NCBI GenBank assembly: GCA_965369655.1
Contig: CBDUQR010000036.1
Location: 1 to 28,101, forward strand
Length of the DNA stretch: 28,101 bases
Direction: 5' to 3'
Source of the DNA: an uncultured bacterium
GTDB taxonomy: Bacteria > Zixibacteria > MSB-5A5 > JAABVY01 > JAHJOQ01
Shown here: positions 1 to 28,101 of the stretch, piece by piece
Layout: each line of letters opens with the position of its first letter
How positions within the stretch are numbered: the first letter of the stretch is position 1
Made by a program: the position numbers and the translations under genes
Notes under the pieces: model-generated
Seen by the model: the letters and a program-made list of their open reading frames with translations, nothing else
Database searches by the model: none
Told to the model about the DNA's origin: nothing

Positions 1-135
1 AGCGACTGCAAACACTATCTTCTTAACATGTCCGTTATAGCGGGGGAAGATCATCGCGTTACTAAGGGATAAGGGGGTTTTATAAAATCCATAAATAGAG
101 CGCTACCCACTTGTATCTGCAATATCGGGCTACAC

Positions 136-864
136 CTACTGCATTGTATCCAGTCTTTTCCGTTCTTTGAGGGCTTTCATGTCGGCGGCCATTTCGCGGG
201 CTTTGGAACGGACAGTGCCGTCCTTGAGATAGACAACGCGGTTCGTGCGGGTCGCGACTGTCGAGTCATGCGTAATCAACAGGATGGTCGTGCCTGATCT
301 CCAGAGTTCCTCGAACAGATCGACAATCGCCGAGCCCGATTTCGAGTCGAGATTGCCGGTCGGCTCGTCGGCGAGTATGAGTTTTGGCTTCATCGCCAAC
401 GACCGGGCTATCGCGACACGCTGCATCTCACCACCGGATAGCTCAGCAGGTTTGTGATCGAGTCTGTCACCGAGATTGACGCGCTCAAGAAGCTCCGTCG
501 CGCGTTTGCGCCTTTCGCGTGCAGGCAACTTGCCGAACATCATCGGCAATTCGATATTCTCGAGTGCAGTAGCATACGGCAACAGGTTGAACGCCTGGAA
601 TACAAACCCGACTTTCTTGTTCCTGATATCTGCGAGCTGCGACATACTGAGCCCCTCAACCGATTCACCATCGAGTTCGTATGTCCCGTCTGATGGCACA
701 TCGAGGCATCCCACGATATTCATGAGAGTGGATTTGCCCGACCCCGACGGTCCCACAATCGAGATAAACTCGCCGGCCTCAATGTCGAGATCGATACCCT
801 TGAGCGCCTCAACTTCGATCTTCCCCGTATCATAAACCTTCCGAATGCCGCGCATCATTATCAT
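136..864 (-). CDS. ABC transporter ATP-binding protein (MacB/LolD/YknY-type)
   Basis: Walker A GPSGSGKST, signature LSGGEMQRVAIAR, Walker B LILADEPTGNLD, H-loop ITHD; GAGGTG RBS upstream of the ATG. Confidence 0.95.
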   Translation of the reverse strand: MIMMRGIRKVYDTGKIEVEALKGIDLDIEAGEFISIVGPSGSGKSTLMNIVGCLDVPSDGTYELDGESVEGLSMSQLADIRNKKVGFVFQAFNLLPYATALENIELPMMFGKLPARERRKRATELLERVNLGDRLDHKPAELSGGEMQRVAIARSLAMKPKLILADEPTGNLDSKSGSAIVDLFEELWRSGTTILLITHDSTVATRTNRVVYLKDGTVRSKAREMAADMKALKERKRLDTMQ

Positions 865-876
865 TTTAGCACCTCG

Positions 877-2148
877 CTACTCATACCTCAGTGATTCAAC
901 CGGATTGACCGACGCCGCTTTCCGCGCAGGGAAATATCCTGATATGAGTCCGATTATGGTCAGCACCGAAATCGTCGTCATTGCGATCGGCACAGATATT
1001 GTCGGTTTGCCGAGCCATTCCATCGCCTCGCTCTGTGCGGGCATAGCGCCGAGCGCACCGGCAATCGCGAACGAAAAGAACAGGCCGAGCCCGCCACCGA
1101 TAGCAGATATCAGCAGCGCTTCGAGCATGAACTGAGTCATCACCTGCCCGCGTTTGGCGCCCATAGCCATCTTCACACCGATTTCTGCAGTCCTCTCACG
1201 CACGGCGACGTACATGATATTCGCGACACCGACACCCGCAACGATCAGGGTCAACCCTCCGATGATCCCGAAGAAAATCTGCATGCCGATCATGACTTTT
1301 CTCATAGTCTCAGCGTTCTCTATAACATCCCAGACCGACAGCGCCCGCTTATCTTCCGGATCGAACTGGTACTTCGAACTCATTATCTGATATAACCTGT
1401 CCTCGATAAACCCAGCCTGACTCACATCTCTCGGTTTGAGCACTAGATTGCTGAGTGTGCGACGGTTGTACATCGTCTCGAATGTCGTTATCGGAATAAA
1501 CGCCGTGTTCCAGTCAGGTCCGGAATACATCCCCATCTGCTGTTTCTTCTGCATCACTCCAATTACCGTGAACTGAATGTCGCTGATAGTGATCGTCTCG
1601 CCAACAGGTTCCGTGTAGCCGGGTGATCCGGGTTCACCGAACAAATCGTCACGAAGCTCGTTGCCGATGAACACAACGCGGCGCTTTCGCTCCAGATCGA
1701 GCTTGTTGAGAAATCTTCCGCCCGGCGCGGGATAGAGCGATCTCATAAATTCATATTCCGGTAGCACGCCATTGACTTTCTCAGAGAGCGTCTTGTCTTT
1801 GTATGTGATCTCTTTTCCCCACGCCATGAACTCGCCCCCGACGGCTTCGAGCTCCGGTATCTGCTCGCGAATGTACTCGATGATGTCCGACCTGAACCGA
1901 ATCGGCCTGCCGCGCGGAAGTCCGCGATACGGCTTCTCGGTCTGTCCACCCCAGACGATGAGAATACCGTCACCCAGACCTTTCCCGTTTTTTTCGAGCT
2001 GTCTCTTGAGACCTTCACCGAACGCAAGCAGCATTGTGATCGACAGGGTTCCCCAGATGATCGCCAGGATAGTCAGCGACATCCGCATTTTCTGGCTCTT
2101 GAGTTCTCTGAAGAACAACCTGAGTATTAGTTTAATGCTGCCCAGCAT
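877..2148 (-). CDS. ABC transporter permease (MacB/FtsX family)
   Basis: N-terminal TM, large extracytoplasmic domain, GVGVANIMYVAVRERTAEIGVKMAMGA motif, C-terminal PARKAASVNPVESLRYE. Confidence 0.93.
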   Translation of the reverse strand: MLGSIKLILRLFFRELKSQKMRMSLTILAIIWGTLSITMLLAFGEGLKRQLEKNGKGLGDGILIVWGGQTEKPYRGLPRGRPIRFRSDIIEYIREQIPELEAVGGEFMAWGKEITYKDKTLSEKVNGVLPEYEFMRSLYPAPGGRFLNKLDLERKRRVVFIGNELRDDLFGEPGSPGYTEPVGETITISDIQFTVIGVMQKKQQMGMYSGPDWNTAFIPITTFETMYNRRTLSNLVLKPRDVSQAGFIEDRLYQIMSSKYQFDPEDKRALSVWDVIENAETMRKVMIGMQIFFGIIGGLTLIVAGVGVANIMYVAVRERTAEIGVKMAMGAKRGQVMTQFMLEALLISAIGGGLGLFFSFAIAGALGAMPAQSEAMEWLGKPTISVPIAMTTISVLTIIGLISGYFPARKAASVNPVESLRYE

Positions 2149-2150
2149 GG

Positions 2151-3380
2151 CTACATCTTAAGTGACTGTACAGGGTTCATGTTTGCCGCGCGCCGTGCAG
2201 GGAAAAACCCGGCGAGCAGACCGATAATCATCAAAAGACTCACCGACAAGATCGCCTCGACGGTTGACACGCTCGGAATGCCGACGTATTCTTCGAGGTT
2301 GAATGCCGGAAAGATTCGAATGAGAGTCATCGCAAAGAGAAATCCGGCGAACCCTCCGATGAATGTTATCAGCAGAGTTTCGAGAAGGAATTGCGTCAGG
2401 ACGAATCCCTTCTTCGCGCCCAGCGACATCTTGAGGCCGATTTCCTTCGATCTCTCCTTGACGACCACATACATGATATTGGCGACGCCGATTCCTCCGA
2501 CCACAAGCGTAGCAAAAGAAATCATCAGCAGGAATATCCTGAATCCCCAGAAGAAGTTGTTGAAAAACTCCATGTTCTCGGTCGTATCCCACATGGGGAG
2601 CGCCTGGGTATCGTCAGGATCGAACTTGTGTTTCTTGCCGAGGACTTCGTAGATCTTTCGCTTCGCGATCTCATGGACCTCGAGCGATTCCGCCTTCCAG
2701 ATGACGACGTCTGCAAGCGTATGTCCGAGCATCATAGCCGACGTCGAATACGGGAGAAAAATTTTGTCCTCGTCGCGACCGCTGTAGGATGAATCCTGCC
2801 CTTTCGGTTTCATCACACCTATGACCGTAAACGGCACGCTATTGATCTCGATGATCTCGCCGACTGCGTCATCAGACCCAAACAGATCATCTTTCAATTC
2901 ATTCCCGATGAAACAAACGCGTCTTCTCAGCTTCACGTCGACTTCGTTAATGAAACGCCCGCCCCAGTCGGGGATGACATTGCGCATCTCGCCGAACTCC
3001 GCGGCTACACCTGCTAGTTGGGCAGATATGATGACCTTGTTGCGCCGCACTGGAATACTCCAATTCCGGTATTCAATCGAGACAGCGCTGAGTTCCGGAA
3101 TCTGTTCTTTCATCAGTGTAATGTCGGCTTCGCGCAGCCAGATTTGTCTGCCTTTGGGCAGTCCCTTGTAATTCATCGACGTGCGCCCCGGCCACATGAT
3201 CGCGATGTTCTCGCCGAGGCCATTGAACTGTTTGACCTGATGCGCGTGGATACCGTGCCCGAACGCTCCGAGAAGAATAAGAGCCGTTGTTCCCCAGAAT
3301 ATACCAAAAAGCGTCAGGGCGGACCGGAGTTTCTGGCCCTTCATATCGCGGAAAATCTGTTTGAGAAACATCAGGTACAT
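2151..3380 (-). CDS. ABC transporter permease (MacB/FtsX family), paralogue of the adjacent gene
   Basis: GGIGVANIMYVVVKERSKEIGLKMSLGA and PARRAANMNPVQSL motifs; same architecture as 877..2148. Confidence 0.93.
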   Translation of the reverse strand: MYLMFLKQIFRDMKGQKLRSALTLFGIFWGTTALILLGAFGHGIHAHQVKQFNGLGENIAIMWPGRTSMNYKGLPKGRQIWLREADITLMKEQIPELSAVSIEYRNWSIPVRRNKVIISAQLAGVAAEFGEMRNVIPDWGGRFINEVDVKLRRRVCFIGNELKDDLFGSDDAVGEIIEINSVPFTVIGVMKPKGQDSSYSGRDEDKIFLPYSTSAMMLGHTLADVVIWKAESLEVHEIAKRKIYEVLGKKHKFDPDDTQALPMWDTTENMEFFNNFFWGFRIFLLMISFATLVVGGIGVANIMYVVVKERSKEIGLKMSLGAKKGFVLTQFLLETLLITFIGGFAGFLFAMTLIRIFPAFNLEEYVGIPSVSTVEAILSVSLLMIIGLLAGFFPARRAANMNPVQSLKM

Positions 3381-3388
3381 ATCGAAGC

Positions 3389-4480
3389 CTATTCAATAGT
3401 CTTAGGGGGCTTTTCCACAATCTCCTGCCCCTCTTCGAGACCGGAAACGACCTCGATACTGATGCCGTCGGAGAGCCCGACCTCAATGGGATACTGCTGA
3501 AGCGCACCTGTCGAATCCATCATATCTACAAAGCAGGAATCATCGACGAATGTTACGAGTCGCTCCGGTATCACGAGTACGTCCTTACTCTGCGCAACGA
3601 CCACTTCCGCATTCGCGGAATATCCGGCGCGGAGAAGACTGGATGTCGTCGATGTTATCGTGACCTCCACATCGAAGACAGTAGTGTTGTCCTGCTTTCT
3701 TGCCTTCGGCGAAATCCTGCGCAGTATACCCTCGATCGTGTCGTTGGGAATGGCGCCAACCTGCAACCGAACCTCCATGCCTTCACTCAGCTTGCCGACG
3801 TCGATCTCATCGACCGTGCCCCTGAAGATCAGGCTATCCATCTCAGCGAGAGTCATCAGTTCGGTGCCGGACTGATACGAAGTGAGCGGAACGACAGGAT
3901 CGCCCTGTTCGACATTTCTCTGAAGGACCATGCCGCTGATTGGCGATCTTATCACATTCTCGATAACGCGCCCTGCGATGTTCGTCTTGCCTTTCTCGAT
4001 CAACGACAGCTTCTCTTTCGCCGATTTCAGACGCACTTCAGCCTGCTCGAAACCAAACCGTGCATCATCGAGATCGCTCTGTGATATAAGTTCTTTTTCA
4101 AACAGTCCCATGGCCCGGTCATAGACTCTCTTGGCGTCGGCAAAAGCGATCTGATTCAGTTCCACTTGACGTTTGGTCTCAGCAAATTCAATCGGCGTCG
4201 GTTGCGGGGCGATGTCAAACAGGGGATCGCCAATGTTCACCCTGTCGCCAACATCAGCATACATCCTAGAGACGATTCCCGATATCTGCGACTTGACCAT
4301 GACCTCGTGCTCAGGCTCGATCTGCCCAATCGCCATTGCCTTATCGGCCACGGTTCCTGTCTCGACCTTGTGAAACTTGAACTCGCCCCCGTCGGTCGAG
4401 CCGGAACCGAAAAAGACAAAAAAGACTGCGGCGGCTATTACGATTACTACTACAGAAATTATCAGAATCTTCTTGAACAT
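3389..4480 (-). CDS. Efflux periplasmic adaptor / membrane fusion protein (MacA/YknX-like)
   Basis: Start moved to ATG 4480 (MFKKILIISVVV; GGAG RBS) because the longer ORF runs through a terminator. Lipoyl-like halves VKSQISGIV and IRSPISGMV, coiled hairpin, C-terminal GLEEGQEIV. Confidence 0.92.
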   Translation of the reverse strand: MFKKILIISVVVIVIAAAVFFVFFGSGSTDGGEFKFHKVETGTVADKAMAIGQIEPEHEVMVKSQISGIVSRMYADVGDRVNIGDPLFDIAPQPTPIEFAETKRQVELNQIAFADAKRVYDRAMGLFEKELISQSDLDDARFGFEQAEVRLKSAKEKLSLIEKGKTNIAGRVIENVIRSPISGMVLQRNVEQGDPVVPLTSYQSGTELMTLAEMDSLIFRGTVDEIDVGKLSEGMEVRLQVGAIPNDTIEGILRRISPKARKQDNTTVFDVEVTITSTTSSLLRAGYSANAEVVVAQSKDVLVIPERLVTFVDDSCFVDMMDSTGALQQYPIEVGLSDGISIEVVSGLEEGQEIVEKPPKTIE

Positions 4481-4524
4481 GCGTTTCTCCAGCTTAATCT
4501 GTTTCAGTCCGTCTGCTCTGACTA

Positions 4525-4550
4525 TACGGTATCCCGGATAGTGTGTTTCA
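4525..4550 (-). promoter_or_regulatory. Putative ECF sigma (SigW-like) promoter TGAAAC-N16-CGTA
   Basis: Minus strand reads TGAAAC acactatccgggatac CGTA, lying between the upstream terminator and the adaptor gene start. Confidence 0.6.
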
Positions 4551-4567
4551 AAAGATAGTGCAAACAC

Positions 4568-4597
4568 AAAAAAGCGCCGGCGAAAAAACACCGGCGC
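4568..4597 (-). terminator. Intrinsic terminator downstream of the SPFH gene
   Basis: Minus strand GCGCCGGTG-TTTTTT-CGCCGGCGC (9-bp stem with one G-U pair) followed by TTTTTT. Confidence 0.85.
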
Positions 4598-4640
4598 CAA
4601 TAGGGCTTTCAGAAAATCCGATTCCGAGCACATGTATGCA

Positions 4641-4704
4641 CACAGTGGCTGTGCCGCTGTGTTCTTAGCTAACTGCACAGAATCTGCAGGGGCACAGCCC
4701 CTGC
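4641..4704. repeat. Inverted pair of short palindromic elements (REP/REPIN-like)
   Basis: GCAGGGGC-ACA-GCCCCTGC on + (4686-4704) and CACAGCGGC-ACA-GCCACTGTG on - (4641-4661); the cores match at 15 of 17 positions. Confidence 0.5.
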
Positions 4705-4717
4705 GAGCACTTGAACT

Positions 4718-5545
4718 CTAATTCCCGCCGAGTATCAGCGGAAGGCCGTCCTTGCCAGCACCGATCACGACGATCTTGGCATTCTGTGAGGCAGCCAACT
4801 GCTCCGTGGCCTCTATGCCTTTCCAGCGCAGGAAATTAGGCGTAAGACCAGCCGAAACAATTTTCTGAAAATCAGCGATACCCCGAGCCTCGATACGCTT
4901 TCTCTCAGCTTCCTGCGTCTCTTTCAGCAGCACAAATTCCATACGCTGAGCTTCCTGTTGTGCGGCAAGCTTGTACTCGATAGCGTCGGTTATCTTCTTG
5001 GGAAGACCGACATCTCTGACTATCACATTCTCGATATCGACAAACCTTTTCTGCATTTCCGCCTGCATCTGCTCTATCATCTTGGTGGCGATTTCTTCAC
5101 GTTTCGTAGAGTAGATTTCTTCCGGCTTGTACAGTCCGACAATTCCCCTCGCGATTCCACGCAATGCAGGCTTAACCACAACATCGAGATAATTCCGACC
5201 GACGGTAATCTGCAGGCTGTCGAGTTTTGAATAGATGGGTCGATACCAGAGCGAAACCTGGAGCTGGATCGTGGCGCCATCAGATGACAGCACAGTCAAA
5301 TTCTCCTTCGTCTCCTGTGTCTGAGTCTTGTACACATAGATCGAATTCCAGGGAAGGTGCCAGTTGAATCCTTCGGTGTATATCTTCCCCATCTCCGTTC
5401 CGTCGCCAAACTTGAGATACTTGACGCCGTGATGGCCCGACTGGACCTGCGTGCCGCAACCACCAGCCAGCAGCGGGATCACGACGACCGCGACCAGCAA
5501 TAGCAGCGTGGTCCTGCTCTTGAAGAACGCTTTGAGTGAACGCAT
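4718..5545 (-). CDS. SPFH/prohibitin (band 7) family protein, possibly a lipoprotein
   Basis: GFNWHLPW, SSDGATIQLQVSLWYRP, VIVRDVGLP, AE-rich coiled coil EAERKRIEARGIA; signal ending LLAGGC; AAGGAGG RBS. Confidence 0.92.
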   Translation of the reverse strand: MRSLKAFFKSRTTLLLLVAVVVIPLLAGGCGTQVQSGHHGVKYLKFGDGTEMGKIYTEGFNWHLPWNSIYVYKTQTQETKENLTVLSSDGATIQLQVSLWYRPIYSKLDSLQITVGRNYLDVVVKPALRGIARGIVGLYKPEEIYSTKREEIATKMIEQMQAEMQKRFVDIENVIVRDVGLPKKITDAIEYKLAAQQEAQRMEFVLLKETQEAERKRIEARGIADFQKIVSAGLTPNFLRWKGIEATEQLAASQNAKIVVIGAGKDGLPLILGGN

Positions 5546-5677
5546 CGATTCCTCCTTGTATGTCTGTTATATCCTTGTTCTTTTCCAACGATTAGTATAC
5601 AACAAATTTGCCTCGCGCAACATCAGAAACGCACGGGCTGTTCGATAAAGCGTAATCAGGCATTTGTCGGGATCGGA

Positions 5678-7813
5678 TCAGGATACAGACTTCACGACGA
5701 ACCGCGCGTCGACGGCGGCAGTCTGTTCGCGGGAGGGAGCGATGATAAACGGATTGACGTCGAATTCGAGGAATTCGTGGAAATCGGTCACGAGCATCGA
5801 CAGTCTCAGGATTGTCTCCTCCAGCAGATCCAGATCGACCGGCTCGGAACCTCTGAACCCGGTCAGGAGTTTCTTGCCCTTGCACCTGTCGATCATCTCA
5901 CGGGCATCGACGTCTGTGAGCGGATTCACCTTGAAAGAGACGTCTTTCATCAGTTCGACATAGACGCCGCCGAGCCCGAACATGATCAGCGGTCCGAATG
6001 CCGGATCAGTTGTCATCCCTATGACCGTCTCGACTCCACCCCTGATCATTGGCTGAATCACGACCGAGAAATCATCGGCGGACTGTATCTCCGACCGTAC
6101 TTTCTGCTCCATCTGCCGCCACGCGGCAGAAATTTCAACCGAATCCCGCAGATCGACCCTGACCGCGCCGAATTCGGTCTTATGCAATATTTTAGGCGTG
6201 TTGACTTTCATCACGACCGGAAAACCGACACGGCTGGATTCTTCCATCGCCTCATCTACTGAATGCGCATAGCAATACTGCGCCACCGGGATACCATAGG
6301 CTTTGAGGATACTGAGCGCCTTCTCTCCAACGACAGCCTCCTCGCCGCATCCGATGTAATCGTCAACAATGCTCTTGACAGTTTCGCGGTCAACCTCGAA
6401 TGTCGGGAGCCTGCCCTCATCTCTGTCGCGCCACCTGCGATACTTGTCGATCTTTGCGAGCGTCTGAGCAATCGATTCCGGGAATATATACGCCGGGACT
6501 CCGTGCTCCTTGAGGTGCTCGAAACCCTCGGAATACCATGACACACCCATAAAACAAGCATAGAGCGGAATTGGAGATTTCTCCTTAACATCGACAATCA
6601 CCCTCGCGACATCCATTTGGTCAACAGTGATCGGCGGGACAAATATCGGAATTATCGAATCGAAGTTCTTATCCCTGACCGCTGCCTCGAGTGCTACCTT
6701 GAATTCATTCGGTCCGGCTCCCGCAACGAGATCGAGCGGGTTGTTGATCGGGGTGTCAGGTGGAATGTGAGGGCGGATCACCTCTTTGGTCTCTTCAGAA
6801 TACTCGGGCAACTTCATCCCCAGATTGGCAAGCGCGTCTGTGGCGAGAACCCCGGGGCCGCCCGCATTGGTTACGATGCTCACCCTGTCACCTTTCGGAA
6901 CGGGCATTCTGGCCAGAGCCGATGCCGCATCGAAAAGCTCTTCGATAGTCCCGACCCGCATTACGCCGGTCTGCTCAAACAGCGCGTCGACGGCCACTTC
7001 TGCGCCAGCAAGAGCGCCCGTGTGCGACGATGCCGCAGCGGCGCCAATGGTTGTCGTTCCTGACTTGACCGCAACGATCGGCTTGACCTTCGCAACCTCG
7101 CGAGCAATCGCGGTGAATCGTCTCGGATTGCCGAAATTCTCGAGATACATCAGGATCAACTCGATCTCCGGATCGTCCTTCCAGTATTCGAGCAGGTCGT
7201 TGCTCGTGATATTCGCCTTGTTGCCAATCGAGGCAAACATCGAAATCCCGAGCTTCATCTCGGTCGCCTGCGCAAGAATAGCCTCACCAAGCGCGCCCGA
7301 TTGCGAAAGGAATCCGATCTTGCCGTAGCGCGGATAGACTTTTGAGAACGTGGCATCGAGCATAACACCCGGATTCGTGTTGATGATGCCGAAACAGTTC
7401 GGTCCGATCATCCGCATGCCCCAGTATTCGACTCTTTCGACGAGCTGTTCCTCGAATGCGAGCCCGATCGGGCCTACCTCGCGAAAACCAGCCGTTATGA
7501 CGACAAGACCCTTGACGCCCTTTTCACCGCATTCATCGACGACGCGCGCGACCTTCTCGCGCGGGACTACTATGACAGCGAGATCGACCGAATCAGGAAC
7601 ATCCAGGACGCTCGAATATGACTTGATGGAATGAATGACCTTGTGGCTGGGATTTACAGGGAATATCTTGCCATTGAATTCATAAGTGATGAGGTTGTGA
7701 AGAACCTCGCGTCCGATCGCGCCTTTACGCGGAGTTGCTCCGATTACCGCTATTGATCTCGGTCTGAAAATGTAATCAAGCTGTTCCGGCCTTTTGTTGC
7801 TCTCCGTCGTCAC
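5678..7813 (-). CDS. Acetate/acyl-CoA ligase (ADP-forming), fused alpha-beta
   Basis: CoA-binding PRSIAVIGA, GPNCFG, SQSGALG, phospho-His motif SHTGALAG, TNAGGPG, ATP-grasp HKTEFG, GLGGVYVE, DVNP; no GNAT domain. GTG start with GGAG RBS. Confidence 0.92.
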   Translation of the reverse strand: MTTESNKRPEQLDYIFRPRSIAVIGATPRKGAIGREVLHNLITYEFNGKIFPVNPSHKVIHSIKSYSSVLDVPDSVDLAVIVVPREKVARVVDECGEKGVKGLVVITAGFREVGPIGLAFEEQLVERVEYWGMRMIGPNCFGIINTNPGVMLDATFSKVYPRYGKIGFLSQSGALGEAILAQATEMKLGISMFASIGNKANITSNDLLEYWKDDPEIELILMYLENFGNPRRFTAIAREVAKVKPIVAVKSGTTTIGAAAASSHTGALAGAEVAVDALFEQTGVMRVGTIEELFDAASALARMPVPKGDRVSIVTNAGGPGVLATDALANLGMKLPEYSEETKEVIRPHIPPDTPINNPLDLVAGAGPNEFKVALEAAVRDKNFDSIIPIFVPPITVDQMDVARVIVDVKEKSPIPLYACFMGVSWYSEGFEHLKEHGVPAYIFPESIAQTLAKIDKYRRWRDRDEGRLPTFEVDRETVKSIVDDYIGCGEEAVVGEKALSILKAYGIPVAQYCYAHSVDEAMEESSRVGFPVVMKVNTPKILHKTEFGAVRVDLRDSVEISAAWRQMEQKVRSEIQSADDFSVVIQPMIRGGVETVIGMTTDPAFGPLIMFGLGGVYVELMKDVSFKVNPLTDVDAREMIDRCKGKKLLTGFRGSEPVDLDLLEETILRLSMLVTDFHEFLEFDVNPFIIAPSREQTAAVDARFVVKSVS

Positions 7814-7859
7814 CTGAAACTCCGATCATTGCCTGCAAAACGCGATTCTTGAACAGCGA

Positions 7860-7887
7860 ACAATACTGCCAGTTTCATCAATGTCAA
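7860..7887 (-). promoter_or_regulatory. Sigma70-type promoter for the acyl-CoA ligase
   Basis: TTGACA-N16-TATTGT on the minus strand, about 45 nt upstream of the GTG. Confidence 0.65.
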
Positions 7888-7957
7888 GCGAATTCGATCC
7901 GCCTGTATCGGTTCAGAACCGTGCGTGACAGAACAACATGAGGCTGCTCGAATCCTG

Positions 7958-9859
7958 TCAGTGACCGATTTTCCGGTCAAGCATTATTCTGACCGCTGCA
8001 ATATCCGTCTTTTCCAGTACCGTGAGATTAGGTCGACTTTCTGCCAATTCGATATATGTCGCAGCCAGATCATACATTCCAAAATCGACTGCGAATGCGG
8101 CGGCGTCGATTATCAGCCACACGATATGAGGCTTGTCCGTGATCATACTCTGATGGAAACCCATTACAGCGTTGGGACTTTCCTGCAGATAAATGGATAC
8201 CTGATGGTAGTATTTGCTTAGTCTGTCATCAGGCATTCTCACCGCCACACTGTCGGCTAAAACAGTGAACCTGTCGAGCATATCAAGCCGTATGAAAAGA
8301 CGCATGATATCGGTTGTAAATTTGCCCATTGACCAGTATTGCCTCCCGGCACCCAGCGCGATGGCTGCCTCTTCGAACTTGCCGACGAAATAAGCCGATC
8401 TGGCGTACAGAACCCGCGACAGGACATCATTCGGATCGGCAGAGAGCCGAATCGGAAATGCTCGATCACACTCGGCATAGTCGTAGAACGGATCGTTCAG
8501 AAGATGAAAACACCAGGCCTTGATCAGAAACCCATCGTAATAACCGGATGAGTAATGTATGTCGCGAGTTATTGCCTTCTTGAGCAGGTCCTTCGATTTC
8601 ATCTCATCGGTGTTCGACACTATCCAAGGCAGCGAGTGACCAACAATAACTGCACATGCTATCGCAAGAAGAGAAAATTTCCAGTTGCGTCTCTTGAAAA
8701 CCATCGACGATACAGCAACAGACAGAAAGGCGAGAGGAACGCCAAATAACGCCATGAGATCCCAGTCACGAACAGCGCCGAGAACAGGATCGACAAACAC
8801 CACAATCCCGAATGCTCCTGCAGTGGATAATGAAAGAAAGCGTATGCCCGGTCGGCGAAAGAGCGATCTCCCACCGGGAAATATGAGTATCACGGTTGTC
8901 AAAATGAGGGGCAGGGGCGCCACCATGAGGAGAACGTTGACAATGTCGCCGAGATGCTTCGATGAAAAAAGAGAATACGGATTCTGCGCGGTCCCGGTCA
9001 GCGGCACGAATACTTTTTCCCCCTCGAAATTCAAGTAATACAGGACAGCCAGTGTGGCTGCCGCAACCACTATCGCTACGGTCATTACCCTGAGCGATGG
9101 CCTGCTATCCACAGTGCTTCTATGCCAGAGGAGATACAGGAGGCCCGGCAGGAGAAACCAGGCTGACATGTGAAAGAGACCTGCGGCGACAAAGAGTACA
9201 ACCACCCAGAGAATGCTCGTCCGTCCGGAAAAACATCTGTGCCCCAGCACGAGGAAAACCGCTACGAGAAGGGTCATCACGGCATAGCTTTCTATATAGC
9301 CGAAAAAGAACTGCATCTGTGCAATGCCAAAGACGACCATCATCGAGGACAGCTTCCCAATCCTGTCCGTAGAAAGCTGACTCGCAAAGAACCATATCGT
9401 GACAATGAACAGGAGTCCGGTCAGGATGCTTATCAATATGTACGAACCTTCAGGACTGCCGATAAGTCTGGAGACAAGCCAGTGCAGAGCAAGATCGACA
9501 TACTCAGTCGGCCAGAACTCAAGCGGCCTCGTCATCATCTCTACTCTCTTGTAACCATCACCCAACAGCAAATTTCGAGAGCGAAGGAAATAGAACAGCC
9601 CACCCATTGCTGTCAGAATGCTCACAACTACGGCGTATCGAGCATACTTGTTTGGTTTCCATTCGAGAATTCTGTAGGCTCGGCTGACCGCCACCGACGG
9701 CAGCCATACCAGCAGCATCGCTACCACGACAATCATGACAACAACCGGTAGGGAGAAAGCTGCAAGGTGGTGTATTCCCCACAGATCGATCAGACCGAAT
9801 CCTGCGGCAAGTTCCAGAATCAGGAAGAGAGAAGCTGATATACGCAGGAAAACGAACAT
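7958..9859 (-). CDS. Polytopic membrane protein, GT-C glycosyltransferase-like, with a C-terminal helical (TPR-like) domain
   Basis: About 12-13 hydrophobic segments; acidic loop motifs LLGDG, FFGYIESY, DPVLGAVRDWDL; helical repeat-like C-terminus (DPNDVLSRVLYARSAYFVGKFEEAA). The function is inferred. Confidence 0.6.
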   Translation of the reverse strand: MFVFLRISASLFLILELAAGFGLIDLWGIHHLAAFSLPVVVMIVVVAMLLVWLPSVAVSRAYRILEWKPNKYARYAVVVSILTAMGGLFYFLRSRNLLLGDGYKRVEMMTRPLEFWPTEYVDLALHWLVSRLIGSPEGSYILISILTGLLFIVTIWFFASQLSTDRIGKLSSMMVVFGIAQMQFFFGYIESYAVMTLLVAVFLVLGHRCFSGRTSILWVVVLFVAAGLFHMSAWFLLPGLLYLLWHRSTVDSRPSLRVMTVAIVVAAATLAVLYYLNFEGEKVFVPLTGTAQNPYSLFSSKHLGDIVNVLLMVAPLPLILTTVILIFPGGRSLFRRPGIRFLSLSTAGAFGIVVFVDPVLGAVRDWDLMALFGVPLAFLSVAVSSMVFKRRNWKFSLLAIACAVIVGHSLPWIVSNTDEMKSKDLLKKAITRDIHYSSGYYDGFLIKAWCFHLLNDPFYDYAECDRAFPIRLSADPNDVLSRVLYARSAYFVGKFEEAAIALGAGRQYWSMGKFTTDIMRLFIRLDMLDRFTVLADSVAVRMPDDRLSKYYHQVSIYLQESPNAVMGFHQSMITDKPHIVWLIIDAAAFAVDFGMYDLAATYIELAESRPNLTVLEKTDIAAVRIMLDRKIGH

Positions 9860-9897
9860 GTATTGTCAAATCCCGGTATTAGTGTTTTGTATTGTGG

Positions 9898-9926
9898 AAG
9901 ATAATCCCACTGACGAAATTGTTCAA
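9898..9926 (-). promoter_or_regulatory. Possible sigma70-type promoter
   Basis: TTGAAC-N17-TATCTT on the minus strand upstream of ATG 9859. Confidence 0.45.
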
Positions 9927-10004
9927 GGCTCATCTTCTTGAGACATGGTGTGCATCAGAACGAGTCCGACAGGCAATCGGAGAAGCCTGTGACTTAATAT
10001 AGAT

Positions 10005-10035
10005 TACCGCCGGAGTCATGTGACTCGCGGCGGTA
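10005..10035 (-). terminator. Strong hairpin downstream of ppdK (probable terminator or 3' stabiliser)
   Basis: TACCGCCG-GAGTCA-TG-TGACTC-G-CGGCGGTA inverted repeat (14 bp, one bulge); the U-tract is weak. Confidence 0.6.
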
Positions 10036-10062
10036 TTGTTTGACTAAAGAAGAACTGGCAGG

Positions 10063-12978
10063 CTATTTTTTCCCGGCTGTCTTCTTTGCGGCCTTCTTGC
10101 CTGAACCCCCGGTCGGCTTTGTGGACTTCTTCGCCGCAGGCTTCCTGGTCGCTTTCCCAGCGGCAGCTTTCTTCGCAGCGGTCTTTTTCTTAGCCGCAGT
10201 TTCTTTCGCTGTCGTTTTCTTGACGATCGGTTTCGGCTTGCCGCCTTCCCTGATTACAGCCTGCCCAGCGGCGAGCCTCGCAATCGGCACGCGGTAAGGC
10301 GAACAAGAGACATAGTCGAGGCCGATTCTGTGGCAGAATTCCACCGATGCAGGGTCGCCTCCATGCTCACCGCAGATACCGACCTTCAGATCCTCGCGAG
10401 TGGCTCTTCCCTTTTCGAGACCCATTTTCACGAGCTGGCCTACGCCGGTCTGGTCCAGTTTGACAAACGGATCCTGCGGCAGGATGCCTTTCTCGATGTA
10501 ATACTTCAGGAACTTGCCTGCGTCGTCCCTCGAAAATCCCATAGCCATTTGCGTGAGATCATTGGTACCGAATGAGAAGAACTCCGCCTCGGTGGCGATT
10601 TCGTCAGCCGTAAGACACGCGCGAGGAATCTCAATCATAGTACCTATCTTGTAATCGACTTTCGTCCTGTATTGACGAAGGACCTCCTCGGCAATCCGAA
10701 CCGCAACCTCGCGCTGATTCTTAAGCTCATTGACATGCCCGACCAGCGGGATCATAATCTCCGGATATACTTTCTTGCCCTGCTTCGAGAGTTCGCATGC
10801 AGCCGACATGATCGCTCTGACCTGCATTTCGGTTATCTCCGGATAAGTAATTCCCAGCCGGCAACCGCGATGCCCGAGCATCGGATTCTGCTCTTTGAGA
10901 TCCTCGATACGCTTGATTATCTGCTGCTGCTTGCGAATCTCTTCCTTGTCGGCGTTGTTTTCCTTGAGTTCGCTGATTTTCTGTTCGACTTCTTCCACTC
11001 TCGGCAGGAACTCATGCAGCGGCGGATCGAGCGTGCGGATCGTCACAGGCAGTCCCACCATTGCGTTGAATATGCCTTTGAAATCGGCCTTCTGGAACGG
11101 CAACAGCTGATCGAGAGCGACCTGCCTGTCCGCCTGGGTTTCGGCGAGAATCATCTGCTGAACTATCGGCAGCCGGTCTTCCGCGAAGAACATATGCTCG
11201 GTGCGGCATAAGCCGATGCCCTCTGCGCCGAATCTCTTGGCTGTCGCTGAATCGGTGGGAGTGTCGGCATTGGTCCTTACGCCGAGCCTGCGGTAGGAGT
11301 CGGCCCATTCCATGAATTCACCGAATTCTCCGGAAAGCTCAGGTTCGATAGTCTTGACATCGCCCTTTATCACTTCACCGGTCGAACCGTTCAGCGTGAT
11401 GATGTCGCCCTCTTTGTACACATCGGTCCCGATCGCAAACTGGCGTTTGCTTTCATAGACGCGCACATCTTCGCACCCCGCGACACAGCTTCTGCCCATA
11501 CCTCGTGCAACGACTGCGGCGTGGGACGTCATACCGCCTCGCGATGTCAGTATCCCCGCAGCCGCGGCCATTCCATGTATGTCGTCCGGATTGGTCTCGG
11601 TTCTGACGAGTATCACCTTAATGCCCTCGTCCGCCTTCTCAACAGCCTGGTCGGCGGTGAAAACCACCTTGCCGGAAGCCGCACCCGGCGACGCCGCCAG
11701 TCCGCGGGCTATCACGTTGTACTTGGCCGTTGGACTGATGCGAGGATGCAATAGCTGCTCAAGATCATCAGGCTTGATTCGCATCAGAGCCTCTTCCCTC
11801 GTTATCAGCTTCTCCCTGACCATATCGACTGCGATCTTAACCGCTGCGGGAGTAGTCCTCTTTCCTGAGCGCGTCTGGAGCATGTAGAGGGTGCCGTCCT
11901 GGATTGTAAATTCGAAATCCTGCACATCCCTGTAATGCTTCTCGAGCTTGCTTGTGATCTTACGAAGCTGGTTGTAGATCTTCGGCATCACGTCATTGAG
12001 CTTGTTGATCGGCTCCGGCGTCCTGATCCCCGCGACAACATCCTCGCCCTGTGCGTTGATCAGATACTCGCCATAGAATTCCTTCTCGCCAGTCGACGGA
12101 TTCCGGGTAAATCCGACTCCGGTGCCGGAGTTATCGCCCAAGTTGCCAAAGACCATCGTTTGGACGTTTACCGCCGTGCCAGTATCACCGGTGATATCGT
12201 TAAGCCTCCGGTAGTGGATAGCTCTCGGGTTATTCAATGAGCGAAAGACAGCATCTCTCGACATCGCAAGCTGAACAAAGGGATCATCAGGAAACGGTTC
12301 GCCGGAACGTCTTTTCACTATTGATTTGAACTTTTTGACAATATCCCTGAAATCATCCGCTGAGAGCGATGAATCCTTGCGGATCTGGCGCTCGCGCTTC
12401 TTTCTCGTAATAATGTTCTCGAAAATATCTTTGTCGATCCCAAGCACCACGTTTCCGAACATCTGGATAAACCGTCTGTAGATATCGTAAGCGAAACGCT
12501 CGTTGCCGGTTTTTGCCACCATCCCCTCAAGAGTCTCCTGGTTGAGGCCAAGATTGAGAACAGTGTCCATCATGCCCGGCATAGAAAATGGAGAGCCGGA
12601 TCTCACCGAAACCAGCAGTGGATTATCCGCACCACCAAACCTGGTTTTTGTCAATTTCTCTAATTTCTGAATGCCAGCCCTTATCTCGTCGTCCAGTCCC
12701 GGTGGAGCCGCCATGTCATTGGCATAAAACAGCTTACATGCTTCACAGGTAATGGTGAAGCCGGGGGGGACAGGAATTCCTGTGTTGGTCATTTCGGCCA
12801 ATCCTGCTCCCTTGCCACCGAGCAATTCTTTTTGATCGCCACTCCCCTCAGCTTTCCTGGCGCCAAAAAAATAGACCATCTTGGGCAATTCAGCCTTCTT
12901 CTTATCAGGTGCGATTTTCGATTTGCCCTTCTGGGCAGCCTGTTTCTTAGTCGATTTCGTAGTGGTCTTAATGGACAT
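10063..12978 (-). CDS. ppdK: Pyruvate, phosphate dikinase
   Basis: LLGGKGAGLAEM, LLVSVRSG, GEDVVAGIRTP, phospho-His GGMTSHAAVVARG, GIGLCRTEHMFF, FSFGTNDLTQ, GICGEHGGDP; GGAGG RBS. Confidence 0.98.
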   Translation of the reverse strand: MSIKTTTKSTKKQAAQKGKSKIAPDKKKAELPKMVYFFGARKAEGSGDQKELLGGKGAGLAEMTNTGIPVPPGFTITCEACKLFYANDMAAPPGLDDEIRAGIQKLEKLTKTRFGGADNPLLVSVRSGSPFSMPGMMDTVLNLGLNQETLEGMVAKTGNERFAYDIYRRFIQMFGNVVLGIDKDIFENIITRKKRERQIRKDSSLSADDFRDIVKKFKSIVKRRSGEPFPDDPFVQLAMSRDAVFRSLNNPRAIHYRRLNDITGDTGTAVNVQTMVFGNLGDNSGTGVGFTRNPSTGEKEFYGEYLINAQGEDVVAGIRTPEPINKLNDVMPKIYNQLRKITSKLEKHYRDVQDFEFTIQDGTLYMLQTRSGKRTTPAAVKIAVDMVREKLITREEALMRIKPDDLEQLLHPRISPTAKYNVIARGLAASPGAASGKVVFTADQAVEKADEGIKVILVRTETNPDDIHGMAAAAGILTSRGGMTSHAAVVARGMGRSCVAGCEDVRVYESKRQFAIGTDVYKEGDIITLNGSTGEVIKGDVKTIEPELSGEFGEFMEWADSYRRLGVRTNADTPTDSATAKRFGAEGIGLCRTEHMFFAEDRLPIVQQMILAETQADRQVALDQLLPFQKADFKGIFNAMVGLPVTIRTLDPPLHEFLPRVEEVEQKISELKENNADKEEIRKQQQIIKRIEDLKEQNPMLGHRGCRLGITYPEITEMQVRAIMSAACELSKQGKKVYPEIMIPLVGHVNELKNQREVAVRIAEEVLRQYRTKVDYKIGTMIEIPRACLTADEIATEAEFFSFGTNDLTQMAMGFSRDDAGKFLKYYIEKGILPQDPFVKLDQTGVGQLVKMGLEKGRATREDLKVGICGEHGGDPASVEFCHRIGLDYVSCSPYRVPIARLAAGQAVIREGGKPKPIVKKTTAKETAAKKKTAAKKAAAGKATRKPAAKKSTKPTGGSGKKAAKKTAGKK

Positions 12979-13028
12979 ATTATCGAGCCTCCATGCAGGG
13001 TATCATCGGATCCGATTTGTTTGTCGAG

Positions 13029-13057
13029 AAGTTACAGGTGTTTATAGACTAAGGCAA
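13029..13057 (-). promoter_or_regulatory. Sigma70-type promoter for ppdK
   Basis: TTGCCT-N17-TAACTT on the minus strand; the same -10 hexamer occurs in the promoter at 24335-24363. Confidence 0.55.
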
Positions 13058-13167
13058 GCATTTTTTGGGTATACTACACCCCTCCGGTTCCGGGTAAGGT
13101 TCCGAGCAAAAGAATTCGATCAGGAAGAAGTTGCAAACTGGGCGCCTTCTTACACAGCCACAACACG

Positions 13168-13482
13168 CTACATCGTGAAGTAGCGTTTTCCCGATACGAT
13201 CTTTTCCAGCATTTTGAGAGTCTTCTCGACCGGCGCATGCATCAGGTCACGTGTGTTGTACGTGCCCTTGATATCATCCCGGATGTACTCGACTCCGTTC
13301 GCACCCTTAGGCCGCTGCTTCTTCTTGTGCGTGAGGTTGTAAAGCCTCTGGTACTCCTTGGCCTTCTCTTTGTGCGCCAGGTAGTACCGTCTCTGATACT
13401 CCCTCCTGGCTTCCCTGGCCTCTTCAGGAGTCATGGCTTTTTCTTTGCAGCGCTTGGGCTTAGAGATTTGAATCTTCCCCAT
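13168..13482 (-). CDS. Small basic hypothetical protein with a tandem 14-aa repeat
   Basis: 104 aa, K/R-rich; REYQRRYYLAHKEK / KEYQRLYNLTHKKK; purine-rich RBS region (AAGGACAGGTGGC-ATG) and its own promoter. Confidence 0.8.
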   Translation of the reverse strand: MGKIQISKPKRCKEKAMTPEEAREARREYQRRYYLAHKEKAKEYQRLYNLTHKKKQRPKGANGVEYIRDDIKGTYNTRDLMHAPVEKTLKMLEKIVSGKRYFTM

Positions 13483-13583
13483 GCCACCTGTCCTTGGTTT
13501 GGCTCTGACGAATCAAGTGCTAACCGCAATTACCTCAGAAAATTACGATGTATTAATGCCTGGACTAACTCCATTGCTTAACT

Positions 13584-13612
13584 AATGTAACATTAAAGAG
13601 TTACCTTGTCAA
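13584..13612 (-). promoter_or_regulatory. Strong sigma70 promoter with an overlapping palindromic operator candidate
   Basis: TTGACA-N17-TACATT with an extended TG; the palindrome TAATGT-A-ACATTA at 13583-13595 covers the -10. Confidence 0.75.
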
Positions 13613-13746
13613 CAGAATTCTGCAATGCAGTTCATCTTTTTTGCAAGAAAACGGCGGGACCGAACTAACTGTCATGCAGTATATTATGGGTGAAACACCC
13701 GGCCCTTCACCGCACAGCCGGCCCTATCCCTCTATCATTTCATACG

Positions 13747-14388
13747 CTAACTCACATAATCTGACAGCATGTTCACCCACTCCTGCAACGATGCTATCCG
13801 CTGAACAAACAGTGAAATACGAGCCATGACCGTATAGCCAAAACTGGCGCCGAATCCTATCATCAGGATATAGATACCAACCTTGGCAAAGCCTCCAAAT
13901 GCACCCTTGTGCTCTTTGGAGAAAAAGAAATAAATCAACGCTGCTAATACGCCCAGCACTATGATGATGTTCCAGAATTCAGTTCCGGAGCCGACGCCAA
14001 GCGTCAGGTCTAGAGTCGATGTCAGTTGTCTGTTCACGTTGTTATACATATACAGTGGTAAGGCAACGCCCGAGCCGATCCCGATATAGCATGCAATCGG
14101 GTAACGCGACACCCACGCTAATTTCTTTGAGAATCTGAACCACATTGACAGACCCAGCAAGCCTGGAATGATATATGCGTAGTTGCCGTCGAATATCCTG
14201 TTGAAGAGTGTCGGGATCAGGCTGGTGTGAATCAGCAGGACAAAGAAATACCCAGCCGACACGCCAACCACCAGATGCTCTGCAAACTTATAAAACGGAT
14301 TGTCCTTATACAGAAACGAGAAGGTCGCAAGCGTAAGGATCGCACCGAGCGTTGTCCAGAGCAATTCAATAAATGGAGTATCCTGCAT
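13747..14388 (-). CDS. Module 3 subunit D: 6-TM 'LYKDNP' membrane protein
   Basis: SFLYKDNPFYKFAEH, YFFFSKEHKG and FGASFGYTVMAR are shared with D1/D2; GGAGG RBS. Confidence 0.88.
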   Translation of the reverse strand: MQDTPFIELLWTTLGAILTLATFSFLYKDNPFYKFAEHLVVGVSAGYFFVLLIHTSLIPTLFNRIFDGNYAYIIPGLLGLSMWFRFSKKLAWVSRYPIACYIGIGSGVALPLYMYNNVNRQLTSTLDLTLGVGSGTEFWNIIIVLGVLAALIYFFFSKEHKGAFGGFAKVGIYILMIGFGASFGYTVMARISLFVQRIASLQEWVNMLSDYVS

Positions 14389-14401
14389 CTGTCACAACCT
14401 C

Positions 14402-15253
14402 CTACAAGTCCGTTTGCGTTTTTCTGCGGCTCAGGTAGTAGCCGATGTTTCCGATCAATATGAACAGGATGATAGTCAGATGCGCCGCCACCTGTGCCGG
14501 CATACCGGCTGTAGCATCGTGCTCCTCACCCACCAGCTTTTCATATTCCGCAGCGCCTTTCCATCCTCCTATAAGACCGAATATGGCGTTGCCGAGATAC
14601 GGGTAGAAGTCAGAAGCCATAACGCCCGTGACACCGAGCGCCAGAGGCATGTCGTATTTGGCGTTGCCATAGACTATCCACCAGTCACCTGTTGTGCCTG
14701 ATGTGAGCACGAGTACGCATTTGACATCGTCGTAGTTTCTGACTCGATCCATTATTGGTAATGAGTCCAACGGATTGTTGTAATAATCCTCCGGGAAGTA
14801 GATCCTGAAATTCTGCCCCATGCCGAGAATAACGAGCGCCGGATATGGTCGATAGCCGAGGAAGCAATAATCCTCGCCATATTTCTTCTCGATGCCATAC
14901 AGTTCCCTCGATTCCTCCACACCATTCCTGAGAAGCTCTTCAACCATAGTCGAACCATACTGCGACAGCGTCACTCCCAGGACCTTGACATCGGTTCTGA
15001 AAGCATGCAGCAGGATTGCGCGCGCCATCGGGTGCAACTCTGCGAGCGAATTCGGATCGTAGTCGAAACTGATGAGGATCTTATCTCCCGGATCGAGATC
15101 CTCAATAAACTGATAGATCGACTCGACCTCGCTGGTGACCGTTACCGGGACACTGAAATCATTCCTGAAGAGATAAGCGAATGTCACCACGACAGCCAGG
15201 AAAAGGTAGACCCAGCGGCGATCGAGCATCGTCATTTTCTCGAATACATTCAT
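14402..15253 (-). CDS. Module 3 subunit C: membrane-anchored 'FDYDP' protein
   Basis: Start moved to ATG 15253 (GGAGG RBS); DRRW + TM, SFDYDP, GGWKGAAEYE, Q-x-x-AH + TM; paralogous to C1/C2. Confidence 0.88.
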   Translation of the reverse strand: MNVFEKMTMLDRRWVYLFLAVVVTFAYLFRNDFSVPVTVTSEVESIYQFIEDLDPGDKILISFDYDPNSLAELHPMARAILLHAFRTDVKVLGVTLSQYGSTMVEELLRNGVEESRELYGIEKKYGEDYCFLGYRPYPALVILGMGQNFRIYFPEDYYNNPLDSLPIMDRVRNYDDVKCVLVLTSGTTGDWWIVYGNAKYDMPLALGVTGVMASDFYPYLGNAIFGLIGGWKGAAEYEKLVGEEHDATAGMPAQVAAHLTIILFILIGNIGYYLSRRKTQTDL

Positions 15254-15263
15254 TGTCGCCTCC

Positions 15264-15887
15264 TCAGTCTTTCCCGAGGTACGAGCGCTCAATGCCGAGC
15301 AGTACCTTCAGTGATGTTGCAACTATGCCAAGCCCGATGCCGATAATGATAGCGCGCTTTGCAGCGAGATTCGGAACTTTCAGTACCCAACTCGCAAGGT
15401 CGGATATCGGCTCAGACAGCGGTCCCATCGGCATGAACCTTACCATGATAATAAAAGCAGCCAGGAGCAGCACTGATGCGAGAAGCGATCGCGCCCTGAA
15501 CGCTCTGAATGCCGCCGAAGCGATAAAGAACGCCAGCAAAGCAAACATCGTCGCCTGAATCGGCACCATTATGTATGAAAAGAAATGTATGTACCAGTAG
15601 TTTGTCAGAAATCCGCCATCCGGAAAAAACCCGACTATCATCATGAAGAACAGGCCTGCAATAGTAATTACAGCGTATTGCCAGTTCTCGGATTTTCGCT
15701 TGATCTTATCGACATTGACACGAAGGAGCGACCATAGTCCGAGTATAAGCGCGAATATCCCGATAATGATAGTCCAGTCGAGCGCATACTCGTAGATCAT
15801 ATCCGAAGTGTCGTTCGGAACGAAATACTGGAATACCATGAAAAGTCCCAAAATAAATACTAACTTCAGAGGAAGCCATTGTTTCAT
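15264..15887 (-). CDS. Module 3 subunit B: 6-TM membrane protein
   Basis: MFALLAFFIASAAFRAFRAR, PNLAAKRAIIIGI, LGIERSYLG; GGAGG RBS. Confidence 0.88.
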   Translation of the reverse strand: MKQWLPLKLVFILGLFMVFQYFVPNDTSDMIYEYALDWTIIIGIFALILGLWSLLRVNVDKIKRKSENWQYAVITIAGLFFMMIVGFFPDGGFLTNYWYIHFFSYIMVPIQATMFALLAFFIASAAFRAFRARSLLASVLLLAAFIIMVRFMPMGPLSEPISDLASWVLKVPNLAAKRAIIIGIGLGIVATSLKVLLGIERSYLGKD

Positions 15888-15901
15888 CTGTACATCCTCC
15901 T

Positions 15902-17131
15902 TTACAGCTTAACCCTGAGCATTTCGATCAATACATCCCAGCCCAGAACCGAAGTGATGGCTCCGATCACAAGCAGAACCATGACTATCGCCTTCGCCCA
16001 GTCCTCAGCCTTCAGAGAACCGAGCAAGACCGGCTCTTTGCCGAGATAGGCGGATGCAGCGTACAATTCCTCACCGATCAGAGTGTAATCGCATGCAACC
16101 ACAAAGAATGGAATCTGCGCGACCTGATCGGTCCCGGAAATCTGGATGGCGCCTGTGGACGCTCCAGTCTCCGCGAGAATCAGAGATTCGGCATGGAAGA
16201 CGCCGAGATAGAAATTCGTCGCAGGCTGTTCCCGCACCATGATGCCGTTGACACCGGCGACGTACGCGAACTGCGAATTGGTAATGAAAAAGACCATGTC
16301 TTCGTCATAGTGGTCGGGCTTGCCCGCTTCCATATAGGCGGCCTTAACCACCTCCTGCGCGACCGTCATCACGATAGCCTCGTAACATGGCACAATAAGT
16401 TTGGTCTGATACTCAGCGACCTTCTTCGCTACCCTGCTGAGAATGGTAAACGAAGCTATCGTCGCAATATCGGATGCGGCGCCGAGCCCAAGCACATAAA
16501 GAATCGGCTTGCCCATCTCGGTCGCTCTTCCGATCGCCTCGTCGACCGCCTGAATACCAGCGATCGGGCGAACGTAAAGATCCTTGCCCCTCTTCGCCGC
16601 CACAATGAAATAGATAGTGAAGGCAGTGAAAAGCAGAACCGCTACAAGGACCGGAATCTTGCCGAGATGGAGCCACTGGGCTTTAGCCCGATACGGACCC
16701 GCAATATCAGACATCGTAGTGAGTCCTTCTGTCCCAACGGCGACTACTTTGTAGAAGAAGTCTGTATTGTTCGGGAAGTAATCAAGCTCGTCCTCATCTC
16801 GATTACCGCGATCCGAATACTCGAAGACATCGTTCGGCAGTTTACCACGAAGCACGTACTCACCATCGGGATATTCGGCACGGTAGACCTCAAAACCTGA
16901 AATCGCGCTGACGTCGCCATCCGGCACCTCGAATTTCAATCCAAGCGCATGGCCGTTGTCGTTCGGCAGGTCTTTCCCGGACAGGACTACCGGTTTCGGT
17001 GGTGGATCAACCAGCACCTCCTCGAGCAGCGTGTCGGCAGCGATTTCTTCAATCTGAGCGAAGACAGGCGAAGAAAGCGCGAAGAGCACAGCAACCGCCA
17101 GATACATTATCAGTTTCAGCCTGTGTTTCAT
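15902..17131 (-). CDS. Module 3 subunit A: signal peptide + FN3-like domain + DUF6754-like domain
   Basis: IAGIQAVDEAIGRATEMG, AESLILAETG, PFFVVACDYTLIGEELYAASAYL; N-terminal DLPNDNG...GFEVYR...YKVVA beta-sandwich. ATG 17131 preferred over GTG 17137. Confidence 0.88.
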   Translation of the reverse strand: MKHRLKLIMYLAVAVLFALSSPVFAQIEEIAADTLLEEVLVDPPPKPVVLSGKDLPNDNGHALGLKFEVPDGDVSAISGFEVYRAEYPDGEYVLRGKLPNDVFEYSDRGNRDEDELDYFPNNTDFFYKVVAVGTEGLTTMSDIAGPYRAKAQWLHLGKIPVLVAVLLFTAFTIYFIVAAKRGKDLYVRPIAGIQAVDEAIGRATEMGKPILYVLGLGAASDIATIASFTILSRVAKKVAEYQTKLIVPCYEAIVMTVAQEVVKAAYMEAGKPDHYDEDMVFFITNSQFAYVAGVNGIMVREQPATNFYLGVFHAESLILAETGASTGAIQISGTDQVAQIPFFVVACDYTLIGEELYAASAYLGKEPVLLGSLKAEDWAKAIVMVLLVIGAITSVLGWDVLIEMLRVKL

Positions 17132-17161
17132 AGACACCTTCTTTATGAGAAGTACTATTTA

Positions 17162-17905
17162 TTATCTAATCATTCCGAGCCAGTCGCCGAACAGGAACTG
17201 CATCCTTCCGACCAGCAGCGATATCCTCGCCATCACCGTGTATCCAAACGAAGCTCCGAACGTGATCATGAGTACAGTTATCCCGGTTCGCGCACCTGCG
17301 CCGAAGGCACCTTTGTGCTCTTTCGAGAAGAAGAAATAGATCAGGCCACAGATGACGCCACCAAAAACGATCACATTGGAAAGTGTCGCGCCCAGGTCGA
17401 AACCGGATGCATTGTTTACATATAACGAAAACACAGTGTTGTTGATTTGCTGAATGAAATCGGAACGCAGGTATCTGACCAGGTTCAGTCCCGCCGTCGT
17501 TCCGACGATAAACGCAAGCGCCCATCTCGAAATCCATCCTGCTTTAGAAGAGAGCCGCATCAATAAGAGAATCCCGAGCACGAGCGGTATCACCATGTGA
17601 AGCTGGACAGGATCATCTTTCAGAGCCGGAAGGACAGGTCCGACCACAGGAGGATAAAGTTTGCCGAACAGATTCGGCACCATAGTCCCCCAGAATCCCA
17701 TGCACATCCAGTACGCGGCGCTCACTCCCACGAACAGATGCTCTGCGAACTTGTAGTACGGATTGTCCTTGTAGAGAAACGAGAAGATGAACAGCGTGAG
17801 AAACGCGCCAATTGTGACAAGAAAACCCTTGAGTGCGACGCTTATTACGAACGCGATCACAATTACCGCAAGGACTATGTAGCTCGCCATTTTCCTGGCG
17901 TTCAT
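17162..17905 (-). CDS. Module 2 subunit D: 'LYKDNP' membrane protein with an extra N-terminal TM
   Basis: SFLYKDNPYYKFAEH, YFFFSKEHKG, FGASFGYTVMAR; the start overlaps the C2 stop (TAATG). Confidence 0.88.
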   Translation of the reverse strand: MNARKMASYIVLAVIVIAFVISVALKGFLVTIGAFLTLFIFSFLYKDNPYYKFAEHLFVGVSAAYWMCMGFWGTMVPNLFGKLYPPVVGPVLPALKDDPVQLHMVIPLVLGILLLMRLSSKAGWISRWALAFIVGTTAGLNLVRYLRSDFIQQINNTVFSLYVNNASGFDLGATLSNVIVFGGVICGLIYFFFSKEHKGAFGAGARTGITVLMITFGASFGYTVMARISLLVGRMQFLFGDWLGMIR

Positions 17906-18801
17906 TATTCTGCTCCTGTCGCCCGCGCCCTGTCGCGACTTCTCTGAATGAAGTAAAGCACGTTCCCAAACAGTATGAAGAACATTATCACAACGTGAGC
18001 AACCGCCTGCGACATCATCAGGCTCATGCCGGCCATCTTGCGGTCTTTGTATTTCGGATATGCCTGAATTAACGCATTCTCATACTCGGCTGCGCCTTTG
18101 GCTCCTCCAAGAATACCGATGAGCTGATTCGGATAGTATGGATAGAGAAGCGGCGCCGAGACAGCGGTACATCCACCGCCGATAGGAATCTTACCCGGAT
18201 CACCGGCATAGAGAACCCACTCTTTGATTCCGGGGAATCCGCCACCGAACGATATTATCAGATCGAAATTCTTCAGATTCCTGATATTCTTCATCATCGG
18301 GAAATCATCGATAGCCGTGTTATTCGCGTCAGTCGAATACATCATCTTGAAGTCAACCAGGATAACCCGTATTAACCCCTGGTTACCGGCTTTATAGCCG
18401 AGATTGATATAGTCTATTCCGTATTCATACTCCGGGAATTCCGGCTTCAGGATCTTCTCGATAGTCTCCCAGGTGAGATTGTGCCCTGTCGCCCAGACAG
18501 CCATCATGTACATCTTGCACTTCCGCTCACCGCATTGCCGCACGATAGCGTCGACCATAGGCTGAATCTCGGGCGCGGTCGTGGGACCGTAATCGAACGA
18601 CAACAATACTCTGGAGCCTTCCGGCAACTCATCCACAGTGTCGAAGAATGCCTGCACGATCGGCGTTGTCTCCTCTTTGAGCGTTGCCCCGAACAGCAGA
18701 GGTATGACAACCGCGAGCCCGATGAACACGAAGATGATCCGACGGTCTATCGATTGCAACCGTTCGACAAGTGATTTCTGTTCAGTGTGACCGTTGCTCA
18801 T
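17905..18801 (-). CDS. Module 2 subunit C: membrane-anchored 'FDYxP' protein
   Basis: DRRII + TM, SFDYGP, YGIDYINLGY, GGAKGAAEYE, SQAVAH + TM. Confidence 0.88.
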   Translation of the reverse strand: MSNGHTEQKSLVERLQSIDRRIIFVFIGLAVVIPLLFGATLKEETTPIVQAFFDTVDELPEGSRVLLSFDYGPTTAPEIQPMVDAIVRQCGERKCKMYMMAVWATGHNLTWETIEKILKPEFPEYEYGIDYINLGYKAGNQGLIRVILVDFKMMYSTDANNTAIDDFPMMKNIRNLKNFDLIISFGGGFPGIKEWVLYAGDPGKIPIGGGCTAVSAPLLYPYYPNQLIGILGGAKGAAEYENALIQAYPKYKDRKMAGMSLMMSQAVAHVVIMFFILFGNVLYFIQRSRDRARATGAE

Positions 18802-18811
18802 ATTGTAATCC

Positions 18812-19495
18812 TCAGTCGTTGTCCTGACCGAGATATGTCCTTTCGATTCCGAGAATAATCCTCAGCGACATCGAGATCACTCCGAGAGCTATGCCGATCA
18901 TGATAGCGCGCTGACCGGCGAGATTCGGCACATCCATGATCCAGTTGGCAAGGTTCGGAATTTGCAGGAATTCCCAGCCTCCCGTTAAGCCGCCAGTCAG
19001 CCAGAGTCCGAACGGTGTTCGCCCGAGCAGGATCACAAATGCCGCGATAAGCAGGATAGTGGCCTCAACTGTTTTCGCCCTGAACGCCCTGTATGACGCC
19101 GATCCGACATAGAAAGCCAGCAGAGCAAACATCGACGCCTGCAACGGAGTGAAGATATACATGTACAGATCATTGAAAAGCGAGCCAATCGCTGCGACGT
19201 CGCCCTGGATACCGCCGGGATTGCTGATCTTGAACAGCCCGGCCGCGAGGACCAAACCGAAACTCGCGAGAGTCACAGCCGAGAATGGCCAGTCAGCCTT
19301 TTTCTTGTTGATCTTGGTGATATGCACTCTTAGGAGATTGCCGCCGCCGAGAATGAAAGCAAATACGGCGATGATATCGAAATACATCGAGAAATTGTCG
19401 CCAAGGCTGCCGAACGGCTTATGCGGTACAAACTCGGCGACAATCAGCACAGTGCCGACAATCAGTGTTATTACAAGCGGTACAGTTCTACGCAT
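18812..19495 (-). CDS. Module 2 subunit B: 6-TM membrane protein
   Basis: MFALLAFYVGSASYRAFRAK, PNLAGQRAIMIGI, LGIERTYLG. Confidence 0.88.
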   Translation of the reverse strand: MRRTVPLVITLIVGTVLIVAEFVPHKPFGSLGDNFSMYFDIIAVFAFILGGGNLLRVHITKINKKKADWPFSAVTLASFGLVLAAGLFKISNPGGIQGDVAAIGSLFNDLYMYIFTPLQASMFALLAFYVGSASYRAFRAKTVEATILLIAAFVILLGRTPFGLWLTGGLTGGWEFLQIPNLANWIMDVPNLAGQRAIMIGIALGVISMSLRIILGIERTYLGQDND

Positions 19496-19498
19496 AGT

Positions 19499-20749
19499 TT
19501 AGCTCGCTGAGAACCATCCCTTAATCGTGTTTGCCAGCGACAGTACGGATTCGGATTCCGTGATCGCGGCAACGGTAAACAGTACACAGAGCAACACAAT
19601 TGCGCTCATCGCGATGATCTTGCCGACATCCTGACCCTTCAGCGATCCAAGCTGCTTCGGCTCCCCGGACAGGTATGCCGACGCTGCGAAAAGCTCTTCG
19701 CCGATCAGGGTATAGTCGCATGCTGCCACGAAGAACGGCAACTGCGCAGGCATGGCGGTACCTGCGATCTGAATCGCGCCGATCGAGTGACCCGTTTCAG
19801 CGAAGATCAGAGATTCGGCAAAGAACGCACCGATGTAGAAACAGGTCGCCGGTTTTTCGCGAACCATGATGCCGTCGACCGCGGCTACGTATCCAAACTG
19901 CTCGTCGGTCACGTAGTGCACCATGTCGTCCGAATATGCATCGGGGCGACCGGCAGCTATATACGCTTGTCTGATAGTCTCGCGCGCCGTAGTCAGTACG
20001 ATTGAACGAGAAACCGGCATATTGATCTTGGTGTCGTACTCGGCAATTGTCCTGGCGACACGCCCAAGAATGGTTATCCCCGCAATGGTCTGAACGTCGT
20101 CCACATCGAGAATACCGGGAATGAACAGAATCGGACGGCCCATCTCGGTCGCGCGTCCGATGGCCTCGTCGACAGCCTCGAGTCCGGCAATCTTCCGCAG
20201 GTAGAGCTTCTTCCCCTTCTGCGCACTGAAGATGAAAAATAAGACCGAAAAACAGATGATAAAGCCGATTACGAACGTATCGAGGTCTTTCGTATTGAAC
20301 CACTGTGCCGATGACACAACTCCACCGGAAATATCGGATTTCGAGCCGCCCGCATCTGATGTCGTCAGGACGTAGTAATAGTACGTCACGCCGTCGGTGG
20401 TGGTAGCGTCCTCATACTCTGTCATCCCGCGGGAGGCTGTCCCGACCATTTCAAATTCATCGTCATCGGAAGCCATTCGGTAGATATTGTAGCCGGTGAC
20501 ATTGTCGTCGCCAGCGCCGTCATCAAGCGACAATGCCCATCCGATCGTGACCGATCCGCCAGCATCGCCTTCGGAGTCGCGTACCAGCGTAAGATGCGCC
20601 GGTCTCGGAAGATCTATCTGCTCCATGATCATGCCGGTCGTATCCTGCATGACAGTATCGGGCTCGACCTGCGCGGCAAGCCATGAGAACGGGACCGCCA
20701 GAAGCAGCACCAGTCCAAACGCAGCAACTCGACTGAAGCGATTTTTCAT
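19499..20749 (-). CDS. Module 2 subunit A: signal peptide + FN3-like domain + DUF6754-like domain
   Basis: Start placed at ATG 20749, just past the D1 stop; IAGLEAVDEAIGRATEMG, PFFVAACDYTLIGEE; FN3-like W...YNIYR...YYYYV pattern. Confidence 0.88.
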   Translation of the reverse strand: MKNRFSRVAAFGLVLLLAVPFSWLAAQVEPDTVMQDTTGMIMEQIDLPRPAHLTLVRDSEGDAGGSVTIGWALSLDDGAGDDNVTGYNIYRMASDDDEFEMVGTASRGMTEYEDATTTDGVTYYYYVLTTSDAGGSKSDISGGVVSSAQWFNTKDLDTFVIGFIICFSVLFFIFSAQKGKKLYLRKIAGLEAVDEAIGRATEMGRPILFIPGILDVDDVQTIAGITILGRVARTIAEYDTKINMPVSRSIVLTTARETIRQAYIAAGRPDAYSDDMVHYVTDEQFGYVAAVDGIMVREKPATCFYIGAFFAESLIFAETGHSIGAIQIAGTAMPAQLPFFVAACDYTLIGEELFAASAYLSGEPKQLGSLKGQDVGKIIAMSAIVLLCVLFTVAAITESESVLSLANTIKGWFSAS

Positions 20750-20753
20750 ATCT

Positions 20754-21443
20754 CTAACCAAATGTCCCGATTATCCAGTCATTGACGAGAAAATCGATTC
20801 TTCCAATCAGGAGCGACATTCGGCTCATGACGGTATACCCGAATGATGCACCGAAAGTTATCATCAGGAACCATGTCCCGACTTTCGCGGCGCCACCGAA
20901 GAAGCCCTTGTGTTCCTTGGAGAAGAAGAAATATATCAGACCGGTAAACGTCCCGATTAGAATAATGGCATTGCCCACCCCTTCACCCCACCCCTGAACA
21001 GGTGGAATGCCACCGGCGTCCGATATAGGGCCGAACAATGGTACTATCGTATTGTAAACTTGTTTGACGCCATTGGAGACAAGATAATTGATAAACTGGA
21101 GACCGGCAGTTGCGCCAACTACCAACGCCAGCGGCCATCTCGAGATCCATCCTATTTGAGGAATGAGCCGCAGGAGCATCATGATGCCGAGTACGGCAGC
21201 GATGACATATAGCAACTCGTAAGTGATCTCGAACCGGGTGAAAAGCGCAACGAGCGCTGGCCAGAGATTCGCCCAGAGTTTGGAATATAGATTCTGCCAG
21301 AAGAGCGAAGCAATCCAGTAACCTGCCGAGATTCCGATAAAAATCGCCTCGCAGATCTTGTACCAGGGATTGTCCTTGTAGAGAAATGAAACTATCCCCA
21401 GTGTCAGAAACGCTCCGATCCAAATCCCGACATCGAAATTCAT
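20754..21443 (-). CDS. Module 1 subunit D: 6-TM 'LYKDNP' membrane protein
   Basis: SFLYKDNPWYK, YFFFSKEHKG, FGASFGYTVMSR. Confidence 0.88.
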   Translation of the reverse strand: MNFDVGIWIGAFLTLGIVSFLYKDNPWYKICEAIFIGISAGYWIASLFWQNLYSKLWANLWPALVALFTRFEITYELLYVIAAVLGIMMLLRLIPQIGWISRWPLALVVGATAGLQFINYLVSNGVKQVYNTIVPLFGPISDAGGIPPVQGWGEGVGNAIILIGTFTGLIYFFFSKEHKGFFGGAAKVGTWFLMITFGASFGYTVMSRMSLLIGRIDFLVNDWIIGTFG

Positions 21444-21450
21444 CTTATCG

Positions 21451-22290
21451 TCACTCCTTGCCTTTGCGCGTCACAGCGTAAGCGATGTTGCCTACTAGTA
21501 CAAAGAATATGACGATTGCATGCGCAAAAGTCTGTGAGAGCATATATTTCGTCGCTTTGTCCTTGAAACCCGTGAGCTTCTCGAACTCTGCGCCGCCTCT
21601 CATTCCGCCGAGCAGACCGATCAACTGCCCCGCATTGAGGTAGGGATACACCAGCGGCGCCTGAACGGCGGTATTGCCGGCCACAAGCCTCACGCCAAAT
21701 CTGTCGGCGGCGACCTGCACCCACTCAACGGTACCGGGATAGCCTGCCGAGAAATTGAAGACGAAATCTACATTCGAGAAGTTCTTCACATTCTTCAGAA
21801 GCTCGACGTCGTGATACGGATTTCCGCGAACATCCTTTGGAAAAGCCTCTGAGAAATCAGTACCCATTCTCTGGATCACGAACTCATTACCGGCCTGGAA
21901 GCCGAGATTCACGTAGTTTATCCCATACTGGAGATTCTTCGCGGCGATCTCCGGGACTTCAAGAGCCTTCTGGATCGAAATCTCAGCCTGAAGCGGTCCC
22001 TGTGGCCACAATCCTATGAATATTAGTTTCAGATCTTTCTGGAAAGCATACTTGACAGCAGCATCGGCCATTGGCTGCAATTCAGGCGCTGATGGTGGAT
22101 CGTAGTCGAATGCCATCAGGACTTTCGAGCCGGGTGGAAGTTCATCAAACGCATCGAATAATACTTGAACTTCATCCGAAATGGAGAGCTTAAAACTCAC
22201 GGTAAGGAACATGGGTATCAGAAGAGACAAGCCGACGAAAAGGAAAATCCATCTTCTGTCAACGGCGAGCATTTTTTCCCAGAATCCCAC
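21451..22290 (-). CDS. Module 1 subunit C: membrane-anchored 'FDYDP' protein
   Basis: DRRW + TM, AFDYDP, YGINYVNLGF, GGMRGGAEFE, SQTFAH + TM; the GTG start overlaps the B1 stop (TAGTG). Confidence 0.88.
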   Translation of the reverse strand: MGFWEKMLAVDRRWIFLFVGLSLLIPMFLTVSFKLSISDEVQVLFDAFDELPPGSKVLMAFDYDPPSAPELQPMADAAVKYAFQKDLKLIFIGLWPQGPLQAEISIQKALEVPEIAAKNLQYGINYVNLGFQAGNEFVIQRMGTDFSEAFPKDVRGNPYHDVELLKNVKNFSNVDFVFNFSAGYPGTVEWVQVAADRFGVRLVAGNTAVQAPLVYPYLNAGQLIGLLGGMRGGAEFEKLTGFKDKATKYMLSQTFAHAIVIFFVLVGNIAYAVTRKGKE

Positions 22291-22943
22291 TATTCGCTCC
22301 CTCCGAGATACGATCTCTCGATACCGAGCATAATTCGCAGGGCGGTCGATACCGTTCCGAGCGCGATTCCTATCATGATCGCGCGCTGACCGGCAAGGTT
22401 CGGGTAGTTCATGATAAACGACGCAATATCAGACAGTGGCGTGAAATCCTGCACGAACGGACCGAAGAGAATGTCGTCGAAGAGCACCCGTCCCATCATC
22501 ACGAGAAAGCCGGCCACCAGCAGGAGAGTCGCCTGCAGATTCCTCGCACGGAACGCTCTGTATGATGCCGACGCGACAAAAAAAGCGAGGAGGGCAAACA
22601 TCGTGGCTGATAACGGAGTGTAGATGAAGTTATAGAGCCAGGTGAACTCTGTGTCGGGAGTCTGGAATTCGGGACCTCCCGCAAATCCCGCGATTGCCAT
22701 CGTGAGCCATGAGACCACAATGATCAAAGCATACGGCCAGTCTTTCTTCTTCCTCTGTATCTTGATGATCGACAGCTTCAGAAGGTTGAGCGCACCGAGC
22801 CAGATCGCACACGCGGCGATTATGAAAAACCAGTCCGAGAACAACTGCTCAAACTTGTCGAATGGCGAGTGCGGAATGAAATACTGAATGACGAAGGCCA
22901 TGCCTACGACCCCAGTAATCACCAATGGTATTTCACGTTTCAT
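22290..22943 (-). CDS. Module 1 subunit B: 6-TM membrane protein
   Basis: MFALLAFFVASASYRAFRAR, PNLAGQRAIMIGI, LGIERSYLG. Confidence 0.88.
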   Translation of the reverse strand: MKREIPLVITGVVGMAFVIQYFIPHSPFDKFEQLFSDWFFIIAACAIWLGALNLLKLSIIKIQRKKKDWPYALIIVVSWLTMAIAGFAGGPEFQTPDTEFTWLYNFIYTPLSATMFALLAFFVASASYRAFRARNLQATLLLVAGFLVMMGRVLFDDILFGPFVQDFTPLSDIASFIMNYPNLAGQRAIMIGIALGTVSTALRIMLGIERSYLGGSE

Positions 22944-22946
22944 TAT

Positions 22947-24194
22947 CTAGTCCACCGGAACGCTGAATAAACTGGCGAAATCATATACGCCAAGTGTCTG
23001 GATGATCACACCGATCAGTATCACAAGCAGAATCAGACCTTTGCCCAGATCCTGTCCCTTTAGAGAGCCGAGGAGTTTCGGTTCCTTCGACAAGTAGGCT
23101 GAAGCCGCATAGAGTTCTTCGCCAATCAGCGTGTAGTCACATGCCGCGACGAAAAACGGAAGCTGCGCAGGCATCGCCGTACCTGCTATCTGAATCGCAC
23201 CTATTGAGTTTCCGGTCTCGGCGAGAATGAGCGATTCAGCGTAGAACGCACCCATATAGAATATCGTAGCAGGTTTCTCCCTGACCACCATCCCATCGAT
23301 GGCAGCGGCATATCCGAACTGATCGTCAGTCAGGTAGTGAACAATGTCTTCATGGAATGCGTCGGGGCGACCGGCGTTGACATACGCCTCCTTGACGATC
23401 TCACGCGCGATGACCATAACCAGCGATCGTGACACGGGAACATCGAGCCTGGTCTCATACTCGGCGGCGAGTTTCGCTACTCTGCCGAGGATTGTCACGC
23501 CTGCAATTGTCTGAATGTTCTCGATATCCTGCGTGCCAGGAACATAGAATATCTTCTTACCCATCTCCGTTGCACGACCGACAGCCTCATCGACAGCTTC
23601 GAGACCCGCAATCTTGCGTATGAACAGCTCTTTGCCGGCTTTCGCCTGATTGATGTAGTAGAGGATCAGGAAACTAATAACGAGGGCAAAGACCAGTACA
23701 ACAGTGCGGCTCGTATTGAACCACTGAGCCGATGAACTTACTGCGCGAGTATAGCCTGAGAAGGCAGTTACAGGGATCAATTCACTTGAAGCTGTTGCAA
23801 GTTCATTGACGGCAGCAATCCTGTAGACATAGCTGACGCCACTAACTGCATAGTTGTCTCTGGCGGATGTTCCACCCGCCGGTGCAGAGCCGATTACTTC
23901 GAATTCACTGTCGGAAGCATCAGATCGCTTACGTTCGACATCATATCGAACAACCATCCCTTTGGCGTCATCCGGCGAGAGTTCCCAGCCGACATGAATA
24001 GAACCACCATTATCGTTTGGCGTATCTTTGGCGGTTATATTGACCGGTGGGGCTGGCCTAACGGCATCTTCTGGAACAGCAGAGACGGCAACTGCGGCAC
24101 TGTCAGCCAGGTCCTCGTCTACAACAGTCGCACACAATATCAGCGGCGACAAAACAACTGCGATGCAAATAGCGAGCAATGTTCTAAGTAGCAT
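22947..24194 (-). CDS. Module 1 subunit A: signal peptide + FN3-like domain + DUF6754-like domain
   Basis: ATG 24194 preferred (the TTG at 24206 lies in a U-tract); PAPPVNITAKDTPNDNGGSIHVGW...YVYRIAAVN FN3-like domain, TM, IAGLEAVDEAVGRATEMG, PFFVAACDYTLIGEELYAASAYL. Confidence 0.88.
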   Translation of the reverse strand: MLLRTLLAICIAVVLSPLILCATVVDEDLADSAAVAVSAVPEDAVRPAPPVNITAKDTPNDNGGSIHVGWELSPDDAKGMVVRYDVERKRSDASDSEFEVIGSAPAGGTSARDNYAVSGVSYVYRIAAVNELATASSELIPVTAFSGYTRAVSSSAQWFNTSRTVVLVFALVISFLILYYINQAKAGKELFIRKIAGLEAVDEAVGRATEMGKKIFYVPGTQDIENIQTIAGVTILGRVAKLAAEYETRLDVPVSRSLVMVIAREIVKEAYVNAGRPDAFHEDIVHYLTDDQFGYAAAIDGMVVREKPATIFYMGAFYAESLILAETGNSIGAIQIAGTAMPAQLPFFVAACDYTLIGEELYAASAYLSKEPKLLGSLKGQDLGKGLILLVILIGVIIQTLGVYDFASLFSVPVD

Positions 24195-24204
24195 GGAACC
24201 TGCC

Positions 24205-24236
24205 AAAAAACGAGACCGCCGGATAAGCGACGGCCT
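24205..24236 (-). terminator. Intrinsic terminator-like hairpin immediately upstream of the module 1 start codon (possible attenuator)
   Basis: Minus strand AGGCCGTCG-CTTATC-CGGCGGTCT (9 bp, two G-U pairs) followed by CGTTTTTT. Confidence 0.7.
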
Positions 24237-24334
24237 GTATGCAATTTATATCAACGAAAAAGCGATGTTCGATTTACAACAAATTGTTTCACTTCAACGC
24301 TTTCGATGCTAACAACCATTCCAAAACTTGGGTC

Positions 24335-24363
24335 AAGTTATGCCGGGCGACTGTTCAAGTCAA
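24335..24363 (-). promoter_or_regulatory. Sigma70-type promoter for the 12-gene module array
   Basis: TTGACT-N17-TAACTT on the minus strand just after the stop of 24378..25505. Confidence 0.6.
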
Positions 24364-24377
24364 GAAAAAACCCGGCT

Positions 24378-25505
24378 CTACCCCTCTATCAACTCCACGT
24401 TCGCCCGCGGAATAACTGCTTTCGAACCGTCACCGAATTCGACTTCGAGGATTCGAGCGTATGATTCCGAATCGAGTTTCTTCAGTTCAGGCGGAAGATC
24501 TGATACCTTGCCCAGCCTTCCGAAATATGGCTGCCGAATAACTCTGACCGGAGATCCTACACCGAGCCCCATCGAGTTCTGCGACTTCAACGACTCACCG
24601 GATTGATCCGACTTGCCGAGAGGTATGACAACCTCGGGGCGGATAACGCCGGCTCTGATCTGTGTCGCGCCGTTTATACACGCCATCTCGCCTTCTTTTG
24701 ATTTCAAGAGATCGAACGTCCTCTGCGCAATGTCGATCTGACCGAATCCCTCCGTTATGACAACTGTGACGCCCATGTCTTCATTGCCGGTGATTGCGAC
24801 GCCGATGTCGGTCCCGAGAATCTCCCGAAGATCCTTGTCGTCTATGCCTCCGACCACAATTCCCTTCGCCTTCACCTCGATTGCCCTGGTGATCGCGGCT
24901 GATGTCACAAGCGATCCGCCAACAATAACCTTGCCCTCGCACGATGAATCTATCAAGCTGTCGGTGAGAATATCAGAGTTGCTTTCTGTGACAATCTTTA
25001 TTTCGCCGTGAGTTTCTCCACCTATTCCGAAAATCCCCTGCACGAAACTGCCTTCGGTCTCGACGACCACGCCCTCCTCCGGGATCACCTCGGTGACCGT
25101 GCCGTCGAGATACGCTTTTACTTCCACTGGAATGGGATGACCGCGAAGTAAAACCTGTCCGGTGACATTCGAAATGTTCTCGATTGTGCCGTCGATCTTC
25201 GATTTCGCCTCGGACTTGAACAGGCCGAAGAAGCTCTTGGTCATGGCAATCGGTTCGTCCTTCGCGATTGGATCGCCTTCTTTCTTGAGCATGCACTCAT
25301 CGACATCTTCGGGAGGAACGCCGAGGATATTCGCGATATTTATCGGTTCGACATTGCCCGGCAAGTCAGTTCGAGCGACGACCACATCCGGTTCGACCTT
25401 ATCACCGGTCTTGACTACCACCTCACCCTTGAGTGGAAGAATGCGTCTTTTGGAAACAGTCATCCTCTCGGTGACTTTCAAACCGGGCGTATATGCGTGA
25501 GCCAT
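24378..25505 (-). CDS. Uncharacterised soluble protein: barrel-sandwich-hybrid repeats, central alpha/beta domain, C-terminal KOW-like domain
   Basis: GEVVVKTGDKV, KKEGDPIAKDEPIA, KSKIDGTIENI, VKAYLDGTVTEV; AITRAIEVKAKGIVVGG; GVGSPVRVIRQPYFGRLGKV; AGGAG RBS. Confidence 0.85.
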   Translation of the reverse strand: MAHAYTPGLKVTERMTVSKRRILPLKGEVVVKTGDKVEPDVVVARTDLPGNVEPINIANILGVPPEDVDECMLKKEGDPIAKDEPIAMTKSFFGLFKSEAKSKIDGTIENISNVTGQVLLRGHPIPVEVKAYLDGTVTEVIPEEGVVVETEGSFVQGIFGIGGETHGEIKIVTESNSDILTDSLIDSSCEGKVIVGGSLVTSAAITRAIEVKAKGIVVGGIDDKDLREILGTDIGVAITGNEDMGVTVVITEGFGQIDIAQRTFDLLKSKEGEMACINGATQIRAGVIRPEVVIPLGKSDQSGESLKSQNSMGLGVGSPVRVIRQPYFGRLGKVSDLPPELKKLDSESYARILEVEFGDGSKAVIPRANVELIEG

Positions 25506-25607
25506 ATTCTCAACTCCTGTCTACGTAAGACGAAACATGATCAATATCATCAAATGCACCGAGTATATATATCCACGTTCATCTGGAGCGGATCAGTCCC
25601 CGCAGAT

Positions 25608-27464
25608 TTAATCCCTGTCCAGCGCCTCCGCATGGTATACATCAAGCTCGGTGATCCACTCTTTCAATTTCTGTATCCTGAGACTGTCTTCGTCTGGAGG
25701 CGTAAACGGCCTGCCGCGTCCATCGAGAATTATCCCGACGACACCGCCGGAAACAGTTGTCTCGAGTTTATGCCCTTTGCCCGCGCCGACATCCTGGTGG
25801 CGATCCGGTTCGAGAACGGCCTTTGCTTTGAGCGGTATACCGGTCTCTTCATCGAACCCGAGCTTGATCAGCTTCATCGTGCCGGACATCAACTCGCCCT
25901 CAGCCGTCTTACCGCCGGGCAGTTCAAATTTGTATTTCATCAGAGCCTTATTGCCCTTGAAACTTCCGCACGGCGCCACGCATGTGCCCAGATGTATCAG
26001 GCAATCCTTTTCGAATACTTCGGTCGCGGCGTTTTTGTGGACGACCGACAGCACGCCGAGTTGAGGCATCATGAATATCGAGTCGACCGCGAGCCTCGTG
26101 ATACCCTCCGGCTGGAACGCGTCGATCGCCATCAGCGCCGCCTGCTGACGGCGCGGAGCATGCGACAGAACGCCGCCGGAGCCGATCAGCATATTCAGCG
26201 ACATCATATTGACGAGTGTCTGTCCCGACGATACCTGCGCGAATGCATCAGCGATCGTCCTTTGCTGCTGTATACCCTTGAGCACCGTCGCGAATTCCTT
26301 GTGCTGTATGAATGCGAGCCGCAACGCTTCTCTGGCGACTGCCTGCTCGAATATCAACTCTTCCATCGTCTGCGGGATAGTGGTCGGGCGGATCATCTTG
26401 TTCTTGATCCTGTTGCGCAGGTCGCGCTCGTCCATGTGGAACGGCACCCAGCGCATGACATTCGGAAGCCCCGTCTCCTTGAATACGTTTGAGACCGAAT
26501 AACTCATCCCGAGATTCGCGGAGACCGTGCGGTTAAACACATCCTGAAATACGGAGAATACGTCAGTCGTCGCGCCGCCGATGTCGACGCCTAACGCCTC
26601 GATACCTTCGATATCCGAGATCGTTTTGATGATCGCACCTACGGCTCCCGGAGTCGGCATGATATCAGCATCGGTCCAACTCATCAGCTTGCTGTAGCCG
26701 GGAGCCTGCGCCATGACATGCTCCATGAACAGGTCATGGATTTTCTCGCGGGCGGGAAGCAGGTTCTCTCTTTCGAGCACCGGCCTGAGATTGTCAACTA
26801 TTCCAAGATCTACCTTGTCGCCAAGTGTTGCGGTGATATTCTCACGAGCTTCCTTGTTGCCTGCGTAAATCACCGGAAGCTTGTAACTGGAACCGAGTCT
26901 CGGTTTCGGGTCGGCTGCGCTGATAAGCTCTGCGATCTCCACAACATGCGTTATCGTGCCACCATCGATTCCGCCGGAGAGAAGAATCATGTCCGGGCGG
27001 AGGTGACGGATTCTCTGGATTTGTTCGTGTGGAAGTCTCTTGTCATTCGATGCGATTACATCCATCACGATCGCGCCCGCACCGAGAGCCGCGCGCTCAG
27101 CCGATTCGGCGGTCATCGATCGGACCACACCCGCGACCATCATCTGCAAACCACCGCCAGCCGATGATGTCGAGATATAGATGTCAGTTCCGACCTTGTT
27201 GCCGTTGTCATCAGATCGGGGCGAGATAATTTTGTCGTTCTCATCGAGGAGCTTGCGGCCGGAAAGTTCGACTACCTCCTGGACGGCGTTCAGCACGCCC
27301 ATAGTGACATCTTCGAACGGCGCCTCGACAGTTGTCGGCGCCTCGCCCCTGACGATCAGCCGATATTCACCATCGCGGTATTCTATCAGAATCGCCTTGG
27401 TGGTTGTGGAGCCGCAATCGGTCGCGAGGATAACCTTGATATCTTCAGGCTTCATGTCTCTCAT
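25608..27464 (-). CDS. GlmL/MutL-like (glutamate mutase L family) ASKHA ATPase, long form
   Basis: Phosphate-1 ATDCGSTTTKA, SSAGGGLQM, AALGAGA, LSGGIDGG, MPTPGAV, phosphate-2 VDIGGATTDVFS, adenosine-motif-like IGSGGVLSHAP. Confidence 0.88.
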   Translation of the reverse strand: MRDMKPEDIKVILATDCGSTTTKAILIEYRDGEYRLIVRGEAPTTVEAPFEDVTMGVLNAVQEVVELSGRKLLDENDKIISPRSDDNGNKVGTDIYISTSSAGGGLQMMVAGVVRSMTAESAERAALGAGAIVMDVIASNDKRLPHEQIQRIRHLRPDMILLSGGIDGGTITHVVEIAELISAADPKPRLGSSYKLPVIYAGNKEARENITATLGDKVDLGIVDNLRPVLERENLLPAREKIHDLFMEHVMAQAPGYSKLMSWTDADIMPTPGAVGAIIKTISDIEGIEALGVDIGGATTDVFSVFQDVFNRTVSANLGMSYSVSNVFKETGLPNVMRWVPFHMDERDLRNRIKNKMIRPTTIPQTMEELIFEQAVAREALRLAFIQHKEFATVLKGIQQQRTIADAFAQVSSGQTLVNMMSLNMLIGSGGVLSHAPRRQQAALMAIDAFQPEGITRLAVDSIFMMPQLGVLSVVHKNAATEVFEKDCLIHLGTCVAPCGSFKGNKALMKYKFELPGGKTAEGELMSGTMKLIKLGFDEETGIPLKAKAVLEPDRHQDVGAGKGHKLETTVSGGVVGIILDGRGRPFTPPDEDSLRIQKLKEWITELDVYHAEALDRD

Positions 27465-27576
27465 TTAGAATTCCTTCTATCTCAAACAGAACATATTCGA
27501 GTCTCAAACGACAGGACATACTCCCGCCCTGCCGCGAAGTCCCAAATAACATAAATCACTCCCCGTTTGTCAAGCT

Positions 27577-27605
27577 GTCTGAGGGGGATGTGGTCTGAGG
27601 GGATG
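27577..27605. repeat. Short direct repeat GTCTGAGGGG(G)ATG x2
   Basis: Copies at 27577-27590 and 27593-27605, between a minus-strand TTGACA (27568-27573) and the stop of the upstream gene. Confidence 0.7.
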
Positions 27606-27615
27606 AGTGAAAAGG

Positions 27616-28101
27616 TCAGAGTGAAGGGCGATCCATTTCGGACGTAATCATAGGGGACTCTTCTGAGAAGTCACATTGAATCCATCCATGATAGGGGGCT
27701 GACTCCCCTTTCTCCAGTGCGGGTAAAGTCAAATTGTCAATAGCATCAAGCAAATCCTGAGAGATTTTCGTTTCAGCCGAATCAGAAGACTGTAATTTGT
27801 TATCGTGGCTGCAAAAGTTTGTACTGTATACAGAAATACCTAGATCCTTCAACTCACCAACCACGTAGTCAATCGGAATATCCCAACGACAGCCAGTCGA
27901 AATCACCCCAGCGCATTCATCCTTCTTAAATTTCCTATAAAGCTGCTTACAGAAACTATTCTTGGATCCATGGTGGCTTACTTTGAACAAATCTATGCCT
28001 GCTTTGAGCTTCGATTGTGATAGAATGGTCTTCTGGCTAGGTACGTCTGAGAGGTGGTCCCAGTTGGTTGGACAGTTTGGCGACAGTGTTAAGGTGAATT
28101 T
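27616..28101 (-). CDS. 3' part of an MBL-fold hydrolase (ComEC/Rec2-like); the 5' end lies outside the window
   Basis: The frame stays open to base 28101 (translated by hand); contains IDLFKVSHHGSKNS, GVISTG and VYSTN, typical of the ComEC-type MBL C-terminus. Confidence 0.7.
   Translation of the reverse strand, partial: KFTLTLSPNCPTNWDHLSDVPSQKTILSQSKLKAGIDLFKVSHHGSKNSFCKQLYRKFKKDECAGVISTGCRWDIPIDYVVGELKDLGISVYSTNFCSHDNKLQSSDSAETKISQDLLDAIDNLTLPALEKGESAPYHGWIQCDFSEESPMITSEMDRPSL

Follow-up and report, generated by a model that had tools for sequence, protein, structure and literature searches.

The gene for GlmL, an ATPase of the actin-like ASKHA fold, usually accompanies those for the glutamate mutase subunits GlmS and GlmE, and reactivase-type accessory factors in general are encoded beside their clients. 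DdrAB/GdrAB and EutA are ASKHA ATPases that re-set B12 enzymes. Among membrane systems with some resemblance to the locus described here, the RnfA/RnfE and NqrD/NqrE subunits form homologous pairs, and the Group II ECF transporters possess one energising module that is common to many S components. We analysed a 28,101-nt stretch of Zixibacteria DNA, hereafter the window, in which a relative of GlmL heads a set of membrane-protein genes. Of the six protein families encoded by this locus, five have no known function, and the other carries a wrong label, that of a B12-mutase helper. We propose, with a probability of roughly 0.5, that its 14 genes constitute the main locus of a conserved membrane system, in which a single ATP-driven device made of the ATPase and its soluble partner P375 is common to five membrane modules.

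Organization of the locus

An earlier sequence-only reading described 14 co-oriented genes with a four-gene order, A-B-C-D, occurring three times. Both coordinates and order were confirmed, the copies being 28-55% identical in BLASTP comparisons. All 14 ORFs are on the minus strand between 13747 and 27464, and from the ATPase end the order is ATPase, P375 and then three successive A-B-C-D modules down to 13747:

25608..27464, minus strand: long-form MutL/GlmL-family ASKHA ATPase, 618 aa (PF13941, E = 1.4e-126)
24378..25505, minus strand: P375, soluble partner of the ATPase, 375 aa (AF2 model, pLDDT 91.6)
24213..24236, minus strand: terminator-like hairpin with T6 tail in the P375-A1 spacer (pattern match only)
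22947..24206, minus strand: A1, DUF6754 protein (PF20539, E = 3.2e-126, 420-422 bits)
22290..22943, minus strand: B1, membrane protein, 217 aa (hydropathy and K+R bias)
21451..22290, minus strand: C1, 279 aa (hydropathy and K+R bias)
20754..21443, minus strand: D1, polytopic membrane protein, 229 aa (hydropathy and K+R bias)
19499..20761, minus strand: A2, 55% identical to A1 (PF20539, E = 2.2e-123, 411 bits)
18812..19495, minus strand: B2, 48% identical to B1
17905..18801, minus strand: C2, 39% identical to C1
17162..17905, minus strand: D2, 50% identical to D1
15902..17137, minus strand: A3, 44% identical to A1 (PF20539, E = 9.1e-119, 396 bits)
15264..15887, minus strand: B3, 43% identical to B1
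14402..15292, minus strand: C3, 34% identical to C1
13747..14388, minus strand: D3, 41% identical to D1

The genes had also been described as near-abutting, which is true of the twelve-gene ABCD array, with intergenic gaps of -29 to +24 nt, but not of the two soluble genes, where the ATPase-P375 and P375-A1 spacers measure 102 and 171 nt. The hairpin in the latter spacer is the strongest terminator-like one of the region (9-bp stem with 6 G-C pairs, T6 tail), in a scan whose overall yield was not above that of shuffled sequences (11 found versus a shuffle mean of 12.7). The ATG at 24194 is a more likely start for A1 than the listed TTG at 24206, and for C3, whose listed TTG start produces a 29-nt overlap with B3, an internal ATG may be the start. 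A search of Rfam gave no match within 13000-28101. Elsewhere in the window a MacB-type ABC system (136-4678) forms a distinct gene set.

The ATPase and its partner P375

In the ATPase, residues 12-488 form the MutL domain, and about 130 aa extend beyond it at the C terminus. Its assignment to the GlmL/MutL family by the earlier reading stands, in that it matches the Pfam MutL profile (PF13941) over positions 1-450 of 450 with 423.3 bits against a gathering cut-off of 27, though it falls under all three NCBIfam cut-offs for GlmL-type proteins, with 230.4 bits for GlmL (NF040745; equivalog cut-off 475), 212.7 for Or-4 (NF040744; cut-off 600) and 169.9 for TIGR01319 (cut-off 204.05). To our knowledge, GlmL has neither the 130-aa extension nor a fixed partner. 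The stretches corresponding to the ASKHA phosphate-1, phosphate-2 and adenosine motifs, D16-G18-S-T-T-x-K23, G296-G-A-T-T300 and G430-G431-x-L-S-H435, are invariant across 20 aligned homologues sharing 41-88% identity with the window protein, and on the strength of these motifs the ATPase looks active. Its conservation is also among the highest at the locus. A PDB sequence search with the ATPase returned nothing meaningful, and the literature searched held no relevant paper on PF13941 or the GlmL/ASKHA ATPase.

P375 is predicted to start with beta barrels of the barrel-sandwich-hybrid type, to continue with a central alpha/beta domain and to end in a KOW/SH3-like barrel. Pfam offers no match for it, even at E<=10; its relatives show sub-threshold Pfam matches to RnfC_N, NQRA_N, Biotin_lipoyl and KOW. 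Foldseek searches with the P375 model gave matches at the level of domains only, among them weak ones of the central domain to swivelling-type alpha/beta domains, a weak one to the glycerol dehydratase reactivase chain 1nbw_C (prob 0.60, TMq 0.20) and one, likewise weak, to NqrA. The family is large (2586 clusters at 50% identity) and can be fused to the ATPase: a 924-aa paralogue in the same genome joins the ATPase to a P375-like domain, and a 995-aa protein (P0144) is a second such fusion. The 924-aa paralogue additionally gave a sub-threshold Pfam match to EutA (16.2 bits versus a cut-off of 27). A binding prediction for P375 with the cytoplasmic domain of A (residues 190-385) scored 0.00, which gives no answer either way.

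The ABCD membrane modules

Each ABCD module contributes about 16 TM helices in all. A1 (AF2 model, pLDDT 91.0) has a signal-peptide-like helix, an FnIII ectodomain, a TM helix, a six-stranded alpha/beta domain that corresponds to DUF6754, and a further TM helix; K+R bias places residues 187-388, and with them the alpha/beta domain, in the cytoplasm. Many invariant acidic and polar residues occur at the strand ends of this domain. A1, A2 and A3 all score far above the PF20539 gathering cut-off of 27 bits. The Foldseek list for A1 is dominated by the FnIII domain, its sole other lead being the C-terminal domain of Nir2 (TMq 0.20), and a PDB profile search with A recovered FnIII domains only. In the literature searched we found no paper on DUF6754.

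B1 has about six TM helices; its sole Pfam match is a sub-threshold one to TMD0_ABC (22.2 bits versus 27), and the PDB profile search with B yielded one match at chance level (E = 0.49). C1 carries a TM helix at either end and between them a domain of about 220 aa, which is probably periplasmic as judged by the charge bias, and its second TM helix holds the conserved polar residues Q253, H257 and N268. C1 has no Pfam or PDB match; the best 120 of 3560 C homologues are named only 'hypothetical' and carry no Pfam domain, and when all 79 members of the C family were scanned against Pfam, single stray matches were all that emerged. D1 similarly lacks Pfam and PDB matches. In the sources searched no Pfam family, solved structure or paper was matched by B, C, D or P375, none of the six proteins belongs to a defence-system family of PADLOC-DB (0 matches), and neither folds nor motifs hint at a substrate. 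Distant duplication within the module was considered and rejected for both B with D (hhalign probability 2.0%) and A with C (2.4%).

Copy number and divergence of the modules

Among the three copies in the window, BLASTP identities are 43-55% for A, 39-48% for B, 28-39% for C and 41-50% for D, with between-copy E-values of 1e-32 to 1e-142, far beyond chance. At 28-55% identity the three modules are old paralogues. The triplication reported earlier is correct for the window and understates the genome, in which there are five genes for A, as many B-C-D sets and two genes for the ATPase, with the two extra modules and the second, fused ATPase lying outside the window's 14 genes. Four of the five modules are without an adjoining ATPase gene. 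Across all five paralogues identity is 51-74% for the cytoplasmic domain of A, to be set beside 22-37% for the ectodomain of A, 30-41% for C, 38-49% for B and 39-51% for D. This pattern of conservation suggests that the modules share a common cytoplasmic face and differ on the outside.

The clades of A1-, A2- and A3-type proteins each collect the same-position copies of other Zixibacteria genomes; the A2 clade gathers 20 second-position copies with support of 98, and the A3 clade has support of 97. To judge by these clades, the paralogues are old and retained. PF20539 occurs in all of the 151 Zixibacteria genomes sampled, mostly in five copies, and PF13941, which identifies the long MutL-type ATPase, in 61 of 61; the system is core to Zixibacteria. 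A whole PF13941 copy is present singly in 59 of the 60 other Zixibacteria genomes, and a second whole copy was seen only in the genome of the window. In one genome (G045) the PF13941 copy is split across two contigs, and another (G020) has an extra stray match under the family cut-off.

Linkage in other genomes

To follow the ATPase-P375 pair beyond the window we used metagenome loci centred on distant relatives of P375, which share 34-49% identity with the search query. Of the 55 loci that offer at least 2.2 kb of upstream sequence, 41 have an ATPase ORF directly upstream of P375. The remaining 14 have no ATPase ORF in that position; in one of them (L108) it is found about 1.5 kb further upstream, and in some ATPase-less loci P375 adjoins a response regulator and a histidine kinase, implying that P375 relatives can work in other settings. 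ABCD genes adjoin P375 in 23 of 79 metagenome loci, downstream in 17, upstream in 4, inverted in 1 and on both sides in 1. When only loci with long flanks are counted, ABCD is beside P375 in 12 of 23 and absent in 11.

From the side of the array, 55 Zixibacteria-type loci have at least 4 kb of sequence upstream of it. The ATPase pair is beside the array in 25 (6 co-oriented, 19 divergent) and absent from its 10-kb flank in 30. Given the hairpin before A1 and the divergent pair in 19 of 25 linked loci, pair and array are probably separate transcripts.

A second phylum, represented by locus L085 (titled Eiseniibacteriota), provides a further view. There PF20539 and PF13941 occur together in 37 of 41 genomes and are both absent from the same 4, and in 30 of the 37 the MutL domain is followed within 6 kb, typically after about 2.0 kb, by a co-oriented DUF6754 gene (36/40 and 29/36 without the unpublished genome G170), counts that overstate the support in so far as related genomes are not independent. 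The four genomes without both families may be one clade or incomplete. The gene set of other lineages includes two additional small proteins; the window's ORF at 27616-28101, upstream of the ATPase, was considered as such a small soluble companion and rejected, having no BLAST match to the neighbour set. The neighbourhood comparison that the sequence-only reading had called for shows the long-form ATPase tied to both P375 and ABCD in other genomes rather than unlinked, and this gene linkage supports the view that the ATPase pair and ABCD are one system.

A proposed mechanism and its alternatives

In the arrangement that we propose, a cytoplasmic unit would be formed by the long-form MutL/GlmL-type ASKHA ATPase and its fixed partner P375, and the membrane units by the four-protein ABCD modules, each presenting a conserved DUF6754 cytoplasmic domain of A on the inside and, as a variable outer face, the probably periplasmic domain of C together with the usually external FnIII domain of A. 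ATPase-P375 would act on the common cytoplasmic face of the modules and drive a conformational cycle, the divergent outer parts would give each module its own target, and the system would perform translocation across the cell envelope or do work there. The genes, their paralogy, their domain make-up and their linkage and co-occurrence are shown by the comparisons above; we infer physical contact, coupling to ATP, the use of a single unit by several modules and the kind of work performed. More tentatively, this raises the possibility of a new class of ATP-driven membrane machine, in which an actin-fold motor, in place of a P-loop NTPase, and a barrel/KOW adaptor dock in turn onto paralogous 16-TM ABCD modules via the cytoplasmic domain of A, performing translocation or envelope work with specificity from the variable periplasmic parts; such a class would be core to Zixibacteria and present in other phyla.

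The full-length Pfam MutL match, with GlmL and Or-4 as the top NCBIfam matches, and the two B12-binding domains of the genome could be taken to mean that the ATPase is an accessory protein or reactivase of a B12-dependent mutase encoded elsewhere and that its location is accidental. This is very improbable: the three NCBIfam scores are under their cut-offs, the protein has its extension and its fixed partner, no glutamate mutase E (Met_asp_mut_E, PF06368) was matched in a genome rated 99.5% complete, and the two B12-binding domains are on contigs (C16 and C19) other than those of the MutL genes (C36 and C15), the genome profile search finding none near either ATPase gene. As the earlier reading observed, the locus has neither a mutase nor a B12-binding motif, and the ATPase is not a B12-mutase helper. 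The reactivases of the same superfamily that serve their enzymes offer a parallel for another reading, in which ABCD would be a membrane enzyme or cofactor-bearing complex, and ATPase-P375 a maintenance factor loading, exchanging or re-setting something on A's Rossmann-like cytoplasmic domain. This reading would accord with the ATPase's only named relatives, GlmL and Or-4, being enzyme accessory proteins, with the resemblance of the central domain of P375 to swivelling-type domains and 1nbw_C, with invariant strand-end residues like those of cofactor- or nucleotide-binding domains, and with the presence of one ATPase gene per approximately five modules, as suits a catalytic helper. We nevertheless consider it unlikely, as those structural matches are weak and restricted to single domains, the A profile is unrelated to either of the two B12-binding proteins in the genome (hhalign probabilities of 0.1% and 0.7%), and A has neither a cofactor-family Pfam match nor, for its cytoplasmic domain, a named look-alike in the Atlas.

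The 102- and 171-nt spacers, the hairpin before A1, the 30 of 55 array loci and 11 of 23 well-flanked P375 loci at which the other party is absent, and the four modules without an adjoining ATPase gene are also what would be expected if ATPase-P375 and ABCD were separate systems that are neighbours by descent. The ABCD modules would then work by themselves, be it as ion-coupled carriers, as envelope proteins or otherwise, and the polar residues of C would fit an ion or substrate path that needs no further component. We think this quite unlikely in view of a linkage that outlasts rearrangement, the pair being divergent from the array or co-oriented with it, and ABCD lying on either side of, or inverted beside, P375s of 34-49% identity to the query, and in view of the joint presence or absence of both families in the second phylum, where 30 of 37 genomes have them adjacent.

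The preferred reading, of one ATPase-P375 device common to five modules, bears on a gene set retained in every Zixibacteria genome sampled. If the ATPase drives the modules, they would couple ATP to membrane work in a manner unlike that of the ABC, P-type, F/V-type and AAA+ systems, and the label of the long-form MutL/GlmL branch would need correction. The five-module layout is a natural experiment, since a single motor would be confronted with several different outer domains.

Comparison with known systems

GlmL and Or-4 have in common with the window ATPase the ASKHA fold, the full-profile PF13941 match and the conserved nucleotide motifs. It differs from them in its sub-cut-off NCBIfam scores, its length of 618 aa including the extension and the absence of mutase E from the genome, and the long form is moreover always paired with or fused to P375 and linked to ABCD membrane genes. 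DdrAB/GdrAB and EutA, which the window pair may resemble, combine an actin-fold ATPase with an extra alpha/beta domain of the swivelling type, beside a presumed client; here the matches are weak, no B12 enzyme is present and the client would be a membrane module with 16 TM helices.

The likeness to Rnf and Na+-NQR lies in a soluble subunit that starts with a barrel-sandwich-hybrid domain, here P375, and in two six-TM subunits of about 210-230 aa accompanied by a membrane-anchored subunit with an outer domain. However, B, C, D and P375 have no Rnf/Nqr Pfam match even at E<=10, B and D are mutually unrelated, and an ATPase stands where Rnf and Nqr have a redox input module. With the Group II ECF transporters the analogy is functional only, one ATPase unit facing about five exchangeable membrane units per genome; the P-loop ABC ATPase, EcfT and S-component families are lacking, and in their stead are an actin-fold ATPase and four-protein membrane units. 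The earlier placement of the locus outside the ABC, TRAP, ECF and Rnf classes holds, none of the six proteins rising above threshold for those families: ABC_tran (PF00005) is matched by none of them, and neither are the TRAP (DctQ/M/P) and ECF families of Pfam and NCBIfam. The one clear family relationship of the membrane module is that of A1, A2 and A3 to DUF6754 (PF20539; E of about 1e-119 to 1e-127), for which the fold, the topology, the fixed B-C-D companions and the link to the ATPase are new.

Gene content of the window and layout of the cluster

The annotated features are as follows:

136-864, minus strand, ABC ATPase of a MacB-type export system
877-2148, minus strand, MacB_PCD/FtsX permease of the same system
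2151-3380, minus strand, second MacB_PCD/FtsX permease
3389-4678, minus strand, HlyD-family adaptor
4718-5545, minus strand, SPFH/Band 7 protein
5678-7813, minus strand, ADP-forming acyl-CoA synthetase-type protein (711 aa) with CoA_binding, Succ_CoA_lig and ATP-grasp_5 domains
7958-9859, minus strand, 633-aa protein whose sole match, to PMT_2 (GT-C glycosyltransferase), is sub-threshold
10063-12978, minus strand, pyruvate phosphate dikinase, longer than usual at 971 aa
13168-13482, minus strand, bordering ORF (104 aa)
13747-27464, minus strand, cluster of 14 co-oriented ORFs: three ABCD modules, P375 and the ATPase
24378-25505, minus strand, P375, the 375-aa soluble partner
25608-27464, minus strand, the 618-aa MutL/GlmL-type ATPase
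27616-28101, minus strand, bordering ORF (at least 161 aa)

The MacB-type system (136-4678) is an ordinary one and separate from the ATPase-ABCD cluster. The match of the dikinase to PPDK_N is broken into three stretches, suggestive of insertions. The two ORFs bordering the cluster matched no Pfam family.

The array comprises three genes each for A (411-420 aa), B (207-227 aa), C (279-298 aa) and D (213-247 aa), all on the minus strand, and the three copies are related to one another at identities of 43-55% for A, 39-48% for B, 28-39% for C and 41-50% for D (BLASTP, E<=1e-32). The sequence-only reading had described a single run of 14 overlapping or nearly abutting genes; this holds for the gene count and for the twelve-gene array, in which intergenic gaps range from -29 to +24 nt, but not for the pair formed by the ATPase and P375, which is set off by spacers of 102 nt (ATPase-P375) and 171 nt (P375-A1). 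The latter contains a terminator-like hairpin (24213-24236; 9-bp stem, T6 tail) just ahead of 24194, where A1 probably starts with an ATG, in a scan whose 11 hairpins represent no excess over shuffled sequence (mean 12.7). Transcription of the pair is probably separate from that of the array.

The ATPase and P375 as a unit

The ATPase aligns through its residues 12-488 with the whole of the Pfam MutL profile (PF13941; 423 bits), and about 130 residues come in addition. Its ASKHA phosphate-1, phosphate-2 and adenosine motifs are invariant across 20 aligned homologues that are 41-88% identical to it. P375 matched no Pfam family, even with hits up to E<=10 included; its relatives gave sub-threshold matches to RnfC_N, NQRA_N, Biotin_lipoyl and KOW. 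In the AF2 model of P375 (pLDDT 91.6), beta barrels at the N-terminus are followed by a central alpha/beta domain and a small C-terminal barrel. Foldseek found no match across the whole protein; the C-terminus recovered KOW/Spt5/PetP-type structures (TMt 0.6-0.84), and the remainder recovered swivelling-type alpha/beta domains, with weak matches to NqrA and to the glycerol-dehydratase reactivase.

Homologues of P375 fall into 2586 clusters (50% identity, E<=1e-3), among them fusions of 995 and 1003 aa. A second MutL gene of the same genome (contig C15, 47300-50074; locus L007) encodes a 924-aa protein (43% identity to the window ATPase, 28% to P375) whose P375-like C-terminal third marks it as a natural ATPase-P375 fusion. 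On such genomic grounds, namely fusion and constant adjacency, the two proteins can be regarded as established components of one unit.

Architecture of the ABCD module

Subunit A is DUF6754 (PF20539), and the AF2 model of A1 (pLDDT 91.0) resolves into the following parts:

Residues 2-24, N-terminal helix
Residues 55-158, FnIII sandwich
Residues 165-189, TM helix
Residues 200-373, six-stranded alpha/beta domain
Residues 376-405, TM helix

The FnIII sandwich has titin-type structural matches, and the K+R bias across 102 homologues places it outside and the alpha/beta domain in the cytoplasm. B has approximately six TM helices, with both termini inside, and D is likewise a polytopic membrane protein. 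C carries one TM helix at each end, the second with conserved Q253, H257 and N268, and a domain of about 220 aa in between; as its tails are basic and cytoplasmic, this domain should be periplasmic. None of B, C and D matched a Pfam family above threshold or a PDB structure. Kinship of B with D, and of A with C, was considered and rejected, the proteins being unrelated.

Paralogous modules and probable accessory genes

The source genome (a 2.99-Mb assembly rated 99.5% complete, with the window as contig C36) encodes five DUF6754 proteins. Besides the array, a fourth, complete ABCD module is present on contig C6, and a fifth is divided between contig C1, with a short A devoid of the ectodomain, and contig C15, with B-C-D. 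Identities between the five paralogues amount to 51-74% for the cytoplasmic domain of A and 22-37% for its ectodomain; the corresponding values are 38-49% for B, 30-41% for C and 39-51% for D. A FastTree phylogeny was computed from the last 300 residues of 92 A proteins, namely the genome's five copies and those from 34 loci chosen by hand out of the 80 retrieved. It recovered clades uniting A1 with 32 first-position copies (support 94), A2 with 20 second-position copies (support 98) and A3 with 17 third-position and 9 second-position copies (support 97). This clustering by position implies that the triplication is older than the sampled Zixibacteria.

Other lineages have two small genes close upstream of the ATPase gene or, in a few loci, downstream of that for P375; the product of one is about 123 aa long, while the other specifies a membrane protein of about 151 aa. 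In the source genome they form an overlapping pair on contig C1 (13427-14429), with listed ORFs of 173 aa (membrane) and 164 aa (soluble), whose relatives were found at 22 and 9 loci of other lineages, mostly upstream of the ATPase gene and often overlapping its start. These genes probably specify further parts of the system. The ORF at 27616-28101, considered as a candidate for the small companion protein, is not that protein.

Genomic linkage and co-occurrence

PF20539 was detected in all 151 Zixibacteria genomes sampled, mostly with five matches apiece, and in 0 of 14 control genomes. PF13941 was present in 61/61 Zixibacteria genomes, with a single whole copy in 59 of the 60 besides the source genome (in G045 the copy is broken across two contigs, and G020 shows one additional stray hit under the cut-off); the source genome is the only one of the 61 with a second whole MutL copy. 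With A1, 80 genome loci were retrieved, and in 55 of them the sequence ahead of the first A gene extends over 4 kb or more. The ATPase and/or P375 gene lies there, upstream of the array, in 25 of the 55 (6 co-oriented, 19 divergent) and not in the other 30. Look-alikes of tolQ, tolR, tolA, tolB, pal and ybgF, named by eye from their sequences, occur beyond the divergent pair (12-17 loci per family, 14-17 for tol-pal, within the Zixibacteria-type genome loci L009-L087); this neighborhood hints at the envelope, but may be plain synteny.

In the phylum of locus L085 (titled Eiseniibacteriota) PF20539 occurs in 37 of 41 genomes and PF13941 in the identical 37, both being missing from G180, G181, G188 and G192. 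In 30/37 the MutL domain is followed within 6 kb by a co-oriented DUF6754 domain, usually at about 2.0 kb, a distance that would accommodate P375. These counts include the unpublished G170 (without it, 36/40 per family and 29/36 for adjacency) and are descriptive rather than tests, as related genomes are not independent.

An alignment of distant P375 relatives (34-49% identity to its first row) further served to retrieve 80 metagenome loci, 79 of which contain a P375 ORF. Where 2.2 kb or more of upstream sequence is available (55 loci), an ATPase ORF lies immediately upstream of P375 in 41; among the remaining 14, L108 has an ATPase ORF further upstream, by about 1.5 kb. ABCD genes occur at 23/79 loci (17 downstream, 4 upstream, 1 inverted, 1 on both sides), and at 12 of the 23 with long flanks. 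In some lineages, with neither ATPase nor ABCD nearby (L095, L098, L100, L125 and others), the genes after that for P375 are instead a response regulator and one resembling a membrane histidine kinase (8 loci each). At L114, where no ATPase gene stands alongside, a 1062-aa membrane protein, presumably a GT-C/DUF2723-type glycosyltransferase, is encoded directly upstream. Gene order and co-occurrence thereby demonstrate the linkage of the pair to ABCD in two or more phyla and across a variety of metagenome lineages; an absence of such linkage in other genomes was among the observations by which the sequence-only reading would have been refuted.

Functional interpretation and relationship to known systems

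ATPase genes number approximately one per five modules, and within each module conservation is highest in the cytoplasmic domain of A. Based on these observations we propose, with a probability of about one half, that the pair would be a shared ATP-driven device acting on the cytoplasmic domain of A, while the target of each module would be set by its outer parts (the C and FnIII domains). This estimate includes the possibility, in itself doubtful, of a true transporter or translocase. By analogy with reactivases, the modules could rather be clients of a chaperone; we consider this unlikely. That the pair and ABCD are no more than neighbors would suit the loci where they stand apart, and sits poorly with their presence in an identical set of genomes in the second phylum; this appears less likely still.

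An ordinary GlmL would account for the full-length PF13941 match, and is highly improbable: the ATPase scores under every NCBIfam cut-off (GlmL 230 versus 475, Or-4 213 versus 600, TIGR01319 170 versus 204 bits). A helper role in B12 chemistry was likewise rejected, since Met_asp_mut_E was not found in the source genome, its two B12-binding domains are on other contigs than the ATPase genes, and the A profile is unrelated to the two proteins bearing them. The earlier claim that no B12 mutase accompanies the ATPase is thus upheld.

The searched literature was silent on DUF6754, on PF13941 and on this type of GlmL-like ATPase. The six proteins matched no ABC, ECF, TRAP, Rnf/Nqr or defence family above threshold, in agreement with the initial placement of the system outside the ABC, TRAP, ECF and Rnf classes. 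It fails the Rnf/Nqr family tests, and shares with those complexes no more than a soluble subunit of barrel-sandwich type, a pair of small subunits with six TM helices each and an outer domain anchored in the membrane.

What the first reader, a model, noticed from the sequence alone, without database searches (positions are those of the whole stretch)
20754..22943. Subunits B and D: antiparallel 6-TM pair, each built from three helical-hairpin repeats
Each reads as three (TM, short amphipathic helix, TM) units. D repeats a GxxxG unit (IGISAGY, VGATAGL, FGASFGY). The first loops resemble each other (B1 YFIPHSPFDKFEQLF, D3 FLYKDNPFYKFAEHL). Positive-inside bias is reversed: B has basic residues at the N-terminus and even loops (MKR, KIQRKKK, RAFRAR), while D has them in odd loops (YKDNPxYK, RFSKK, SKEHK). 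Inverted-topology paralogue pairs are an established hallmark of transport cores (SMR heterodimers, RnfA/E, NqrD/E). With A/C this suggests a pseudo-two-fold transporter.
Basis: inference. Interest (0 to 1): 0.72.

Follow-up and report, generated by a model that had tools for sequence, protein, structure and literature searches.

The report
Oppositely oriented six-helix subunits, DUF6754 module
Two small six-helix membrane proteins of a widespread, never-studied four-protein membrane unit sit in the membrane in opposite directions, but they show no sign of being mirror-image copies of one gene, so the unit looks like a new kind of membrane machine rather than a classic two-fold symmetric transporter.

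Summary
B (22290-22943) and D (20754-21443) are six-helix membrane proteins inserted in opposite directions. B is N-in/C-in: 132 of 132 relatives obey positive-inside. D is N-out/C-out, supported by short conserved basic odd loops, signal-anchor extensions, C-D fusions with an extra helix, and extra seventh helices with basic tails. D carries three conserved GxxxG motifs, and its first two hairpins are weakly alike.

Profile comparison finds no B-D homology (probability 0.2-0.4%), no repeats in B, and no A-C homology. No B or D relative matches the Rnf/Nqr family, and no cysteine is conserved. Fold similarity could not be tested because my two models were poor.

B and D are subunits of the four-gene DUF6754 module (A-B-C-D). 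There are three tandem diverged copies here and a fourth elsewhere in this Zixibacteria genome. The order B-C-D is kept in 111 of 113 cassettes, and the module is present in 151 of 151 genomes of the phylum. It is linked to a GlmL-like actin-fold ATPase and a barrel-sandwich protein, which are fused in a second copy in this genome.

Conserved loops face the cytoplasm; variable loops and inserted domains face outward. Best reading: a modular, probably ATPase-coupled membrane machine of unknown cargo. This scan had already noted the module in 122 notes from at least 99 genomes.

The parts
25608..27464 (-). GlmL/MutL-like actin-fold (ASKHA) ATPase, 618 aa; probable cytoplasmic partner of the modules
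   Evidence: PF13941 E 1.4e-126. It scores below the NCBIfam equivalog cut-offs for GlmL and Or-4. It lies next to the cassettes in 26 of 46 loci that have 4 kb upstream. It is fused to an X375-like part in a second copy in the genome.
24378..25505 (-). X375: very conserved 375-aa soluble protein with an N-terminal barrel-sandwich hybrid domain
   Evidence: The window protein has no Pfam match itself. Among 28 relatives, 22 match Biotin_lipoyl, 12 match RnfC_N and 8 match NQRA_N at E <= 1. Mean column identity is 75%. It is found elsewhere in 4 of 5 genomes whose cassette locus lacks it.
22947..24206 (-). A1: signal/anchor, Fn3-like outer domain, TM, cytoplasmic DUF6754 domain, TM
   Evidence: PF20539 E 3.2e-126. 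Weak Fn3/titin matches. The DUF6754 domain is cytoplasmic by flanking charges in 119 of 121 sequences, and the C-terminus is outside in 118 of 121.
22290..22943 (-). B1: 6-TM subunit, N-in/C-in
   Evidence: Hydropathy. Positive-inside holds in 132 of 132. L4, 'SASYRAFRAR', is nearly invariant at 0.28 bits. No curated family match. Sub-threshold TMD0_ABC match only.
21451..22290 (-). C1: TM, about 220-aa outer alpha/beta-like domain, TM; both ends cytoplasmic
   Evidence: Flanking charges give N-in in 111 of 119 and C-in in 105 of 119. No family match.
20754..21443 (-). D1: 6-TM subunit, N-out/C-out, three TM hairpins each with a conserved GxxxG in its second helix
   Evidence: Hairpin 1 against hairpin 2 similarity.
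19499..20761 (-). A2 (second cassette)
   Evidence: 55% identical to A1; DUF6754 match.
18812..19495 (-). B2
   Evidence: 48% identical to B1.
17905..18801 (-). C2
   Evidence: 39% identical to C1.
17162..17905 (-). D2, with an extra N-terminal helix (TM0) after a basic N-terminus
   Evidence: 50% identical to D1. TM0 seen. The same extension type occurs in 32 of 102 D proteins of the loci, and all 32 have a basic start and a hydrophobic segment.
15902..17137 (-). A3 (third cassette)
   Evidence: 44% identical to A1; DUF6754 match.
15264..15887 (-). B3
   Evidence: 43% identical to B1.
14402..15292 (-). C3
   Evidence: 34% identical to C1.
13747..14388 (-).
   Evidence: 41% identical to D1; sequence.

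Best explanation
B and D are two different six-helix subunits, unrelated by any sequence measure, of one four-subunit inner-membrane module (A-B-C-D, the DUF6754 module). They are inserted in opposite directions: B has both ends in the cytoplasm, D has both ends outside.

Shown: the helix counts, the two orientations, the fixed gene order, the tandem diverged copies, the much higher conservation of the cytoplasmic loops, and the tolerance of the outer side of D for inserted or added domains.

Inferred: together with the two helices each of A and C, B and D form a 16-helix membrane core. Its conserved cytoplasmic face comprises B loop 4 'SASYRAFRAR', D loops 'YKDNPxYK' and 'SKEHKG', and the cytoplasmic DUF6754 domain of A. 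This face docks a shared soluble engine: the GlmL-like actin-fold ATPase with the barrel-sandwich protein X375. The variable outer face comprises the Fn3 domain of A, the outer domain of C, and the outer loops and inserts of D. It gives each paralogous module its own cargo or ligand.

The most likely job is ATP-coupled movement of some cargo across or into the inner membrane. Several specificity modules would share one engine, in the way several S-components share one ECF energising module. The cargo is unknown.
For: Orientation of B: K+R bias in 132 of 132 sequences.

Orientation of D:
- The short odd loops are basic and the long even loops acidic.
- 32 of 32 N-terminally extended D proteins start with a basic end, a hydrophobic helix and a mostly acidic linker.
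- Of the 150 best family representatives, 46 have 25 aa or more before TM1, and 43 of those 46 carry an odd number of hydrophobic segments there.
- 5 of 9 C-D fusions have an extra helix between the inward-ending last helix of C and TM1 of D.
- 13 of 80 representatives have a long tail consisting of an extra seventh helix plus a basic end.

One complex: the order B-C-D is kept in 111 of 113 cassettes that have room downstream, the genes overlap or abut, and natural C-D fusions exist.

Conserved inner face, variable outer face: mean entropy is 1.25 bits inside against 2.03 outside for B, and 0.85 against 2.25 for D. 16 of 150 D representatives have inserts of more than 60 aa in outer loop 4.

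Mirror topologies of A and C.

Link to the ATPase pair:
- It is adjacent in 26 of 46 loci.
- X375 is present elsewhere in 4 of 5 genomes that lack it nearby.
- GlmL-like and X375-like parts are fused in one 924-aa frame in this genome.

Several modules per engine: four full cassettes plus one orphan A, against two ATPase sets, in this genome.

Spread: 151 of 151 genomes of the phylum and 0 of 14 control genomes. Loci come from Zixibacteria, WOR-3, Cloacimonadota, Latescibacterota, Acidobacteriota and others. D has 2744 clusters at 50% identity.
Against: There is no direct evidence that B touches D, or that the ATPase pair binds the module.

No subunit has a nucleotide-binding or known transport signature.

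Adjacency to the ATPase pair is not universal: 20 of 46 loci with 4 kb upstream lack it, and 1 of 5 genomes checked had no X375 (that genome is a MAG of unknown completeness). A terminator-like hairpin lies between X375 and A1, so the two may be separate transcripts.

A plain K+R count puts D the other way round in most sequences: only 37 of 116 have more K+R on the odd loops, because of the two arginines in the tail helix. 3 of 9 C-D fusions lack the extra helix, though they look like read-through or frameshift products because the D start methionine is retained.

The function is an inference from architecture alone.
Confidence: 0.45

Rival explanations
1. B and D are anciently diverged inverted-topology paralogues (and perhaps A and C as well). 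They form a pseudo-two-fold antiparallel heterodimer that is the alternating-access core of a self-contained transporter, as in SMR heterodimers, RnfA/E or NqrD/E.
For: B and D are of equal size and both have six helices. Their orientations are opposite. The four subunits fall into two mirror topology classes: A and D out/out, B and C in/in. Small-xxx-small motifs occur in helices 2, 4 and 6 of both proteins: in D, G37/G41, G110/G114 and G198/G202; in B, A46/G50, A120/A124 and G192/G196. D itself shows a weak internal hairpin duplication. X375 has an NqrA/RnfC-type N-terminal domain.
Against: No homology was found at any sensitivity available. B-D hhalign probability is 0.2-0.4%. All 15 hairpin-unit comparisons score at or below the shuffle range. 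B has no internal repeat. The A domain against the C domain scores 17.3, against a shuffle maximum of 24.4. No PF02508 match occurs in 105 B and 105 D relatives. The small-xxx-small motifs of B lie at different membrane depths and are common in membrane helices generally. The conserved link to a soluble ATPase pair argues against a self-contained secondary transporter.
Confidence: 0.12
2. The module is not a transporter. It is a membrane scaffold, sensor or envelope-assembly device. The variable outer domains bind envelope or external polymers, and the conserved inner face recruits the actin-fold protein for positioning or signalling. B and D would serve only as anchoring helices.
For: No transport or energy-coupling signature appears in any subunit. 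The outer domains vary (Fn3 in A, inserts and N-terminal domains in D). The partner has an actin fold, and many proteins of that fold act as scaffolds or chaperones rather than pumps (general knowledge of the ASKHA superfamily).
Against: Twelve strongly conserved helices in B and D, with invariant glycines, prolines and charged residues, are more than anchoring would need. Four to five diverged copies per genome across a whole phylum fits a set of specificities better than a single scaffold.
Confidence: 0.25
3. The module is a non-redox offshoot of the Rnf/Nqr type of ion-translocating complex. B and D stand for the antiparallel RnfA/E (NqrD/E) pair, C for the outward RnfG/NqrC subunit, and X375 for RnfC/NqrA.
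For: There is an antiparallel pair of six-helix subunits of about 200-230 aa. C has an N-terminal helix plus an outer domain. 12 of 28 X375 relatives match RnfC_N and 8 of 28 match NQRA_N.
Against: 0 of 105 B and 0 of 105 D relatives are listed with Rnf-Nqr (PF02508) among their matches. The invariant or nearly invariant lists hold no cysteine. No flavin- or iron-sulfur-binding family appears in C or X375. The barrel-sandwich domain is a common module also found in biotinyl, HlyD and M23 proteins. There is no counterpart of RnfD/NqrB.
Confidence: 0.06

Closest known systems
Pfam DUF6754 (PF20539) proteins and their four-gene cassette (catalogued, uncharacterised)
   Same: A1, A2 and A3 are full members (E 1e-119 to 1e-127). 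B, C and D follow A in the fixed order seen in 111 of 113 cassettes from many phyla.
   Different: No function is attached to the family, so it cannot be compared on function. No paper holding 'DUF6754' or 'PF20539' was found in the searched library.
RnfA/RnfE and NqrD/NqrE (Pfam Rnf-Nqr, PF02508): antiparallel six-helix pairs inside a multi-subunit complex
   Same: Both have two six-helix subunits of about 200-230 aa with opposite orientation in one operon. Both have a soluble partner with an RnfC/NqrA-type N-terminal barrel-sandwich domain.
   Different: Those pairs are homologous to each other and, from my recall of the Na+-NQR structures, hold iron through conserved cysteines. B and D are not detectably homologous, do not match PF02508, and have no conserved cysteine.
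Small antiparallel homologous dimers (SMR pairs such as EbrAB/YdgEF, Fluc/CrcB pairs)
   Same: Opposite K+R bias of two co-operonic membrane proteins of equal length.
   Different: Those proteins have four helices and are clearly homologous to each other (recalled). Here the subunits have six helices, show no homology, are separated by the gene for C, and are embedded in a four-subunit unit.
ECF transporters with a shared energising module (a functional analogy only)
   Same: Several diverged membrane specificity units per genome are served by fewer soluble ATPase sets: four cassettes plus one orphan A against two ATPase sets here.
   Different: The ATPase here has an actin (ASKHA) fold, not an ABC fold. 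There is no sequence relation, and physical coupling has not been shown.
TMD0 domain of ABCC transporters (PF24357)
   Same: 47 of 105 B relatives give matches at E <= 1 (best 2e-6) over helices 2-5.
   Different: B1 scores 22.2 bits, below the 27-bit cut-off. TMD0 is a five-helix bundle (recalled). The match is probably compositional, and D has no such match.

Membership tests
Inverted-topology paralogue pair (antiparallel heterodimer derived from one gene) | Two co-operonic membrane proteins with the same length and number of helices | tested here: met
   B is 217 aa and D 229 aa, with six helices each, in one operon separated by C.
Inverted-topology paralogue pair (antiparallel heterodimer derived from one gene) | Opposite membrane orientation (reversed positive-inside bias) | tested here: met
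   B is N-in in 132 of 132. D is N-out/C-out by loop charges plus TM0 extensions (32 of 32 and 43 of 46), C-D fusions with an extra helix (5 of 9), and TM7 tails (13 of 80).
Inverted-topology paralogue pair (antiparallel heterodimer derived from one gene) | Detectable homology between the two partners | tested here: not met
   BLASTP E >= 0.09. hhalign probability 0.2-0.4%. All unit-by-unit comparisons fall within the shuffle range.
Inverted-topology paralogue pair (antiparallel heterodimer derived from one gene) | Same fold, related by a two-fold axis in the membrane plane | not testable with these tools
   This needs confident models.
Rnf-Nqr membrane subunits (PF02508: RnfA/E, NqrD/E) | Sequence match to the family model | tested here: not met
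   PF02508 is not among the families listed for 105 B or 105 D relatives at E <= 1. The tables show the first 25 families. B1 and D1 have no match.
Rnf-Nqr membrane subunits (PF02508: RnfA/E, NqrD/E) | Conserved intramembrane cysteines that bind iron (recalled from the Na+-NQR structures) | tested here: not met
   No cysteine appears among the invariant or nearly invariant columns of 105 B or 105 D sequences.
DUF6754 four-gene module | A subunit matches PF20539 over its whole length | tested here: met
   E 3.2e-126, profile positions 2-255 of 257. There are five matches in the genome.
DUF6754 four-gene module | Fixed order A-B-C-D with B, C and D of the same families | tested here: met
   111 of 113 cassettes with 1800 nt or more after B have C and D in order. 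All three window cassettes have that order.
Internal three-fold hairpin repeat (within D, within B) | Repeat units recognisably similar to each other | tested here: inconclusive
   D hairpin 1 against hairpin 2 is above all 30 shuffles in two alignments, at probability 58% and 21.5%. D hairpin 3 shares only the GxxxG motif and is not above the shuffles. B gives 6% or less.

The most novel reading that the evidence does not exclude
The DUF6754 module is the membrane part of a new class of ATP-driven membrane machine. A soluble actin-fold ATPase with its barrel-sandwich partner powers several interchangeable 16-helix modules. Each module arose by an ancient inverted duplication of a two-gene unit, so that A+B (soluble domain inside) and C+D (soluble domain outside) are mirror images.
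Probability: 0.1. Interest if true: 0.9.

Novelty: categorically new. Interest (0 to 1): 0.6.

Why it matters
All 151 sampled genomes of this phylum carry two to ten matches to the A subunit, mostly five. Relatives occur in many other, mostly uncultured, phyla. The D subunit alone forms 2744 clusters at 50% identity.

No subunit resembles a studied transporter, pump, secretion or respiratory component. I found no paper that names the family.

An inner-membrane unit built around two oppositely inserted, unrelated six-helix proteins and coupled to an actin-fold ATPase would be a new design principle for membrane transport or envelope biology. It would also assign a role to thousands of 'hypothetical' genes.

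For the narrower question, the result is a caution. Opposite topology alone does not show an inverted gene duplication.

Tried and rejected
1. Single-chain AlphaFold2 models of B and D, built from 22-sequence alignments, were poor (pLDDT 55.8 and 64.8). I used both folding jobs before building the deeper alignments, so no better single-chain model could be made. Foldseek against the PDB with these models gave nothing at E <= 0.001 and TM-scores of 0.30 or less. I regard those matches as meaningless and did not run the VIA searches on such models.

2. A B+D complex job with row-paired 105-sequence alignments returned 'no answer' (ipSAE 0.31, 0.30, 0.28; the mark is 0.32; controls not run). It counts neither for nor against binding.

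3. Sequence searches of the PDB with the B, D, C and X375 profiles and with A1 and C1 found nothing useful. The only hits were Fn3/titin-like matches to the outer domain of A.

4. NCBIfam and PADLOC gave no match for A, B, C, D or X375.

5. The ESM Atlas gave only unnamed clusters for D and no named cluster for B. It held no structure models.

6. I considered a P-loop in A ('GRATEMGK') and rejected it. The spacing is wrong and the lysine is arginine in A2 (sequences).

7. I considered reading D the other way round, because the plain K+R count favours it in 79 of 116 sequences. I rejected this because the excess comes from the two arginines of the amphipathic tail helix, and because all extension and fusion evidence points to N-out/C-out.

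8. A literature search for 'GlmL' plus 'membrane' returned only unrelated papers that matched 'g/ml' (listing only).

9. A neighbourhood survey of the 79 loci found only one further recurrent gene: an unannotated ORF of about 256 aa with a signal peptide and a C-terminal anchor, lying between the GlmL-like gene and X375 in 18 loci. It has no family match.
Full report
WHAT IS AT THE COORDINATES

The interval 20754-22943 holds three minus-strand genes: B1 (22290-22943, 217 aa), C1 (21451-22290, 279 aa) and D1 (20754-21443, 229 aa). A1 (22947-24206, 419 aa) lies directly upstream.

The same four-gene set recurs twice more directly downstream: A2-D2 at 17162-20761 and A3-D3 at 13747-17137. The result is a twelve-gene train with overlapping or abutting genes. 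The copies are old paralogues, 28-55% identical.

Upstream on the same strand lie two further genes. One is a GlmL/MutL-like actin-fold ATPase (25608-27464; PF13941 E 1.4e-126). The other is a 375-aa protein with no family match of its own (24378-25505; I call it X375).

A is a full-length member of Pfam DUF6754 (E 3.2e-126). B, C and D match no Pfam, NCBIfam or PADLOC model above cut-off.

CHECK OF THE OBSERVATION

Helix count. Hydropathy gives six helices in B1-B3 and in D1 and D3. D2 has one extra N-terminal helix. The secondary structure of the two low-confidence models agrees.

Orientation of B. I used 132 B proteins: the three window copies plus those of 79 loci from other genomes. In all 132, the N-terminus, loops 2 and 4 and the C-tail together carry more K+R (mean 10.3) than loops 1, 3 and 5 (mean 3.3). 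B is therefore N-in/C-in.

Orientation of D. The plain count is ambiguous: only 37 of 116 sequences have more K+R on the odd loops. The reason is visible in the loop statistics.
- The odd loops are short (8-11 aa), basic (1.8-2.0 K+R) and almost free of acidic residues.
- The even loops are long (25-30 aa) and acidic.
- The 23-aa tail is an amphipathic helix with two invariant arginines.

Four independent lines then fix D as N-out/C-out.
1. 32 of 102 D proteins in the loci (31 of them in the second cassette, like D2) have an N-terminal extension. In all 32 it consists of a basic start, a hydrophobic helix and a mostly acidic linker before TM1.
2. Of the 150 best representatives of the whole D family, 46 have 25 aa or more before TM1. 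In 43 of those 46 the extension contains an odd number of hydrophobic segments. In 41 it is a single segment at the very N-terminus, followed by up to about 220 aa of soluble sequence.
3. Nine natural C-D fusions were found. Five have an extra helix between the last helix of C (which ends in the cytoplasm) and TM1 of D. One merges the two helices in register. Three lack the extra helix but retain the D start methionine or a broken C part, and look like read-through or frameshift calls.
4. 13 of 80 representatives have tails of 50 aa or more that add a seventh helix followed by a basic end.

An independent consistency check supports both assignments. In both proteins the loops assigned to the cytoplasm are much more conserved than those assigned to the outside: 1.25 against 2.03 bits for B, and 0.85 against 2.25 bits for D. 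The conserved loops are even-numbered in B and odd-numbered in D.

GxxxG motifs. The three units of D are real and invariant: G37/S39, G110/G114 and G198/G202.

Hairpin repeats.
- D hairpin 1 (residues 3-52) and hairpin 2 (75-127) align in register. hhalign gives probability 58-67%, E 5e-5 to 1e-4 and score 23.0, against a maximum of 17.4 in 30 column shuffles.
- With a more diverse 227-sequence alignment the score is 18.1, against a shuffle maximum of 11.8, at probability 21.5%.
- D hairpin 3 is not above the shuffles.
- B shows no internal similarity (6% or less).

First-loop resemblance. This claim does not hold. The shared PFxKF is not conserved in the B family, and the profile comparison of the first hairpins gives 0.1-0.4%.

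TEST OF THE INTERPRETATION

An inverted-topology paralogue pair needs homology, and none was detectable.
- BLASTP gave E 0.09 or worse.
- hhalign of B against D gave probability 0.3% with 22-sequence alignments, 0.4% with 105-132 sequences, and 0.2-0.4% with the enlarged D alignment at Neff 4.0.
- I also compared every B two-helix unit with every D hairpin, in both possible registers (loops outside, loops inside). All 15 comparisons score 15.6 or less, which is within the range of shuffled controls.
The whole proteins give 1.4%. The soluble domains score 17.3, against a shuffle maximum of 24.4.
- Neither B nor D relatives match the Rnf-Nqr family, and neither family has a conserved cysteine.

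- The four subunits fall into two mirror classes. A and D have both ends outside, and the DUF6754 domain of A is cytoplasmic (119 of 121). B and C have both ends inside, and the domain of C is outside (111 and 105 of 119).
- B also has small-xxx-small motifs in helices 2, 4 and 6. These lie at inconsistent depths, however, and such motifs are common in membrane helices.

Whether the folds are alike could not be tested. Fold searches with them gave nothing.

WHAT IT IS

B and D are subunits of the DUF6754 four-gene module.
- In 79 loci from other genomes, B is followed by C and D in 111 of 113 cassettes that have room downstream. The two exceptions are a broken B and a masked stretch.
- 55 of the 79 loci hold two or three A genes in tandem.
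- This genome has five DUF6754 genes: the three here, a fourth full cassette on another contig, and an orphan A without an Fn3 domain or B-C-D.
- 151 of 151 sampled genomes of the phylum have the family, mostly with five matches. 0 of 14 control genomes do.
- The loci carry labels of Zixibacteria, Ignavibacteria, WOR-3, Stahlbacteria, Cloacimonadota, Latescibacterota, Acidobacteriota and others.
- The D family has 2744 clusters at 50% identity at E <= 0.001.

THE ATPASE LINK

- The GlmL-like gene and/or X375 lie next to the cassettes in 26 of 46 loci that have 4 kb upstream: 8 on the same strand and 18 divergent.
- In 4 of 5 genomes whose cassette locus lacks them, X375 is found elsewhere at E 1e-158 or better. 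The fifth is a MAG of unknown completeness.
- In this genome a second copy exists as a single 924-aa frame in which the GlmL-like part is followed by X375-like parts. This argues that the two work together.
- X375 is very conserved, at 75% mean column identity. Its relatives match barrel-sandwich hybrid models: Biotin_lipoyl in 22 of 28, RnfC_N in 12 of 28, NQRA_N in 8 of 28.
- A terminator-like hairpin sits between X375 and A1, so they may be separate transcripts.

HOW IT MOST LIKELY WORKS

Shown: two unrelated six-helix subunits of opposite orientation, a conserved cytoplasmic face, and a variable outer face. The outer face accepts large inserts in D loop 4 (16 of 150 representatives) and added N-terminal domains. 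A carries an Fn3-like outer domain and C has its own outer domain.

Inferred: the 16 helices of A, B, C and D form one core. Its inner face, together with the DUF6754 domain, docks the shared GlmL-like/X375 engine. Each paralogous module handles its own cargo. I put this at about 0.45 overall. The architecture part is well supported; the transport and coupling parts are weak.

PRIOR NOTES OF THIS SCAN

The module has been noted 122 times in at least 99 genomes. Two earlier follow-ups (e1-7031822, e1-4425979) also rejected a mirror-image or duplicated two-gene origin. My own profile tests agree. Others reported outward-facing swappable domains (e1-7290193), which my D-family survey supports, and an archaeal genome with eight copies (e1-5640853), which I did not check.

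LITERATURE

Full-text searches for 'DUF6754', 'PF20539' and 'PF13941' found no paper. A search for 'GlmL' plus 'membrane' returned only irrelevant listings. Statements about the NqrD/E cysteines, SMR and Fluc pairs, TMD0 and ECF modules are from recall and come from no call.

VERDICT

The antiparallel pair is real and robust. The 'paralogue' and 'pseudo-two-fold transporter' parts are unsupported by sequence and untested by structure. The underlying module is a widespread, uncharacterised membrane system with no known relative.

Noticed in passing
L080:7301-10075 (own genome, contig C15): A second GlmL-like gene is fused in one 924-aa frame to X375-like segments. A similar 980-aa frame, with two TAA stops inside the match, occurs in a Cloacimonadota-labelled genome (L087).
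   Followed up: partly
L081:8942-9808 (own genome, contig C1): An orphan DUF6754 protein of 288 aa has no Fn3 domain and no B, C or D genes beside it. It is followed by two nearly identical tandem genes for cysteine-rich secreted proteins (8222-8896 and 7508-8125). It is preceded by a PTS enzyme I-like gene and a sugar-isomerase-like gene; these two names are my reading of the sequences, not tested.
   Followed up: no
window 24213-24236 (minus strand): A terminator-like hairpin (9-bp stem, 6 G-C pairs, T-run) lies between X375 and A1 and reaches the listed TTG start of A1. The true A1 start is probably the ATG four codons downstream. The number of such sites in the region is no more than chance (12 found, 13 expected).
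   Followed up: no
window 10063-12978 (minus strand): The pyruvate phosphate dikinase-like gene (named from reading the sequence, not tested) carries lysine/alanine-rich, histone-H1-like tails at both ends. The C-terminal tail is about 60 aa.
   Followed up: no
P0257 (485 aa, from a 1.7-kb contig): One D-family protein is fused behind the N-terminal half of a POT/PTR2 peptide transporter (PF00854 E 4.5e-33). It may be a real fusion or an assembly chimera. An earlier scan note reported peptide-type ABC importer genes interleaved with the module.
   Followed up: no
L036:1530-2426 (minus strand) and 17 other loci: An unannotated ORF of about 256 aa lies between the GlmL-like gene and X375 in 18 loci where that pair is divergent from the cassettes. 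It has a signal peptide, a domain of about 200 aa, a C-terminal helix and a basic tail. It has no family match and is absent from the window.
   Followed up: partly
P0148, P0150-P0154 and L002:7531-8373: D proteins of about 281 aa in first cassettes carry a two-helix insertion in outer loop 4. Other D proteins carry soluble inserts of 200-350 aa there, one with an EF-hand calcium-binding loop (P0301; EF-hand_5 at 31.3 bits, above its cut-off).
   Followed up: partly
L048:8450-9887 and three other loci: An NfeD-like gene and an SPFH/Band-7 gene sit between two cassettes in four related loci. The window has its own SPFH-like gene at 4718-5545, which was not analysed.
   Followed up: no
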